From an uncultured virus (IMG/VR IMGVR_UViG_3300014962_000005) (lineage: Duplodnaviria > Heunggongvirae > Uroviricota > Caudoviricetes): a stretch of DNA of 64,000 nucleotides. The DNA lies in the IMG/VR virus record IMGVR_UViG_3300014962_000005; one strand, written 5' to 3'. The notes beneath the pieces were generated by a model. The model did no database searches. It was given only the letters and a program-made list of their open reading frames with translations, and was not told the origin of the DNA. The first letter of the stretch is position 1. Each line of letters starts with the position of its first letter. A program made the position numbers and the translations under genes. Below are positions 1-64,000 of the stretch, piece by piece.

Positions 1-405
1 GTTGATGTCGAGCGGGGTGTTGATGGGGACGCGGTAAGTATATCTATGCGTCTTACCCCACCATCCGGTTTCATCCCAATCGCGCAAAAACCATTTATGG
101 ATGTGCTTTTTCTCTCGACCGCGCCACCAAATCTCCACCGTCGCCAGCAGCCGGAACCCTTCGCCGACCTGCTCGCGGGTTAGGTGGTCGGGATTGTGCG
201 GAGTGTAGCCGGCAGGCAGGCCAAAGTTGTCGTTCGGGTATGTGCCGCGCTTGGACTTGACGATGCGGCATTCAAGTTTGACAACGCTTTCATGCGGCAT
301 TTTGGCCTCTCTGAGACGTTCACGTGATTGTCCGGGATACCCAACCCACGTGATTTCACCGCTCGTCTTGTCCTGATGCGCCCAAAGGTAAAAGGTGTCC
401 TTCAT
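1..405 (-). CDS. hypothetical phage protein (runs off the window edge)
   Basis: ATG at 403-405 overlaps the stop of the upstream gene (ATGA); frame open to base 1 (MKDTFYLWAHQDK...RVPINTPLDIN); not in the ORF track. Confidence 0.7.
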   Translation of the reverse strand, partial: MKDTFYLWAHQDKTSGEITWVGYPGQSRERLREAKMPHESVVKLECRIVKSKRGTYPNDNFGLPAGYTPHNPDHLTREQVGEGFRLLATVEIWWRGREKKHIHKWFLRDWDETGWWGKTHRYTYRVPINTPLDIN

Positions 406-674
406 GGTGCGCCTCCCTTCATCTGGCGGGTGAGGGCGTTGGCGTCGTGAACGGCGTTGGATATGCAGGCAACGCGGTCTTGGTCGTAATAAGACGGCAT
501 CGCAGCCTGCGCAGCATCCCAGCGCCGGGCCTCGGCGATCATCTCGTCCAGCCACGTGTTGCCGGACATGGGGACGCGCAGGTGGATGGCGGCGTGCTCG
601 CGGGTGGTGAGACCGGGTGCGGCATGAAATGGCCCTGGAAAGGCCGGGTCGTTTTCGTTGGTGTGTGTGCTCAT
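402..674 (-). CDS. hypothetical phage protein (PAFP...GLTTRE type)
   Basis: ORF track; CACCACC-ATG start; paralogue at 63528-63695. Confidence 0.75.
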   Translation of the reverse strand: MSTHTNENDPAFPGPFHAAPGLTTREHAAIHLRVPMSGNTWLDEMIAEARRWDAAQAAMPSYYDQDRVACISNAVHDANALTRQMKGGAP

Positions 675-681
675 GGTGGTG

Positions 682-897
682 TCAGTTCTGATGGTGCTTG
701 ATGATGATTTTCTGGATGTATTGCCGCAGGACTCGGGCTTCCTTCTCGGCTTGCTGGCCCTTGAGCCAGGAGGCTCGGGCGGTGGGCGTTGACGGGTCGA
801 TGTCCTTGCGGGCGGTGTGCTCCAACTCTAGGCGGCTGGCTTGGAAGTCAAGCTGGTCGATGAGTTTTTGTGCGTTGGGTGGCAGTTGTAGGGTCAT
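682..897 (-). CDS. hypothetical protein
   Basis: ORF in the tightly packed leftward array. Confidence 0.65.
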   Translation of the reverse strand: MTLQLPPNAQKLIDQLDFQASRLELEHTARKDIDPSTPTARASWLKGQQAEKEARVLRQYIQKIIIKHHQN

Positions 898-924
898 GGG
901 GAGATGTGGATGTGGGGGTGGGTC

Positions 925-1203
925 TCAGGCTCCGGTGGGTTTGCGTTTGGCTTTGCAGCAGGCACAGCGGCGCTGGCCTGGCTCGGTGGGATTCTTGCCG
1001 CAGATGACGCACAGGCCAGCGGCGACGAGGCGGTCGTACCGCTCCTTGTTGGCGGCGTAGCGGGCTTCTTTGGGGCAGGCTGCGCCTGGTCGCCGGCCAC
1101 GCTTGGCCGGAGGGAGACCGACGAGGGCGCGGATAGTGTTGAGGCGTTGCCAGACGGGCGCGGTGGCGTCGATGGCGTTGCGGATCTGTTGGGCGAGGGT
1201 CAT
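925..1203 (-). CDS. hypothetical protein with C-terminal CxxC...CxxC zinc-finger-like motif
   Basis: GLCVICGK...RRCACC; start overlaps the upstream stop. Confidence 0.65.
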   Translation of the reverse strand: MTLAQQIRNAIDATAPVWQRLNTIRALVGLPPAKRGRRPGAACPKEARYAANKERYDRLVAAGLCVICGKNPTEPGQRRCACCKAKRKPTGA

Positions 1204-1481
1204 GGGAGGAGTGGGGTGATGGCGACGCCGCTTGAGGTGCGAGCGACGAGGTAGGTCTTACCGGTCTGGGTGTCGGTGATGGTGTAGATGTCGAAGGCCA
1301 TGCCCCAGCTATCCTTGGACATGGTGAAGCGTTGCGGGGAAGCTTTGGTTTCAGCCTTCATTTCAGCTTGAATTTCGCGGCCTTTGGCGGCTACGAAGTC
1401 GCAGAGCCACCATAGCCCCGCCACGCAGAGTAGGACGGCGGCGGTGAACGCTGACCGTAGTTTTTTGTCGTCGGTGCTCAT
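1200..1481 (-). CDS. small membrane-anchored protein
   Basis: hydrophobic AFTAAVLLCVAGLWWL; start moved to the ATG at 1481 that follows the intergenic motif. Confidence 0.65.
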   Translation of the reverse strand: MSTDDKKLRSAFTAAVLLCVAGLWWLCDFVAAKGREIQAEMKAETKASPQRFTMSKDSWGMAFDIYTITDTQTGKTYLVARTSSGVAITPLLP

Positions 1482-1494
1482 AGTGGTATCAGGC

Positions 1495-1743
1495 TCAGGC
1501 AAAGAAGTGAACGGCAGCCCAGCAGGCTCCGAGGGTGGCGGCGGCGATGAGGACGCTGGCGAGGTGGTCCCGCTGCATCTGCTTCACCGGGCCGAGGTCG
1601 TAGCAGGCTGGCAGCATCTCGGCAGTGGCGGCTCGCTGGCTCCAGCGGTGACGGAACCGCTCGGTGTTGTCGGTCTCCCGGTCGCAGGGCGCTGCGGTGC
1701 GTGGGAGGATGGCTTGGCGGGGTGGCAGGGTGTGCGTGTGCAT
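1495..1743 (-). CDS. hypothetical protein with C-terminal TM segment
   Basis: ORF track; hydrophobic C-terminus. Confidence 0.55.
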   Translation of the reverse strand: MHTHTLPPRQAILPRTAAPCDRETDNTERFRHRWSQRAATAEMLPACYDLGPVKQMQRDHLASVLIAAATLGACWAAVHFFA

Positions 1744-1757
1744 GGGTGGGTGTGGGG

Positions 1758-1934
1758 TTAGGTGTTCTGGTTGCGGTAGGGTGCGGGCTTACTCGGGGTC
1801 GGCTGGGCCTTCAGCTTCTCGCTGATGGCGCGGCGGACGTACTCGGCCATGGGGAGGCCGGCCTTGCTGGCTCCGCGCTTCAAGGCCGTGTGAAGGCTGC
1901 GCGGGGCGTCGATGGTGATGCGGGCGGTGGGCAT
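1758..1934 (-). CDS. ribbon-helix-helix DNA-binding protein
   Basis: ARITIDAPRSLHTALKRGASKAGLPMAEYVRRAISEKL fits the RHH beta-alpha-alpha pattern. Confidence 0.7.
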   Translation of the reverse strand: MPTARITIDAPRSLHTALKRGASKAGLPMAEYVRRAISEKLKAQPTPSKPAPYRNQNT

Positions 1935-1947
1935 GGTGGTGTCTGGC

Positions 1948-2175
1948 TCAGTCGTTGTTGGTGGTGTCGGCATCGGTGAGGCGCTGCTCCAGGCTGGCCC
2001 GGAGGGCCGGGTGGCGCAGAGCTTCGGTGACAAGGAGGGATTTCAAGAAGCCCAGCTTGAAGTGCGGGAGGTCTTCGGGCGCGGTGATGCCGCTGGCTCG
2101 GGCTTCGGCGGCCATGAGGGTGTCCAAGGTGGCGGAGACGGCGCGGCGCTCGGGGTGTGGGGCGTTGTGGGTCAT
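1948..2175 (-). CDS. hypothetical protein
   Basis: ORF in the leftward array. Confidence 0.6.
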   Translation of the reverse strand: MTHNAPHPERRAVSATLDTLMAAEARASGITAPEDLPHFKLGFLKSLLVTEALRHPALRASLEQRLTDADTTNND

Positions 2176-2205
2176 GGGGTGGGGTGGTGTTGGGGGTGTC
2201 TGGCT

Positions 2206-2424
2206 TCAACGGCGTTCCATGTCAAGCACATGCTCGGCGGTCTCGATCTCGCACCGTGGCACGCGCTCGTCGGCATCGTCGGCGATGGCGTAGGTGACGT
2301 ACGATCCGGGGCCGTTTCTGCGTCGGACGGCTGCGGCGTGCCGGCGCCCGGCACGGACAGCGGCGACGATGGAACGGTGACGGGAGATGGGGCGATTGTT
2401 GAAGGTATCGTGTAGGGTGTACAT
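2206..2424 (-). CDS. hypothetical phage protein
   Basis: MYTLHDTFNNRPISRHRS...; start taken at the ATG at 2424. Confidence 0.65.
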   Translation of the reverse strand: MYTLHDTFNNRPISRHRSIVAAVRAGRRHAAAVRRRNGPGSYVTYAIADDADERVPRCEIETAEHVLDMERR

Positions 2425-2485
2425 GGCGAGGTGTGGGTGTAGGGTGTGCTTTGTGGTTCGATTCTGGTCTCTGGCTCCGATTGTG

Positions 2486-2623
2486 TCAAACTTCAATTCC
2501 AAAGAATTTCAGCACGGCAGGAACGACGGAGCCGAGGAAGAACAGGGTGCCGAGGGCGATCCAGGGGAGGAGGGTCGCGGCCTTGTCTTCGGGTGTCAGT
2601 GGGGGGAGGTTATCTGGAGGCAT
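2486..2623 (-). CDS. small membrane protein
   Basis: MPPDNLPP...LLPWIALGTLFFLGSVVPAVLKFFGIEV. Confidence 0.55.
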   Translation of the reverse strand: MPPDNLPPLTPEDKAATLLPWIALGTLFFLGSVVPAVLKFFGIEV

Positions 2624-2627
2624 GGTG

Positions 2628-2888
2628 TTAGGCTTCAAGTTCAAACTCGCGGAAGTCGTCCAGGAGGTAGCGAAGGCAGGCTTCGGGGCTGCTCTCGTCA
2701 AGGTCATGGTCGGCGGCGTTGGCTTTGCCGGCTGCCTCCCTCATCCAGTCGGCGAGGGTGCGAACTTCGGCGTTGAGCCATTTTCCGTGGCTCGGGCTTC
2801 GGCGGTGCATCGTGATCTCTCGACCCATCGGCAGGGCGGCGGCATCGCGGATGCTGTAGACGCTCAGGGTGTCGGCGTGGGTGCTCAT
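2628..2888 (-). CDS. hypothetical protein
   Basis: ORF in the leftward array. Confidence 0.6.
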   Translation of the reverse strand: MSTHADTLSVYSIRDAAALPMGREITMHRRSPSHGKWLNAEVRTLADWMREAAGKANAADHDLDESSPEACLRYLLDDFREFELEA

Positions 2889-2909
2889 GGGGTGCTGTGG
2901 TGGATGGTG

Positions 2910-3080
2910 TCAGGCCCAAGAGTACTCGTGACCCTCCAGCCAAAGGCCGGAGCCGTTGGGCCAGATGAAGAGGCGGAAGTCGGGGTTGTAGGCACAGGTG
3001 CCGGAGTCTTTGATTTCAACGCCTTCAGGGTATCCATAAGCGCCAATCTTGGCCAAGGCGGTTCTGCGGAGGGTGTACAT
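2910..3080 (-). CDS. hypothetical protein (56 aa)
   Basis: read manually: MYTLRRTALAKIGAYGYPEGVEIKDSG...GHEYSWA; below the ORF-track cutoff. Confidence 0.6.
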   Translation of the reverse strand: MYTLRRTALAKIGAYGYPEGVEIKDSGTCAYNPDFRLFIWPNGSGLWLEGHEYSWA

Positions 3081-3153
3081 ATGTTGTGGGTGGTCTCAGG
3101 CTCCAGCGGCGGGGCGCTGGCGCGGTGTGTGGGTGGTGTCGGTCGTGGTGACT

Positions 3154-3209
3154 CCCGCGACGGGCGCTTGGCCCGTTTCGGCCCTGGTCGGGGGCCATCA
3201 TCAGGCGGG
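3154..3209 (-). ncRNA. type I hammerhead self-cleaving ribozyme
   Basis: minus strand reads CCCGC-CUGAUGA-U-GGCCC(ccgacca)GGGCC-GAAA-CGGGC(caagc)GCCCG-UC-GCGGG: complete core, three perfect stems, GUC cleavage triplet; intergenic. Confidence 0.9.
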
Positions 3210-3217
3210 GGCGTGGG

Positions 3218-3772
3218 TCAGTTGATGCGGAAGGCGTAGAAGTCGCCGGCCAGCTCCAGCTCGTTCCCGTCGTAGCTGCTCAGGGCGTGGCCGCGTCCGT
3301 CGTGGCGGGCGTCGGCCTTCCATGCGTCGCGGTCGAAGTAGTATTTCGCGGTATCGGGCAGTTCCGGCAGAACGCACTCATCAAGGTACGAGTCGAGAGC
3401 CTGATCCCATGCCTCGTCCACCTCGGCATCGGTGCCGACGGCGTACTCCCTGCGGCCGATGCTATAGACGGTCAGGCCGTAGCAGTCGCCGCGCTCCTCG
3501 GTGAAGTCGGCGGGATCTTCGGCGAGGTAGTCGGCCAGGGCGAGCAGGGGCGCGTCAAACTCGGCGCGAATCTCGGCGACGTAAGCGGCGAAATCCTCAG
3601 CGGTGAACTCGTCGCCGCTCCAGTCCTGCGGGTTCTCGGCGGCGTGTTCCTGCCACTTGGCGAACTCCTCGGCGGGGTCGCTCATGGCGTTGATCTCGCC
3701 GGCGGTGTCCCAGTGTTCGGCGATGTTGTAGGAGGTGACGTTGGCGGGGGTGGTGTGTTCGTTGGTGTTCAT
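3218..3772 (-). CDS. acidic ArdA-like antirestriction / DNA-mimic candidate
   Basis: very Asp/Glu-rich; C-terminal YYFDRDAWKADARHDG...FYAFRIN resembles the ArdA C-terminus; second gene after the early promoter. Confidence 0.5.
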   Translation of the reverse strand: MNTNEHTTPANVTSYNIAEHWDTAGEINAMSDPAEEFAKWQEHAAENPQDWSGDEFTAEDFAAYVAEIRAEFDAPLLALADYLAEDPADFTEERGDCYGLTVYSIGRREYAVGTDAEVDEAWDQALDSYLDECVLPELPDTAKYYFDRDAWKADARHDGRGHALSSYDGNELELAGDFYAFRIN

Positions 3773-3831
3773 GGTATGCGGTGGGTGTGGTGTTTGGGCT
3801 TGTGGGTTGTCGGGGTGAAGGGTGGCGGAGG

Positions 3832-4257
3832 TCAGTCGATCTCAGCGGCAAGGAGACCGTCGCGACCCCAGTCGGTCGCCATGCCGGCCGGCACGTGCTC
3901 GGCGTGCAGCTTAAGCGCCATGCCGCGTGCGTCTCCGTTGACGAAGAAACCTTCAGGGATCACGCCACCGAACGCACGAGCAACGGCAGGCTTGATGTGG
4001 TCGCGCTTGATGGCGTCAAACGCATCGCAGCCGTTGGCGCGGAAGTCGTAGCGGGTGCCGGCCAGGGTGAAGGCGTCGCCGTTGCAGTAGGCCGTTGTGG
4101 CGGCGTGCGCGACGTGCTCCACCTTGCGCAGGGCGCGCCAGATTTGAGCACCGGTCTTTTTGTTGCGCGGGCCGGCCAGGGCTAGCAGGGCAGCATGATG
4201 AGCGGCGCGACGGTGCTCCCAGGTTTGCTTGATGGCGGTGGCGTTGTCGGTTTTCAT
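3832..4257 (-). CDS. conserved hypothetical phage early protein
   Basis: FFVNGDARGMALKL...TDWGRDGLLA; start at the ATG at 4257. Confidence 0.7.
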   Translation of the reverse strand: MKTDNATAIKQTWEHRRAAHHAALLALAGPRNKKTGAQIWRALRKVEHVAHAATTAYCNGDAFTLAGTRYDFRANGCDAFDAIKRDHIKPAVARAFGGVIPEGFFVNGDARGMALKLHAEHVPAGMATDWGRDGLLAAEID

Positions 4258-4308
4258 AGGATGTGTAGGCTTGTGGTTTGTGGTGTCGTCCAGTTCGGAC
4301 TTGTGATG

Positions 4309-4337
4309 AGTATGGACCACGCCGCGCAGGATGGCAA
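4309..4337 (-). promoter_or_regulatory. sigma70-like leftward early promoter
   Basis: TTGCCA-N17-CATACT with A/T tracts just upstream (UP-element-like). Confidence 0.6.
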
Positions 4338-4458
4338 ATAAAAAATAAACTTTTTTCTGTTTGCCTAGTGTCAGAGGGTCTTTTTCGATGTCGCGCTTTT
4401 GGTTATACGGTTGCCGGCGCGGCGTTCGACCAGTTCGCAAATGCGTTGCGGGGGTGCG

Positions 4459-4680
4459 GTGTAAAAAGTGGCTCAAGAGGTGGCTTTTTACACGACAAGT
4501 AGTGGCAAGAAGCCACTTTTTACACTGCCTTATTCCAGAATCGAATGAACATACTTCGATTACGAAGAAACTTTTTGCTCGTTGCCACAAGTTGAAGGTG
4601 TGGTGGCAGTGTAAAAAGTCAGCGTCTATGCCTAGTGGTTGCGAGGTTCTAGGGCTTTTTTGCTTCTTTGCTTTTTACAC
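4459..4680. repeat. five copies of GTGTAAAAAG in both orientations (iteron/operator-like)
   Basis: copies at 4459(+), 4484(-), 4516(-), 4609(+), 4671(-); 4459-4473 and 4511-4525 form a perfect 15-bp inverted pair. Confidence 0.85.
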
Positions 4681-4844
4681 TCTAACCCTCAGAGGAGAAA
4701 GTGAAGAGGAGAAATAGAGGTTAAAGTTTTAAAGGAGAAAGTTGGAAAAGGGTAAAGAGGGGGGGGGGCTTGAGCAAACAAGCCAAATTTGGGTTTTCTG
4801 CGTTTTCCGTTTGCCTTTTAATCCCGGCTGGGTTTCAGTGGGCC

Positions 4845-5219
4845 ATGGCTAAAACGTTAAACCCTTTATTGCGTCGGGTGTGCTTTCGTGCGCCGGCTGG
4901 ATTGCTCGGACTGTTCAAGGCGATGTGCTCTGAAGCTGGAGAATCTCCGGCGATGGGTCTAGAAAAAGCAGTGGCCTTTTGGCTGCGCTCCGGTGGTAGG
5001 CTGTCGGAGGCGTCCAAGTGGCCGAAAGCCGAACAGGCTTGGTTTGTGGCAAACCCGCTTGGGCGGTGCGCCTCCGACATCAAGAGAGCCGCGGCAGCCT
5101 TGGAAGTTGAAGCGCGGGACGTGGCCCTTGGTGCGCTTGTGCTTTGGGTGAAAAGCGGCGGCGATGGGGGGCGGGCGTGGGCTGACCTCTATGACCTTGG
5201 CGAGGGGGTGCGCCGATGA
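4845..5219 (+). CDS. putative DNA-binding protein (RHH-like)
   Basis: RRVCFRAPAGLLGLFKAMC...LEKAVAFWL; stop overlaps the next start. Confidence 0.45.
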   Translation: MAKTLNPLLRRVCFRAPAGLLGLFKAMCSEAGESPAMGLEKAVAFWLRSGGRLSEASKWPKAEQAWFVANPLGRCASDIKRAAAALEVEARDVALGALVLWVKSGGDGGRAWADLYDLGEGVRR

Positions 5220-5548
5220 ACGCGGGTCATCGTGGAAGAGGCCGGCCAGCTCGGGAAACTGAGGTCATCGCCGTACTTGTGAAGTTCGAAGCCCCGCTGG
5301 CGGAGAGGCTCCGGCGCTTTGTGGTGCGGACAGGCATCAAGCAGCGGGAAATCCTGCACCAGGCTTTGGAGGATTGGTTACGTCGGCAGCATTACCCGAA
5401 AGGCGACCCGGACGCAGGCGGGCCACCGCGCCGGGAATTTCGCAGGCTTCAGGCGCCTGGCGCATCGTCTCCGCCACCCGTCACCCCGCCAGCAGGCACA
5501 AGCGGCGAAAATCCCGCGTCGCAGGCTCCGCCCGTGGATCTACTCTAG
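5216..5548 (+). CDS. ribbon-helix-helix protein
   Basis: GRP motif then VLVKFEAPLAERLRRFVVRTGIKQREILHQALEDWL. Confidence 0.65.
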   Translation: MNAGHRGRGRPARETEVIAVLVKFEAPLAERLRRFVVRTGIKQREILHQALEDWLRRQHYPKGDPDAGGPPRREFRRLQAPGASSPPPVTPPAGTSGENPASQAPPVDLL

Positions 5549-5593
5549 GTTGCGGGCTCCGGCGTGAATTTGGCCCGTTTCTGTGCAAAAGAG

Positions 5594-5631
5594 AACCCCC
5601 GCGCCAGTGGTGAGCCGGCGCGGGGGTTTTT
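5594..5631. terminator. probable bidirectional intrinsic terminator
   Basis: AACCCCCGCGCC-N11-GGCGCGGGGGTT with a T tract, between convergent genes. Confidence 0.75.
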
Positions 5632-5657
5632 GTGTGGTGTGGGGTTGATGGCTCAAT

Positions 5658-5876
5658 TCACAGCTTGAACTGACGCAGCGTCTCCAGCTCACTACGCCAA
5701 ATGTCGATGGCACCACGGAAAGCCGCGTGCCGGGCTTCCCTGAGTTTGCGGTCCCTCCGCGCGGAGGGCTTGAACTTGCGGCGGATCAGTCGGACAATCA
5801 AACGCGGGTTAAGTGCGCGGATCGGGTAGCCGGAGGTTGCGCGTTGATAGGTGCCGTATGCGATATAGTTTTTCAT
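5658..5876 (-). CDS. hypothetical basic protein
   Basis: ORF track. Confidence 0.55.
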   Translation of the reverse strand: MKNYIAYGTYQRATSGYPIRALNPRLIVRLIRRKFKPSARRDRKLREARHAAFRGAIDIWRSELETLRQFKL

Positions 5877-6047
5877 GATGTTTTAGTTTTCTTGATTGTT
5901 AAGCTAGGAATATGATAATGAGCAGGCCAGCGCCGATGGCGACGCTTGCAAGGAAATCAAGGCAGGCTTGGCGGAGAGCTTGACCTTGCTGGAATGCTTC
6001 TTTTTCGCGGCGCGTCATGGGGTCGAAAAGGTGAAAGGTTGAAGTGG

Positions 6048-6362
6048 TCAAATCAAGCCAGCGGCGCGCAGGGCTTTTGCCCAATACTTGCCAGCGCGGG
6101 CCGGGTTCTTGCGGCTGAAGTGCAAAGATTCCTCGCGATCTGTACCCGTGGCGTAATCGACAGTTTCCATGTAGGTGCTCGCCCAGTCATGCGTTGAACC
6201 GTCGGACGGACAAGAGGACATGCACGAGAAATTGCGCAGTTCCTCAACAAGCTCCCGGAAGGTAAAAGGCTCATCCTGGAAAACAAACCCGCTGTCGGAA
6301 TGTTCGCCATTCTCCGCGCTTTCCGGGGTCACTTCGCTGTACGTTTTAGAGATAAGGAGCAT
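6048..6362 (-). CDS. conserved hypothetical phage protein
   Basis: TYSEVTPESAENGEHSDSGF motif; start at 6362. Confidence 0.65.
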   Translation of the reverse strand: MLLISKTYSEVTPESAENGEHSDSGFVFQDEPFTFRELVEELRNFSCMSSCPSDGSTHDWASTYMETVDYATGTDREESLHFSRKNPARAGKYWAKALRAAGLI

Positions 6363-6419
6363 AGGCTTGTGGGGTGTAGGGTGTAAAGCCCGCGCTTGAT
6401 TTGTTGGCGAGCATGACGG

Positions 6420-6448
6420 ACAATGGATCACGACTGAGATAATGTCAA
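6420..6448 (-). promoter_or_regulatory. sigma70-like leftward promoter
   Basis: TTGACA-N17-CATTGT. Confidence 0.55.
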
Positions 6449-6484
6449 ACAGAAAAACGAACAAAAAGAAACTTTTATTTTTCC

Positions 6485-7027
6485 ATGCCTGCCGCCAAGC
6501 ATAACGTGCTCCCTGTAGACTGGTCGGAAATCCGGCGCGCCTGTGAAGCCGGCCTAGGACTGTCAGAGGCCGCGCGCAAATGGGGGATTGACTCCGCTGC
6601 CGTCAGGATGCGCGCTATGCGCGAAAAATGGATTCACCCCGCCAAGGTGGCCAAACTGGCGGAGAAGTTCAAAGAACAAAAGCAGGCCGCGTTACCCGTC
6701 GTTACCTCTCCTCAGCAAAGCGCGCCCCTCACTGCCGCAACGGCCGTAACAGAGTCAATTGCAGAAATGGGCGCACAGCTACAGACAACCGTCCTATCTA
6801 AGACGCTCGCCGCCCTCCGCAAAGCTGACCTAGCTTCCCTGCCGATCAGCTCTTGGCAGGACGCAAAGCTAGCCACTGAGGTTGGATTGAAAGTCGCCGG
6901 CCTGGAGTCTAGCCAAGGGCCTGCCGTTAGTCTAGTGTTCACGGGAACAGGTGATTTGCCCCCGCTTGTTGAGATTGACGCCGTTTCTCGGCCTATTGAG
7001 ACTAGAAAAGAGCAAGATTTACTGTGA
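6485..7027 (+). CDS. putative terminase small subunit (N-terminal HTH)
   Basis: DWSEIRRACEAGLGLSEAARKWGIDSAAVRMRAMREKW is typical of TerS HTH N-termini. Confidence 0.6.
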   Translation: MPAAKHNVLPVDWSEIRRACEAGLGLSEAARKWGIDSAAVRMRAMREKWIHPAKVAKLAEKFKEQKQAALPVVTSPQQSAPLTAATAVTESIAEMGAQLQTTVLSKTLAALRKADLASLPISSWQDAKLATEVGLKVAGLESSQGPAVSLVFTGTGDLPPLVEIDAVSRPIETRKEQDLL

Positions 7028-7361
7028 TGAAAGTAACAAAGCCAATCAATTCACTGGAAATCAATAGATTACGAGGTACTTAATACCTGCTAACCAACTG
7101 CCCCGATTGTACGCATTACAGAGAAAGGTACAAGTTATTGAATTTCCATAACTGCCGCGCCACTCGCGCCCCGACTCACAAACGGCAGGCCCCCGCCCCG
7201 ATCCCCCGCGCCACTGGCGCCGCTCCATCCGCGCGCCACTGCACCAGGGCCTAGGCCGGCCCCCATACGGGGCGGGTAGGGTGCCGGGGGGCCGGAGGTG
7301 GTGCGGCCATAGCGTAGATAGGGGGCCACGAAAATTTTCCTGTACTTTTCAGTTTTTACAT

Positions 7362-7390
7362 TTGACAACCAAGACGCCCGCATCCAGACT
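7362..7390 (+). promoter_or_regulatory. sigma70-like promoter of the rightward arm
   Basis: TTGACA-N17-CAGACT after a T-rich stretch. Confidence 0.55.
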
Positions 7391-7402
7391 CTCCACAAGC
7401 AC

Positions 7403-7915
7403 ATGCCACAGCCACTCGCACCCAAAGGCGGCAACGATCGCATCTACACCCCACCACCCTTGGCCAAAGCCATCGTGGCTCACTACAAACCAGACGTGCT
7501 CGATAGCATCCTTGAACCCTGTGCAGGCCCCATCGGCAAGCAGGCGTTTGTCGATGCACTCATCGGCTACGACCTGTCATGGTTCGAGCTGGACGAGGGT
7601 TCGGACTTCCTCACCCACCCGTCCGCCGCTCACTACGACTGGACCATTACCAACCCTCCTTGGTCCAAGTTCCGCCCGTTCCTCAAGAAAGCCATGGAGG
7701 TCTCCGACAACGTGGTGTTCCTCTGCTTGGTCAACGCATTTTTCATGCGTGCCCGTCAAGAGGACATGCGCAAAGCCAGCTTCGGTATGAAGGAAATTCT
7801 GTTCGTCCCCACCCCACCGAAGCCGTGGCCCCAGACTGGGTTTAGCCTTGGAGCCGTCCACATCCAGCACGACTACCACGGCCCCGTCACTCTCTCACAC
7901 CTCAAAAGCTACTGA
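7403..7915 (+). CDS. DNA N6-adenine methyltransferase (small phage type)
   Basis: YTPPPLA, LEPCAG (motif I), TNPPW (motif IV). Confidence 0.8.
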   Translation: MPQPLAPKGGNDRIYTPPPLAKAIVAHYKPDVLDSILEPCAGPIGKQAFVDALIGYDLSWFELDEGSDFLTHPSAAHYDWTITNPPWSKFRPFLKKAMEVSDNVVFLCLVNAFFMRARQEDMRKASFGMKEILFVPTPPKPWPQTGFSLGAVHIQHDYHGPVTLSHLKSY

Positions 7916-8111
7916 CCCCATGACCCCACCCCGCATCCAACACATTCGCCTCGACTGGTCCGACGAAGACGAAGGCTACATCGCCTCCTGCGAGCACAAG
8001 AATCTCATCGCCATCGAAGGCTCGGCCAGAGTCGCGGTCGAAGAACTCCTGATCGCCGCAGACGGCTACTTCGAGACCCTCGACGCACCCCACAACGGAA
8101 ACTGACCCACC

Positions 8112-8315
8112 ATGCCCCGCCTCATCAACCTCATCGGCAAAAAGTTCGGACGCTGGACCGTCCTTGACCGCGACAAGACCCAACGCCCCTCGAAGCCGAC
8201 GTACTGGAGGTGCCAATGCACCTGCGGCACCATCGCCAACGTGAATGGAGCCCACCTACGCAACAAGAAGTCCCTGTCCTGCGGCTGCCTGCGCACCGAG
8301 ATGCACAAGAAGTAG
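8112..8315 (+). CDS. stand-alone N-terminal domain of an HNH/AP2-type homing endonuclease
   Basis: LIGKKFGRWTVL...YWRCQCTCG...SLSCGC with no nuclease domain. Confidence 0.6.
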   Translation: MPRLINLIGKKFGRWTVLDRDKTQRPSKPTYWRCQCTCGTIANVNGAHLRNKKSLSCGCLRTEMHKK

Positions 8316-8578
8316 CCCCAACCCACCCAATGAACGACACACCCCGCCTCACACTCTCTGCTACGCTCAGAGACCATGACAGCCCTTGCACTGTCAGAAC
8401 CTCCGTCACCCTCGACCCCGATGCCGACCTCGGCGAGACGGTCGCCGCCATGCGCCTCCTACTCATCTCGATGGGCTACCACCCCGACGTGGTCGATGAA
8501 GCCATCCCCGATCCGTTCGAGGGTGACGGCGAGGGCGACAACCCCGAAGACCCTCCAGCATTGGAGTCTCGTTGAACC

Positions 8579-8941
8579 ATGAACCCGAGACATCAGAACC
8601 TGCTAAACCACCTAGCCAAAGTCGCCAACGCGGACGGCGTGTTCGACAAAAGTGTGGATCTTTTGAAAGCCTTTCTGATCCCTGGAAAAAGGTTTGATGA
8701 CGCACCGAGAGGAGGCGTCTGGAAGTTCGTTGAACGATGCCAGCAGACACCAGAGGGAGAAAAGTCCATCTGGGCCTCTGGAGCACTCGACGCCCACTTC
8801 AAGTGGTGGCCACAGTATAAGAGCACGGACGACAATCCCGACGCACTTCTTGGTCATCTATTCTCGTACCCCTTCTCCGACGAAGACCAAGAGCACTTCG
8901 AGCGCGAGATCCTGCAAACCATCAATACCACAACACCATGA
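8579..8941 (+). CDS. hypothetical protein
   Basis: ORF track; coupled to its neighbours. Confidence 0.6.
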   Translation: MNPRHQNLLNHLAKVANADGVFDKSVDLLKAFLIPGKRFDDAPRGGVWKFVERCQQTPEGEKSIWASGALDAHFKWWPQYKSTDDNPDALLGHLFSYPFSDEDQEHFEREILQTINTTTP

Positions 8942-9177
8942 TCCTCCTCATCCTCACCATCCTCGCCCTGCCGAGCGTCATCAGCCTGTCCTACGAGCTG
9001 ACGACCACCGGCCGTGTCACCACCCTCTTCCCCACCCAGCATCGCCTCTACCGAGCCTACGAGCTGGTCACGTCCCCCATGGCCGACGACGCCCTCCGCG
9101 CCCGCTACGTCATCAACCTCTGCCTCTCCGCCTTGGCCCTGCTGGCGCTGGCCGTCGTCATCAACACCTTCATCTGA
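8938..9177 (+). CDS. small two-TM membrane protein
   Basis: two hydrophobic segments. Confidence 0.6.
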   Translation: MILLILTILALPSVISLSYELTTTGRVTTLFPTQHRLYRAYELVTSPMADDALRARYVINLCLSALALLALAVVINTFI

Positions 9178-9620
9178 CTACCCACCATGCTCTCAACCCT
9201 CCTCCAGTGCCTCAAGATCGCGCTCATCATGCTCGTCTCCTCCGCCGTGTTCGGGTTCGTCCTGTTCATGGCGAAGTCAATCCTCGACACCTTCAACGCG
9301 CTGCCGTGAACGCCAAACCCCCGACTTCCATGGAAGCCCTATCTTTAGAATCCGAAAACCCAAGGCAAAACCAAGTGACAGTTGAGCAGTGCGAGTGGTT
9401 TGCAAAGGCTTTCTCGTTGAGCAAGAGATTGACCATTGCGCAAGCCGCAGAGATGGCCCTGCATCAGAAAGACCTTTTCAGTATCACAAAGGTCCACCAG
9501 CTTTTGTTCTTTGCCGAGGTTGCTGAAGAAGTCAAAAACATCGTCAACGACCCGGCTTACGAGGCGCGAATGATCGGAGATTGGAGAGAGCAAGTTCTCA
9601 AAGCTGTCAACTAAACCGCC

Positions 9621-9857
9621 ATGACCTACCTCATCCCCATCCGCGTCCACGCCTCGCGCATCCTGCGCGTTGAGAGGCAGACCATGAACCAAGGCGTCAT
9701 CACGACCGACGACCCCGAAGACCCCGAGTTCCGCTACTCCCGCACCTGGAGCCTTGACAACGATCCCGCCGAGGGCGACTGGCTGGTGTGGGGCGAGCAA
9801 CTCCGCAACGCCCCCATCGTCATCAAGAAGGCCGATTGGAGAGGCGACCCCACCTGA
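9621..9857 (+). CDS. hypothetical protein
   Basis: ORF with genome-typical codon use. Confidence 0.6.
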   Translation: MTYLIPIRVHASRILRVERQTMNQGVITTDDPEDPEFRYSRTWSLDNDPAEGDWLVWGEQLRNAPIVIKKADWRGDPT

Positions 9858-9875
9858 ACCCCCCAAGCACCCACC

Positions 9876-10427
9876 ATGCCCGACACCGAACCTCTCCCCA
9901 CCCACATCTCCGAGTGCAGCCTTGCCCGCCCCAAGCTCGCACCGTTCCTCGACAAGGCCAATCATCCCCTCGTCCTTGAGATGGGAGCTGGTGGCGACCT
10001 GACCGTGCCGCACGCCTTGGCCTTCGACATGCCGCAGCCCTACACCCAAGTTGGACCGGGTTACCGTCAAGTGTTCCGAGGCCATTGTGGCAACCTGTCG
10101 GGCTTCTGCGACGGGTGCGTGGACGGGTTCGCCACCCATCACCTGCTGGAAGATTTCACCTACGGCGAACTGGTTCGCATCATCGGCGAGTGGAGGCGAG
10201 TCCTGCGACCCGGTGGCGTCATCGCCATCAATTGCCCCGACCAGCAGCGGTTCCTCGACCACTGCGCCCGCACCGGGCAAGGCATCAACCTCGCCCACAA
10301 GGAGCCGGACTTCTCCCTCCACAATTTCACCACACGAGTCATTGACCAGACCGGGCCATGGGAGACATTGCTCTCGGAAGACGGTCACGGCCCTTACTCG
10401 TGGCTCCTCGTCGTCAAGAAAGTCTGA
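9876..10427 (+). CDS. class I SAM-dependent methyltransferase
   Basis: VLEMGAGGD, HHLLEDF, EWRRVLRPGGVIAINCPD. Confidence 0.8.
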   Translation: MPDTEPLPTHISECSLARPKLAPFLDKANHPLVLEMGAGGDLTVPHALAFDMPQPYTQVGPGYRQVFRGHCGNLSGFCDGCVDGFATHHLLEDFTYGELVRIIGEWRRVLRPGGVIAINCPDQQRFLDHCARTGQGINLAHKEPDFSLHNFTTRVIDQTGPWETLLSEDGHGPYSWLLVVKKV

Positions 10428-10603
10428 ATACCGCCCTTACCTCCTATGGAATCTTACCCCAAAGAACTTCTCCATGTGCTGCGCAACTTTACATGCGGTG
10501 AAATAAGCTGTGATCGCTGCAATAACCAGAGAGAACAAGCCGCAGACTTAATTGAGGCGCTTCTTTTGAAGATCGAGGTTTTGACTTCTGAGACCCGACG
10601 CGA

Positions 10604-11236
10604 ATGAATATCCCACCCGAGTACACCCAACTCCCATCCGGCACCCTGAAGCGCATCGACGGGGCCATCACCGACTACACCAAGCCCTACTGGGGCGTGG
10701 AGGGCAAGAGCACCATAGAGGAGCAAGTCTACAACGTGGGCCGGTTCGTCGGTGTCAACGGTAAGACCAAGGCCGGCACGACTCTCGACTACTGCGTTGG
10801 CACCTCGCTTCTTGAGATTGGCTGCGCCCCTGGTGAGGTGATGCTCCAAGCACGGATGCGGGGATTCGACTGCGTCGGACTGGAGCCGTGCCCCGACCAC
10901 ATCGAGTTCATCCGCAAGCACTCGGGCTGCAAGACGCTCAACCAGAGCTTTGAGGAGTTCCCGGAGATGCTCAAGTTCGACAACGTCGTGGCACTGGATG
11001 TCATAGAGCACGTTGACGATCCCGAGGCGTTCATTGAGAAGTGCCGCCGTCACCTCAAGCCCGAGGGCCGCATCATCCTGATGACCCCCGTTATCGGCGA
11101 CGGCATCCCATGGCGCGACTGCGACTTCCACCCCGAGCACCTGCACCTCCTTCACATCGACCATATCAACGAGTGGCTCAAACCCATCCACACCGAGCTA
11201 TGGTACCCGGGCCACATGACCATCGTTTGCGAATGA
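10604..11236 (+). CDS. class I SAM-dependent methyltransferase
   Basis: LLEIGCAPG, FDNVVALDVIEHVDDP, LKPEGRIILMTP. Confidence 0.85.
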   Translation: MNIPPEYTQLPSGTLKRIDGAITDYTKPYWGVEGKSTIEEQVYNVGRFVGVNGKTKAGTTLDYCVGTSLLEIGCAPGEVMLQARMRGFDCVGLEPCPDHIEFIRKHSGCKTLNQSFEEFPEMLKFDNVVALDVIEHVDDPEAFIEKCRRHLKPEGRIILMTPVIGDGIPWRDCDFHPEHLHLLHIDHINEWLKPIHTELWYPGHMTIVCE

Positions 11237-12288
11237 ACTGGACCTCCGCTGGCGATCTTGGCGACATCGTGGTGGCCCTAGCTACCGCAAAGCACGCTGC
11301 ACCCAAGAGCACCCTGCTCCTCCGCGACGACGGGCGCACAAAAGGTATCATAAAGCGCAAGCATTTGATCACCCCACTGGTCGAGAGCCAACCCTACATC
11401 ACGGCCTGCCGCCCCTACGCCGACGGCGACCGCATCGACTGGCCCTCCGAGCAGTTCCGTCGGGGGTACCACCGCAACACCGACACCCTGCTCAACGCCC
11501 ACGCCAGGCACGCCCTCGCCCATGGTCTCATCCAGACCCTCCCCGACAGTAGCCATCCATGGCTCGTAGCCAGCCCATCGCCGAAAGCCAAGGGTCGTGT
11601 TGTCATCAACCGCACGGACCGCTACCGCACCCAGTCGTTCCCGTGGGCCGACACGGTCAAGCACTACGGAGACAAGATCCTCTTCATCGGCCTGCCGCAC
11701 GAGCACCGGCAATTCTGCAACTGCCACGGAGAGGTCGAGTACCTCCCGACCAAAGACCTGCTGGAGGTGGCTGAGGTCATCGCCGGCTGCGACCTATACA
11801 TCGGCAACCAGTCCAGCGCGATGACCATTGCCGAGGGGTTGAAGCATCCACGGGTGCAGGAGGTGTGCTTCTGGGTGCCAGACTGCGTGTACCCGCCTGA
11901 CGAGAACGCTCAGTACGTGGCCACTGGCAGCTATACTGACCCGTTCACCGGCGAGAGCGTGGGCAAGTCCTGCTGCAACGTCAAGTTCATGGATCTGGAC
12001 CTGCGAGAACTGCCACGCGGTGGCTGGGCCACCCGCTACAGCGGCCACACCTACGACGCCAGCACCCCCGAGCGCGTGGCCAAGCAACTCGTCAAATCGG
12101 GCGGAATCGGCCATGAATCGGCCATGGAGACCGTGTTCACCCAAGCTCTCGCCCGCGACATTTCCTACTTCAAGCGCCATGTTCGCCTTGACAATCTGAC
12201 ACTCGTAGTTCAAGCGTTGCGCAACGCTGGCTACACCCAACACCCCGTCTTCGACGCCGTTCGCGGCGACATCAAATTCCACGTATGA
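11233..12288 (+). CDS. GT-B fold glycosyltransferase (GT9/heptosyltransferase-like)
   Basis: GDLGDIVVAL N-terminus, DLLEVAEVIAGCDLYIGNQSSAMTIAEGL; start at the ATG at 11233. Confidence 0.75.
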   Translation: MNWTSAGDLGDIVVALATAKHAAPKSTLLLRDDGRTKGIIKRKHLITPLVESQPYITACRPYADGDRIDWPSEQFRRGYHRNTDTLLNAHARHALAHGLIQTLPDSSHPWLVASPSPKAKGRVVINRTDRYRTQSFPWADTVKHYGDKILFIGLPHEHRQFCNCHGEVEYLPTKDLLEVAEVIAGCDLYIGNQSSAMTIAEGLKHPRVQEVCFWVPDCVYPPDENAQYVATGSYTDPFTGESVGKSCCNVKFMDLDLRELPRGGWATRYSGHTYDASTPERVAKQLVKSGGIGHESAMETVFTQALARDISYFKRHVRLDNLTLVVQALRNAGYTQHPVFDAVRGDIKFHV

Positions 12289-13358
12289 ACCTAGTCATCC
12301 CGACCTCCCGCTTCGACACGAAGCTCCTCCCCGACCTCGCCAAAGTCATCAAGAAGTTCGGCCCCTACAAGGGGCACAACCTCGTCGTCGTCCCCACGGA
12401 GACGGCGGTGCAAGAGGCCAACGACTTCTGCGCAACCCTCGGCAGCCTGTTCGACAACGCCACGGTGGAGCCAGTGACTCTCAACATCGAGGGCTGGCCG
12501 GTTGCCCCCAACCGCATGTGGCGCGAGATCGCCCTGCTAATGCAGCGCAAGTACGGCCAAGACCACTGGTTCCTCATGGAGCCTGACGTGACCCCTGTGG
12601 CCGACCTGTGGCTGCAAGCCATCGACACGGAGTACAAGAAGTCCGGCAAGCCCTACCTCGGCTGCATCGTCCCGACCCGCCATGTTCGTCGCCTACCAGA
12701 TGGCCGCACCGAGCGCACCACGATTGGCGAGCACATGGTCGGTGGCGTCGCCATCTACCCGCCCTACGCGGCCTCCAAGAGCGTGCTCATCACCACGCTT
12801 GACCGCCAGATGATCTGGGCGCGGGAACCGCTGGAGCCTTACGACGTGCGGATGCGGTTCGAGATCGTGCCCCACGCCAAGCACAGCGACGCCATTTGCC
12901 ACCGCTGGGGCACCGTCAACTACGCCCAGGATGGCGACACCGTGACGTGCTCCCCCTCCCCCAACAACCCCGAAGGCACCGACCACTCCGGCCCCATCCC
13001 GGCCGGCACGCTCGTCGTCCATGGTTGCAAGGACGGCAGCCTCGCCAAGCTGGTGCTCGGTGGCTGGACCTGTCCGGCTGCTAAGGCCGTCAAGGAGAAG
13101 CCTGTCCAGCAGACTACCACCACGTCCGACAGCGCCGAGACGACCACCCTCACCGTCGAGCCTGAGCCACAGCCCAAGCCCGAGCCGGTGAACTTCGAGG
13201 GCTACCAGATTCGCAAGGCTGCATTGGCCGAGCCGGGCTGCACCGCCAAGAGCCTCGCTGAGAAGCTCGGCATGGACGAGGAGAAGGTGAAGGAGTTCAT
13301 CCGCTCCCCCAGCTCCGGCTTCAAACTCGGGCCGCGTGGCAAGGTCGTGGTGATCTGA
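12285..13358 (+). CDS. putative GT-A fold glycosyltransferase with C-terminal HTH-like extension
   Basis: WFLMEPDVTP (xPD in the DxD position), GVAIYP, VVHGCKDG; cluster context. Confidence 0.5.
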   Translation: MNLVIPTSRFDTKLLPDLAKVIKKFGPYKGHNLVVVPTETAVQEANDFCATLGSLFDNATVEPVTLNIEGWPVAPNRMWREIALLMQRKYGQDHWFLMEPDVTPVADLWLQAIDTEYKKSGKPYLGCIVPTRHVRRLPDGRTERTTIGEHMVGGVAIYPPYAASKSVLITTLDRQMIWAREPLEPYDVRMRFEIVPHAKHSDAICHRWGTVNYAQDGDTVTCSPSPNNPEGTDHSGPIPAGTLVVHGCKDGSLAKLVLGGWTCPAAKAVKEKPVQQTTTTSDSAETTTLTVEPEPQPKPEPVNFEGYQIRKAALAEPGCTAKSLAEKLGMDEEKVKEFIRSPSSGFKLGPRGKVVVI

Positions 13359-13366
13359 AAAACCCG

Positions 13367-13395
13367 TTGCTTAACCCTTGTCAACGGCTTAGTTT
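13367..13395 (+). promoter_or_regulatory. putative promoter of the portal gene
   Basis: TTGCTT-N17-TAGTTT ending 6 nt before the ATG. Confidence 0.45.
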
Positions 13396-13401
13396 CGTAA
13401 A

Positions 13402-15705
13402 ATGCACACCCCCCTCACGGACCTCACTCTGCCGGTCGTCAACCAAGACGGCGAACCACTCGACCCGCGAGTGAAGGACGCAGCCTCGCTGCGGTCGCTC
13501 TACGTCAAGACCCGCGACGCTGATTTGGAGTCGGACCGGCAGCGAGCGAAGGTACAGGCGCTTGTGGATGGTCAGCCCCCCTACAATCAGGCGAAGCTGA
13601 ACTCCAACGGGCAGGGGTACATGAGCAACTTCAACCCCAACGACGCCAAGGCAGCCTTGGACGCCGCTCTTGGGGCCTACGTTGACCTACTCGCCGCCGA
13701 TGTGCGGGTGTTCGACATCTACACCAAGTACGGCACTGAGTCTGAGCGTCAGGAGTGGTCCACCATCATGTCTGAGGAGATGGGCTACGTGCTTCGGTCG
13801 TGGCCCCTTTTCATGTTCCGGTTCAGCTTCATCCCGCTGTACTTCACCCTCCACGGCGTCGCCACCGCCTACTTCGAAGACTGCCACAACTGGCAGTGGA
13901 ACACGACCCACCTCGGATACTTCAAGATCCCCCGCCAGACCCTCGCTGCCGAGGAGGAGGTTGAGTATGCGTTCCTGCGTGACTACATGCAGCCGCACCA
14001 GCTTCTGCGTTACATCAAGAACGAGGAGTACGCCAAGGAGGCAGGCTGGAACATCGAAGCCGTCAAACGCTCGCTACTCACCGCCGTCTCCCCGCAGATG
14101 GATACTCGCTTCTGGACGGAGTTCGAGGCCGAGTACAAGAACAATGACTTGGTCAAGGGCGAGACCGCCCCATCCATCCCCGTCGTCTATTCATGGGTGC
14201 GCGAGTGCGACGGCACCTACTCGCTCTACCTGATGACCGAGTCGGAGCTTGGCAACAACGGCACGACCGTCGGCGACCAGTTCCTTTTCCAGAAGCGCCA
14301 CGCCTTCAAGAGCGCCACCGAGGCGTTCGTGATGTTCACACGCGGCATCGGCACCAACGGCACCTACCACAGCATCCGTGGCCTCGGGGCTGACATGTTC
14401 AACGCTTATCAGGCGCTCATGCGTCTGGAGAACCGCAAGGTGGACATCGCAAGCTCGGCCGGGCCGTTCTTCCAAGCGGAGAGCGAGGAGGCGATGCAGC
14501 AGCTCCAGATCACGCCCTACGGCCCTTCGATGCTGGTCAGCCCCGGCATCACCGCCCTGAACGTCAATCAGCCTCAGGTGACGAACACCATCCAGCCAGC
14601 CATCAACTCTCTGCGAGAGACCGTGGCCCGCAATGCAGGAGGTTACGCGCCTACCAACGTCCTGTCTCAGACCAAGGAGATGACCCGGTTTGAGGCCATG
14701 GCACAGATGGAGCAGCAGGGCCAACTTTCCGTCACCAGCATCAACCTCTACAATCAGCCGGCCGACCGCCTCGCCCGCGAGGTCGTCCGTCGATTCACCG
14801 CGAAAGGCTACCAACGCGGCGACCCCGGTGGTCACTACGTCTGGGAGTGGCGTGAGCGTTGCATGGAGCGCGGCGTGCCTGCCAAGGCGCTCGACTCCAT
14901 TGACCATCGCAAGACCAAATCCAGCCGCGTGATTGGCTTCGGGTCCGCTGCCGCCCGCCGCGTGGCGCTCCAGCAACTCATGGAGCTATTCCCCCTCTAC
15001 GACGACTACGGCAAGAAGCAGCTTGTGCGCGACCTCACCGCCTCCGTCGTTGGCTACGAGAAGGCGGATGTCTACGCCCCCCGCGTCTCCAGCGAAGCCC
15101 GCGTGCCGATGGATTACCAGATTGCCGAACTTCAGAACGACGTGCTCATCCAAGGCGGCACCGTCACGGTCAGCCCGAGCGAGAACAAGCGAGTGCACCT
15201 TGAGGTCCACGTCGGCAAGATCGGCGAACTCATCGGCATGTTTGAGGAAGCCGGCCAGAACCCCGAGCTGTTCGCCCAGATCGTGCCGCAGATGGAGCCG
15301 ATCTACCGCCACGCCGCCGAGACTCTTGAGGGCTACACCGGACAGGATGCCCCGCAGTATCGTCAGGCGCTCCAGCAGGCCGGCGAGATCCTCGTCAACG
15401 GCATCCGCCACCTCCAGAAGCTCCAACGCCAGCAGGAGGAGGCCGCGATACGTGAGGCTGAGCAAGGAGGTCAGCCGATGGCCCAAGACCAAGCTCTTGT
15501 ACAGCAACAGCAGATGACCAACGAACTTGAGCGCCGCGTCATCGAGTTCCAGATGAAACTGGAGCAAGACGCCGCCCTGTTCCAGCAACGCATGGAGCAG
15601 AAGGTGCAGGACGCCGCGCTCTCCCGACAACTCAAAGCGGCTGACACCGCCGCCGACATCGCCCGCAAGACCGCCGCACAGCGGGCGTCACTAGGACTTG
15701 CATGA
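13402..15705 (+). CDS. portal protein
   Basis: 767 aa, helical with Gln-rich coiled-coil C-terminus; first gene of the head module. Confidence 0.75.
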   Translation: MHTPLTDLTLPVVNQDGEPLDPRVKDAASLRSLYVKTRDADLESDRQRAKVQALVDGQPPYNQAKLNSNGQGYMSNFNPNDAKAALDAALGAYVDLLAADVRVFDIYTKYGTESERQEWSTIMSEEMGYVLRSWPLFMFRFSFIPLYFTLHGVATAYFEDCHNWQWNTTHLGYFKIPRQTLAAEEEVEYAFLRDYMQPHQLLRYIKNEEYAKEAGWNIEAVKRSLLTAVSPQMDTRFWTEFEAEYKNNDLVKGETAPSIPVVYSWVRECDGTYSLYLMTESELGNNGTTVGDQFLFQKRHAFKSATEAFVMFTRGIGTNGTYHSIRGLGADMFNAYQALMRLENRKVDIASSAGPFFQAESEEAMQQLQITPYGPSMLVSPGITALNVNQPQVTNTIQPAINSLRETVARNAGGYAPTNVLSQTKEMTRFEAMAQMEQQGQLSVTSINLYNQPADRLAREVVRRFTAKGYQRGDPGGHYVWEWRERCMERGVPAKALDSIDHRKTKSSRVIGFGSAAARRVALQQLMELFPLYDDYGKKQLVRDLTASVVGYEKADVYAPRVSSEARVPMDYQIAELQNDVLIQGGTVTVSPSENKRVHLEVHVGKIGELIGMFEEAGQNPELFAQIVPQMEPIYRHAAETLEGYTGQDAPQYRQALQQAGEILVNGIRHLQKLQRQQEEAAIREAEQGGQPMAQDQALVQQQQMTNELERRVIEFQMKLEQDAALFQQRMEQKVQDAALSRQLKAADTAADIARKTAAQRASLGLA

Positions 15706-16040
15706 CCCGATACCGAAAACTACTCGACAGATGGAACAAAGAGGAGGGCCGCTACGCCGCCTTCCGCAAGATTCTGGAGGAACCGCTGATGCGGGACGCT
15801 CTGGAAATCCTTCAAGCGGCAGCAGTGCCGGACACCGCAGGGCTGGAGTCCGTCTTGGGGAAGCGCACAGGAGAGGACGCCAACAACGTCGTCGCCCATG
15901 CGTTCTCCGTTCAAGCCGGCATTCAGCGCGCCTTGAACACCCTGTTCCAACTGGCGGAGCCTGCCCCCAAGAAAGGTGAGGCACTGCCGGAGCCCTATGA
16001 ACACGTCAACGAAACCCTTTTCAACCAACGCCTACAATGA
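15702..16040 (+). CDS. head-associated hypothetical protein
   Basis: coupled between portal and scaffold. Confidence 0.65.
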   Translation: MTRYRKLLDRWNKEEGRYAAFRKILEEPLMRDALEILQAAAVPDTAGLESVLGKRTGEDANNVVAHAFSVQAGIQRALNTLFQLAEPAPKKGEALPEPYEHVNETLFNQRLQ

Positions 16041-17287
16041 GCACTGAAGCCACCCTCGAAGCGCCGGCATCCGCCGTCGAAACCTACGTCAACGACACCA
16101 GCGCCGCTGGCATCATGTCGCGGTTCAAAGCCGCCAACACCTCACAAGAGTCTGCCGCTGCCCCCGAGCCAGCCTCCGCCAGCCCCTCTCTCGCCGCTGA
16201 TCCCACCCCGACCAGCCCGACGCCGCCTGCGGACCCCGCCCCCGCCGCAGACCCGGCTCCGGTTGACGACAGCGGCGTGGAGACCCCTCTCTCCGAACTC
16301 GGCGGCGACACCAAGGCCGACGAGCCGAAGGCCGACCTACCGCTTGACGAAGAACCCCCTGGCCCGGTCAAGACGCCCGAGGCCAAGTACAAGTGGGGCG
16401 AACTTCGCAAGAAGGCCGACGAGTACGACACCCTCACCCAGAAGACACTCCCGCAGAAGGAGAAGGAACTGGCTGAACTGAAAGCCAAGGTGGCGGAGTT
16501 GTCCAGCATCCCCGACCAGTACAGGAAGCAGATCGAGGAGAAGGAAGCTGCCATCGCCGAGTACGAGAAGAAGGTCGCCGCCTACGACATCCAAAGCTCC
16601 AAGCAGTACCGTGAGCAGGTGCTTGAGCCGATGGGTCGCCTCGGCGATGAAATCGGCAACCTCGCCCGCCACTACGAAGCCGACATTGGCCAGATCGAAG
16701 CCGCCATGGCGATCATCGACCCGGTCGCTCAGGAGAAGCGCCTGATGGAGATTGCCGAAGGTTGGCACCCGCGTCACCAGAACAAGCTGTTCGACCTCGC
16801 CGAGAAGACCATTCAGCTCTACTCGACTGCCGAGCAGCTTGAGGCCAACGCCATCGAAGCTCGCAAGGAGCTGGAGTCTGCACGCGAACTTGAGACCCGG
16901 AAGCAGCAGGAGGAGTCCCTCAAGGCCATCCAGACCAGCGCCGAGGCCGTCAAGAAGCAGATGCTTGCCAAGGTGCCAGTGCTCAAGGACGAGGCCGTGC
17001 AGCAGAAGGTGTTTGCCGCCGAACTGGACCCGAAAGACCCTGTGCGCAAAGCCTACAACGCCTACGCTGGCGAGGCATTGCCTGCGGTGCTCAAGGAACT
17101 CGCTGCCCGCGATGCTCGCATCCGCGAACTGGAACAGGCGGCGCAGGCCCGCGCCTCGGTTCAGCCTCGCCCCGGCGCTGGCAATGCAGCCACTGCCGCC
17201 TCGGCAGCCGCCAATCCCGACCCCCAGATGCCTGAGGGCGAGACACTCTGGCAGCGGATGAAGAACTACCAGGCGATGAACTCCTGA
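16037..17287 (+). CDS. capsid scaffolding protein
   Basis: Pro/Ala/acidic N-terminus, long coiled coil, upstream of the capsid gene. Confidence 0.7.
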   Translation: MSTEATLEAPASAVETYVNDTSAAGIMSRFKAANTSQESAAAPEPASASPSLAADPTPTSPTPPADPAPAADPAPVDDSGVETPLSELGGDTKADEPKADLPLDEEPPGPVKTPEAKYKWGELRKKADEYDTLTQKTLPQKEKELAELKAKVAELSSIPDQYRKQIEEKEAAIAEYEKKVAAYDIQSSKQYREQVLEPMGRLGDEIGNLARHYEADIGQIEAAMAIIDPVAQEKRLMEIAEGWHPRHQNKLFDLAEKTIQLYSTAEQLEANAIEARKELESARELETRKQQEESLKAIQTSAEAVKKQMLAKVPVLKDEAVQQKVFAAELDPKDPVRKAYNAYAGEALPAVLKELAARDARIRELEQAAQARASVQPRPGAGNAATAASAAANPDPQMPEGETLWQRMKNYQAMNS

Positions 17288-17325
17288 TCCCGACACGGTG
17301 TCGCGATTTGCGTCGCGATACTGCC

Positions 17326-17363
17326 AGCCCGAGCAGCCTCACCGCTGCTCGGGCTTTTTATTT
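17326..17363 (+). terminator. intrinsic terminator
   Basis: AGCCCGAGCAGC-N6-GCTGCTCGGGCT followed by TTTTATTT. Confidence 0.85.
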
Positions 17364-17383
17364 CACGGATGCTGATTTTCTAC

Positions 17384-17412
17384 TTGACTTTGCGCAAACG
17401 ATTGTGCAAAGT
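17384..17412 (+). promoter_or_regulatory. capsid-gene promoter overlapped by an operator-like palindrome
   Basis: TTGACT-N17-CAAAGT; ACTTTGCGCAA-N4-TTGTGCAAAGT inverted repeat with one mismatch. Confidence 0.55.
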
Positions 17413-17594
17413 AAGCGCAGAGCCATAAAAGCCTGATTCCGGTCAGGGCGCGGCAGCTCAACGTGCGAGAAAACCGGGAACTACTAGGGCCAACACCAAT
17501 CCTAGCCCCGGATTGAAAAGACCTGCGACACCCCTTGTCGCCGGAATCAACTTTTCCCTCCACGTCAGCGAACCTCAACCCCACCCCTACCACC

Positions 17595-18773
17595 ATGGCT
17601 TGTACCGATATTGACAACCTTTTCCAGACTGAGGCGAACCGCATCTCGCGGGACACGTCCGACAAGAGCTGGATCACTACCCCGTGGGACACGAATGACA
17701 TCGTGCCCAAGACCGTCTGGGAAGACGGCATGGGTGAGACCCCCAACTTCATCATCTTCGACCGCTCGATGCCGTTGACGAATCTGGTCCAGTTCCAGAC
17801 CGTCACCTTCAACGACGGCGGCGAAGGCGATGGTGGCGGCTCCTGCACCCCTCCGACCGCTACGGTTTACCAGTCCACCCGCCGCCTGAGCATGTCGCTC
17901 AAGAAGGGTGCCATCCAGTCGCAGAAAATCTGCATCGAGGATGGTCGCATGAGCTGGAACATCGCCCAGCAGGCCGAGCACGTTCTGCGCAACCTCCAGA
18001 TGAACACCCGTCACGCTTGGCAGAACGCCCGCCGCGACGAGTTCACCTCGATGTGCACGAACAAGGCCATCGCCGACGCGAGCATGACCACCAACAGCGC
18101 CTCCTTTGGCACTGGCACCATCGGTCAGATCCGTCGCGAGATGCTCGACTACTGGTATGACCGCCTCGTCGGTGACGGCGCTCACCAGAACAACGGCCTC
18201 GCCCGTGACCAGTATGGCCAGCCCCTTCTGCCGCTCATCCTGAGCCGTGAAGCGCAGGCCACTCTGGTCAACAACGACACCACGCTCAACAACATCCGGT
18301 GGAGCCGCAACAGCTCCGACCTGCTGCTTGGCCCGCGCGGTTCGTTCGTGAACCTGGAAGGCTTCAAGCACATGATCGACATGCAGGCTGCCCGCTGGAA
18401 TCTGGTTGGCGGTAACTGGGTCCGTGTGCCCTACTACCTCCCGGCCACCTCCGCTGGTGACGCTGCCGACGTGAACCCGGCCTACTACACGGCCGAGTAC
18501 GAAGACATCGTCATCGGTAGCAACCAGGTCGTGAAGTTCGCCATCCCCGGTGCCAACCTGCGCGCCGGCCCGATGAGCTTCCCGGCTCAGGACTACCTCG
18601 GCAACTTCCGCTGGATCAACAAGTATGACCTGGAATGCAACGTCGATGAGAACATCGGCTTCTTCCGTGGCGTGCTTGGCTACGGTGCCCAGCCGGTCAT
18701 CCCGGAATACGGTGTCGTCCTGCGCTTCAAGCGCTGCGCCCAGAACTGGGAAGTTGACTCGACCTGCTCCTAA
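17595..18773 (+). CDS. major capsid protein
   Basis: 392 aa after the scaffold, strongly biased codons, own promoter and terminator; start at ACCACC-ATG 17595. Confidence 0.8.
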   Translation: MACTDIDNLFQTEANRISRDTSDKSWITTPWDTNDIVPKTVWEDGMGETPNFIIFDRSMPLTNLVQFQTVTFNDGGEGDGGGSCTPPTATVYQSTRRLSMSLKKGAIQSQKICIEDGRMSWNIAQQAEHVLRNLQMNTRHAWQNARRDEFTSMCTNKAIADASMTTNSASFGTGTIGQIRREMLDYWYDRLVGDGAHQNNGLARDQYGQPLLPLILSREAQATLVNNDTTLNNIRWSRNSSDLLLGPRGSFVNLEGFKHMIDMQAARWNLVGGNWVRVPYYLPATSAGDAADVNPAYYTAEYEDIVIGSNQVVKFAIPGANLRAGPMSFPAQDYLGNFRWINKYDLECNVDENIGFFRGVLGYGAQPVIPEYGVVLRFKRCAQNWEVDSTCS

Positions 18774-18791
18774 GCGAGAGTAACCCCCGTG

Positions 18792-18830
18792 GAGGGGGCG
18801 TGGCCCTCCGGCTGCGCCCCCTCTTTCACT
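18792..18830 (+). terminator. intrinsic terminator after the capsid gene
   Basis: GAGGGGGCG...CGCCCCCTC followed by TTTCACTTT. Confidence 0.65.
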
Positions 18831-18850
18831 TTCAACCCAAGACAACCACC

Positions 18851-19132
18851 ATGAAGCTGACTTTCACCCTGCCGGACGGATTCGAGATGCCCCCTGACGC
18901 CGAGATCGGCGGTCAGTTCCAAGCTGTCGGCACGTTCCAAGACAACGGCGACGGCACCATCACCCTGACCCAGATCGACGGCTCCGACATCGAGATGATG
19001 GAGATGGGAGAGAAGGAGGAAGGCGAGTACGGTCCGAAGGCCAAGATGGAAGTCGAGATGGAGGCCGAAGGCCCCGGAGCCGAGAACCTCTTTGCCAAGG
19101 CCAAGAAGGCCGGAATCCCCATGAAGATGTAA
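18851..19132 (+). CDS. acidic hypothetical (virion-associated?) protein
   Basis: start at ACCACC-ATG 18851. Confidence 0.65.
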   Translation: MKLTFTLPDGFEMPPDAEIGGQFQAVGTFQDNGDGTITLTQIDGSDIEMMEMGEKEEGEYGPKAKMEVEMEAEGPGAENLFAKAKKAGIPMKM

Positions 19133-19136
19133 CGCC

Positions 19137-19490
19137 ATGGCCTGCTCCCCCACCGCCAAACTCGATGTGACGTTCCTGCGCACGATTGACTTCGTGGCCG
19201 TGCAGTATCAGCTCTGCGACGCCAATGGCGAGGGCATCGACTACACCGGCTACTCCATCGACGCCGACGCCCGTAAGACGGCTGACAGCGCCTTGGCTTT
19301 CACCATGGGCATCTCGTGGGTGGATGCCTCAACCGGCACCTACCAGATCGCCAAGACCGACACGGAGACCGCCGACCTCATGGTCGGAGATTACATCTAC
19401 GATGTCGTCTTGACCACAGGGGGCGGGGTCCGTCTGCCGCCCGTCTTCACCGCCAACGTCTACGTCCGCAACGTCTGCACCCAGTCCTGA
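19137..19490 (+). CDS. tail-fibre adaptor / BppU-like beta-sandwich protein
   Basis: [14 protein letters not shown]...[18 protein letters not shown] pattern; precedes the fibre gene. Confidence 0.6.
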
Positions 19491-22400
19491 TGAGCACGCC
19501 CGTCAAGGTCTTCGTCAAGAACCCCCCGCCCGGTCCGGTCAAGGTCATCGTGACCAACCCGGACACCACGGTACGCACCATCGAGGTCAGCCCTACACTG
19601 GTGCCGGGTCCGGGGTTCCCAACCGGGGGCACGGCAGCGGAGATCCTCATCAAGCAGTCAGCGACCAACTACGACGCGACGTGGGAGACGGTGAGTGGCG
19701 ACGCCACCATCACCACCGCAGGCGTCGTGACTCTCGCCAACACGGCAGTCACCCCAGGCAGCTACACCAAAGCCAACATCACCGTTGACTCCAAAGGCCG
19801 CATCACCGCCGCCGCGAGCGGCACTGACAACGGCATCACCGAGTTGACGGGGGACGTGGCAGCAGGGCCGGGCAGCGGCAGCCAAGCCGCGACCCTCCAG
19901 CCTGCGGCCATCTCGGGCAAGACGCTTCTGACCCCGCTCGCCGGCACCGAGGAGGTGCTCATCAACGACGCGGGAACGCTCAAGAAGACGACCGCTCAGG
20001 ACATCGCCGATTTGGCACCACCAGGAGGCATGGCCGACCCCGGCTCCAACGGCATCGTTGTCCGAACTGCCCTCAACACCACCACGGCACGGACCCTCAC
20101 GGCCGGCACCAACGTCACGGTGACGAATGGCACGGGGGTGAGTGGCAACCCGACCGTCAACGTGCCCGATGCCTCGACCACCGTGAAGGGGGCCGTGGAG
20201 CTTGCGACCGACGGCGAGGTGGCCGCAGGGCTGGCAGTGCAGGCGAACGACGCCCGCCTTTCCAACGCCCGCACGCCGACAGCACACGCCTCTAGCCATG
20301 TCACCGGGGGCACCGACAAAATCCGAGACGCTACGGCATCGCAAGACGGGCTAATGACGACGGCCTACGCCTCCAAGCTGGACGGAATCGAGGCCAACGC
20401 CGATGTCACGGACGCCGCCAATGTTGGTTCGGCGATCAACGGCAGCGCCGCGAAAACGACGCCGGTGGACGCCGATGTGCTCGCGATGCTTGACAGCGCG
20501 GCATCGTTCATCTTGAAGAAGGTCTCTTGGGCCAACATCAAGGCCACGCTCAAGACCTACTTTGACACCCTCTACCCGAGTGGCAGCGGCACGGTATCTG
20601 GAACCAATACAGGCGACCAGAACCTCTTTGGCACCATCGCCGTCTCAGGCCAGTCGAACGTCGTGGCGGACTCGACCTCCGATACGCTGACTCTGGTAGC
20701 CGGCAGCAACGTGACGATTACGACCGACGCTGTCACGGACTCCATCACGATTGCAGCGTCTAGCGGCGGAGGCGTCTCGGACGGCGACAAAGGAGACATC
20801 ACCGTGTCGGGTAGTGGCGCTACATGGACTATCGACAATGATGCCGTTACTTACGCCAAGATGCAGAATGTCTCAGGGGCGAGTCGCTTGCTCGGCCGTG
20901 GCAGTGCTAGCGGTGCAGGCGATGTGCAGGAAATCACTCTCGGCACAGGTCTCAGCATGACCGGAACGACGCTATCAGCCAGCGGAGGCATTGGTGGAAG
21001 TACAGGCTCCTTTGACAGCCGAGTTCTCGTTGCAGACGGTGTTGGTGGGAGCACCCTCAAGTCTGTTGAGTTCACTTTCACTGAATCCACGGGAGTCCTG
21101 CAGTTTCCCTCGGGGGTTGACGGCGGTGCCGGCTCTGCGGTTGGGCCATTGGTTTTCGGTAAAGGTGGGGCCTCCACCGCAATCGACGCTGGAGGATCGG
21201 GAGGGGTTGTCGGCCTTTTTGGTGGAAACGCTGATGCGGGAGGTGCAGGCGGTAGCGGAGGCACGATTAACGTCGGCGGCAGTGACGCCACTGCAACAGA
21301 CCCCGGAGCTAACGGAGGGTCGATTAACACCTCGGCTTCCGGCACCACACCGGGCGGTGATATCAACACTTCTGCTGGCGGTTCGATCAACACTGCAAAC
21401 GGAGGCGGGTCGATTACGACCGCCAGCGGCGGCGGGTCTATCAACACTCAGGGGACAGGAACAGTCGAACTCGGGCAGAGCGGCACGCGAACTACACTGA
21501 GCGGGACAGCCACCAACGACCGGGCCATTTCTTTGCCGGATGCGAGTGGCACTCTCGCCCTGCTCTCTGACATTCCTGCGGATACCGGCATCACCCAACT
21601 CACGGGCGATGTGACGGCCGGCCCCGGCAACGGTAGCCAAGCCTCTACCATTGCCAATGACGCCGTGACCTACGCCAAGATGCAGAACGTCAGCGCAGCC
21701 TCCCGGCTGCTCGGACGCGGCAGTGCCTCCGGCGCGGGCGACGTGCAGGAGATCACGCTCGGTTCCGGGCTGACGATGAGCGGCACGACCCTCTCGGCAG
21801 CAGGCGGTGGTCTTGGCGATGTGGTTGGCCCCGCCAGCGCCACGGACACGGCTCTCGCCCTGTACGACGGCACAAGCGGCAAGCTCATTAAGAACAGTGG
21901 TATCACAGTCGATGCCACTGACAAGATGGCGGGCGTTGCTTCGCTGGCCTTCGACACCGTTGCTCCGGCAGTTCCCAGCGTTCAAGGGGAGCTTGCATGG
22001 GACGCCTCGCTGGAAACGATTGTTGCCAAGCTCAACGGGTTTTTGCTGCGCATCGGCCAGCATATCGTTTACCACGGCACTAACCAGAGCGGCGTGACAA
22101 TCGCCAAAGGAAAGCCCGTCATGTATGCCGGCACCGATGGCAGCAGCGGCAAAGTCAAGGTTAAACTTTGGGACGGCGTTGGACCTAGCCGGCTTTTCCT
22201 TGGCCTGGCGGCGGAGGAAATGACCAACGGCAGCGAGGGATTTGTGGTGGCGTTCGGCATCGTGGATGGCATCCAGACGAACGGCGGCAACTACTCGCAA
22301 ACGTGGACCGACGAGCAGGAGATTTTCGCCGGCTCGACAAGCGGCAGTCTGACGAATGTCCAGCCGGTTGCCCCAAATCCTCACGTGTCTGTTGGCTTTG

Positions 22401-23656
22401 TTGTCAGTGCCCACGGCAGCAACGGCACGTTCTTTGTGCGCGTGGCTCTTGGTTCCAACATCGCCGACGATGAGGGCGTGACGATCACGAGCCTTGCCAG
22501 TGGGCAGTTGCTTGTCGCCAACGCTGCGGGCACGGTCTTCGAGAACAAGAGCGTTTCCGGCGATGCCACGCTTACTAACACTGGGGCGCTGACCATTGCC
22601 AACAATGCCGTGACCAACACCAAGGCGGCAGACATGGCCGCGTGGACCGTCAAGGCCCGCAACAACGCAGCCAGCGGCGACCCGCAAGACGTGGTTGCCA
22701 CCGACTTGACCGAGGAAACGACGCCCGCAGCCGGCGACTTCCTGCTGGGCTGGGCTTCGAGCGGCGAGCTTCGCAAATTCGACGTTGGGGATTTGCCGGG
22801 CGGTGGCGGCGGCTCATCCATCGACGCCAGACTTTACACGGCCGACGACACTTGGACCAATCCCAGCCCGTCTGTTGCGAGGCCAGTCTTTGTGCGGCTG
22901 ATCGGCGGCGGCGGCGGCGGCGGTGGCGGCCGACGTGGGAACTCCTCCAACAACAGAGCCGGCGGCGGCGGCGGCGGCGGTGGCTCCCTTGTGGAGTTTT
23001 GGACGAACACAACTAACCTGGGTGCAACGGAGTCCGTGGTGGTTGGGGCAGGCGGCAACGGTGGAGCCGGAGCCGTCGGCGTTAGCACGGATGGCGGCAC
23101 CGGGTCGGCTGGTGGCGCGTCATCGTTTGGCGGCGTTTCAGCCGCTGGGGGGCTGGGTGGCGCTGGCGGCGGCGCAACAGCCGGTGCCGGTGGTGCAGCC
23201 CGAACAAGCTCATGTGCATCTGGCATCACGGCGGCGAACAGCCTGGCTGGTGCAAGCGGCCTCAACGGCACACCAAGTGCTGCGGCTGCCAGCGTGCCTC
23301 CATTGCCGACCGGCGGTGGCGCTGGCGGTGGCGCTGCCTCAAGTGTCACGCCGACTTCTGGGTCTGCGGGTGGACTTGTGGGCAATAGCCTCACACAACA
23401 AACGGCTGGTGGCACTGCGGGCACTCTGGGCAACAACGGCGGCAACGGCAACTCTGTGCCGCGGTCGTTGGTCGGCACGGGCGGCGGCGGTGGTGGCGGT
23501 GCCCCGAATGGCGGCGCATCCCCAGCAGGCAACGGCGGCAACGGCGGACTTTACGGCGCTGGCGGCGGTGGCGGCGGAGTCGGCGAAAACGGCGTTACGG
23601 TTGGCGGCGACGGCGGCGACGGCGCACAGGGCGTTGTCCAAATCATCACGTTTTGA
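19490..23656 (+). CDS. tail fibre / receptor-binding protein with internal repeats and Gly-rich C-terminal domain
   Basis: G/S/T/A-rich; [12 protein letters not shown] and [13 protein letters not shown] fibre motifs; start at ATG 19490 overlapping the upstream stop. Confidence 0.85.
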
Positions 23657-23659
23657 CCC

Positions 23660-24025
23660 ATGAAACGAATCGCTCACATCCAAAACGGTTATATAGTCAA
23701 CGTCTCGCTTGCGCGAGATGACGCGGAACTGCAGCCCGGTCAGATGTTAGAAGCCGACGCTCTGGCGGCTGGATACACGTTTAAACCTGCCGAGCCGGAG
23801 GCAAAACGTTGGCCCGATACCGAGCATTTCCTTGCCGAGTTCACGCTGGAGGAAATGGCTCAAATTAGCCTTTCCACGGAACCGACCATTGCCGGCCTGC
23901 GTTTCATGCTTTCCGGCTGGCGCTCCGCTGTTCATTCTGATGACCCGCGAGTGGTGCAAGGGCTGGACGCACTGGTTGCCGCTGGCATTCTGACCCCCGA
24001 ACGCCGTGCCGTCATCGTCGGATGA
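23660..24025 (+). CDS. tail-fibre-associated protein (chaperone-like)
   Basis: follows the fibre; DDPRVVQGLDALVAAGILTPERR motif. Confidence 0.6.
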   Translation: MKRIAHIQNGYIVNVSLARDDAELQPGQMLEADALAAGYTFKPAEPEAKRWPDTEHFLAEFTLEEMAQISLSTEPTIAGLRFMLSGWRSAVHSDDPRVVQGLDALVAAGILTPERRAVIVG

Positions 24026-24102
24026 TTTTCTAGTATTTATTTTGCACAAGTAGCAAGTTTTGCTGGACATCTCCCCTCATCTCGCAATATTCTGTGAAAC
24101 CG

Positions 24103-24345
24103 ATGAGCAACACCTTCAAGTTCAACATGACCTACCTGACAGCCATTGCCTCGGCACTAGGGGCTTGGGCCTCAGTGGTATGGATCGCTTCGTCGAAGGC
24201 ATCGGACATTGAAGTGGCAAAGGCCGAGATTCTTGAACTCAAGGAGTCTGACAAGCAGCAATCCGCCGTGCTCAATCGGCTGGATGAGCGCAGCACCATG
24301 GTTCTTGACGCCCTCAAAGAACTGAGGGCAATGTTGAAAAACTGA
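24103..24345 (+). CDS. single-TM coiled-coil lysis-region protein (holin/spanin candidate)
   Basis: N-terminal TM then heptad repeats; upstream of the endolysin. Confidence 0.5.
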   Translation: MSNTFKFNMTYLTAIASALGAWASVVWIASSKASDIEVAKAEILELKESDKQQSAVLNRLDERSTMVLDALKELRAMLKN

Positions 24346-24383
24346 GCTTGACGAGTGCCACGGAGTCGGGGAACCTACCGCGA

Positions 24384-24518
24384 ATGAAAATTCTCCCCGC
24401 CCTCGCAGCCTTCTCCCTAGTGGCCTGCGCCACCACCGAGAAACCACGAGACGCCCGACTACTCAACGACTGCCAACTGCTCTGGCTCCTACTCAAAGAG
24501 CTTTGGTCCGACACCTGA
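24384..24518 (+). CDS. small lipoprotein (44 aa)
   Basis: read manually: MKILPALAAFSLVA-C lipobox. Confidence 0.5.
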   Translation: MKILPALAAFSLVACATTEKPRDARLLNDCQLLWLLLKELWSDT

Positions 24519-24525
24519 CTTTCCC

Positions 24526-24726
24526 ATGAAGCACATCCTCCTCTCCATCGCGGCCGTCTGCGGCCTGTCGTCTTGCGCGGCCCTTGAAGGCTACACTCCG
24601 ATGCTCTCGCTTGGCTTTGAAGTCGGCGGCAGCAAGATCACCGTTGGCATCGCTCCGATTCCGACCTTCCAGAAAACCCAACCCAAGCCGGTTGAACTTC
24701 CGGCCATCGTCGTCCCCTCCAAATGA
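24526..24726 (+). CDS. small lipoprotein (spanin candidate)
   Basis: MKHILLSIAAVCGLSS-C lipobox. Confidence 0.6.
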   Translation: MKHILLSIAAVCGLSSCAALEGYTPMLSLGFEVGGSKITVGIAPIPTFQKTQPKPVELPAIVVPSK

Positions 24727-24938
24727 AAGCTCTCCTCACTCTCCTGACTACTAGCAAAGGCTGGCTCGTCCGCCAGATCGCCAAGTTCGCTGGTTACGCC
24801 GGTGCCATCCTCGCCACTAAAGCCGCCGCCGCTGGCGCAGTGAGCGTCACCGCTGAGAACAGCACCGCCGCCCTGACTCTGATCGGTGTCGGCCTGCTGG
24901 AAGTCGCTCTGTCGTTCGTCGCCCGCAAGAACAAGTGA
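24723..24938 (+). CDS. holin candidate
   Basis: two hydrophobic segments, basic C-terminus, coupled to the endolysin. Confidence 0.55.
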   Translation: MKALLTLLTTSKGWLVRQIAKFAGYAGAILATKAAAAGAVSVTAENSTAALTLIGVGLLEVALSFVARKNK

Positions 24939-25483
24939 AGACCATCATCCTCGATCCTGGCCATGGCCTGAGCAACCGCAAGCCGGGTGTCTTTGACCCC
25001 GGTGCGGTCTCGGGCGATGTGCGCGAGGCCGACATCGCGATGGCGTGGGTAAACGAGATTCGTGCGTTTCTGCGGTGTGCCGGCTACAAGGTCATCAGGA
25101 CTCGGTACAACAACGATGACCCTGCTCCCGTGAGCGAGCGCGCCACTATCGCGAAGGAGTTCGGCGGCGACATCATGCTCTCCATCCACTGCAACGCCGC
25201 TAATGGCACGGCCAACGGTACGGAGACCTTCTATCGAGGCGAGGCCAACCGCAAGAAAGCCGAGGCCATCAACAAGGCTGTGGTCGATGCACTGGGCACT
25301 CGCGACCGTGGTGTGAAGCTCGAAGCCGCCAGCCAGCACAAGCGCCTCGCTGTGATGGCGTTCCAGCCCTGCCTACTAGTCGAATTAGGATTCATCGACC
25401 ATGAAGGGGATCGGGCCAAGATGCTCGACCCAGAACTGCGGGCCAAAGCCTGCGAAGCCATCGCCAACGCACTGACCGCATGA
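24935..25483 (+). CDS. endolysin, N-acetylmuramoyl-L-alanine amidase (Amidase_3)
   Basis: ILDPGHG, E, SIHCNA, LVELGFI. Confidence 0.9.
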   Translation: MKTIILDPGHGLSNRKPGVFDPGAVSGDVREADIAMAWVNEIRAFLRCAGYKVIRTRYNNDDPAPVSERATIAKEFGGDIMLSIHCNAANGTANGTETFYRGEANRKKAEAINKAVVDALGTRDRGVKLEAASQHKRLAVMAFQPCLLVELGFIDHEGDRAKMLDPELRAKACEAIANALTA

Positions 25484-26214
25484 GCAAACCCCGCCGTTTC
25501 GTCTTCGCCACCGATTTACACGGAGATCGCCAAGACGCGGCCGCCGTCAAGGTTCTCCACGAAGTCTGCAAGGACTTCAAACCAGACCTCAGGATCTTTG
25601 GAGGCGACCTGTTTGACTTCCGACCGCTCCGCCGTGGCGCATCTGCCGAGGAGCAGTGCGAGACGATGCAGAACGACTGGAATGCCGGTGTCGAGTTCCT
25701 CCACGCGTGGAAGCCCACGCATCTGCTGATGGGCAACCACGATGACCGCCTGTTCGAGCTAGCCGAGAACAGCAGTGCCGGAATCAAGCAGGACTACGCC
25801 TACAAGCTGGTGGGCGAGCTGGAGAACACCCTTCGTAAACTGAAGTGCGAGTGGAAGCCCTACCACAAGCGCCACGGGGTCTTTTCCTTCGGGAAGCTGA
25901 ACTTCATCCACGGATACCACCACGGCCAGCAAGCCGTTCGTCAACACGCGGCGGTCTATAACAATGTGATCCACGGGCATACCCACGCCTTCGACAGTTT
26001 TACATTCGGGTCTTTCAATGAGCGCAAAGCCGCATACTCGTGCGGCGGCTTGCTGGAAGTCGATCAGAGCTACAATAAGAGGTTCACTTCTACACTGCGC
26101 CATGAAACAGGATTCTACATCGGCCAAATCCACTCGGACGGCTCCTTCAACGTCCAAGAGATCCGACAGACAAACGGGACTTGGTGGGTTCCGACCGGGT
26201 TCAAACGCTTCTGA
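25480..26214 (+). CDS. calcineurin-like metallophosphoesterase
   Basis: TDLH, GGDLFD, GNHD, HG, GHTH motifs. Confidence 0.9.
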   Translation: MSKPRRFVFATDLHGDRQDAAAVKVLHEVCKDFKPDLRIFGGDLFDFRPLRRGASAEEQCETMQNDWNAGVEFLHAWKPTHLLMGNHDDRLFELAENSSAGIKQDYAYKLVGELENTLRKLKCEWKPYHKRHGVFSFGKLNFIHGYHHGQQAVRQHAAVYNNVIHGHTHAFDSFTFGSFNERKAAYSCGGLLEVDQSYNKRFTSTLRHETGFYIGQIHSDGSFNVQEIRQTNGTWWVPTGFKRF

Positions 26215-26430
26215 GTGGTTGGCTGCTCTAGCCATCGCCGAGGACCATGAAAAGCCCGGACCGGAGTGGAAGACCCGCCAGCAAATCTGTGAGGAGCTTG
26301 GCATCACCCGCTGGGCCGCTCAGTCCAAACTGGCGCAGGGAGTCAAAGCTGGCGTTATTGAGACCAAGAAGTTTTTGATTGCAGGGTGCAGCAACTCGCG
26401 CCACATGGTCCCCCACTACCGCCCTGTCAA

Positions 26431-26694
26431 ATGAAGAAGCCCAAGCTGCCCCCAGTCATCGAACGCAAGCTCGGACGGCACAAGGCAGACGGCCTCTGCT
26501 GGGATGACGGCACCATCGAGATTGACCCGAGGTTGAAGGGGCGGCGCAGACTGGAGACGCTCATCCATGAGCTGCTCCATCATCGTCACCCTCACTGGAC
26601 CGAGGAGAAGGTCACGGAGGAGGGTGAGGTGCTGGCCCGGTTCCTTTGGAAGCACGGCGTCAGGACGCTTGACACCAAGCCTGCTAACCAGTAG
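26431..26694 (+). CDS. small zincin-like (HExxH) protein
   Basis: IEIDPRL...LETLIHELLH; start at ATG 26431. Confidence 0.7.
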   Translation: MKKPKLPPVIERKLGRHKADGLCWDDGTIEIDPRLKGRRRLETLIHELLHHRHPHWTEEKVTEEGEVLARFLWKHGVRTLDTKPANQ

Positions 26695-26697
26695 TCT
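26669..26697 (+). promoter_or_regulatory. sigma70-like promoter
   Basis: TTGACA-N17-TAGTCT ending 8 nt before the ATG at 26706. Confidence 0.6.
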
Positions 26698-26705
26698 TTC
26701 GCATT

Positions 26706-27431
26706 ATGAACGTGTATGCCTACTTTGTGAACGGGACCGTAGCCCCCTTTGAAGGGGTCACGGCGATCACGTCAATCGACCTGCACCCGACGATCACCCT
26801 CCAGACGACCGCCACCACCACGGCAGGCAGTCCCGTACTGACCGCCGTAGCCTCGACCACCAACCTCGTGGTCGGTCACTACGCGTTCGGGCCAGGCATT
26901 CCCGCTGGCGCGAAGGTGGCAGGCTTCACCGCTAACAGCGTCGTAGTCCTCGACCGTCCGGTGCAGGAGTCTGGCACAGGTGTCAACGTCGCCTTCCACG
27001 GCGTCAGCGCAGCCGACTACGAGATCACCCGCTTCGATTCCGGCACCTACCGCGACCTGTTCACCGCCAGCACGGCCAGCCTCGGCCTCTACAAGCAGAG
27101 GGAGGCTGGGGTGGACGCAGGGTTCGCCCTTGCCACCGAAGGCGCTCTTGCCACCTCGGGGGTTGTTGCTCTCCCCGGAGACGCCATGGTTCCGCAGTGG
27201 AACAAGCTCGGAACGACGGGCGGTGCGGAGCCGGTTGCCACCTCGGTCGTGCCATCCTTTGAGACAGCCCGCGTCAATGCCAGCGATGAAATTGACCACT
27301 TCGCCCCGCGACAACTCTCGTGGAGCGAAGCGGTCTGGTCCATCACTTGCACTGTCGGCGACGAAACTCTGGTTCACTACCTTCGCAAGTCGCTTGTCAT
27401 TGGCTTCTCGAACCTTGCTCCAGAAATCTAA
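26706..27431 (+). CDS. putative virion structural protein
   Basis: TTTAGSPVLT...GPGIPAGAKV beta-rich motif typical of tail proteins. Confidence 0.6.
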   Translation: MNVYAYFVNGTVAPFEGVTAITSIDLHPTITLQTTATTTAGSPVLTAVASTTNLVVGHYAFGPGIPAGAKVAGFTANSVVVLDRPVQESGTGVNVAFHGVSAADYEITRFDSGTYRDLFTASTASLGLYKQREAGVDAGFALATEGALATSGVVALPGDAMVPQWNKLGTTGGAEPVATSVVPSFETARVNASDEIDHFAPRQLSWSEAVWSITCTVGDETLVHYLRKSLVIGFSNLAPEI

Positions 27432-28237
27432 TGCCATCGAACTTCGAGCTGATCGCCACTCCTGACCCTACCGAGTTCACCATTCGGACAAGGATTCCAG
27501 ACACGTTGATCAACAAAGCCAACGCACTCACCTGCAACGGCAAACTGGAACGCTACCTGCCGTACAAGGATTTCGCATGGGCCGTTCGTCGCGAGCGAGT
27601 GGAAGAGTTTGGCGAGTACGTCTATACCTATGTCGAGCCGGCAGACTCTGGGCACAAGTGGTTCTACTTTGCTCGCAAGCGCACACAGAAGGAGCGAGAC
27701 ACGCCGTTTGAGACGTTCTACAGTTCAGTTCAATATCCTTGGCCGGCTGTTCTCGAAGATCTGTTTTTGGTTCAGTCCAGCTTTCCACAATCCACCTACA
27801 ATGGATCTACCACTGTCACGGCTCCGCGCTATTTTGTTCGGAGAAAGTACCGCCCCTCGGTGAGCATCAACAGCCGAATCAAGGTTGACCAGTATCTCTC
27901 CGAGGTTCCGTGGCCTGCATCCGCGTTGGTTCATCAGGAGCCAATCCCTACCGAGGTCAATGGCAGCTACCTCGGTTTGGACATCAGCTTTCCGAAATGC
28001 CTCCATCCGCGCATCGAGCTTCCCGAACTGGTGCCAGGCGCACAGATCATCTTCAATGCCGGAGCCATTGACCGTACCCGTGGGGGCACGCCCAGCAAGC
28101 AGGTATTCCCCGCGACCAACTTCGAGGATTGGCGGCCATTCGTGAAAGAGGACCAAGTGCAGCCTCAAAAAGGTCTCTGGCTTCGTGAACGGGTAACGAT
28201 CTATCCCCCGCAGCGCATCGAGAGCATCGAGAACTGA
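27431..28237 (+). CDS. hypothetical (probably tail) protein
   Basis: start at ATG 27431 overlapping the upstream stop. Confidence 0.6.
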   Translation: MPSNFELIATPDPTEFTIRTRIPDTLINKANALTCNGKLERYLPYKDFAWAVRRERVEEFGEYVYTYVEPADSGHKWFYFARKRTQKERDTPFETFYSSVQYPWPAVLEDLFLVQSSFPQSTYNGSTTVTAPRYFVRRKYRPSVSINSRIKVDQYLSEVPWPASALVHQEPIPTEVNGSYLGLDISFPKCLHPRIELPELVPGAQIIFNAGAIDRTRGGTPSKQVFPATNFEDWRPFVKEDQVQPQKGLWLRERVTIYPPQRIESIEN

Positions 28238-28241
28238 AGCC

Positions 28242-28655
28242 ATGATCCGCACCATCCAAGGCGATTTCGGTCCAGATGACAGCCCGTTCCTTGCCTCCGC
28301 GCAGACGTACGGCATGACTGGCATCATTGCCCAGCGCAGCCGCCTCAACAACACCGTAGTCGTGGAACCTGAGCCGATGGCCGAGGTGAAGACCTACAAT
28401 GTGGGGTTCGAGTACATTCCGCCTCCAACACCTNNNNNNNNNNCTCCTACGCCGACTCCGACTCCTACGCCTACATCTACGACGACACCGACGCCGACGA
28501 TGACGCCGACGATCACTCCAACGGCGACGCCGACAATGACACCCACGGTCACTCCAACAGTGACTCCTACGGTTACGCCTACTGTAACACCGACAGTCAC
28601 GCCAACTACTTCCCCAACTCCACCACCAACGCCTACACCGACACCTCCTCCATGA
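28242..28655 (+). CDS. mucin-like Pro/Thr-repeat protein
   Basis: C-terminal half is PT and TPT[V/M/I/A] repeats with degenerate codons; N gap at 28434-28443. Confidence 0.7.
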   Translation: MIRTIQGDFGPDDSPFLASAQTYGMTGIIAQRSRLNNTVVVEPEPMAEVKTYNVGFEYIPPPTPXXXXPTPTPTPTPTSTTTPTPTMTPTITPTATPTMTPTVTPTVTPTVTPTVTPTVTPTTSPTPPPTPTPTPPP

Positions 28656-30103
28656 CCCTAAGCGTAGTTATAAATACCCACAATGAAGGCGGTAGGGTTG
28701 AGTCAACATGTAGGAAGTTTTTAGAATCCGGGGCTGACGAGATCATTGTTTTTGCAGATGCAACCACAGATGGTTCGTGTGATAATCTGCCGCCAAGAAC
28801 AAAAGTTCTCAAAAGCTCTACGCCACTAGGCTGCGGCAAGTCAAAAAACATAGCCAGCTCAGTAGCAACCGGAGATGTCTTGATGTGGGTAGATGCCCAT
28901 CAGTCGGTCGAGGCCGGAGACATTCGTGAGATGGCAAAATTTGCAGTCTCGGATGACATCGTAGTTTGCCCGCCTCTGGCAAATATCTTTTATGACGAGC
29001 AGTGGCAATCTCACCGAGTCTCAAAAGAGGATAAGCTGTTCTATCCAAGCAACTCCGCGATGTCTCCCTCCAGCGGACAGCAGTATCGTTTTGGTCCAGA
29101 GGAGCAGCAAGCCGCCGTTGGAGTCGGGTTGTGCATGTCAAGAAAAACCTATCGTCGCTTGGGGGGTTGGAATAACTACCGAGGCAGGCATGGGTCACAA
29201 GAGCGCGGTATGTCGCTCAGGGCTTTTATGTCTGGCGTGCCTGTTGTGGTAAACTCAAACGTGGTTCTAGGACACGAGTTCTATGGAGATAAACATCCCT
29301 CTAGGAATGCCAGCACAGGGCAGTATAAATTCAACAACTTCGTATCCGGCCACCACAATCTCTGGCACGCTTATCAAACAGTTTTGAGCGAGCACGGATT
29401 TAAAGAAGTGATGGCCCCTTGGCTTGAGTCACTTGAAGGGGCAGCCCAAGGGAAAGCAGCGATGCAAGATGCGGGGGCTATTCAAGACAGGGATTATTTC
29501 CTGAGGCACTGCAAGCGTAGGACAGACGACGAACTTTTTGAGTTTCTGAGCAGCTTGACACCGCTGACCTTTGCCAAAGACAAAGGTGGGGCGGCTTTGG
29601 AGCCGGCCGCTGTCCACTTCATTAGATCTCACGCCATCGGTCGCTGCTTGGAACTTGGCACAGGATCAGGAAAGGGTACTATCCCCTTGCTTGAAGGAGC
29701 GGCGAGTGTTGTCAGCATTGATCATATGGAGCAATACACCAACGCAGCGAAAACCTCCGTCAAAGACCCACGCGCTGTTTTTCACACGGCCGATATCAAG
29801 GACAACGGGTTCTACGAACTCTCCTTCCTTGATGGCAAGTTTGATCTCATTGTCATTGACGGCCCACCAGGAACCAAGGCTAGGCGCTTCAGCGTTGAAG
29901 AATGTTTGCCTCACTTGGCTTTCGGCGGGGTCATTCTAGCCGACGACGCCAAGCGCGACATCGAAGGCATCAACGAGGCTGCGTTGAAGTACGACCTGAG
30001 CGTCGCTATGCTGCCAACCTCTCGCGGGCTGGCCAAGATCACGCCGCGTAAATATCCGCCAGTTCCCGCATCCGCTTCTGGACAAAACTTTTGCCTCCAA
30101 TAG
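28652..30103 (+). CDS. GT-A glycosyltransferase (ppGalNAc-T-like) fused to a class I methyltransferase
   Basis: SVVINTHNE, ATGDVLMWVDAH, VVCPP, MSLRAFMSG, LGHEF; C-terminal LELGTGSG, DLIVIDGPPG, GGVILADD. Confidence 0.8.
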   Translation: MTLSVVINTHNEGGRVESTCRKFLESGADEIIVFADATTDGSCDNLPPRTKVLKSSTPLGCGKSKNIASSVATGDVLMWVDAHQSVEAGDIREMAKFAVSDDIVVCPPLANIFYDEQWQSHRVSKEDKLFYPSNSAMSPSSGQQYRFGPEEQQAAVGVGLCMSRKTYRRLGGWNNYRGRHGSQERGMSLRAFMSGVPVVVNSNVVLGHEFYGDKHPSRNASTGQYKFNNFVSGHHNLWHAYQTVLSEHGFKEVMAPWLESLEGAAQGKAAMQDAGAIQDRDYFLRHCKRRTDDELFEFLSSLTPLTFAKDKGGAALEPAAVHFIRSHAIGRCLELGTGSGKGTIPLLEGAASVVSIDHMEQYTNAAKTSVKDPRAVFHTADIKDNGFYELSFLDGKFDLIVIDGPPGTKARRFSVEECLPHLAFGGVILADDAKRDIEGINEAALKYDLSVAMLPTSRGLAKITPRKYPPVPASASGQNFCLQ

Positions 30104-31820
30104 CCCCACCCGGCTTCTCTGCCGATGTGAGCTTGTGCTTCTTCATGGCCATAGCAAGCATGAGCATGAAGCTGTCTGCTTCGTCAGGTGAGCGGCCCAG
30201 CTTAGCCTTCATCTCCTCCTTGGGCGTGACCTGGATCCTCTTGCCATTAAGCTTGTAGGTGCGGGCCGTCATCTCGCGGGCGAGAGACGGACCGACACCC
30301 CTGATTTGCCCAGCACGAACGAGAGGTTGCCCTGAGAACCAAAGCTCGGAGACCTTGTTGTAGTACTTCTCCTTGTCATCTGGCGCACCGCCGAACTGGA
30401 CGCGGGTGAAGGCGTTGGACCACTTGGCAGCGAGCATGTCGCACCACGGTGAACCGCCACCAGTGGCGTCCACGGCGAGGTCTTCCGGTGCCACTCCCTC
30501 CTTCTCGCAAATCTCCTTGAGCTTCATGGCGATCTGCTCGGAGCGGCTGACCGACGAGTTGGTGATGTCCTCGTAGAGCTTGTGCGTCGCCACCCTCTCG
30601 ACAGTCACGATGCCGTCAACGCTGGTGCCGACCTTGCCGATGGTCAGAACCGAGTCGTCACCGCCATGGGTGAAGCTCGGGTCGAACCCAGCTACCTTGC
30701 GGACGCTGCCCTTGAACACCGCCTTGTCGTGCGCCCCGTAGGTTTGGAGCATGACGCCTGAGTAGATGGCGTCCTCTGCCGTCTCAGGGAACCAGAAACC
30801 TTTGACCATGCAGTAGTAGCGCAGGCTGCGCTCACCGAGGTCACGGCGAAGCTCGTTCAAACGAGACTGGGTCATCAGGTAGGGCCACTTCTCGCCTTCT
30901 GCTCCGAAGTTGGGAGACTTCTCCGCATCGAAGCGGATGACGTAGGCACGCTTGCCTTTCCACTCGTAGTCCAGCTCGGAGATGGATGTCCAGCCGCCCT
31001 CCGGCTCTGAGAGGATGCCATGGGGGTCGTAGTAGCTGGTGGGGTTGCCGGTGCCGACGAACTGGAAGTAAGGGTTGGAGGAGAGGTTGGCCTCGGCGGC
31101 GGAGATGAGGGCCTCGCTCAGGTCGGGCAACTCGTCCGCAATGAAGATCATGCGCTTGGCCTTGAAGCCCTTCATCTTGCCGATGGACTCCGTCTCTTTG
31201 GACTTCTCGCCAGCGAGAAGAACCAAGCCACGAGTGTCATCCTTGTAGTCGGTGGCGTGGTCATAGAAGCGGATGATGCCCCCCGAGGAGACGAGCTGGC
31301 CCGGCCCTTGAGCGACCATGTTCTGCCACAGCTTCTCCACGTCACCCCAGATTCGGCCACGGGAATCTTTGAGGCTGGTCGAGGTGAGAATCACCTTCGT
31401 CTCCTGCGGCGCTGCCATGAAGCAAACGATGCCCCACATGGCCATGATGCGGGACTTGCCGGAGGACGCGCAGCCGGCGATGGAGAGGCGGCGGTTCTTG
31501 CAAAGGGCGTCCACCATCCGCACCGCCCACGGGTGCATATCCACCCTCTCGCGGGAGCCGGGGTAGTTCCAGAGCATGTAGGCCGCACGCCAGAAGTGGT
31601 AGGCGCGAGGCTTGCCCTTGGGGTTCTTCTCTCCTCCGATGAAGTACTCGCTGCCCCCACGGGCGAACATCCAGAGTTCCATCTGGAGGGGGTTTTTGAG
31701 CAGCTTCTTGTAGTTGTTCGGCGAGAAGCGCATCAGGTCGTCCATCAGGCCGTAGTCATCGACGGGCAGCGGGATCTGGATTTCCTGAAACTTCGGGCCT
31801 TTGGCGGGCTTTGAAGGCAT
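30039..31820 (-). CDS. terL: terminase large subunit
   Basis: Walker A GCASSGKS, Walker B IFIADE, GTGNP coupling motif, nuclease AGFDPS and RSPDEADS. Confidence 0.9.
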   Translation of the reverse strand: MPSKPAKGPKFQEIQIPLPVDDYGLMDDLMRFSPNNYKKLLKNPLQMELWMFARGGSEYFIGGEKNPKGKPRAYHFWRAAYMLWNYPGSRERVDMHPWAVRMVDALCKNRRLSIAGCASSGKSRIMAMWGIVCFMAAPQETKVILTSTSLKDSRGRIWGDVEKLWQNMVAQGPGQLVSSGGIIRFYDHATDYKDDTRGLVLLAGEKSKETESIGKMKGFKAKRMIFIADELPDLSEALISAAEANLSSNPYFQFVGTGNPTSYYDPHGILSEPEGGWTSISELDYEWKGKRAYVIRFDAEKSPNFGAEGEKWPYLMTQSRLNELRRDLGERSLRYYCMVKGFWFPETAEDAIYSGVMLQTYGAHDKAVFKGSVRKVAGFDPSFTHGGDDSVLTIGKVGTSVDGIVTVERVATHKLYEDITNSSVSRSEQIAMKLKEICEKEGVAPEDLAVDATGGGSPWCDMLAAKWSNAFTRVQFGGAPDDKEKYYNKVSELWFSGQPLVRAGQIRGVGPSLAREMTARTYKLNGKRIQVTPKEEMKAKLGRSPDEADSFMLMLAMAMKKHKLTSAEKPGGAIGGKSFVQKRMRELADIYAA

Positions 31821-31839
31821 GAGTGCTGAAATTTAACCG

Positions 31840-31867
31840 TTGCAAGCATTTCCGCAAGCGGTAGAAT
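31840..31867 (+). promoter_or_regulatory. promoter in the divergent terL/tail gap
   Basis: TTGCAA-N16-TAGAAT ending 8 nt before the ATG at 31876. Confidence 0.5.
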
Positions 31868-31875
31868 CCCCCTAG

Positions 31876-32835
31876 ATGCCTTCGAACCTCACAGTCGCAG
31901 ATGTCCGCAACGTCCTTTGGCGTCAAGTGGACCCCTCCAACAAGGACTCAACGCTGTTCCTCGCCGCGTTGAACGAGGTGTGCGAACGCATCATCAACAG
32001 CGGCAACTGGAAAGGCACCCATGGCGTCGTGGATTTTCCATCTGCCACCGAGTACATCACGCTTCCCCGACGCTGGGAAGCCATCATCGGGTGCTGCGTG
32101 GAGAAAGTGCCACGTCCGGTGTTCGGCCGGCTGCACGAGTTCTCGTCCAGTGGGCCAGGCTTCTACGAGAACCTGGAGTACGACCTCAACCTGCTCATCG
32201 ACCAAGGCGAATTTCCGACTGAGGTGGTACAGACCGAGGCGCTCCCCATCCGCCTCACCCCCGCCAACCCCGACGACCAAGGCCGCACTGTCCGCCTCTA
32301 TGGCGTGGACGCCAACGGAGCCACGATCTTCGACGATAGTGGCATCGAAGGTATCACCGTCGAACTATCCAACGTGGCAGTGACAACCAGCCAGAGCTTC
32401 CTGCTCACCGAGGTCGCCAAAGACCCGACACTAGGCACCGTCACCCTGTCCCAAGTGGACGGCGTGACAGTCACCCCCTTGTCTACCTACGAGCCGACAG
32501 AGACCCGCCCCCTCTACCGCCGCTACAAGGTCGGCACCGTCAACGCCCCCTCAACCGGCGAGCCGGCCATCCGCACGCTCTGCAAGCGGCGGTTCATCAA
32601 GCTGGAGTGCGAGACGGACTACGTGTACCCCAACGACATTGGGATGCTCAAGTTCGGCCTCATCGCATGGACGCTTGAACAGCAGGGCATCCACGAGCTT
32701 GAGCAGGCCGAAACCTTCTGGCAGAAGTGCTACCAAGTGGGCAACCAGACTCTCAAGCAGCAGCGCGGCAACATCCGCCTGCCGATGAGCTTCATCAAAT
32801 TCAACTCTGCGGGGGCATCCCCGACAACGATCTAA
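31876..32835 (+). CDS. putative head-tail adaptor / tail tubular protein
   Basis: LTVADVRNVL...LAALNEVCERI N-terminal helices and YITLP motif resemble podovirus adaptors. Confidence 0.55.
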   Translation: MPSNLTVADVRNVLWRQVDPSNKDSTLFLAALNEVCERIINSGNWKGTHGVVDFPSATEYITLPRRWEAIIGCCVEKVPRPVFGRLHEFSSSGPGFYENLEYDLNLLIDQGEFPTEVVQTEALPIRLTPANPDDQGRTVRLYGVDANGATIFDDSGIEGITVELSNVAVTTSQSFLLTEVAKDPTLGTVTLSQVDGVTVTPLSTYEPTETRPLYRRYKVGTVNAPSTGEPAIRTLCKRRFIKLECETDYVYPNDIGMLKFGLIAWTLEQQGIHELEQAETFWQKCYQVGNQTLKQQRGNIRLPMSFIKFNSAGASPTTI

Positions 32836-32839
32836 GACC

Positions 32840-33382
32840 ATGGCACAGCCTTTCAACCTCTTCGGAACCCCGATGACCGGAATGAGCCCCAACGCCTCGG
32901 CGCAGGGGGCCTTCGGTTCGGCGATGACGGGCTTGGGTGGAGCCACCCAGTCCGGCCGCTCGTGGCTGGACCCGACCCGCATGGCAGAACGTGAGGCCCG
33001 CCTCCGCGACCGGATGCTTCGCCAGCAAGCCGCAGGTGGAGGCGGCTCCGGCCGTGGCTCCGCTGCACAGCCTCTCACCCCTCTCCCCGAGGGGGCACAG
33101 TTCACCAACGCCACGACCGGCCAGATCACTACGATTCTCCCGCCGACCGCCACGGACGCCGGCACCGCCAGCGCGGCACGTCGGTATGGGCGTGGCAGGC
33201 TTTCGGCCATGGGTGTCCGCTTCGAGCCGCAGGTGGGCGTGTACGACCCCCGCACCGGCCTTTCCGAGACCCTCGCCCCACAGCAAGCCCTGCAACGTGG
33301 CCTTCTCGGCGCTGCCCAACGTGCTCTGCTTGAGGGCTTGAACCGTGGGCAGACCTTCTCTCGTACCAACCCCTTCGTCTAA
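32840..33382 (+). CDS. putative internal virion (ejection) protein
   Basis: G/A/Q-rich; position before the large virion protein. Confidence 0.5.
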   Translation: MAQPFNLFGTPMTGMSPNASAQGAFGSAMTGLGGATQSGRSWLDPTRMAEREARLRDRMLRQQAAGGGGSGRGSAAQPLTPLPEGAQFTNATTGQITTILPPTATDAGTASAARRYGRGRLSAMGVRFEPQVGVYDPRTGLSETLAPQQALQRGLLGAAQRALLEGLNRGQTFSRTNPFV

Positions 33383-33387
33383 CCACC

Positions 33388-34476
33388 ATGGCTCTCGCTG
33401 ACCTTCTACTCCGTGGCGCTGGCGCGCTTGGCCAACGCCTTGCTGCCACCCAGCAGCCCCAAGCCCCCACCACTCCGAACCCGCTCCAGACGGCCTTCAC
33501 CAACGCCCTCGTCAACCCCAACATGCCCATCGAGGTGGGGTTCCAGACGCCGAGCGCCAAGGTGAACGCCGACCTTGAGCGGCAGGCCCGCATCCAGAAC
33601 CAGCTTGCAGCGGGTCGTGCAGCCATCATCGAGCGCGCAAGGCTGCAAGGGCGTCAAGTGGACGTGGACCCCAACACTGGAGGCCCCATCATCTCCGGCC
33701 CCGTGACTCAGCAACTGGTCAACGGTCAACTTGTCGGGGTGCGCCCGTCTGGTTTGCTTGAGTCACAGGTGATGACGACCCCCACGGGCCAGCGATTCGT
33801 GTTCGACCGAGAAGGCCGCGTGGTCGGAACCAGCGCACCAGTAGCTACAGGCTTGGACGCCATTGACCGCGCAGCTTTCAACCAAGGTCAAGGTACCGCC
33901 TCCGAGCAACGCCGCCTCAGCCCTGCGATCCAGCAGGCGTTTCAGCAAGCCTTGCGCGGATCAATGGCCTCGCCTGCCGCCCCAGTGGCGGCAGCGGCAC
34001 CTGCGATGGCCGCACCGACCGTGGCTGCTGCTCCGGCTCCGACGATGGCAGCGCCAGCCGCTCCTGCGCTTCCTCTCCCGACAACCCCCGCTCGCCCGAC
34101 CCCCATGGCCTCCTCCCCGTTCCGTGATGCTACGGGGCGTGTGGACACCGCTGCGGTGGCGCGAGCGCAGGGTCGCACTCCGGTTGAGACAACCGCTCCC
34201 CCAGTCACCCCTGCTGATGTTGACGCAGCCTTGGCGGAGGCTGCGATGATGCAGGAAGCCCAAACCATCGGTCAAGCCGAGCGCCAAACCGCTCAGGCTG
34301 CTCAGGCGTTCGACAGTCAAATTGCTGACCTGACCCGCCGCCTCACCGCTGCCAGCCGCGCCGGCAACCGGGCTGAAGTCGTCCGTCTGACCAACTCCAT
34401 CCGCCGCTTGCGTTCGCAGCGTGCCGGCCAGCTTTCCTCGGCTCCGATCATCGAAGCCGGCAGCCCGATGTTCTAA
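33388..34476 (+). CDS. putative internal virion (ejection) protein
   Basis: A/P/Q-rich low complexity; ACCACC-ATG start. Confidence 0.55.
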   Translation: MALADLLLRGAGALGQRLAATQQPQAPTTPNPLQTAFTNALVNPNMPIEVGFQTPSAKVNADLERQARIQNQLAAGRAAIIERARLQGRQVDVDPNTGGPIISGPVTQQLVNGQLVGVRPSGLLESQVMTTPTGQRFVFDREGRVVGTSAPVATGLDAIDRAAFNQGQGTASEQRRLSPAIQQAFQQALRGSMASPAAPVAAAAPAMAAPTVAAAPAPTMAAPAAPALPLPTTPARPTPMASSPFRDATGRVDTAAVARAQGRTPVETTAPPVTPADVDAALAEAAMMQEAQTIGQAERQTAQAAQAFDSQIADLTRRLTAASRAGNRAEVVRLTNSIRRLRSQRAGQLSSAPIIEAGSPMF

Positions 34477-34482
34477 ACCACC

Positions 34483-35280
34483 ATGGCCGAACTCGTCACC
34501 AACCAGCAGATTTCGCAGATGCTCGCGGGCTATGACCCGTCGCAAGTTGCGCCCGCCGCGCAGGCCCCCACCTCGCCACAGGCGTTCTTCAATCTGCCGC
34601 CGCCCCCGCCTACGACGAGCTTCTTCGGCCGCTCGTCCCGCACCAGCCCGCTCGCCGAGCAGGAGCGTTACCGCAACATGGTGATGGAGCAGGAGGCCGA
34701 GCGCCAAGCCGCCGAGCTGGTGAGCCGCCTGACGGAGATTGACCCAGCCGACCCCGAGGCCCCGCGCCAGCGCCTCAACCTCCTCACCGCCCTGCCACTC
34801 TCGCAGCGGTCGGAGACGGGCAAGACCGTGCTGGGTGCATGGGACAAGGAGGCTGACCGCTTCCACAAAGACCTGTCCAGCGACAAGTCCGGCGATCTGC
34901 TCGCCTCTTTGGCCGAGGCTGGGGCGACTGACACCGAGCTTGACCTTGTCCGCGACCCGTCGGGGCGCGTCAATTCCATCAAAGCCCGCAGGATGCTCGG
35001 GGAACTGAAGCGCCTGCAAGAGGCCGGCAAGAAGGTTGAGAAGACCAAGGAGGAGATTCTCGGCACCGAGATCCGTGACTTGGAGGAGCGCATCAAGTTC
35101 AACGAGGAGCGGCTGCTTGGCGATGAGCGTGCGGCTTCACTGCTGGAGCAGCAGAAGAGCAGACTCCTCCAGTTGCAGGCCGAACGGTTCGGCATTCCCG
35201 CAACGGGCGTAGCTCCGGCCGCACCTGCGGCTACGACGCCGATGACCCCGAGGGGAAACGCTTTCCGCCCGTCGAATTGA
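34483..35280 (+). CDS. putative internal virion (ejection) protein
   Basis: coiled coil; ACCACC-ATG start. Confidence 0.55.
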   Translation: MAELVTNQQISQMLAGYDPSQVAPAAQAPTSPQAFFNLPPPPPTTSFFGRSSRTSPLAEQERYRNMVMEQEAERQAAELVSRLTEIDPADPEAPRQRLNLLTALPLSQRSETGKTVLGAWDKEADRFHKDLSSDKSGDLLASLAEAGATDTELDLVRDPSGRVNSIKARRMLGELKRLQEAGKKVEKTKEEILGTEIRDLEERIKFNEERLLGDERAASLLEQQKSRLLQLQAERFGIPATGVAPAAPAATTPMTPRGNAFRPSN

Positions 35281-35363
35281 TTTGGCACTGGCTGAGTGGC
35301 ATCTAGCGTTGACGGTGAAAAACCTCTGGAATCGGAGACCACCAACGCTATACTCACACAACC

Positions 35364-38300
35364 ATGGCTTCTTACGACCTGACGAGCGGGAAAACCGGCC
35401 GCACCTACAAAGTCGAATTCGACAACGACCCTACCCCCGAGGACGTTGATTTCGCCATCGACTACTTCGACAACCAGCCCGTCGCCGAAGAAGAACAGCC
35501 CGGCTACCTCTCCCAGCTCGGCACCGCGCTCTCCACGGGTACACAGACCGCCCTAGCCAGCGGCCGCACCGCGTTCAACGTGCTCACCGGAGACACCGAG
35601 GACACGGCGACTGCGCTGGCAGACCTCGCCGCCGCCCAGCGTGAAGCACAGGCCGCTCAGACGCCCGAGGACGTGGCGTTCCTCACCGACCTCCAGCAAC
35701 AGGCCCGCGAGCTTGAAGCCGCCGAAGGCATCCTCCCGACCCTCCGCGAAACCGTTGACCTGCCGCTCGCAGCACTGCGCCAGCCCGGCGCTGCGCTGAA
35801 GACGGCTGTGCAATCCCTTCCCAACGTGCTCGTCTCCACCCCTGTCACCATCGGTGCTGGCTTGGTTGGTGCTGCCGCTGGTGGGTTGGCGGGTCTCCCG
35901 ACCACTGGACCGGGTGCGTTGGTCACGGGCGCTCTCGGCGCTGCCGCTGGTGGCGCTCTGGCCAACACCGCACTGGAGGTCGGACCGGCTGTGTTCGACA
36001 TCCTGAACGAGCGCACCGATGGGGCTGCCGCCAACTGGACGCGAGAGCAGATTGTCGAAGCCCTCAAGGCTGACCCCACCATCGTCGAGGAGGGCCTCAA
36101 GCGCGGCGCTACCCGTGGCGCTGTCATCGGTGCCACTGAGGCCATCGGTCTCGGCGCTGGTAGCCGTCTCGCCGGAGCCAGTGGTCGAGCCGTCCAGCAG
36201 GCCACCCGTCGCGCCCTCGTCGAGCAGGGTGTGGACCTCGCCGACGACGTTGCCGTGCGTGCTGGGATGCAGTTGCCCGCCGTGCAGGCGGCACGAGAGG
36301 CCGCGCAGGCAGGGTTCACCCGGGCGGGTGAAGTTGCCCGGGTGGCGGCGGGTGCCGGCATTGAGACCGCTGCCAGCGGTGCAGGCGAGGCGCTGGCCCA
36401 GCTTGCGACTGGCGAGGACGTTGACACCGCTGACGTGTTTCTGGAAATGCTCGGCGAGAGCGTGGCCTCTGTGCCGACTGTCTTGGCCGGGCAGGTGCTT
36501 GGCCGTGACCCTGTCGTGCGTGCCACCGCTGCCAACGTCCAGCGAGCCGAGGAGGCGATGGGCGAGGCATTCCCGAACGTGGATGAGCTGGAGGCGCAGG
36601 TCGGCAGGGAGGCCGCAGACGCTGTGGCTCAGGCGGTTGTGGATGCTGGTGCGCCTGTGGGGCAACCGACCGTCGAGGGTGAGTTGCCGATTGAGGTGAC
36701 GCCACCTGCCGCCATCACCGAAGAAGTTCCCAGTGAACCGACCCCCATCACCCCCGTCGAACCTCTACCAGCAGTCGAAGCGGAAGCTCCGGCTGCGGTC
36801 GAAACGCAAACGCAACCCGAACCCCAACCCGGAGATGAAATCCAAATCGCAGAAGCAGGTGGCCTTCCTCCTGTCGAAAGTCAGCCCCTTGTCCAAGCCC
36901 CAGCAGTCGAAGCTCCAGAAGGAGCTGCACTCGGGGGCCGTGAAGGTCAAGAAGGGCAAGTGACTGCCGAGCCGGCGCAGCCTACGGAGGTTGCACCGGC
37001 TACCCCAATCAAAGCCTCTGGGCTTGAAATCGGCGACACTTTTCAGCTTGGCGGCAGGGTCTATCAGCTTAGTTCAAGACTGAGAGATGGTAGGCTTCGT
37101 GCGACTCAGCTTGACCCGACGACGTTTGAGCCTCTGCCTACGCCAGCAGGGTATGCTGCCGGAACTGGAGTAGTGATTCCGAAGAACCGGAACGTCACTC
37201 GCGTCCAGCGTCCACTTCCCGCTCCACAAGCGGAGGTAGTGTCGCCTGAAGGCGTCACGCCTACCCAACCCCTTCCCCCCACCGGGGGTGTGCCGACAGA
37301 ATCGCTACCTGCGGGACAGCCAACGTCGGGAGACGTGGGCACAGCCGGCGCGGGTAGGGATACGTTGACCCCCTCTCAAAGGAAACCAAAGAAAGGCGAG
37401 CCATTCATCAAGGAGTACCCCGATCTCGAATTGGAGTTTAGGAAGTACAACTACCCAAACGGCAAACCCGCTGGATGGGAACTGCTTGAAAAGCGCACAG
37501 GTCTTGTACTCCGCCGCGCTAAAACCAAGGACGAGGCGCTGAAAAATTTTCGGAGGGGGCTTCTGTGGACACAGGCGTGGTCAAACACACAGCCGTCGAT
37601 CTTCTCCTTGGTGAATGAAAACATCGACTCAAAAGGTATCTCGGCGCAAAAGTACACCAAGGATTACAAGGTGAAGCCGTCAAGAGAAGAGTGGCGGGAT
37701 ATACTAGAGGCGAGACTAGCGGAGGAGAAAGCCGACCTGGAGGAATACGTGCGGCAACAGCGTAGGGTCGGAGGTTATCCAAACACGGAGTTCCGAGAAG
37801 GTACGATCGCTCAGATTGAGGAGCGCCTAGCTAACATCGACTCCTACCAAGAAACCGACGAACCAACGTCGGGAGACGTGGGCACCGCCCTCCGCGCCGT
37901 CGCCACCAACACGGCCACGCCGGAGCAGGTGGGCAGCCTCGAAGCGCAAGGACTCGCCCGCACTGTCCAAGGCCAGCCCGTCATCACTGACGCTGGGCTG
38001 GCGCTCATGCCCGAGGCCGAGAGGCCGCGTCTGACTGAGGCGGAGCGGGTGGCGGAGATTGAATCTCAAGCTGCCCAACCACCGGCCCCCACCAACACCC
38101 CTTCCGCCAACGTCCAGCCCTCCATCCGCCCGCTCCAGGGCGACCAGCAGCGCAACGAAACTCTGGCACGTCGCAAGCGCCCACGCCCGAGCAGCCCCAC
38201 CGTGCTGCGCGCACGCGATGGCCAGCCGCTCCCCAACATCACCGTGACCGCTGACAACGCGGCCAAGGCGCGTGACAAAGAGAGTCGGCAGGTGCCGGGG

Positions 38301-41300
38301 GCTTCGGAGACGTGGATTGGTACGACTGAGCAGTTCCTCGCTGAGTTCGCCGACACGGATGCAGGCCGAGCGGTCGAGGGCAACGCTGCCATCGAAGCCT
38401 TCTACGACTCGGCCACGGACCGTGCGGTGGTCCTGACCGACCGGGTGCAGGTGCTCGAAGGCGACGCCCGACGCGCCGTGCGCAACGGCACCAGTGCGGC
38501 AGAAGAGGCCGTGCGCCGTCTCATCCGCCATGAGTCCTTCGTTCACCGTGGATGGCGGGCGCTCCCCTCCGACCTCCGCACCCAGTTCCTCGCACTCGCC
38601 GACTCCGTCCCCTCCGCCGAAGACCTCGACGCCATCGCCAAGACCTACCGCCGCTACGCCAACTGGCGCGACGACGCCTCACTGAAGGCGCTGGTGTTCG
38701 AGGAGTGGCTGGCCCAGCGCATCGAGCGCATCGAGAAGCTCCCGGCTGCGGCTGATGGGCCTCTGGCGCAGGTGAAGGAGTGGCTGGGTCGCGTGTGGCA
38801 GTGGCTCACTGGTGACGACTCGTTGGAGGCGACGCCGACCGAGTTGCGTGACGTGATTCGCCAGATGGTAAGGGCGCTGGAGACGGGTGAGAAGGAGGTG
38901 GCTGGCCGTGGCGCTGCAATTGCCTCTCAGCCCAAGACGACCGTGATGCCGGATGGTGCTGTCCTCCAAGGGCCGATGATGTTCAGCATTCGCACTTTCC
39001 ACGGTTCGCCATTCAAAGTTGACCGACTGCGCACTTCCGCAATTGGCACCGGGGAGGGTGCGCAGTCGTATGGGTGGGGGTTGTACGCCGCCGAAGCTAG
39101 GGCAGTGGCGAGCACTTACGCCGGTCAGGCCGGTAATATCTACACAGTCGAGCTGCTGCCAGACGAAGATTCTTTCCTCGAATGGGATACTCCAATCAAT
39201 GAGCAGAGCCAATACATCCAAGATACTCTCATTGAATACGACGACAGTCTTACAGGGCGCGATATTTACTCCCTTCTGACGGCAGAACAAGGCATTGAGG
39301 CCAGGTGGGAACGCGGAGCTTGGCAGATCTACGACTCCTCTGGACGAAACATTGGGGTTGAGGGTGATGCTGAACAAACGGATTCTCCACGCGAAGTTAT
39401 TCGGACATTTCTCTCATACGGCCTCCCTGGTGACATTGGTGCCGACTCCAAAAAAGCAGCTTCTGAATATCTCGCGTCCATCGGCATCCCAGGTATCCGC
39501 TACCTCGACCAAGGAAGCCGTGACGTTGGCGATGGCACTTACAACTACGTCATCTTTGATGAGAACCTTGTCCGCATCCTTGAGGAAAACGGCACCCCCA
39601 TTGACCAGCCTGAGTCCCCCGACATCCGGTTCTCCATCACCCAAGACCCCAACGCCGACACCCAAGACCCCAACGCCGACACCCTGCGCCGCATCGTCAG
39701 TGAGGCTACGCCGACTGAGGCGATGGAGACATCCAAGGCTAGGGAGTTCACGATGCGGGCGAACACGCTCGAAGAAGACGAGAAGGCGTTCATGGGTGCC
39801 CCTGTGGCCAACCTCGACTACTACACTCAGTCGGTCGAGAACGCCAAGCAAGGTGCTATCAAGTTCGTTGACGCGATGGGTCCAGTTGGTGAGTGGGGGC
39901 AGAAGCTCCTCTCTCCCGAGTGGTGTGAGGCGATGAACCTCAAGACCGACAGCTACCTCTACCCGTTCGTCTTGGCCGAGGCGCTGAACCGCTCTGGGGG
40001 CATCGTTGACCCGAGGACGACTGAGGGGGTTGCCCGTGTTCGCAGCAACGAGATTATCGCTGGCCTGTTTAGCGGCATTCGAACCTCATCCGGTCAATCG
40101 CTCAACGCGATGGCGAAGATCATGGCCGACCCCCGCTACGCCCCGATGTTTGTTGTTCAGGCCGCTCGCGACATGACCAACAAGACCGCCGCCACGGTGG
40201 TTGACCCGCAGACGAACGTGCCTGCGGCCACCGACGCAGTCCGCCAAGGTGACGAGCAGGCTCGTCAGCAGGCGACCGACGACTTGACCGAGGAGCTTCG
40301 CCTCCGCGACCTCATCTACGACATGGGCATCGCCGCACAGGATGCGGGGATTGCAGAGCGTATTCGCCGCATCAACGACAACGTGTTCCGCCTCGGCGTG
40401 ATTGAGCGGATGCGGGCGGCCATGGCTGCCTCTGGCGTCGCTCCCTCCATGGTGACAGCATCACGCGCTGCGGTCGAGCAACAGTATGAAGGGTTCACTC
40501 TGGAGCAACTCGAAGCCGAGGCCGCTCGTCTCCGTGACGAGATTCGTCAGGACGTGGCTGCCGTCGAGCAGGCTGCCAAGGCGACTCCGCGCAAGGGCCG
40601 CAAAGGCTCCGACCCGGCCTCACAGGCCAAGGCCCTCATTGACAAGCTGGAGGCCAGTCCACAGGTGCCCAAGAAGCCCAAGCCGAACCCGGTGCGTGAC
40701 CTCTACCGTGAGCACTTGAAGGAGCCGATTGGGCAGAGCGAGTTTGTCAACGGGCTAGTCGAGCTTGGCGTCACGGCCGAGGATGCTCAGAAGCTCTACG
40801 ACCTTGCGGCCATCAAGATCGCCGCCGCGCAGGCAACGAACACTCAGGCCAAGCTCTCGCGCTACCTCTCCAACGATGGCAGCGCACTAGCGTCGGCGGT
40901 GAACGCCATCCGCTCCAAGACCGAAGGCGCTCCGACGTGGCAGCAACTCTTCAACCAGCCCTTCGAGACCCAGCGCCAGTGGCGGCAGCGGTTCTATGAG
41001 GCGCTGCGGGCTGACCCGGCTCTGGCCAACCTCACGCCGCAGGAGACCCGCGACCTCGCTGCCGCACTGGACAAGGTGTGGAACGACAAGCGGGAGCGCA
41101 ACCTCCAGAGCATCCTCAAGCGTGCCAACCTCCCCGGCACCAAGGAGAAGACCAAGCAGAAGATTGCGGAATCCGTGCCTCTTCTGCTCCGCTACTTGAA
41201 TACCGGCGTCTTCAATGACGATTCGTTTCGGGCGGCGGTGGCGAAGAAGTTCGGGGCGAAGGTGCTCGGCGCTGACGACTTGGCCCGCATCAGCACGCTC

Positions 41301-43355
41301 GCTCAGGAGGCTCAGGCCGATGGCATCACTCAGCCGGAGCGCAACCAGAAGCTCTTTGAGATGGTGAAGATCATCCAGCAGGGTGCGGGCGTGGAGCTGG
41401 GCGAGGTCATCAGCAACTACTGGGTCACGGCTGTCCTCTCCGGCTTCCGCACCCAGTTCGACATGGCGCTGTCCTCGCTCAACGGCCTGCGCGTCATGGC
41501 TCAGACTGCCGCAGACGTTGCCATCCGTCGCCGTGACTTCAAGATGGTCGGACAGGCGGCGAAGAACTACTTCAAGACCATGGCCAACGCCATCTTGGAG
41601 TCGGCCAACTACTTCGTCACTGGCGACCCGACCCTGCTGGACGGCTACCAGTACACGATGAACCAGTTCTTGCAGGAGGGCATCGCAGCGTCCAACCCGT
41701 TCGACTACTTCGAGCAGGTCATCAAAGACCCCCGCGTTGCCGGCTGGCGCAAGATCACCCCCTACTTCTTCGCCGGCATCCAGCGTGCCATGCGCATCTG
41801 GGACCATATCAACTCCACCTCGGTCAAAGAGGGGATGCTGCCGCTGGCCATGGCTCTCAACCAAGAGACGTATCGCGACGCCCGGATGCCGAGTGCCGAG
41901 GACGTGGCACAGGCTCGTCAGAAGGCTCTGGCCATCGTCGGTGGTGACAAGACCTACCGCGAGAAGCGGGCTATTACGGCCTACACTCGGCAGATCCTCA
42001 ACGACCTGCTGGAGAGCCAGTACCCCGGCTTGCTGGACGAGGCCCGGGAAGTCGGTTTCATCTCCGCTTACCAGAACGACCCGACCGGCCTCGGCGGCAT
42101 CATCTACCATACGCTCTTGGGAGTGACGAAGAAGTTCGTGAATGCCGCAGGCAAGTTCCGTGACGAGGGCGTGGCTGCCAGAGAGAACTCCGAGTGGAGC
42201 GAGGCCCGCAAGATCACCGACCGCTTCATGCGTGCGGCGCTCTACATCCTTGCCTCCAACGCCCGCAACTTCACCGGCACGCGCTTCGTCCGGTTCGTCG
42301 GCAACCGCGTCAACGAACTCATCTCCTTCACGCCGGTCGTGGGCCTCACCCGTCTGGCGGAGAAGGGCATGACTGAAAGCCAGAGGTCGATGATCTACAC
42401 GAACCAGGTCGTCGGCGGCATCCTCAGTCTCTGGGTCATCGCCTCGATGATGCGTGCGATGGAGGATGAGGAGGACGAAGAGAAGCGCGGCTGGAACGTC
42501 GAAGGGTCGTGGGCCAACCTGACCCCAACACAGAAGAACCAGCGCCGTGCCGAGGGCCGCATTCCCTACTCGCTGAAGATCGGCGATACCAACTTCAACT
42601 ACAACGCTTGGCCCATGGCCTCCCTGTTCGCTACGGTCGGCAACCTCTACGACATGAAGAGGTACCGCCCGGACAAGTGGAACGAGAAGGACGTGCTGGA
42701 CAAGACTCTGTCCTCCCTCTGGGCGGGCGGCACGTCCATCATGGACCTCTCCTCCATCTCCGGCCTCATGGACCTACTGGGTCGCTCGGCCTACTCCACC
42801 GACCCGGTCGAGGGGGCGAAGCAGTGGGCGGCGAAGTTCTCGGCCAACTACGTCGGCGGGTTCATCCCCCGTGCGCTCAAGGACTTGGACATGGTCTTCG
42901 ACCCCGAGGCCCGTAAGCCTGACAACCTGTTTGGTTACTTCGCCAAGGAAATTCCGTTCTACCGTCGCACCGGGGCTGCCGGCGAGAAGCTCTACGACAT
43001 CTTCGGCGAACCCGTCCAGATGCGCCGCGAGCCGTGGTCCCGCTCGTTCTCCCAGGACAAGCTGGAGCCGGAGTACAACCTCCTCGGCGACCTCAACGAA
43101 CGCGGTATCTTCCTCAGCCCTGCCAACCCTGACAACCGGACTGTGGGGAGTGGTGCCAACCGCCGCGAGCTGACCAAGGCCGAGGCCGAAGCCTACATGA
43201 TGGAGACGGGCAAGCTCTACAAGGACTATGTGCTCCAGCAGGGTGAGCGACTCAAGGAGCTTGACTTTGAGACGGCCAAGGAGAAGGTGTCTCGCGACAC
43301 GGAGCGGCTGCGCAATGCGGCCCTGCGCCGTGCAATCTCCATCACAGCTCAATGA
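35364..43355 (+). CDS. large polyvalent-type internal virion protein with metallopeptidase-like and ADP-ribosyltransferase-like domains
   Basis: 2663 aa; Gly/Ala hydrophobic N-terminal region; RHESFVHRG...FEEWLA; FHGSPF...IGTGEGAQSYGWGLY...GIPGIRYLD...NYVIFD. Confidence 0.75.
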   Translation: MASYDLTSGKTGRTYKVEFDNDPTPEDVDFAIDYFDNQPVAEEEQPGYLSQLGTALSTGTQTALASGRTAFNVLTGDTEDTATALADLAAAQREAQAAQTPEDVAFLTDLQQQARELEAAEGILPTLRETVDLPLAALRQPGAALKTAVQSLPNVLVSTPVTIGAGLVGAAAGGLAGLPTTGPGALVTGALGAAAGGALANTALEVGPAVFDILNERTDGAAANWTREQIVEALKADPTIVEEGLKRGATRGAVIGATEAIGLGAGSRLAGASGRAVQQATRRALVEQGVDLADDVAVRAGMQLPAVQAAREAAQAGFTRAGEVARVAAGAGIETAASGAGEALAQLATGEDVDTADVFLEMLGESVASVPTVLAGQVLGRDPVVRATAANVQRAEEAMGEAFPNVDELEAQVGREAADAVAQAVVDAGAPVGQPTVEGELPIEVTPPAAITEEVPSEPTPITPVEPLPAVEAEAPAAVETQTQPEPQPGDEIQIAEAGGLPPVESQPLVQAPAVEAPEGAALGGREGQEGQVTAEPAQPTEVAPATPIKASGLEIGDTFQLGGRVYQLSSRLRDGRLRATQLDPTTFEPLPTPAGYAAGTGVVIPKNRNVTRVQRPLPAPQAEVVSPEGVTPTQPLPPTGGVPTESLPAGQPTSGDVGTAGAGRDTLTPSQRKPKKGEPFIKEYPDLELEFRKYNYPNGKPAGWELLEKRTGLVLRRAKTKDEALKNFRRGLLWTQAWSNTQPSIFSLVNENIDSKGISAQKYTKDYKVKPSREEWRDILEARLAEEKADLEEYVRQQRRVGGYPNTEFREGTIAQIEERLANIDSYQETDEPTSGDVGTALRAVATNTATPEQVGSLEAQGLARTVQGQPVITDAGLALMPEAERPRLTEAERVAEIESQAAQPPAPTNTPSANVQPSIRPLQGDQQRNETLARRKRPRPSSPTVLRARDGQPLPNITVTADNAAKARDKESRQVPGASETWIGTTEQFLAEFADTDAGRAVEGNAAIEAFYDSATDRAVVLTDRVQVLEGDARRAVRNGTSAAEEAVRRLIRHESFVHRGWRALPSDLRTQFLALADSVPSAEDLDAIAKTYRRYANWRDDASLKALVFEEWLAQRIERIEKLPAAADGPLAQVKEWLGRVWQWLTGDDSLEATPTELRDVIRQMVRALETGEKEVAGRGAAIASQPKTTVMPDGAVLQGPMMFSIRTFHGSPFKVDRLRTSAIGTGEGAQSYGWGLYAAEARAVASTYAGQAGNIYTVELLPDEDSFLEWDTPINEQSQYIQDTLIEYDDSLTGRDIYSLLTAEQGIEARWERGAWQIYDSSGRNIGVEGDAEQTDSPREVIRTFLSYGLPGDIGADSKKAASEYLASIGIPGIRYLDQGSRDVGDGTYNYVIFDENLVRILEENGTPIDQPESPDIRFSITQDPNADTQDPNADTLRRIVSEATPTEAMETSKAREFTMRANTLEEDEKAFMGAPVANLDYYTQSVENAKQGAIKFVDAMGPVGEWGQKLLSPEWCEAMNLKTDSYLYPFVLAEALNRSGGIVDPRTTEGVARVRSNEIIAGLFSGIRTSSGQSLNAMAKIMADPRYAPMFVVQAARDMTNKTAATVVDPQTNVPAATDAVRQGDEQARQQATDDLTEELRLRDLIYDMGIAAQDAGIAERIRRINDNVFRLGVIERMRAAMAASGVAPSMVTASRAAVEQQYEGFTLEQLEAEAARLRDEIRQDVAAVEQAAKATPRKGRKGSDPASQAKALIDKLEASPQVPKKPKPNPVRDLYREHLKEPIGQSEFVNGLVELGVTAEDAQKLYDLAAIKIAAAQATNTQAKLSRYLSNDGSALASAVNAIRSKTEGAPTWQQLFNQPFETQRQWRQRFYEALRADPALANLTPQETRDLAAALDKVWNDKRERNLQSILKRANLPGTKEKTKQKIAESVPLLLRYLNTGVFNDDSFRAAVAKKFGAKVLGADDLARISTLAQEAQADGITQPERNQKLFEMVKIIQQGAGVELGEVISNYWVTAVLSGFRTQFDMALSSLNGLRVMAQTAADVAIRRRDFKMVGQAAKNYFKTMANAILESANYFVTGDPTLLDGYQYTMNQFLQEGIAASNPFDYFEQVIKDPRVAGWRKITPYFFAGIQRAMRIWDHINSTSVKEGMLPLAMALNQETYRDARMPSAEDVAQARQKALAIVGGDKTYREKRAITAYTRQILNDLLESQYPGLLDEAREVGFISAYQNDPTGLGGIIYHTLLGVTKKFVNAAGKFRDEGVAARENSEWSEARKITDRFMRAALYILASNARNFTGTRFVRFVGNRVNELISFTPVVGLTRLAEKGMTESQRSMIYTNQVVGGILSLWVIASMMRAMEDEEDEEKRGWNVEGSWANLTPTQKNQRRAEGRIPYSLKIGDTNFNYNAWPMASLFATVGNLYDMKRYRPDKWNEKDVLDKTLSSLWAGGTSIMDLSSISGLMDLLGRSAYSTDPVEGAKQWAAKFSANYVGGFIPRALKDLDMVFDPEARKPDNLFGYFAKEIPFYRRTGAAGEKLYDIFGEPVQMRREPWSRSFSQDKLEPEYNLLGDLNERGIFLSPANPDNRTVGSGANRRELTKAEAEAYMMETGKLYKDYVLQQGERLKELDFETAKEKVSRDTERLRNAALRRAISITAQ

Positions 43356-44026
43356 TCCTCCAACGCACCACCGAGACCCCCAAGCACAAGCGCGAGGAAG
43401 TCCAGCGCCGATACCCCAACTACAAGATCATCGGCGACCGCGTTGGTTGGTTCTACCCTGTGGAGCAGACCAAGGTGGTCCTGATGTCGGTCGGATGGAA
43501 ATCGCTGGTTCACGATGTCAGGGAGCACCTGAAGGGGAATGACCTGCCTGTGCCGCCGAACTTGGATTTGGTGATGCAAGAGTGGTGGTGTTCAGAGGTG
43601 GGCGGGGAAGCGTGTGGAGAGCCGCCTCCGGTGGCACCGCATGACCTGCGTGCGTTGGCCGAAAGGTTCTTGCGGACAGCCAAGAAGTTCGTGTTCGATG
43701 GGGGTCAGAAGGTGCCGCAGGAGGAAGCCGAACGGCGTGCTGCCACCTGTGCGACGTGTCCGAAGAATGTGAATGCCGAGTGGTGCACGGGGTGTTTTAT
43801 GACCAGCCTCACTGCGTCAGCTGTCAAGATGGTCTCAGGCTGGACGACTTCCCAGGACTCCAAGCTCCAGTCGTGCCAGGTGTGCGGATGTAGGCTCTCC
43901 CTGAAGGTGCACTTGGGTCTGGAGTCCATGCGCTACCGGGAACTCGACGGCCTGTGGCCCGACCACTGCTGGGCTAAACCGAAGCAAGCCGAGTCGCCAG
44001 ATACTTCTGCCGCAGACCCTCTTTGA
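43352..44026 (+). CDS. Cys-rich hypothetical protein
   Basis: CATCPKN, CTGC, CQVCGC, PDHCW. Confidence 0.7.
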   Translation: MILQRTTETPKHKREEVQRRYPNYKIIGDRVGWFYPVEQTKVVLMSVGWKSLVHDVREHLKGNDLPVPPNLDLVMQEWWCSEVGGEACGEPPPVAPHDLRALAERFLRTAKKFVFDGGQKVPQEEAERRAATCATCPKNVNAEWCTGCFMTSLTASAVKMVSGWTTSQDSKLQSCQVCGCRLSLKVHLGLESMRYRELDGLWPDHCWAKPKQAESPDTSAADPL

Positions 44027-44453
44027 TGCCGGGGTGGCGGAGGAAGAAGCCCAGCGAATCCTGCTGGATGGACTTCATCGTGCGCAGGATGGCAACGAGA
44101 GTCAGTCGGTCCATCGGCTTTTCGCCGTTCTTCCGCTCTGCTAGGGTGTGCAACCATGGGTAGATCCAGCCGTCTCCTTTCGACCACCACTCCATGCTCT
44201 CTTCTGCGAGGCTGGTGAGAAACACCTCCTTCGCCTTCTGAGCGCAGACGAGTGGATGGATGCCGTCTAGCTCCTCGGCGGTTAGGCTGGCAGACCCGCT
44301 GGACTGGAAGCGGTTGAAGGCGTCACGGAATGGCTCGGGGTCATAGTGTTCCAGTGGGCGCAAGCCCTTGGTGAACGGTGTGGGGGAGAGCCAATAGAGC
44401 CAGTGCTTCCACAGGCGATCAGCGCGAACTTGTTTGCGGGTGCGTCGGGTCAC
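43974..44453 (-). CDS. hypothetical protein
   Basis: last ORF of the leftward arm. Confidence 0.5.
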   Translation of the reverse strand: MTRRTRKQVRADRLWKHWLYWLSPTPFTKGLRPLEHYDPEPFRDAFNRFQSSGSASLTAEELDGIHPLVCAQKAKEVFLTSLAEESMEWWSKGDGWIYPWLHTLAERKNGEKPMDRLTLVAILRTMKSIQQDSLGFFLRHPGIKEGLRQKYLATRLASV

Positions 44454-44803
44454 GTCTCGGATAGGTAAGTATCTGGTTTCAGTTCGACCACTTCAAACTC
44501 AGAAGCATCACACATGCACGATCCATGTTTCTTATGATAGGCTTGGATGTCGAGGAGGGCGTTGTTGGCGCACGAGGAGCCGTCGTTGTAGAAAAAGTCA
44601 ACATCCTCGCTACCCCAATCGGCAGGTACGCTTACCTCATAGGTTGTAGTCATGCGGATCACGACGGTCCTTCTGACTAGCACGCAGGAGGCTTTGTGAA
44701 AGCTGCCGAAAGGTTGCTGGCAGTAGCAACAGGCCCCTTTTCTACCACCTGGGCGCTCTGCGTCAGGGGTAACGGTAAAGGTTGATAGTTCGTCGGTGTT
44801 CAT
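44450..44803 (-). CDS. hypothetical Cys-containing protein
   Basis: CCYCQQPFGSFHKASC; coupled starts and stops. Confidence 0.65.
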   Translation of the reverse strand: MNTDELSTFTVTPDAERPGGRKGACCYCQQPFGSFHKASCVLVRRTVVIRMTTTYEVSVPADWGSEDVDFFYNDGSSCANNALLDIQAYHKKHGSCMCDASEFEVVELKPDTYLSET

Positions 44804-45205
44804 GGCAATTCTTTGAGCATCTTGAAACAGTGGTGCAGGAGCAGCGCCCCGTCCTCTAACTTCTCGTCATCGGTCAACCCCTCAAGGTGCCGATCCACGG
44901 CGAGCAGCAGGTCGGGGTACTCCTTGGGCACTTGGTAGCAGATGGCTTCCAGTTGCTCGGCCGCGCCGGGGGACCAGACGGGAACTGGCTGGCCGTTGAA
45001 CATCTCAAAGGTCAACAGTTTGCCTGCCGTTATGGCGTCAATCAGGCGGTCGCCTTTGGTCATTCCCATGGCGCGGTGGCCCATTTGGCGGGTCTTGGTG
45101 GGTTTGGATTTCGCTTCGGGCTGGTGGCGATAGCACCGATGATGGTACCTAGGCCGTGGCCAATGACCGCAGCGAAGAAGATGAGTGATGCTGGGTCCAT
45201 AGTCT

Positions 45206-45425
45206 TCAAAACATCCCCCGGAACAGGTCATCGAAGCGGCCACCGGGAACCCTAGACTTCAGCGAAGCCATCGCCGCCCCAACACTCTTGCCCTGCTCAT
45301 AAGCCTGCTCCCATGTCTGGTCGAACAGCTTGCGCAGGCCGGCCGCAGACATGGTCACTTGACCGTCGCCAGCGAAGGCGGGGGTTCTTGTCGGTGTAGA
45401 TTTTCCAGAGTTCGGATTTGGTCAT
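45206..45425 (-). pseudogene. small gene interrupted by a +1 frameshift in a C5 run
   Basis: 220 nt from ATG to TGA; removing one C of the run at 45380-45384 gives MTKSELWKIYTDKNPAFAGDGQVTMSAAGLRKLFDQTWEQ... Confidence 0.5.
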
Positions 45426-46804
45426 AGTCGTGTGCGTTGTGCAGCAGCCTTCTCCAGCAATTTCAAGCTGTCAAGCAGGCTTCGCTCCGTTTCCTTCTTC
45501 TCCCGCAGCGCCTCTGCCACCACGTCATCCACGGTGCCGGGCGCGATGAGCCTATACACCACAGTGGCGTTCTCCTGCCCTCGCCTCGCCAAGCGTGCCA
45601 CCATCTGCTCGTAGTTCTCGCGGCTGAAGGTCAGCGTCATCCAGACGAGCGTGTTGCCCCCATGCTGGAGGTTCAGGCCATGGCCGACGCTGGCGGGATG
45701 GGCGACGAGCATGGGCACCTTGCCGGCGTTCCACGCTGCGAGGAGGGCCTGCTGCTCTGCCGCACTCTTGGCGTCGGCGAAGAACTTGGCCTTGGGGAAC
45801 CGAGCGCGGAGCCGGTCTTGCTCGCTCTGGAAGTTGACGGCGACGAGCACGGGGCCGTCGGTCTTTTTCACAATCTTCTCCAGCGCGTCCAGCTTGGCGT
45901 CGTGCAGATGCACCGTGCTCTTGTCCTCCATGTAGAGCGCACCCGAGGTGAACTGCTGGAGCTTGCCGAGTAGCACGGCGGCGTTAGCGGCGGTCACGGT
46001 CTGGCCTTCGATCTCGATGAGGAGGTCACGCTCGAACTGGCGGTAGGAGGCGGGGTCTGGTAGAGTCACCTCCACGTCCTCAACGTGAACATCGGGAATG
46101 TCGAGCCAGTCCTCGCTGGACAAAGTGACAGTCAGATGGGCGATTGCTTTGTTGATGGCGTCCTTGGCCCATGGCTTCGGCGTCCACGACCAGCCCATCC
46201 AGTCCGAATCGAAATAGGTCTGCTGGAACCGTGTGAAGGCGGTGCCGAGCGCGGCACCATCGTCCAGCAGGCGGATCTGGGCGAACAGGTCCATGAGGCT
46301 ATTGGGTGCTGGTGTGCCGGTGAGACCCCAGCGTCTCGGTGCCCGTGGGAGCTTGCGGAATGCGTTGATGCGCTTGGACGAGTGAGACTTCGCCTTGGTG
46401 GTCTCGNNNNNNNNNNCGTCCCACACCTCCACGTCGTAGGGAAGCTTGCCCTTCCGCTTCTTCAGCAGCTCGCCGACGATGTGCAGGGACTCGTAGTTGA
46501 TGAGGTAGAGTTGAGCCGTGCCGGCGATGAACGCCTGCTTCCCCTCCTCGGTGCGCAGGTTGGCCACCCGCATCCACCTGAACTGCTCCCACTTCTCCAC
46601 TTCGTTCGGCCAGGTGAGGTTGATAGGCCGGAGCGGAGCAACGACCAGTGCGGCTCTCACAGCGAGGTCGTGAAGCAGTTCGTTGAGGGCGTAGAGGCTG
46701 GTCGCCGTCTTGCCGATGCCCATGCCGACGAACCCAGCGGTGACTGGGTTGTTGAGGAAATGGTCAGCGAGGATGCGCTGTGGCTCGGAGGGGGAGAAGC
46801 GCAT
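45422..46804 (-). CDS. SNF2-like superfamily 2 helicase
   Basis: MGIGKT, WDE (N gap at 46407-46416), LTGTP, GHGLNLQ, ARLARRGQ. Confidence 0.9.
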   Translation of the reverse strand: MRFSPSEPQRILADHFLNNPVTAGFVGMGIGKTATSLYALNELLHDLAVRAALVVAPLRPINLTWPNEVEKWEQFRWMRVANLRTEEGKQAFIAGTAQLYLINYESLHIVGELLKKRKGKLPYDVEVWDXXXXETTKAKSHSSKRINAFRKLPRAPRRWGLTGTPAPNSLMDLFAQIRLLDDGAALGTAFTRFQQTYFDSDWMGWSWTPKPWAKDAINKAIAHLTVTLSSEDWLDIPDVHVEDVEVTLPDPASYRQFERDLLIEIEGQTVTAANAAVLLGKLQQFTSGALYMEDKSTVHLHDAKLDALEKIVKKTDGPVLVAVNFQSEQDRLRARFPKAKFFADAKSAAEQQALLAAWNAGKVPMLVAHPASVGHGLNLQHGGNTLVWMTLTFSRENYEQMVARLARRGQENATVVYRLIAPGTVDDVVAEALREKKETERSLLDSLKLLEKAAAQRTRL

Positions 46805-46807
46805 GGC

Positions 46808-47158
46808 TCACTTCCACTGCCGCAGATGGCACATGGCACCGATGAGGCCGTAGTTGGCGAGGTCGAGCCAGGAGTCAAGCACGGACTCGTTCTTGGGGGC
46901 CTCTGGCTGCTCCTCGGGATCGTCAGTCAGCTCCATCGGCTTGCGGTTCTTGAGCAGGTTGGCGAGGCGGGCGGTCTTGTCGTCGCATCGCACCAGCACA
47001 CCAAACTCACCGTGGCGGGCGATGTTCTGTGAACCGTAGTCCTGCTGTTTGCGGTCCAGCAGTTGCACGTTCTCAAGAGCGAGCTTGAGGGCCTTGCGGC
47101 CGATTTCAGTTTTGATGCCGAGTTCGGCAGCAAGGTTTGAGGTGTAGTCGTGGTCCAT
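46808..47158 (-). CDS. nucleotide-modification-associated (DUF1599/Nmad1-like) protein
   Basis: LLDRKQQDYG...VRCDDKTARLANL...DSWLDLANYGLI. Confidence 0.75.
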   Translation of the reverse strand: MDHDYTSNLAAELGIKTEIGRKALKLALENVQLLDRKQQDYGSQNIARHGEFGVLVRCDDKTARLANLLKNRKPMELTDDPEEQPEAPKNESVLDSWLDLANYGLIGAMCHLRQWK

Positions 47159-47165
47159 GATGGGA

Positions 47166-47504
47166 TTAGGGTATAGCGTTCTGCCAGAAGCTGATCATGC
47201 GTAGCCCGCGCCACTCGGCAAGGGCTTGTTCAGCGCGTGCGCCTTTGCTCTTCTGCCAGTCCTTCAGGAGGAAGATGGCATCGGCGCTCAGGACCGCCTC
47301 GATGTCGGCCCGCATGGCTTTGTCCATGTACTCGGGCGTAGGCTCGATGCCGGCGTGCTCGTCGAAGCCGAGCTGGCGGGAGATGGTTGCTGGGTTCAGG
47401 ACTTCCCAGCCGAGTGCGCGAAGGTGGCTTTCAGCCTCGTCGAAGGCTGGAAAGTTCCAGAGTGGGTAGCCCGTCATGGGGCCGGCGATGTAGATGCGTG
47501 GCAT
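47166..47504 (-). CDS. DUF4406-like (nucleoside deoxyribosyltransferase-fold) protein
   Basis: IYIAGPMTG...NFPAF...LNPA...WQKSKGARAE. Confidence 0.85.
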   Translation of the reverse strand: MPRIYIAGPMTGYPLWNFPAFDEAESHLRALGWEVLNPATISRQLGFDEHAGIEPTPEYMDKAMRADIEAVLSADAIFLLKDWQKSKGARAEQALAEWRGLRMISFWQNAIP

Positions 47505-47531
47505 GTGTTGTATAATCTGTAAATAATCGTT

Positions 47532-47825
47532 TTACCACTTTTCACGAGCGGCCCAGTAGCTGCCGCTCATCTTGCCCTTCTCGATGTTCTTTCGGTGGCG
47601 GGCGAAGAACGAGGCCCGGCGCTTCTTGTCGGCCTCGCTCTCTCCCTTGCGGGGCGGAGAGCCGGAGACGTTCTGTTGCCCAAAACGAATCAACTTTACT
47701 TGGTCCCCGTCTTTCGCCAGAACCACATGGCTCTTCGTCGGATGGCTCGGCGTGCGCTTGGGTTGGTTCACGCCGGAGAGGCCGTGCTCCTTCAAAAGCT
47801 GCTTGATGCGTTCTGGCGTGGGCAT
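47532..47825 (-). CDS. conserved basic phage protein
   Basis: KSHVVLAK...KLIRFGQQ...RRASFFARH...YWA. Confidence 0.75.
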   Translation of the reverse strand: MPTPERIKQLLKEHGLSGVNQPKRTPSHPTKSHVVLAKDGDQVKLIRFGQQNVSGSPPRKGESEADKKRRASFFARHRKNIEKGKMSGSYWAAREKW

Positions 47826-47834
47826 GAGGGGATT

Positions 47835-48128
47835 TTAGGTGCGCTCAGCTAGTTCGTCAACCAGTCTCCGACCCTCCTCCACCGAGGCGCACCACTCGGC
47901 GAAGCAGCCCTGCACGCGCAGGGTGTTCAGCTCGTGCATCTGGAGTGGCGTCGGGCGCTTGCCCGGTGCTTTGAACTCGATGTAGCCTGTCACGCCGTTG
48001 GGGCTGATGAAGATGCGGTCTGGCACGGCCCTGTGCGCGGGGGACGTGAACTTGTACACCAGGAAGCCGAGTGACTTGGCGTAGGTGCAGACGTTGCGTT
48101 CGATGGTGGACTCGCGCATAGGGGTCAC
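47835..48128 (-). CDS. VRR-NUC domain nuclease
   Basis: VPDRIF...IEFKAPGKRPTPLQ. Confidence 0.9.
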   Translation of the reverse strand: MTPMRESTIERNVCTYAKSLGFLVYKFTSPAHRAVPDRIFISPNGVTGYIEFKAPGKRPTPLQMHELNTLRVQGCFAEWCASVEEGRRLVDELAERT

Positions 48129-50119
48129 TTTCTGTAGTATGGGATCACACTACCTTTGGCTTCAAGTGGGAGGCCGTCGGCCCACTCTGGCAGAGTCGTC
48201 AGTAGATTGCAAAAGGTTTCAATGTTCTGCCCATTATACAGGTATCCGAGAGCTTCGTCATGGACTAATGCATTGATCTCGTATGCGGCCCGCTGGCATT
48301 GAACAAGGCCATTAGCCATGATGTCAACAGATGATCCCTGAGTAATGGACTGAGCAATATCCGCGCCGTAGGTATGGACTCGGCCCCATGCCTGCTTCCC
48401 CCGGAACTGGCCGAAGAATGTAATGGCCTCAGTCGGCTCTCCCCAGCTCGCCATTACACTCTCTACCTTGGGTTCCGGGTACGCTAGGCAGCGGCCACTC
48501 GGGAGCCTCACGAAGAGGTAGTTGAGACCTGCTGTGCGGGCGCAGAAAAACTGCGCCTTGCCGTTGACTCCGTATTTTTGACCTGGGTTAGTGATAGCTG
48601 ACCGAGCAGCAAACTCACACTTGCTCCAGAAGGCTTTGATGTTTGGGTTAGCCGCCCTCCATTTGTCGATAAGGTCTTGCATCGCCTCTTTCGGCAGCCC
48701 GAGCTTATCGGCACCCATCTTCATAAGCGCCCCGATTGACCCACCAAATCCACATGACAACTCGACCAATTTACCTTTCTGCCGAAGATCCTCGTCAACC
48801 TTGTCAATCGCGATGCCGAGCATCTGGGCAATGGACGCCTCATAGATCATGCCGTGGGTCTTGAAGACCTCGATTCGCCACTGCTCTCCAGCAAGCCATG
48901 CCAGCACTCGGGCCTCGATGGCGGAGTAGTCGGCATTGAGCATTGGCTTGCCATCGTCAACAAAGTTTCGGATGCAGGAGGCCACGCACTCGATAGGGTT
49001 GCCATAGAGAAGCCCGAGTTCATCTGCACCTGCGCCGCGCTTGATGTCGGCGTAGATGGCGTCGGTGAATTTCTTCAACGCCTTTTTCGGCTTCTTGGCG
49101 TTCTGCACCTGGGGGCCTGAGCTGGACCAGCGCCCGGTGCGGATCGCGCCGTAGAACATGAGAATGCCGCGCACCTTATTGTCATGTGGCCCGGCATACG
49201 CCTCGAAAGCGTCGAGCTTCTTGGTGGCAGCAAAGCTCACGCGCCTGCGCAATTCCAGCGCCCGGCCGGCGTCACCATTGGCCTCAAGCTCGTCGGAGTC
49301 CAGCAACTCGTCAATCGTCTCGGCCCGCAGGTCAGGCACGTCCACACCCCGCTGCGCCAGCCACTCGCGAAACGCGATGACTTGGGTGGGGTCGAGGCCG
49401 GTCAGTGCCTTGAACTCGGTCACGGCCTCGGTGCTGGCCTCCTCCACGATCTTCTTGGCGTTTCGCACGGCTTCGAGGTTGATGGGGATGCCGCGCTGGT
49501 TCATCAGCAAGTCGGCTTGGAAGACCTCCAGTTGGAAGCCGGTCAGTTCAAACGCCTTGAGCTTCTGGTGAATCTCCTGCTCGACACGGACATCCTGGAC
49601 GCAGTACTCGCAAAAGCTCTTGAACGCCTCGGGGTCGTCCTTGGGCTTGATGCGTCGTCCGTCCTTCTGGGGCATCGAGAACTTGCGAATCAGCGCCGAG
49701 CCTTTCGAGTCCTTCTGTTGCGCGAGTCCCAGTTTGGCCGCGACTTTTGCGAGCGAGTGTGGCAGCGCAGCCTTGCGGGCCATCGCGGCGGTGCAGCGCC
49801 AACGATGGACTGCGATCTTGGGGAGGCCGGTGGCCTTCTCCCAGAGCGCCTCAGTGATGGGAAATTCGAACTGGATGTTGTGGGCGTAGACTGGCTCATC
49901 GGACTGAGTGATGCGCTTCAGCATCGCATCCGCAGGAGAGGGGTCGTAGTCGGCGGGGCGATGGTTTGCTGGCAACCATAGCACGGGTTCGTCGCTGCCG
50001 TGGGCGATGGCCATGCAGAGGATCTCTGTAGTATCCGTGAAGGCATACCTCCATGACCCGACGTTAACCAAGTCGGCGGTGCTGTAGGTTTCAAAATCAA
50101 CGTGAAATGGTATACTCAT
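48125..50119 (-). CDS. polA: family A DNA polymerase (phage type, with 3'-5' exonuclease)
   Basis: VDFETYS (ExoI), TGRWSS, ADYSAIEARV (motif A), RQKGKLVELSCGFGG (motif B), VHDE (motif C). Confidence 0.9.
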   Translation of the reverse strand: MSIPFHVDFETYSTADLVNVGSWRYAFTDTTEILCMAIAHGSDEPVLWLPANHRPADYDPSPADAMLKRITQSDEPVYAHNIQFEFPITEALWEKATGLPKIAVHRWRCTAAMARKAALPHSLAKVAAKLGLAQQKDSKGSALIRKFSMPQKDGRRIKPKDDPEAFKSFCEYCVQDVRVEQEIHQKLKAFELTGFQLEVFQADLLMNQRGIPINLEAVRNAKKIVEEASTEAVTEFKALTGLDPTQVIAFREWLAQRGVDVPDLRAETIDELLDSDELEANGDAGRALELRRRVSFAATKKLDAFEAYAGPHDNKVRGILMFYGAIRTGRWSSSGPQVQNAKKPKKALKKFTDAIYADIKRGAGADELGLLYGNPIECVASCIRNFVDDGKPMLNADYSAIEARVLAWLAGEQWRIEVFKTHGMIYEASIAQMLGIAIDKVDEDLRQKGKLVELSCGFGGSIGALMKMGADKLGLPKEAMQDLIDKWRAANPNIKAFWSKCEFAARSAITNPGQKYGVNGKAQFFCARTAGLNYLFVRLPSGRCLAYPEPKVESVMASWGEPTEAITFFGQFRGKQAWGRVHTYGADIAQSITQGSSVDIMANGLVQCQRAAYEINALVHDEALGYLYNGQNIETFCNLLTTLPEWADGLPLEAKGSVIPYYRK

Positions 50120-50742
50120 GGACTATGTCTGCGGGTGCTAGGTGTAAAAATTGCGGCTTCATTACTCCAGCCTTTGGAAAGCCTTCTGGCGATAGTTGAG
50201 TAGTTTACTGGAGATTCCTCCGCCCACGAGGCTAAAGATTTTGTCTCCCCGAGAGCGTATAACAGTCTTGAGGACCTTCGATTCCTAGCTTGGTCTTTTG
50301 GTGTAGCCCACCTGCAATTTTCTGGAGAATAATCTCCATCGTTATCAATCCGGTCTATGCTGTGTAAAGGAGATGGCCGAGGCCCCATATCCTCTAGAAA
50401 GGCTTCAAATGAGGCCCACCTCTCACAAACTCGTATGCCTCTGCCACCGTACCATTCGTAGCTTGTTGACCCAGGTGATTCGCACCTAGCGCGCATCCCA
50501 CACCAAGTACTGAACATATCTCTGGGCAACCGGCCATGGGTCCGAAGACTACTACGAACCCAATCTTTTCTGCGCTCAGTCATGCAGTCTACGCAAGAGC
50601 TTGAAGGCTTGGCTTCGCTCATTAAGAGATAGCGTTCTTGACCGCAGTCGCAGCGAAATCTGACAAGAGTTCGGTTTGGGTATTTAGGGTGCGGCACTCC
50701 GGCCCCGATCACCGTCAACTTCCCGAACCTTGCTCCGATCAT
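50116..50742 (-). CDS. HNH homing-endonuclease-like protein
   Basis: IGARFGKLTV, YGGRGIRVCERW, SIDRIDNDGDYSPENCRWAT; frame also open back to 50874. Confidence 0.85.
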   Translation of the reverse strand: MIGARFGKLTVIGAGVPHPKYPNRTLVRFRCDCGQERYLLMSEAKPSSSCVDCMTERRKDWVRSSLRTHGRLPRDMFSTWCGMRARCESPGSTSYEWYGGRGIRVCERWASFEAFLEDMGPRPSPLHSIDRIDNDGDYSPENCRWATPKDQARNRRSSRLLYALGETKSLASWAEESPVNYSTIARRLSKGWSNEAAIFTPSTRRHSP

Positions 50743-50878
50743 GCTTCCGTCCCTCCAGTTTCTTCGGGCGGCCACCTTTTTTCCCGTTGGTCCTAGAGGC
50801 TTCTCTCTTGGCTTCGGATTTTGACTGGCCTCCGAGCTTTCCAAGGGCGACTGCGTGTGGGTTTTTGTCTTCATGCAT
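50684..50878 (-). CDS. small KGG-motif basic protein overlapping the HNH gene
   Basis: KNPHAVALGKLGGQSKSEAKREASRTNGKKGGRPKK. Confidence 0.55.
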   Translation of the reverse strand: MHEDKNPHAVALGKLGGQSKSEAKREASRTNGKKGGRPKKLEGRKHDRSKVREVDGDRGRSAAP

Positions 50879-50882
50879 AGTA

Positions 50883-50911
50883 GCTATATCCTATTCGGTT
50901 GGGTTTGTCAA
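50883..50911 (-). promoter_or_regulatory. sigma70-like promoter for HNH/polA
   Basis: TTGACA-N17-TATAGC. Confidence 0.6.
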
Positions 50912-51120
50912 TCGTAAATGCTCAATCCGTTGCCTGCCAGAAGCTCGTGCAACATGCGACGGGCCTCGTCGTAGTCGCTCACGTCGCCTTCACCGTGCTT
51001 CACTTTGCCACGGAGCCACTCGTCCATGTCGCTCACGGCAGACCTCCACTTGCCACCGTCCACGGCAACTTGGAGAAGCTCTTGTTCTTCAGGGAGTTGG
51101 AATGTCAGTGTGGCAGTCAT
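50908..51120 (-). CDS. conserved small phage protein
   Basis: ATLTFQLPEEQE...KWRSAVSDMDEWLRGKVKH. Confidence 0.7.
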   Translation of the reverse strand: MTATLTFQLPEEQELLQVAVDGGKWRSAVSDMDEWLRGKVKHGEGDVSDYDEARRMLHELLAGNGLSIYD

Positions 51121-52129
51121 GGCCGGATAGGAGTCGTCGGGTCATATCCAATGTCTCGGACCATCGACGTAGGTAGATGTTCGTACATCTTGGCGACGTG
51201 ATTGGGGCTACACCCCTCCATCAGAAACTCACCGCACAGGCACTCAATGTCCGGTGTGCCGTCGTCCCGAAGTGGTGGGTTGGGATAGTTGCCGAGGAAG
51301 TATTTGACGGCTTTGGCTTGGGAGTCGGTCATGGTTTGACTTTGGTAATGCGAGTGTTCTTGCCGGTCTTTTCGCAGAATGACTTGCGCCATTGCTTCGT
51401 CCCTTCGCGCTCGACGATCTTGCCGCAGTGCTTGCAACGGTAGAGGCTGGTGACGGGTTTCATGCGGTCCCCTTGTAAATTAGGTATGCGATTGAGAAGG
51501 CATAGACCAGCCACAGGAACAGAAGCTCCGGGTGGCGTTTGTAGAACGCCCATTCTTCTTTCAGGTGCTGCCTGTATTTGATCCAGTTCACGGAACCTCC
51601 TTCCATCGGAACTCCGTCAAGGAGGTTCCATCGATTACGCGCCATTCGGCAAAGCCTCGGTCAACGGCGTCTTGTTGTGTGCTGGTCCTACCGAAGCTCT
51701 CGCCACATAGGTGGCCCAGCAAAAGACCAAAGCCGAGGGCATTCAGGCAAAGGTAAATAGTGGCAATAAATCCGTTCATGTTTTCGGTTTGTGCTTCTTG
51801 ATGACCTTCCCAACCTCATGCGCCGCAATCCGGTAGTCGCCAGACATATAGCCGCAGGCAAGTTGCCACGGCGTAATCTGATGCGGTCTGGCACCGTCTG
51901 GCACTCGGCCCTGTTTAGCGTATGCGCGGGCCTCCTTGGCGAAGAACTCGCGCAGGGCTTCAAGGTCGGCGAGGATACAGTCGGGCATTGTATCGTTGTC
52001 GGAAAGTGTAGCCTGCCGCCGCAAGAGTTCGCCGGGTCTCCAGCGATACGTGCCCTCTTGCGCTGTCTCCATGCCTAGCAGCTTACGCACATGGAGTCGG
52101 TCGGCAGAGACACGGCAGGCAAGATGAGT

Positions 52130-52157
52130 GCCGCGCCACCTGTGACAGTGGCGCGGC
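52130..52157 (-). terminator. GC hairpin downstream of the SSB gene
   Basis: GCCGCGCCAC-N8-GTGGCGCGGC; U tract weak. Confidence 0.45.
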
Positions 52158-52166
52158 GTGGTTGGG

Positions 52167-52682
52167 TTACAGCTCGTCGGTCAGCGTGGCGAACTCGGCC
52201 TCGGCATCGACCGGAGCAGCACCGAACGAGTCACCATCCTTGGCGAACTGCACGGCACGAAGCTCGGCGTTGATGCGCTTTCCGTACTGGTTGTCCTGGA
52301 CCCAAAGGCGGATGCTCGCGTTGACGTAGCAGCCGGCGTAGGGTTTGCCGTCCTCCTCGGCCAGGGCCACGGAGGGGTCGCGGTCCACGATGGGGATGCG
52401 CTTCTTGCTGGAGGCGCTGACGTACTTGACGCCGGGGCCGTAGCCGTCGGTGTCGGGCTTCTCGCTGCCGTCGTGGAGGCATGTGCCCTTCATGTGCTTG
52501 CCCTTGAGTTCCTCGCGGTGGAGCTTCTCAATCGCAGACTCGATCTCTTTGATCTTGGCCGCGTGCTTGGTCTTGTCCAGCAGGAACGATGCGCCGAACT
52601 TCGGCTCACCGCCATCAGGGCCAGCCTTGGCTTTGAACAGGGCGGGGAAGGACAGACGGACGTTTTCGAGTTTGATGATCAT
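52167..52682 (-). CDS. DUF2815 family ssDNA-binding protein (gp2.5-like)
   Basis: NVRLSFPALF, YAGCYVNASI, AVQFAKDGDSFG, acidic tail. Confidence 0.9.
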   Translation of the reverse strand: MIIKLENVRLSFPALFKAKAGPDGGEPKFGASFLLDKTKHAAKIKEIESAIEKLHREELKGKHMKGTCLHDGSEKPDTDGYGPGVKYVSASSKKRIPIVDRDPSVALAEEDGKPYAGCYVNASIRLWVQDNQYGKRINAELRAVQFAKDGDSFGAAPVDAEAEFATLTDEL

Positions 52683-52730
52683 GGGTCTCTACGGTTTCTA
52701 CGGGTTCTGGGTTTCGTTGCGTATTCAGGT

Positions 52731-53957
52731 TCACAGATCGTCTGTGAGTTGCTGAAAGTCATTGGCGGCTGCCATCAGAGACGGCCGCTTGTCGCTCTCA
52801 GGGACGAGCGTGGGTTTGCCTTCACGACGGACGATCAGGCTCTCCAGCTTGTTCTTGAAGCGCGGGGAAAGGGGTTCATGCTTGAGCAGTTTCTCGGCTT
52901 GTGCAACCGAAACGAGCTTCTTCTCGAAAGTATTTTCCTTCAGCTTGGGCTTCAGGAACTTGGCAGCGGCCTCCTCGTCGGCCCACTGGCGCGAGCCACG
53001 GCCTTCGACGAGCTTCCATCCTGGGAGCGGGCGACCGTCAGCCGCGAGCTTCTGTGCGTAGGACTCGATTGAATCGAGCCACTTCCCGACTGACTTCGCT
53101 ACGGCGAGCGCAGCGAGTAGGTGAGTCTCGTCGAGAGCATCGGGGGGTGCAAGGCCAACGGTGACGGCGCTCGGGTCGGCCACGACGGCCTCGGGCTGGG
53201 TCAGCACCATGTCGAGTGGAGCGAGATCGCCGAGGAGGTGCTGGGCGCGGGCGGTGCAGAAGCCGCTGGCGGGGCAGAACTGGCAGGTCGTGTCGGAGGG
53301 GGCGAACTGAGCCTGAAAAAATGCGTAATCAGGATTCAGAACGTCTTCTGCAACAGATTTGATATGCAGGTTTGTCCAATCCTGCAACTCTCCCCACGTC
53401 ATCACCCATGGCTCATCAGGCTCGTCGCGGTGGCAGCGGGGCTGATAGATCGCCATGACGATCTTGGTGTCATCAGTGATGTCGTGCGTGCCTAGGCCGA
53501 GCACCACCGTCTCGATGAAGCAGCGGGCGTAGATCGCCATTTGCTTGTTCTCGAAGCTGTCCACCGGCACGCCGGCCCCGTACTTGTAGTCGATGATGGT
53601 GACTTGGTCGGTGGTGACGCTGGCGTAGTCCACGATGGCGTTGCGGCCGGGGTAGTACCAGAGTGGCACCTTCGTCTCAACGAACTCGGCGGCACCGGGG
53701 GCGGAGAGGCTGCGGCAGAAGTTGCGGTAGCCTTGTGCATGGCGCTCCATCTCGGCGGTTGCACCGACAGGGAGATTTTTACCCGTCAGTAAAGATTCGC
53801 AAACTGAGTGAGCAAGAGTGCCCTCCAGCGAGTAGGCCGTGTCGCGGTTCTCTGGAATCCTGTGATGGTTCTCCAGGATGAAACTTGGACTGGCCGTGCA
53901 GACGGTCCAGCGCGAGGCGCTGGATGCGCCGAGGTCGAGGCGTGGGGGCTTGTTCAT
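52731..53957 (-). CDS. DUF2800 family PD-(D/E)xK (Cas4-like) exonuclease
   Basis: ASSASRWTVC, EGTLAH, IIDYKYGAG, NKQMAIYA, CQFC; start at 53957. Confidence 0.9.
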   Translation of the reverse strand: MNKPPRLDLGASSASRWTVCTASPSFILENHHRIPENRDTAYSLEGTLAHSVCESLLTGKNLPVGATAEMERHAQGYRNFCRSLSAPGAAEFVETKVPLWYYPGRNAIVDYASVTTDQVTIIDYKYGAGVPVDSFENKQMAIYARCFIETVVLGLGTHDITDDTKIVMAIYQPRCHRDEPDEPWVMTWGELQDWTNLHIKSVAEDVLNPDYAFFQAQFAPSDTTCQFCPASGFCTARAQHLLGDLAPLDMVLTQPEAVVADPSAVTVGLAPPDALDETHLLAALAVAKSVGKWLDSIESYAQKLAADGRPLPGWKLVEGRGSRQWADEEAAAKFLKPKLKENTFEKKLVSVAQAEKLLKHEPLSPRFKNKLESLIVRREGKPTLVPESDKRPSLMAAANDFQQLTDDL

Positions 53958-54261
53958 CGGCAGATGAGGGCGATGTAGGGCATGGTGTTGCTCGGGCTGA
54001 GGCTTGAGCGGTATTTCACTTCTACCACCGCTTGCGAGCCAGCTTGGCTGGAGCACTCAACGCGCACCGGCAGGTGCTTGCCTTGGATGGCTTCAATCTC
54101 GTTGATGCGGTCAATGATTTCGGATGTGGTCATGGATTCCATAGGGTGTGGGCTGTTGGGTTTGAGGGGTGAGCGGCCTCGCTTTTATGCGCTTACGAGA
54201 CGGGCGATGGGAGTAACCAGTGAAGCAAAACACCGACGCAATGCCACGACGCTCAAGTTGT

Positions 54262-54816
54262 TCACAGGTTCTCAACACCGCACAGTTCGCAGGCGAACTT
54301 GTGGAACGCGGCGTAGTGCTTGGGGTCGAGATCCTTCAGGGCGTCGGCACCGTGCTCGGCAATCCACGCCTTCGCTTCAGGGAGCTTGTTGGCGCTGGCG
54401 ATGGCCGGGATGACGTTGGCGCGGAAGTAGTCCATGTCGAAGGGTGTCGGGAGGGATGGGGTTTCTTCTTGGGTTGGTGCAGGGACCGGTTCTTCGGCGG
54501 CAACCGGAGCCTGCTGTTCCTGCTCGGTAACAAGAGCAGCAGCAGCGGCTTGGACGACCTCGTTAGCAGCCTGCACCTCAGCTTCGCCGTAGGTGATGAT
54601 CTCCGGCTCAGGGGCAGTCTCGCGCTTCTTGCGGGTGCGCTTGGTCGGTTGCTCATCGTTGGTCAGCACGGTGACGAGCTGGGCTTCAGCGGTCTCTGCC
54701 ACCGGCTTCCGCAGCGCGTTCACCTGCATCACGGCCACGTCGTTGAGCGTGTCGATGAGTTGCTCGATCTTGCGGTTCAGTTCGGTCAGTTGGGGGATGT
54801 CGATTTCGATTTTCAT
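54262..54816 (-). CDS. hypothetical replication-module protein
   Basis: acidic/Pro linker plus helical C-terminus, as usually precedes DUF2800. Confidence 0.7.
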   Translation of the reverse strand: MKIEIDIPQLTELNRKIEQLIDTLNDVAVMQVNALRKPVAETAEAQLVTVLTNDEQPTKRTRKKRETAPEPEIITYGEAEVQAANEVVQAAAAALVTEQEQQAPVAAEEPVPAPTQEETPSLPTPFDMDYFRANVIPAIASANKLPEAKAWIAEHGADALKDLDPKHYAAFHKFACELCGVENL

Positions 54817-54866
54817 GGGTGTTCGTTTTGGGTTGTGCCGGCATCTTGGCGAGGCTCGGCGAGATG

Positions 54867-54885
54867 GTCAAGAACTATTTTACAG
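54867..54885 (-). promoter_or_regulatory. 19-bp repeated promoter element, copy 1
   Basis: CTGTAAAATAGTTCTTGAC identical to 56848-56866; TTGACC-N17-CAAGAT. Confidence 0.65.
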
Positions 54886-55561
54886 ACCCGACGTTTCACT
54901 TCTTCCCGCCAGCAGCGAGATGGCGACGGGCAGCTTTTCGTACCTGTCTTTGGTTGTGGCCGATAGAGTATTGCTTCCAGCTTGGCGGACCCTTTGGTCG
55001 GAGGGCCACTTTCTGAGCTTTGGATGCAGACTTTCCGTGGTCGGTATTCATGGGTATTGAGGCGGGTTTGCTGGGAAGTATCTGGTTCCGTCGTCTTGGC
55101 CGTCTCGGTTGATGCGGTCGCAGCGTACCAAAACTCCTTTGAGCATACAAGCTAAGGCCAGTGTATCTAAATAACCTTCGCTAGGAAGCCAGTTTACTAG
55201 TTCGGCCTTTATAATACTTTTATTTTCACATTTGGACTTGCTTACTTCTAGGAAATAGCCGGGCTTATCAGGGCGAAGGAGGGGTTCCATAATCAAGATT
55301 GCGTGGGTAGATCGCTGTTCGCGATTGCCAAGGCTTTACGGATTGTCGATTTGTCTCCGGTTTCAAGGTCGCGGCAGGCTTCGATAACGCCGCTCCAAAA
55401 GTGGCAACCGCCGCAAGTTCTTGGGCGCTCGCATTGCGCGGTCGCTCGATGTTGGTCCTTGAGAATTGACGCCGCTGCACCAAGAGCGGAGATGTGTTTC
55501 AGCATCTCGTCGTGACGCGCCTTCCAATCTACAGGAGGACCACCGCAAGTTACGTCGGGGT

Positions 55562-55813
55562 TCATGCTGCTTCGGGCTTCGGGCAGCCAAGGACTTCGTG
55601 GCCCGGGGCGTCGAACTCGACGAGGGTCAGGCGCACAACCTGCTCAGGCGGCGGCTCGTCTCGGTTTTCCCAAGCGACAGGCTCGAAGGAGAGGCTGGAC
55701 GTGAACGGGAGGCCGTTTTCGCGAAGCATTTCATCGAGGGCCTGGTGAACGTCGTTGAGCACGTCGTTCGGGTGTTGCATCAGGTTGAGGGGGCGGGTGG
55801 AGTACGTTTTCAT
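55562..55813 (-). CDS. hypothetical protein
   Basis: ORF with coupled neighbours. Confidence 0.6.
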   Translation of the reverse strand: MKTYSTRPLNLMQHPNDVLNDVHQALDEMLRENGLPFTSSLSFEPVAWENRDEPPPEQVVRLTLVEFDAPGHEVLGCPKPEAA

Positions 55814-56370
55814 GGGTTTGCGGTTTTGGTTTTCTCTGCGGCGGCTTTGAAGAGACGAAGACGTTCTTCTGTGCCGACCTTCTCTTCAAGCACTTCGCGA
55901 AGGGCTTTCAAGAACTTCTCATTGTCGCTGTTGGCAGCCTCGATGCGGAGCATCTTTGCCTCGTGGGCGGCCTGAGACACGGCCTTCAGCGAAGCCTCGT
56001 GGCGGTCATGTCTGCGCTGGCGCTCCTCGGCGGCGAATTTCTGGCGCTGGAACTCAAGGAGCTTGCTCTTGTTTTTGACAATCTCTTTGGAGAGATTGAC
56101 GATACTCTTGAGGCTTTGGTGAACCGTGGCTCGATGGCGCTTGGCGAGTTCAAGGGAGTATTGGCACTGGCGGTACCACGAGTTCTTCTCTCCTTCGTGG
56201 GCCTCAAGTTGAGCCTGCATCGACACGATAGCTTTGTCGAGGTTCTTGGCTTCTTCTTGCAGACCAAGGTAGAACCCTGTGTCCTTCGGGTCTCCGCCGA
56301 TGTTGGCGAGCAAGGTGGCGGCTTGCCGGTTGATTGGGTCTAGCGGAATATCGGGGTATGAGGGTTTCAT
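55810..56370 (-). CDS. coiled-coil hypothetical protein
   Basis: ORF track. Confidence 0.65.
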   Translation of the reverse strand: MKPSYPDIPLDPINRQAATLLANIGGDPKDTGFYLGLQEEAKNLDKAIVSMQAQLEAHEGEKNSWYRQCQYSLELAKRHRATVHQSLKSIVNLSKEIVKNKSKLLEFQRQKFAAEERQRRHDRHEASLKAVSQAAHEAKMLRIEAANSDNEKFLKALREVLEEKVGTEERLRLFKAAAEKTKTANP

Positions 56371-56618
56371 GTTTGTGAAGTGTGACTGTCCTGGTTAAAA
56401 GATGGCGGGGGTAATAAAACTGTTTCGGGATGAACAGTGGGAAGAGGTAGATGCGGGCGCGTAGCCCTGCACACTTTAAAGTCACATCGCACACACTTGA
56501 ATAAATACTCAATTTCAGTCTGCTTCATGTGTCCGTAGCAATGCTTACCCGTCTTCGCCGGAACAAAACCGCTGGAAATAACGATCGAAGGGTGTCCGTC
56601 CGGGTAGGGTGTTTTCAT
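56367..56618 (-). CDS. hypothetical protein flanked by a duplicated leader
   Basis: ORF track; 23-bp direct repeats at 56365 and 56613. Confidence 0.55.
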   Translation of the reverse strand: MKTPYPDGHPSIVISSGFVPAKTGKHCYGHMKQTEIEYLFKCVRCDFKVCRATRPHLPLPTVHPETVLLPPPSFNQDSHTSQT

Positions 56619-56847
56619 GTTTGTGAAGTGTGACTCACTCAGCGTGTGGAAACCTGAACGATGATCTCGGTTCCGTCGTTCAGAAGAATGGTGAACTCGC
56701 CTTCACGAAGGCGTTTCATGTTGAAGCAGTCGAGTTCAGGAATCTTGTTGGCGTCGATGGCAGCGGCGATGAGTTGAGCGATGATGGCTTTCATGGGTAG
56801 GTGTGTTTGTGGTCTGTGGGCGTATTCTGGCGAGACGATTCACCTGC

Positions 56848-56866
56848 GTCAAGAACTATTTTACAG
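56848..56866 (-). promoter_or_regulatory. 19-bp repeated promoter element, copy 2
   Basis: identical to 54867-54885; TTGACG-N17-CAGAAT. Confidence 0.65.
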
Positions 56867-59422
56867 TAGGTCAACAACTTCCCCCTCGTCGCCATCGGGA
56901 TTGCCTAGGAGGCGGGCCTCGGCGGTGCGGCTGACGCCCTTGTGCTTGTCCCAACGGGTCACGTGGGTCCACATGTTGTGGCGGTCGCCGTCCAGCATGA
57001 TGCGCTTGTCCTTCTGGTAGCCCTCCTCGCGCAGCAGGTTGCCGAGATACTGCATGGAGGCGTCCTTGCCCCCTGACAAGAGCACGCACTCACGGAGCTT
57101 CTGAATGCTCACCAAGTCAGGTCTCACCAGAGGGTTCTCGCCGTCCTTGATGATCTGCCGAACGATCTGGTGCGTGTCGTTCACACTGGTCTCCACAAGG
57201 TCGGAGAGGTAGGTGGTGACCGGGGCGTGGCTGTCGGCAGGGAAGTCGTCGGAAATCTGCCAGTTCTCGAAGAAGTGCCGCATCTCAGCGGCCCGGTCGT
57301 TGATGACCTCAAAGAGCTTCTCGAAGTAGCCCCGACCAAGGGCGACGACTTGCTCGCGCGTCTGGAGGCGGCTCTTCAGGACGAAGTAGCGCCGGTCGTC
57401 GTCCGTGATGGCAAGGCTGTCGTGGTGGTTGGTGAAGAGCAGATAGTTGGTGCGGTTGGGCAGCTCGCGGTTGTCCATGAACCGCTGGTTGACCGAGATG
57501 CGGGCGTTGGAGATGAGGGGCTTCAAGACGTTCATCACCTCATGGCGGTTGGTGCCTGCCACGCGAATCTCCTCAAGGGTGACGAGCTGGTGGCCCACCG
57601 ACCAGTCGTTCCACTGGCTGTTGAGGGCATTGCAGTCCACGGTCTTGACGTGGGCGTTGCCGAGAACCGCCCGCATCAGTTCCGCTAGGGCCGTCTTGCC
57701 GCACCCTTGCGCCCCCTGCAATAGGACGGCCCAGCGGACCTTGCGGCCCGGATTCTGGACGAGGAAGGCCAAGAAGTCGATGACCGTGCGGCGATACTCC
57801 GGCTCGGCGATCAGGTTCTCCATGTGGCTGAGGAACACCTTGGCGACCTCGCCGGTCTCGTCGGCCTTGGGGGCTGGGTGGCTGCGGACGTAGGTGTTGA
57901 GGTACACCCGGTTGTCCTCGGTGAAGAAAATCTCGTTGGGCTGCGCCGGGTTGTAGTCCGTGGCGTAGACCGTGGGGATCTTCGCCTCGTTCATCACGTA
58001 ATGCGTCGGCAGGGTCGTCGGCTTGTTGGCGTCCTTGGAGTTCTCCACCGTGTCGGGGTCCGGCAGCAGCTTGCGGCTGTACATGTTGTTGAAGGCGTCC
58101 ATGTCGTAGACCTCACCCGTGCTGTGGCGCATGATCTTGTTGACGCTGGCGATGAACACCAGGCCCTTGACCCATGGTGGGAGCTTCTTGCTGGCCTCGT
58201 CTTTGCTGCGCTGGATCTTGGCCTTGTGCTTGGCCACGTCTTTGCGCACCGCTGTCGGCGTCAGGCGCTCGCCGAACTTGTTCTTCGCCGCCGTGACGAG
58301 GCGCTGGATGAGGGCGTCCTCCTCGGACTGGCCGATCATCAGGGTGCCGGCGATCATCTTCACCCCTGTCGTTGACAACTCGCTGAAGCTCTGCGCCGTC
58401 TCGAACCAGTCGCGGGTCTTGGCGAAGCTGGCGTCCTTCACCTGAGCGTTGCTCCAGCCAGCTACGGTGGCGTGGTGAAGCAGAGAGCGGATGGTCACGG
58501 GCGCACGTCCGATAGGGGTAGGCTTGGAGCTTCTCCAGTTGGTGCGGCAATCTTCTTCGCTGGCGTACTTCGTTCCTCGCCTCGACCACTCGTGGAAGAT
58601 GTCGAACGCCTCGTCCTCCAGCTTCGGGCAGAACTGGTGCTTGAGAGCTGCGATGATGTTGACCCACATCTCTCGGGAGCAATCCGGGTCAATGCTCTCC
58701 AGCGCCTCGGCTGCCACGTCGAGCGTCACCTCCTCGACCGGGGGCCGGAGGAAGCCGAGGTCGTCGAGTGTGGCCTCGCGGCCGGCACGGGAGGACGTGG
58801 GGCTGCCCGAGGCGGTGACGGTGATGTTGTGCTCCTGAAACGTCGCGCCCTCGCGGTTGTCGAGGATCAGGGGGTGGTCGTTCTCAACGTCCTGGTCCAA
58901 GAAGCAGATGGGTAGGTACATCGGCTGCACTGCCACCCGGCTCTCCTTGTTGAGCGTCACTCCCAGCTTCGAGGCGAGGGTCGCCAGGGCGTCAGGGTAT
59001 CGTTGAGGCGGGATGGCCTCGGCGTCTACCATGACGCGGAGTCTGGGGGCTTGGCGGGTGTGGCTGGCTGTCGTGTAGACGGCGAACGACCACGGCAGCA
59101 GGGCTTGCTCGATGTGGCCCGTGTTCTGGAGCAGGCTCTTGGCCTCGTCGCTGTCGTCCACGTCCAAGCACAGCAGGTTGCAATGCGTGGCGTGCTGGTG
59201 CTGGCGGGGGCTGGGTGAAGCGTCGAAGACGCAGGGGACGAGGTAGTTGGTCTTCTTGAGCTGGTCCCTCTCCCTTTTGGTGAGGCTCAAGAACTCATCA
59301 TGGGTGCGGTTGATGAGGACCGGGACGCTCAGGTAGCGTTCCACCAACTCGCGGAAGTTGCGTGCCGTCGTCACCTTACAGGTGCCGAGATCGGACCCCT
59401 CGCCGTAGAAGTATCGTGCCAT
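56861..59422 (-). CDS. primase-helicase (N-terminal primase, PriCT-2-like, SF3 helicase)
   Basis: LCLDVD, YTTASH, SREMWVNIIAALK...FHEWSRRGTKY, Walker A GAQGCGKT, LVTLEE, FTNH. Confidence 0.85.
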   Translation of the reverse strand: MARYFYGEGSDLGTCKVTTARNFRELVERYLSVPVLINRTHDEFLSLTKRERDQLKKTNYLVPCVFDASPSPRQHQHATHCNLLCLDVDDSDEAKSLLQNTGHIEQALLPWSFAVYTTASHTRQAPRLRVMVDAEAIPPQRYPDALATLASKLGVTLNKESRVAVQPMYLPICFLDQDVENDHPLILDNREGATFQEHNITVTASGSPTSSRAGREATLDDLGFLRPPVEEVTLDVAAEALESIDPDCSREMWVNIIAALKHQFCPKLEDEAFDIFHEWSRRGTKYASEEDCRTNWRSSKPTPIGRAPVTIRSLLHHATVAGWSNAQVKDASFAKTRDWFETAQSFSELSTTGVKMIAGTLMIGQSEEDALIQRLVTAAKNKFGERLTPTAVRKDVAKHKAKIQRSKDEASKKLPPWVKGLVFIASVNKIMRHSTGEVYDMDAFNNMYSRKLLPDPDTVENSKDANKPTTLPTHYVMNEAKIPTVYATDYNPAQPNEIFFTEDNRVYLNTYVRSHPAPKADETGEVAKVFLSHMENLIAEPEYRRTVIDFLAFLVQNPGRKVRWAVLLQGAQGCGKTALAELMRAVLGNAHVKTVDCNALNSQWNDWSVGHQLVTLEEIRVAGTNRHEVMNVLKPLISNARISVNQRFMDNRELPNRTNYLLFTNHHDSLAITDDDRRYFVLKSRLQTREQVVALGRGYFEKLFEVINDRAAEMRHFFENWQISDDFPADSHAPVTTYLSDLVETSVNDTHQIVRQIIKDGENPLVRPDLVSIQKLRECVLLSGGKDASMQYLGNLLREEGYQKDKRIMLDGDRHNMWTHVTRWDKHKGVSRTAEARLLGNPDGDEGEVVDLL

Positions 59423-59444
59423 GGTTAGGTGTGAAAGGGTGTAT

Positions 59445-60329
59445 TTATTCGCAGAAACCGCTGTTGCAACCGATGTTGTCCTCTTCTGGGTCGTCTAGGT
59501 ATGTTCCTTTCGCCCCCTTGCCAGTCATGCTCCATTTGACCACGTCATCAATGGTGGCAACCTTCAAGACGCGGCCATCCTTCGTGTGAAATTCCTTGGA
59601 CCGAAAGCGTTCAGGAATCTTGTCAGATGCGAAAAAAGTCGCGTTTCGCCCTCTCTCCCACATCTCCTCCTCCATGGCCCGAATCATATCTATGCGTTCT
59701 GGAAAATTGAGCGCGATGTTTCGCACTTCAGCTTTGATGGACATGATGCACGGCCAGCACCCGACTCGCCTAGCTCCCATGGAGTAGAGGGGGTTCAAGG
59801 GGATGCCGTACTTCTTGTGAATGTTAAGCACGTCGTCGATGGTCCAGCGGATGAGTGGTCTCCACTGCACGGTAAGAAGGTTGCCAGAGTAGTCCCACTC
59901 TGGGAGGTCAGCTCGATCTGCTGATTCATTGGCGCGAACACCTGACACGGCGACGACCTCAGAGTAAAAGGCCCGGAGATGCTTGATGTGATCTTGCGAC
60001 GGCCAAATTTTTAGCTCTTGCGTGCAGAACCGAACCATCTTGGAGGGGAAGCGGTTGTGAGCACGGACCATGTCGTAGAAGCCGTTTTTCGGCTTCAGCG
60101 TTTGAACGGGGTGTACCCTCTCAGAGAGAATCTTGATCTGCTCGTAGGTCCACTCGTGCTCGTTGCCCGTGTCCGAGAAGGTAGCGTTGATCTTGTGCTT
60201 TGGAATGCCGCTCTCGTACACCATCCAGAGAAGTACGGCGGTCGAGTCTTTACCCCCTGAGATGCCGACATGGAAGATGGTGTCGTCAGGGAGTTCTTTG
60301 AGCTTGTCAGTGTTGGAGTTGTTGGTCAT
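59445..60329 (-). CDS. PAPS-reductase-family (PP-loop) protein
   Basis: ISGGKDS, DTGNEH, RFCTQELK, GVRANES, RVGCWPC. Confidence 0.9.
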   Translation of the reverse strand: MTNNSNTDKLKELPDDTIFHVGISGGKDSTAVLLWMVYESGIPKHKINATFSDTGNEHEWTYEQIKILSERVHPVQTLKPKNGFYDMVRAHNRFPSKMVRFCTQELKIWPSQDHIKHLRAFYSEVVAVSGVRANESADRADLPEWDYSGNLLTVQWRPLIRWTIDDVLNIHKKYGIPLNPLYSMGARRVGCWPCIMSIKAEVRNIALNFPERIDMIRAMEEEMWERGRNATFFASDKIPERFRSKEFHTKDGRVLKVATIDDVVKWSMTGKGAKGTYLDDPEEDNIGCNSGFCE

Positions 60330-60903
60330 GTGATGTGAGTGTGTCAGTCTGTGGTTGTGAATCTTGTGCCTTCTGCGCCTCTGCCACTCGTCGGAGGAAC
60401 TCGGTGTGAACGTCCACCAGCCAGACGAGGGCTTTGTTGCGGTCGAGGCCGGGACGGACCCAGCGGGCGGGAGGGCCGAGGAGGTGGCGGGCGCTGCGCA
60501 GAAGCGCCGTCTCTTCGGCTCGGCGGTCGTTCTCGGGAGCAGAGGCGAGGTCGTGGACGAGGCGCAGGGTCTCAGGCTCGCTGGCCCACTTCAGGGCTTT
60601 GTAGAGGGGGATGGGCATGGCGTTATGTGTTCTCCTCCCATTGGCCGTGGATGCCTGCAACAAACGCTCTGCGATATTCTGGGTGCCACGACCCATAGGC
60701 CCAAAAGCCTACGCACTCTCCGCACTCGCAAAAATATTCCGCTTCGCAGGTAGGACTCATGCCGCAATAGACATCAACAACTCCGATTACCTTTTCCGTG
60801 ATCTCGGCCGAGTTGCATTTTGGGCATTTCTTTGGTGCCCCGTCGTCCTCGAAATATTCGGAAACGCTGCTTTCTGGTTGGGGTGTGTCAGGAGCCATAG
60901 CTT

Positions 60904-61206
60904 TTAGTCCCCCAGGCCGGCGGCGCGCATCTTGGTGTGGAGCTTCTGGTTCTTCTCGATCCACTCTTTCAAGAGGATGAGCCACGGGTTGAGCATTTTG
61001 GCCTTCTCGCTGTCGCCGTCGTCGATGGCGAGGGTGATCTCGTCTGACAGGTCGGCGGCAATTCGGACGATGCGGTTAAAGCCGAGGTGATAGGCCAGGT
61101 GGATCTGTTGGTCCAGGTCTCGGACGATGCCGTTGCGTGGGTGTGGTGATTCTTCGAATGTGGGCATGGGTGCTGGGATGATGGCTGATGAGGTGAGAGT
61201 AGTCAA
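60904..61206 (-). CDS. hypothetical protein
   Basis: ORF track. Confidence 0.55.
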   Translation of the reverse strand: MTTLTSSAIIPAPMPTFEESPHPRNGIVRDLDQQIHLAYHLGFNRIVRIAADLSDEITLAIDDGDSEKAKMLNPWLILLKEWIEKNQKLHTKMRAAGLGD

Positions 61207-61553
61207 GGGGCGGGTTTGCGTTTGCGGGGTCGGGCGAGGCGCTTCAGAGGGTGATGGCCTGTGACCTCTCGGGCGGCGAACTTCTTGGCCTCTACCGCCA
61301 GATAGTCCAGAATCTTCTGCGCTGGCCCTGTTGGCACGCGGACGTTGCCGTAGATCCAGTTGACGACGGACGGGTACTTCAGCCCTGTGCCTTCGGCGAT
61401 CTCAGTGTTGGAAAGGCCGATTCTGTCGCGCTCCGCTCGCAGAGCGTTGGCGAGGTTGTCGGAGTTCTGGAGGATGGCTGCTTCCAGGTTGTGCACGTCG
61501 TTGTAGAGCTTGCGCTGCTTGTCGAGGAAGTGCTGTGCGGTTTTGAGGCTCAT
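61203..61553 (-). CDS. XRE/Cro-type HTH protein
   Basis: LRAERDRIGLSNTEIAEGTGLKYPSVVNWIYG; start at 61553. Confidence 0.7.
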   Translation of the reverse strand: MSLKTAQHFLDKQRKLYNDVHNLEAAILQNSDNLANALRAERDRIGLSNTEIAEGTGLKYPSVVNWIYGNVRVPTGPAQKILDYLAVEAKKFAAREVTGHHPLKRLARPRKRKPAP

Positions 61554-61888
61554 AGGATTCCAGCGCGGTGTTTGCTGCGGTCGAGTTCGTCTTGCTCGGT
61601 CCAGTGGTCGCACCGCTGGCACTCGGCTTTGCCCGGACGGACAACTGCTAGTTGACAGTTGGGCTTGTCGCAGAGCTTCCACTCGTTGCCGAAGCCGTCG
61701 TCGATGTAGCGGATGTGATGCTGCCATCCATCGATCAGGTGCCCAAAGTCTCTCGGCTCCGTGCATAGGTCAATACCGCCGCAGATGTCGCAGGGAATCA
61801 CGTTCCACGTTGCCTCGCCGGGCGTTTTGCGCTTGCCGTATCGTTGGCCGCAAGCTTGGCAGATAAATGAGGGGTAGGGTTTGGTCAT
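61550..61888 (-). CDS. Cys-rich hypothetical protein
   Basis: several CxxC pairs. Confidence 0.6.
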   Translation of the reverse strand: MTKPYPSFICQACGQRYGKRKTPGEATWNVIPCDICGGIDLCTEPRDFGHLIDGWQHHIRYIDDGFGNEWKLCDKPNCQLAVVRPGKAECQRCDHWTEQDELDRSKHRAGIL

Positions 61889-62460
61889 TCTTCAACCTCC
61901 ATATACCCGACAACATCGCTGCCGGATTCGTGTTTCAGTTTGCCCCAAGCGACAGCGCAGGCGCGGATCGGGCCGACAATACGGCCGTTGCGGTATTGCA
62001 CAGTGACTAGCTTGCTGGGATGCACGGGCATCGGTTGGCCGGGTTGGTGTGGGGTCATGGCTCAGATCCTAGTTGAGCTGCAAAAATCAACAGGCAGAAC
62101 AAGCAAATGCCAACGATAAATGGCAGAGGTATGTCTTCGATCATACTTCCTCCTCCCATTGACCGTGAACGCGCAGGAATGCTTCGCAGCGTTGCCGGGC
62201 GGTTGCATGAAAGGTGAAACCTTCGGTGATCTCAGCCAAGGCTTTGTCATAAAGCATCCAGTTGTCAATGTCGCCAAGCGTCTTCTCAAACTCATGGCAA
62301 GCGTTGAGGTCGGCGACGTAGTTGGGAACCTTCTTCAAGAGAGGCCCGTCTTGGTTGCACTTGCCGCCCATGTCGCAAGGAGTTAGACAGTGGGTGATTC
62401 CATCGGAGGCAATAGGGAGTCCAAGAATCTTGGCTACCCGGATGTTGATTTGTTCGTCGC

Positions 62461-62766
62461 TCATTCCAGTTCCTTTCTCAGTTCGTGTTTTGCTTGTTCG
62501 ATGTCGCCGGCTTCCAGCAGGTCGAGGATGCGGCGGGCTAGGCTCGGTTGTTCTTCGATGGGGTGCCAGCCGATGATGGATGACGCGCCGCAATCGCTCC
62601 AATCCCAAGATGAGGCTTCTTGCGACACTTCAAGTTCTTGGCGACTGGATTTTGCATCGCACCGCTGAAAAATGCGCACTTCGACATGTGCAGGGCACGG
62701 CATCGGGTCGCCGGGGGTGTGGGAAATCCAGCCGAGGCCGGCGTGTTGGAATTTGTTGGGGGTCAT
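62461..62766 (-). CDS. hypothetical protein
   Basis: WISHTPGDPMP motif. Confidence 0.6.
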   Translation of the reverse strand: MTPNKFQHAGLGWISHTPGDPMPCPAHVEVRIFQRCDAKSSRQELEVSQEASSWDWSDCGASSIIGWHPIEEQPSLARRILDLLEAGDIEQAKHELRKELE

Positions 62767-63139
62767 GGGGTAGAGGTTTGGAGTTTTTCAGCCGCATACT
62801 TGGCGAGTTCTTCCAGTTTAATCAGCTCGGCGTCCATCTGGTGGTTGCTAGCCGAATAGATGACACCCCGAGGATACCGTTTAGACCACTCGGCCAACGC
62901 CTGCGTGACGGCGGAAGCCTCCCGCAGCCTCGCTTTTTCCTCGCGCACCTGCCGCAGCTCCTCGGCGTTGCGGGCGGCTTCAGCGCGGGCCTCGTTGCGC
63001 TCGCGTTCGAGGTCTTCCGCAACTTCGATCGGCACCCATTCGCCGTCCGCCGCTTTTTCAGCCTCGGCGTCGTAAATTCCGCCTTGGTCAAAGCGACAAA
63101 AGCAGCGCATTTTGGCTGCATCCGTCTCCGGCGTGTCGC

Positions 63140-63523
63140 TCATCGCGCACCCCCTTTCCACAGCTTGAATGCGGCGTCCTTGTCCTTGGCGTCGAGCTTG
63201 GACTCGGCGAAGGCTTGCTCAAAGTCGGCGGGGTAGGCTTCGCCGGGCAGGGCAATGTCGATGTAGTGGGTGCATCCAGGCCAATAGCCCTTAGAGGAAT
63301 ACCAAACGTCATTGCCTTTGCACCAGTAATGACGCACACACCCATCGGGCGCCTCTTCCGGCATCTCCGAGATTGGGCGAAGCTGCGGCTTGCAGGCGGC
63401 AACCACGGCGTCGCGGATGGCGGTGAGGTGGAGCCGGGTGCGTGGATGGAGGCGAGCGTTGATGGTGAAACCTGCGGCCTCGCAGCCAATCCTGTCCAGT
63501 TCTTCGATCGTTGGAATGTTCAT
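63140..63523 (-). CDS. hypothetical protein
   Basis: ORF track. Confidence 0.6.
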   Translation of the reverse strand: MNIPTIEELDRIGCEAAGFTINARLHPRTRLHLTAIRDAVVAACKPQLRPISEMPEEAPDGCVRHYWCKGNDVWYSSKGYWPGCTHYIDIALPGEAYPADFEQAFAESKLDAKDKDAAFKLWKGGAR

Positions 63524-63527
63524 CGTG

Positions 63528-63695
63528 TTATTTGAGTTCGGGGTTGATGTCGAGCGGGGTGTTGATGGGGACGCGCAGGTGGATGGCTGCGTGCTCGCGG
63601 GCGGTGAGGCCGGGCAGTGTAATCTGCGCGCCAGAGCCTTCCATGTGAACTTCAGTTGGGAATGCCGGGTCGTTTTCGTTGGTGTGTGTGCTCAT
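63528..63695 (-). CDS. 55-aa hybrid paralogue of the genes at 402-674 and 1-405
   Basis: MSTHTNENDPAFPTEVHMEGSGAQITLPGLTAREHAAIHLRVPINTPLDINPELK. Confidence 0.6.
   Translation of the reverse strand: MSTHTNENDPAFPTEVHMEGSGAQITLPGLTAREHAAIHLRVPINTPLDINPELK
63543..63575 (+). repeat. exact 33-bp copy of bases 1-33
   Basis: GTTGATGTCGAGCGGGGTGTTGATGGGGACGCG at both positions. Confidence 0.95.
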
Positions 63696-64000
63696 GGTTT
63701 TGTGTGTTCCGGTCCATCACCGGCTTTTGCATAGCGCCAGCATCCGCCATGGACGCAAGCGGAATTTTCACTTTTTACAGGGCGGCAAAAAATCGTCGCT
63801 CAAAATCACCTCCCCAGCCTCAAGGCGGCGGAAGACTTTACCGGGAAACTGCGTGTTGGTGTAGGTTTGCATGGTGTTAGATGTCGTCTGCGGGCCACTC
63901 CTCAAGGCCGAGGGCCAAGAAGTTGTGGCGACCTCCGAGGCGGCTGTGAATGCCTCGGACGTTCTCCCGTTGAGTCGCACGTTTTGGGATGAGCGTCAAC

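Follow-up and report, generated by a model that had tools for sequence, protein, structure and literature searches.

The late region of the tailed phage analyzed here probably carries a two-gene enzyme-substrate cassette, in which a glycosyltransferase (GT) fused to a methyltransferase glycosylates the Pro/Thr-rich tail of a protein encoded directly upstream. The sequence analyzed, hereafter the window, spans 64 kb and corresponds to most of the phage genome (GC content of 60.5%). The proposal is based on direct observation of the fold and the motifs of the enzyme, of the overlap between the two genes, and of the co-variation of tail and enzyme among related loci. The Thr-tailed protein and the enzyme, which contains a DxH motif, form a real and, judging from their sequences, probably functional pair, the activity of which we infer.

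An earlier note on this DNA had placed the gene pair in the virion arm of the genome. This late-gene setting was supported by PHROG matches for a tail fibre (19316-23656), an endolysin (24935-25483), and the terminase large subunit (30039..31820, minus strand; phrog_2, E-value of 4e-13), the polymerase, primase, and helicase genes being located on the other arm (PHROG). The Pro/Thr and GT genes close a run of plus-strand genes, and the convergent terminase gene overlaps the end of the GT gene. The presumed portal, scaffold, and capsid genes (13402-18773) had no Pfam or PHROG match and are labeled by position only. A second modification cluster is present before the presumed portal gene (9876-13358). 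It includes two methyltransferases, a 351-aa ORF that resembles GT9 by eye and had no match, and a 357-aa ORF with a weak match to a glycosyltransferase PHROG. An HNH-like ORF (by eye) is located between the endolysin and phosphoesterase genes in two related loci (L002:2018-2842 and L003:2117-2809) and is missing from the window.

Two plus-strand genes precede the pair. The first, a 241-aa gene (26706..27431) that is syntenic in L002, L003, and L118 and weakly matches phrog_10467, is conserved in the slot and probably encodes a structural protein. The second, a 268-aa gene (27431..28237), is a conserved marker of the slot and was used as the anchor for comparison of loci. It had 65 homologues and identified 57 viral loci; searches of Pfam and PHROG returned no match for it, and the ESM Atlas returned unnamed viral clusters below 0.9.

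The upstream member of the pair is an ORF of 137 residues as read (28242-28655, plus strand), comprising about 60 ordinary residues followed by a low-complexity tail. The conserved N-terminal domain of about 58 residues (28242..28415) is found in homologues with Thr/Pro tails and in a tail-less 57-aa homologue in L118 (pairwise E-value of 2e-6). The tail (28416..28655), which is the proposed acceptor, is built from PT, TPTM, and TPTV units, with five copies of the latter. The last 68 residues of the protein include 33 Thr and 24 Pro. Among homologues, the composition of the tail is kept and its sequence varies. The highest Thr content in any 40-residue segment (0.525) exceeded that of all other reading frames of the window, the next value being 0.325. 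Ten consecutive unread letters (N) interrupt the beginning of the repeat; the length of the tail is therefore not fixed by the read letters, and the value of 137 aa is nominal. (A second 10-N run is located inside the helicase gene, 45422-46804.) The ORF is real since the orthologues in L002 and L003 are unbroken in the same frame (133 and 141 aa). The stop codon overlaps the start codon of the GT gene as ATGA (28652-28655), relatives having TTGA or GTGA at the same junction. Both the PT/TPTV-tailed ORF and its ATGA overlap with the GT gene are thus as the earlier note had described them. The N-terminal domain is a probable virion anchor, which bears swappable tails in relatives. A virion location of the Pro/Thr protein is suggested by the position of its gene and by the collagen-type tails borne by the same N-terminal domain; the match of these tails to tail-fibre PHROGs is limited to the repeat.

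The downstream ORF encodes 483 residues and harbors PF00535 at positions 4-122 (E-value of 4e-12) and PF13578 at positions 333-432 (E-value of 6e-11), which substantiates the proposed fusion of a GT-A enzyme to a methyltransferase. All the motifs that had been quoted as resembling those of polypeptide GalNAc-transferases (ppGalNAc-Ts, family GT27) are present. The gene is also richer in AT than its neighbors, as had been noticed, with a GC content of 0.518 and a GC3 of 0.55 versus 0.55-0.64 and 0.66-0.88, respectively, for the 14 other genes of the window that were measured. The same dip in GC content was found in L002 and L003. On compositional grounds, the low GC3 would fit a recently acquired cassette. 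A tblastn search with the GT domain detected no match, and hence no cultured carrier, among 50,697 GenBank phages.

The assignment of the GT-A catalytic domain (28652..29560, plus strand) as GT27-like is based on PF00535, on profile searches of the PDB, and on an AF2 model. With the single GT sequence as the query, the PDB search returned five matches, of which four were ppGalNAc-Ts. With a profile of 23 close homologues, the best 14 matches were all ppGalNAc-T sequences, aligned across most of the domain. With a diverse 31-member profile, the best 16 matches belonged to GT27 (E-values of 5e-43 to 2e-24), followed by chondroitin synthase (4e-19), for which the best stretch was limited to positions 4-140. 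The AF2 model of the domain (pLDDT of 88.2, pTM of 0.90) led to the same order. For the GT model (VIA), the closest folds were GalNAc-T1 (Z of 23.8, rmsd of 3.3, 277 aligned residues) and Toxoplasma T3 (Z of 22.9). The matches outside GT27 included chondroitin polymerase (Z of 17.9), which was third overall and the best GT2, SpsA (15.7), and TarS (15.1). Every match listed by Foldseek with the model of the full enzyme was a GalNAc-T. Thus, the comparison of GT27 with generic GT2s that had been called for identifies GT27 as the nearest solved family both by sequence and by fold (Z of 23.8 versus 17.9).

These comparisons bear on the possibility that the GT gene is a moron encoding a generic GT2, the acceptor of which would be host polysaccharide, lipid, or phage DNA. 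The Pfam and ESM Atlas labels of the GT domain are indeed GT2-like only, NCBIfam matches to the GT and methyltransferase domains were below cutoff, and the low GC3 marks acquisition. The PF00535 N-terminal module of polysaccharide-type GT2s is present in the enzyme and is not discriminating; the DxD motif of these enzymes is absent, DAH being found instead. The polysaccharide and teichoic-acid GT2s scored at least 6 Z units lower than GT27 and, with the 31-member profile, matched mainly the N-terminal part of the domain. The generic reading also leaves unexplained the gene overlap and the co-variation with the Thr tail described below, and we consider it very improbable.

In the alignment based on the profile of the 23 homologues, residues D81, H83, and H208 of the phage enzyme align with D224, H226, and H359 of GalNAc-T2. 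These residues are conserved in 199, 199, and 198 of 200 family domains, respectively, in agreement with the DxH motif in place of DxD (D81-A-H83) and the distal His that the earlier note had pointed out. The donor loop is H180-G-S-Q183-E184 versus W331-G-G-E334-N335 in GalNAc-T2, and the WGGE loop had correctly been reported as diverged. In GalNAc-T2, W331 and E334 hold GalNAc, the latter residue binding O4 and O6, as described in PMC4388629. At the position of E334, the 200 family domains contain various residues (Q in 97, N in 26, E in 22, and T in 22). The position of W331 is occupied by W in 120 of them. According to PMC7185993, most inverting GT-A enzymes use the acid at the start of the helix as their catalytic base, some retaining families keeping it unused. 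Neither the donor nor the anomer is therefore fixed by the alignment, since E334 is replaced by Gln and N335 by Glu at the usual position of the catalytic base, and the GalNAc donor and retaining chemistry implied by the earlier note are not supported. A HexNAc donor is plausible, GalNAc not being favored, and Glu184 at the usual base position would allow inverting transfer.

A narrower form of our main reading is that the enzyme is a true ppGalNAc-T, performing retaining alpha-GalNAc transfer from UDP-GalNAc. The proximity to GT27 is in keeping with this activity, as is the alignment of K65, G159, and L160 with R208, G309, and L310 of GalNAc-T2. However, the GalNAc-binding residue E334 is not conserved, Glu or Asp occupies the position of N335 in 194 of the 200 family domains, and the ricin-type lectin domain of GT27 is absent, the C-terminal domain being a methyltransferase. 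We therefore regard a true ppGalNAc-T as unlikely. The lack of a lectin domain, the replacement of Glu334 by Gln, and that of Asn335 by a conserved Glu indicate that the enzyme does not belong to GT27 as defined; judged by its sequence, it is a polypeptide-glycosyltransferase-like, GT27-like enzyme.

Comparison with characterized GT27 members (mouse T1, 8v9q; human T2, 2ffu and 4d0t; Toxoplasma T3, 8uhv) reveals a common GT-A fold across the whole catalytic domain, the DxH motif and distal His, a basic residue at the position of R208, and, as proposed for the phage enzyme, a Thr-rich polypeptide acceptor. The phage enzyme differs by its low identity to GT27 (13-19%), by the lack of the lectin domain and of the N-terminal anchor region, by HGSQE in place of WGGEN, by the fused methyltransferase, and by the location of its gene in a phage, beside that of its proposed substrate. 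The GT60 polypeptide GlcNAc-transferases (Dictyostelium, Trypanosoma) also have the DxH motif and no ricin domain, and act on Ser/Thr of polypeptides, as proposed for the phage enzyme; DxH and polypeptide Ser/Thr acceptors are given in PMC7185993 as features that GT27 and GT60 have in common. A DxH catalytic domain without lectin, as in GT60, is indeed what the phage enzyme contains. No GT60-labeled entry appeared in the PDB and fold match lists, with which kinship to GT60 is compatible. No Pfam family named GlcNAc-transferase was matched by 31 family members at an E-value of 0.1, and the BFVD fold neighbors included, at a TM score of about 0.6, phage proteins named 'Glycosyltransferase, GlcNAc'.

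The C-terminal domain (29588..30049, plus strand; PF13578) contains the motifs ELGTGSG, IDG, and DD of a class I SAM-dependent methyltransferase. Its closest structural relatives are O-methyltransferases (5x7f, Z of 18.3, rmsd of 3.2, 159 aligned residues), and the class I fold and SAM motif of a sugar O-methyltransferase are thus present. PF13578 was detected in 24 of 30 close GT homologues and a methyltransferase domain in 12 of 25 sampled relatives. The fusion to GTs suggests that the methyl acceptor may be a sugar hydroxyl. The methyl cap is kept conditional because methyltransferase genes also accompany tail-less cassettes. In L015 (5019-7991), the methyltransferase domain of a close GT relative is replaced by a divergent one, and long TPTSPSA repeats occur in both of the Ig-domain (He_PIG) genes located directly upstream.

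The earlier note had proposed that the pair builds a methyl-capped glycan brush. The pair alone does not account for such a structure: a single GT domain adds one sugar per Thr, giving a methylated monosaccharide rather than a chain, and a capped brush thus needs other enzymes. Additional enzymes would have to extend the chain, for example those encoded by the GT-like ORFs at 11233-13358, which are weakly supported as GTs. An alternative is that the enzyme extends a sugar placed by a host enzyme or by the 11233-13358 genes, the methyltransferase ending the chain. Consistent with this alternative, the base position holds an acid, which is also the case in inverting GT-A enzymes, and chondroitin polymerase ranks third among the fold matches. 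Capping by a GT fused to a methyltransferase is also known from protein A064R of chlorovirus PBCV-1, which, as reported in PMC9614988, O-methylates the terminal sugar of the virion glycan. A064R, which we regard as an analogy only, shares the viral GT-methyltransferase fusion and differs by its two rhamnosyltransferase domains, which extend an N-glycan in a eukaryotic virus. Against an extending enzyme, DxH in place of DxD is described in PMC7185993 as confined to GT27 and GT60, and Thr tails are consistently accompanied by a DxH enzyme, whereas the other GTs of the slot vary. We give this alternative a small chance.

The association between family GTs and Thr-rich genes was evaluated in family loci of viral, metagenome, and genome origin. 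Other phage GT2 loci found alongside were used as controls, which were not matched for position in the tail operon. Duplicates and loci with less than 2 kb upstream were removed. An ORF was counted as a Thr-rich neighbor if it was on the same strand, reached a Thr content of at least 30% over 40 residues, and was located within 3 kb upstream or 1.5 kb downstream. Such a neighbor was present in 16 of 29 family loci versus 3 of 57 control loci (p of 4e-7) and, after clustering at 50%, in 12 of 25 versus 3 of 47. The 13 remaining family loci fell below the 0.30 cut-off, some having Ser-rich or more weakly Thr-rich neighbors; others, such as L038, L035, L036, and L058, had no such low-complexity neighbor. 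The Thr-rich partners were mutually unrelated, comprising PT repeats on Ig-domain proteins, poly-Thr, Pro-free Thr-rich repeats, and GT/DT repeats. The nearest GT clade adjoins unrelated PT-rich Ig-domain genes in a Verrucomicrobia prophage. The predicted linkage to PT-rich ORFs therefore holds for Thr, the association being conserved and co-varying, but not for Pro, since many of the Thr-rich partners are Pro-free.

Two further features of these loci were recorded. Ser-rich repeats (SQ, SASGSRS, SASPSEQ) occupy the upstream position instead of Thr in L020 (3211-5277), L021 (3876-5345), and L024 (231-2822). Small Cys-rich ORFs or N-terminal extensions are often found between the tail gene and the GT gene in distant relatives (L004:5235-5636, L007:5531-5869, L038:3218-3592).

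In order to match loci for position, a second comparison was anchored on the 268-aa gene, for which 57 loci were fetched. The N-terminal domain of the Pro/Thr protein follows the anchor gene in 53 of 58 loci, with tails that are Thr-rich in 27 loci (window included), absent in 15, collagen-like in 6, and Pro/Ser-rich in 5. Five of the 58 loci were left out for lack of a recognized domain or for a distant anchor, and nine because less than 2.5 kb was available downstream and no DxH gene was seen; five of these nine were Thr-tailed, with less than 1.2 kb left. In three other Thr-tailed loci, 2.1-2.3 kb was available; these were retained as the enzyme was visible, which slightly favors the result. 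Among the 44 scored loci, a DxH GT was present in all 22 Thr-tailed loci and in none of the 22 tail-less, collagen, or Pro/Ser loci. The motif scan detected 21 of the former; the remaining locus, L146, encodes a YTDAH enzyme immediately after the tail. The DxH enzymes of the slot belong to three subfamilies, the window type (3 loci), a DCH/FGGEE type (18 loci), and the L146 type. The three best PDB matches of the DCH/FGGEE-type enzyme were GalNAc-Ts. Profile comparison between the window clade and the DCH subfamily was weak (probability of 31%), and they were treated as distinct subfamilies. The L146 GT, used as the sole query, had no PDB match.

Tail and enzyme are swapped inside clades in which the anchor gene is at least 90% identical. 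L137, L138, L141, and L143 have a Thr/Ser tail and a DCH enzyme, whereas in L139 and L144 the tail is of the collagen type, a 2OG-Fe(II) oxygenase is present, and a DxH enzyme is missing. The anchor tree revealed 7 changes, with 5 independent pairs on well-supported branches and none in the opposite direction (sign test, p of 0.06). The limitation of the latter analysis is that many slot loci are close kin and that the sign test cannot pass 0.05 with 5 pairs. The tail-less loci often contain DxD-type GT-like genes and methyltransferases, indicating that the slot is a general glyco-cassette in which the specific link is that between Thr tail and DxH enzyme.

Other occupants of the slot were observed. 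A Gly-Pro-Pro collagen tail is immediately followed by a 2OG-Fe(II) oxygenase in three of the six collagen-tailed loci (L139:7771-9077, PF13640; L144; L171:7827-9854), forming a candidate collagen prolyl hydroxylase pair. In L133 (7786-9554), a Gly-Pro-Thr collagen tail precedes a DxD GT2 with a TPR repeat, possibly a different protein glycosyltransferase. In L148 (6006-8831), L157, and L158, the Pro/Ser tail is paired with a TylF-type methyltransferase, a GT9, and a Capsule_synth enzyme, and a DxH GT is lacking. L118 (6884-8454) and nine similar loci contain a tail-less domain of 57-59 residues followed by one or two DxD GT-like genes, which had no Pfam match. In L118, a tandem repeat with a 36-bp unit is also found in the interval that separates the anchor gene from the small gene (6788-6875).

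The slot comparison is also relevant to the possibility that the enzyme modifies another virion protein, such as the tail fibre or the capsid, the Pro/Thr ORF being a mere spacer or co-traveller. The Thr content of the tail fibre and of the 241-aa protein reaches 0.30-0.33, and some family loci have no Thr-rich neighbor. In addition, mycobacteriophage GTs glycosylate their own structural proteins (Freeman et al., 2023, cited in PMC10877033, PMC12619734, and PMC11256854). The latter systems resemble the one proposed here, as deduced from the genes, in the action of phage-encoded GTs on the phage's own structural proteins, and differ by their targets, which these sources give as the C-termini of capsid and tail-tube proteins. 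However, in the slot, gain or loss of the tail coincides with that of the DxH enzyme, the flanking genes being constant, which makes another target improbable.

Under our preferred reading, modification of the Pro/Thr tail, residues D81, H83, and H208 would allow the soluble enzyme to bind a divalent metal together with a nucleotide sugar. In the host cytoplasm, the enzyme would add a single sugar to hydroxyls of Thr in the extended tail, and the SAM domain fused to it would subsequently O-methylate that sugar. The N-terminal domain would fix the modified tail on the particle, resulting in a stiff, protease-resistant, mucin-like appendage. The host is probably a member of the Verrucomicrobia, the sole hint being a GT relative at 45% identity in a prophage-like region of a Verrucomicrobia MAG.

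More tentatively, the slot may be a plug-in site where the tail of a single virion anchor domain is exchanged along with the matching modifying enzyme, namely DxH GTs from three subfamilies for Thr tails and a 2OG-Fe(II) oxygenase for part of the collagen tails. The DxH enzymes might then constitute an undescribed prokaryotic sister group of GT27 and GT60, with an acidic base where GT27 has Asn, acting as cytoplasmic, lectin-free, and maybe inverting mucin-type initiators; the product in this phage would be an O-methyl-monosaccharide on dense runs of Thr. We consider this wider scheme possible rather than probable. The literature search, which covered mainly freely available papers, retrieved no account of a GT27-like enzyme of phages that is paired with a Thr-rich protein.

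With a named enzyme, a likely acceptor, and natural swaps available, phage protein O-glycosylation can be tested in E. coli by means of two small genes. Virion glycosylation has been reported for a few mycobacteriophages, and a mucin-type route in aquatic phages would widen its distribution. Glycoengineering would benefit from polypeptide glycosyltransferases that are both small and soluble. Finally, the conservation of an acid at the base position in a GT27-like group is relevant to the origin of retaining mucin initiators from inverting relatives.
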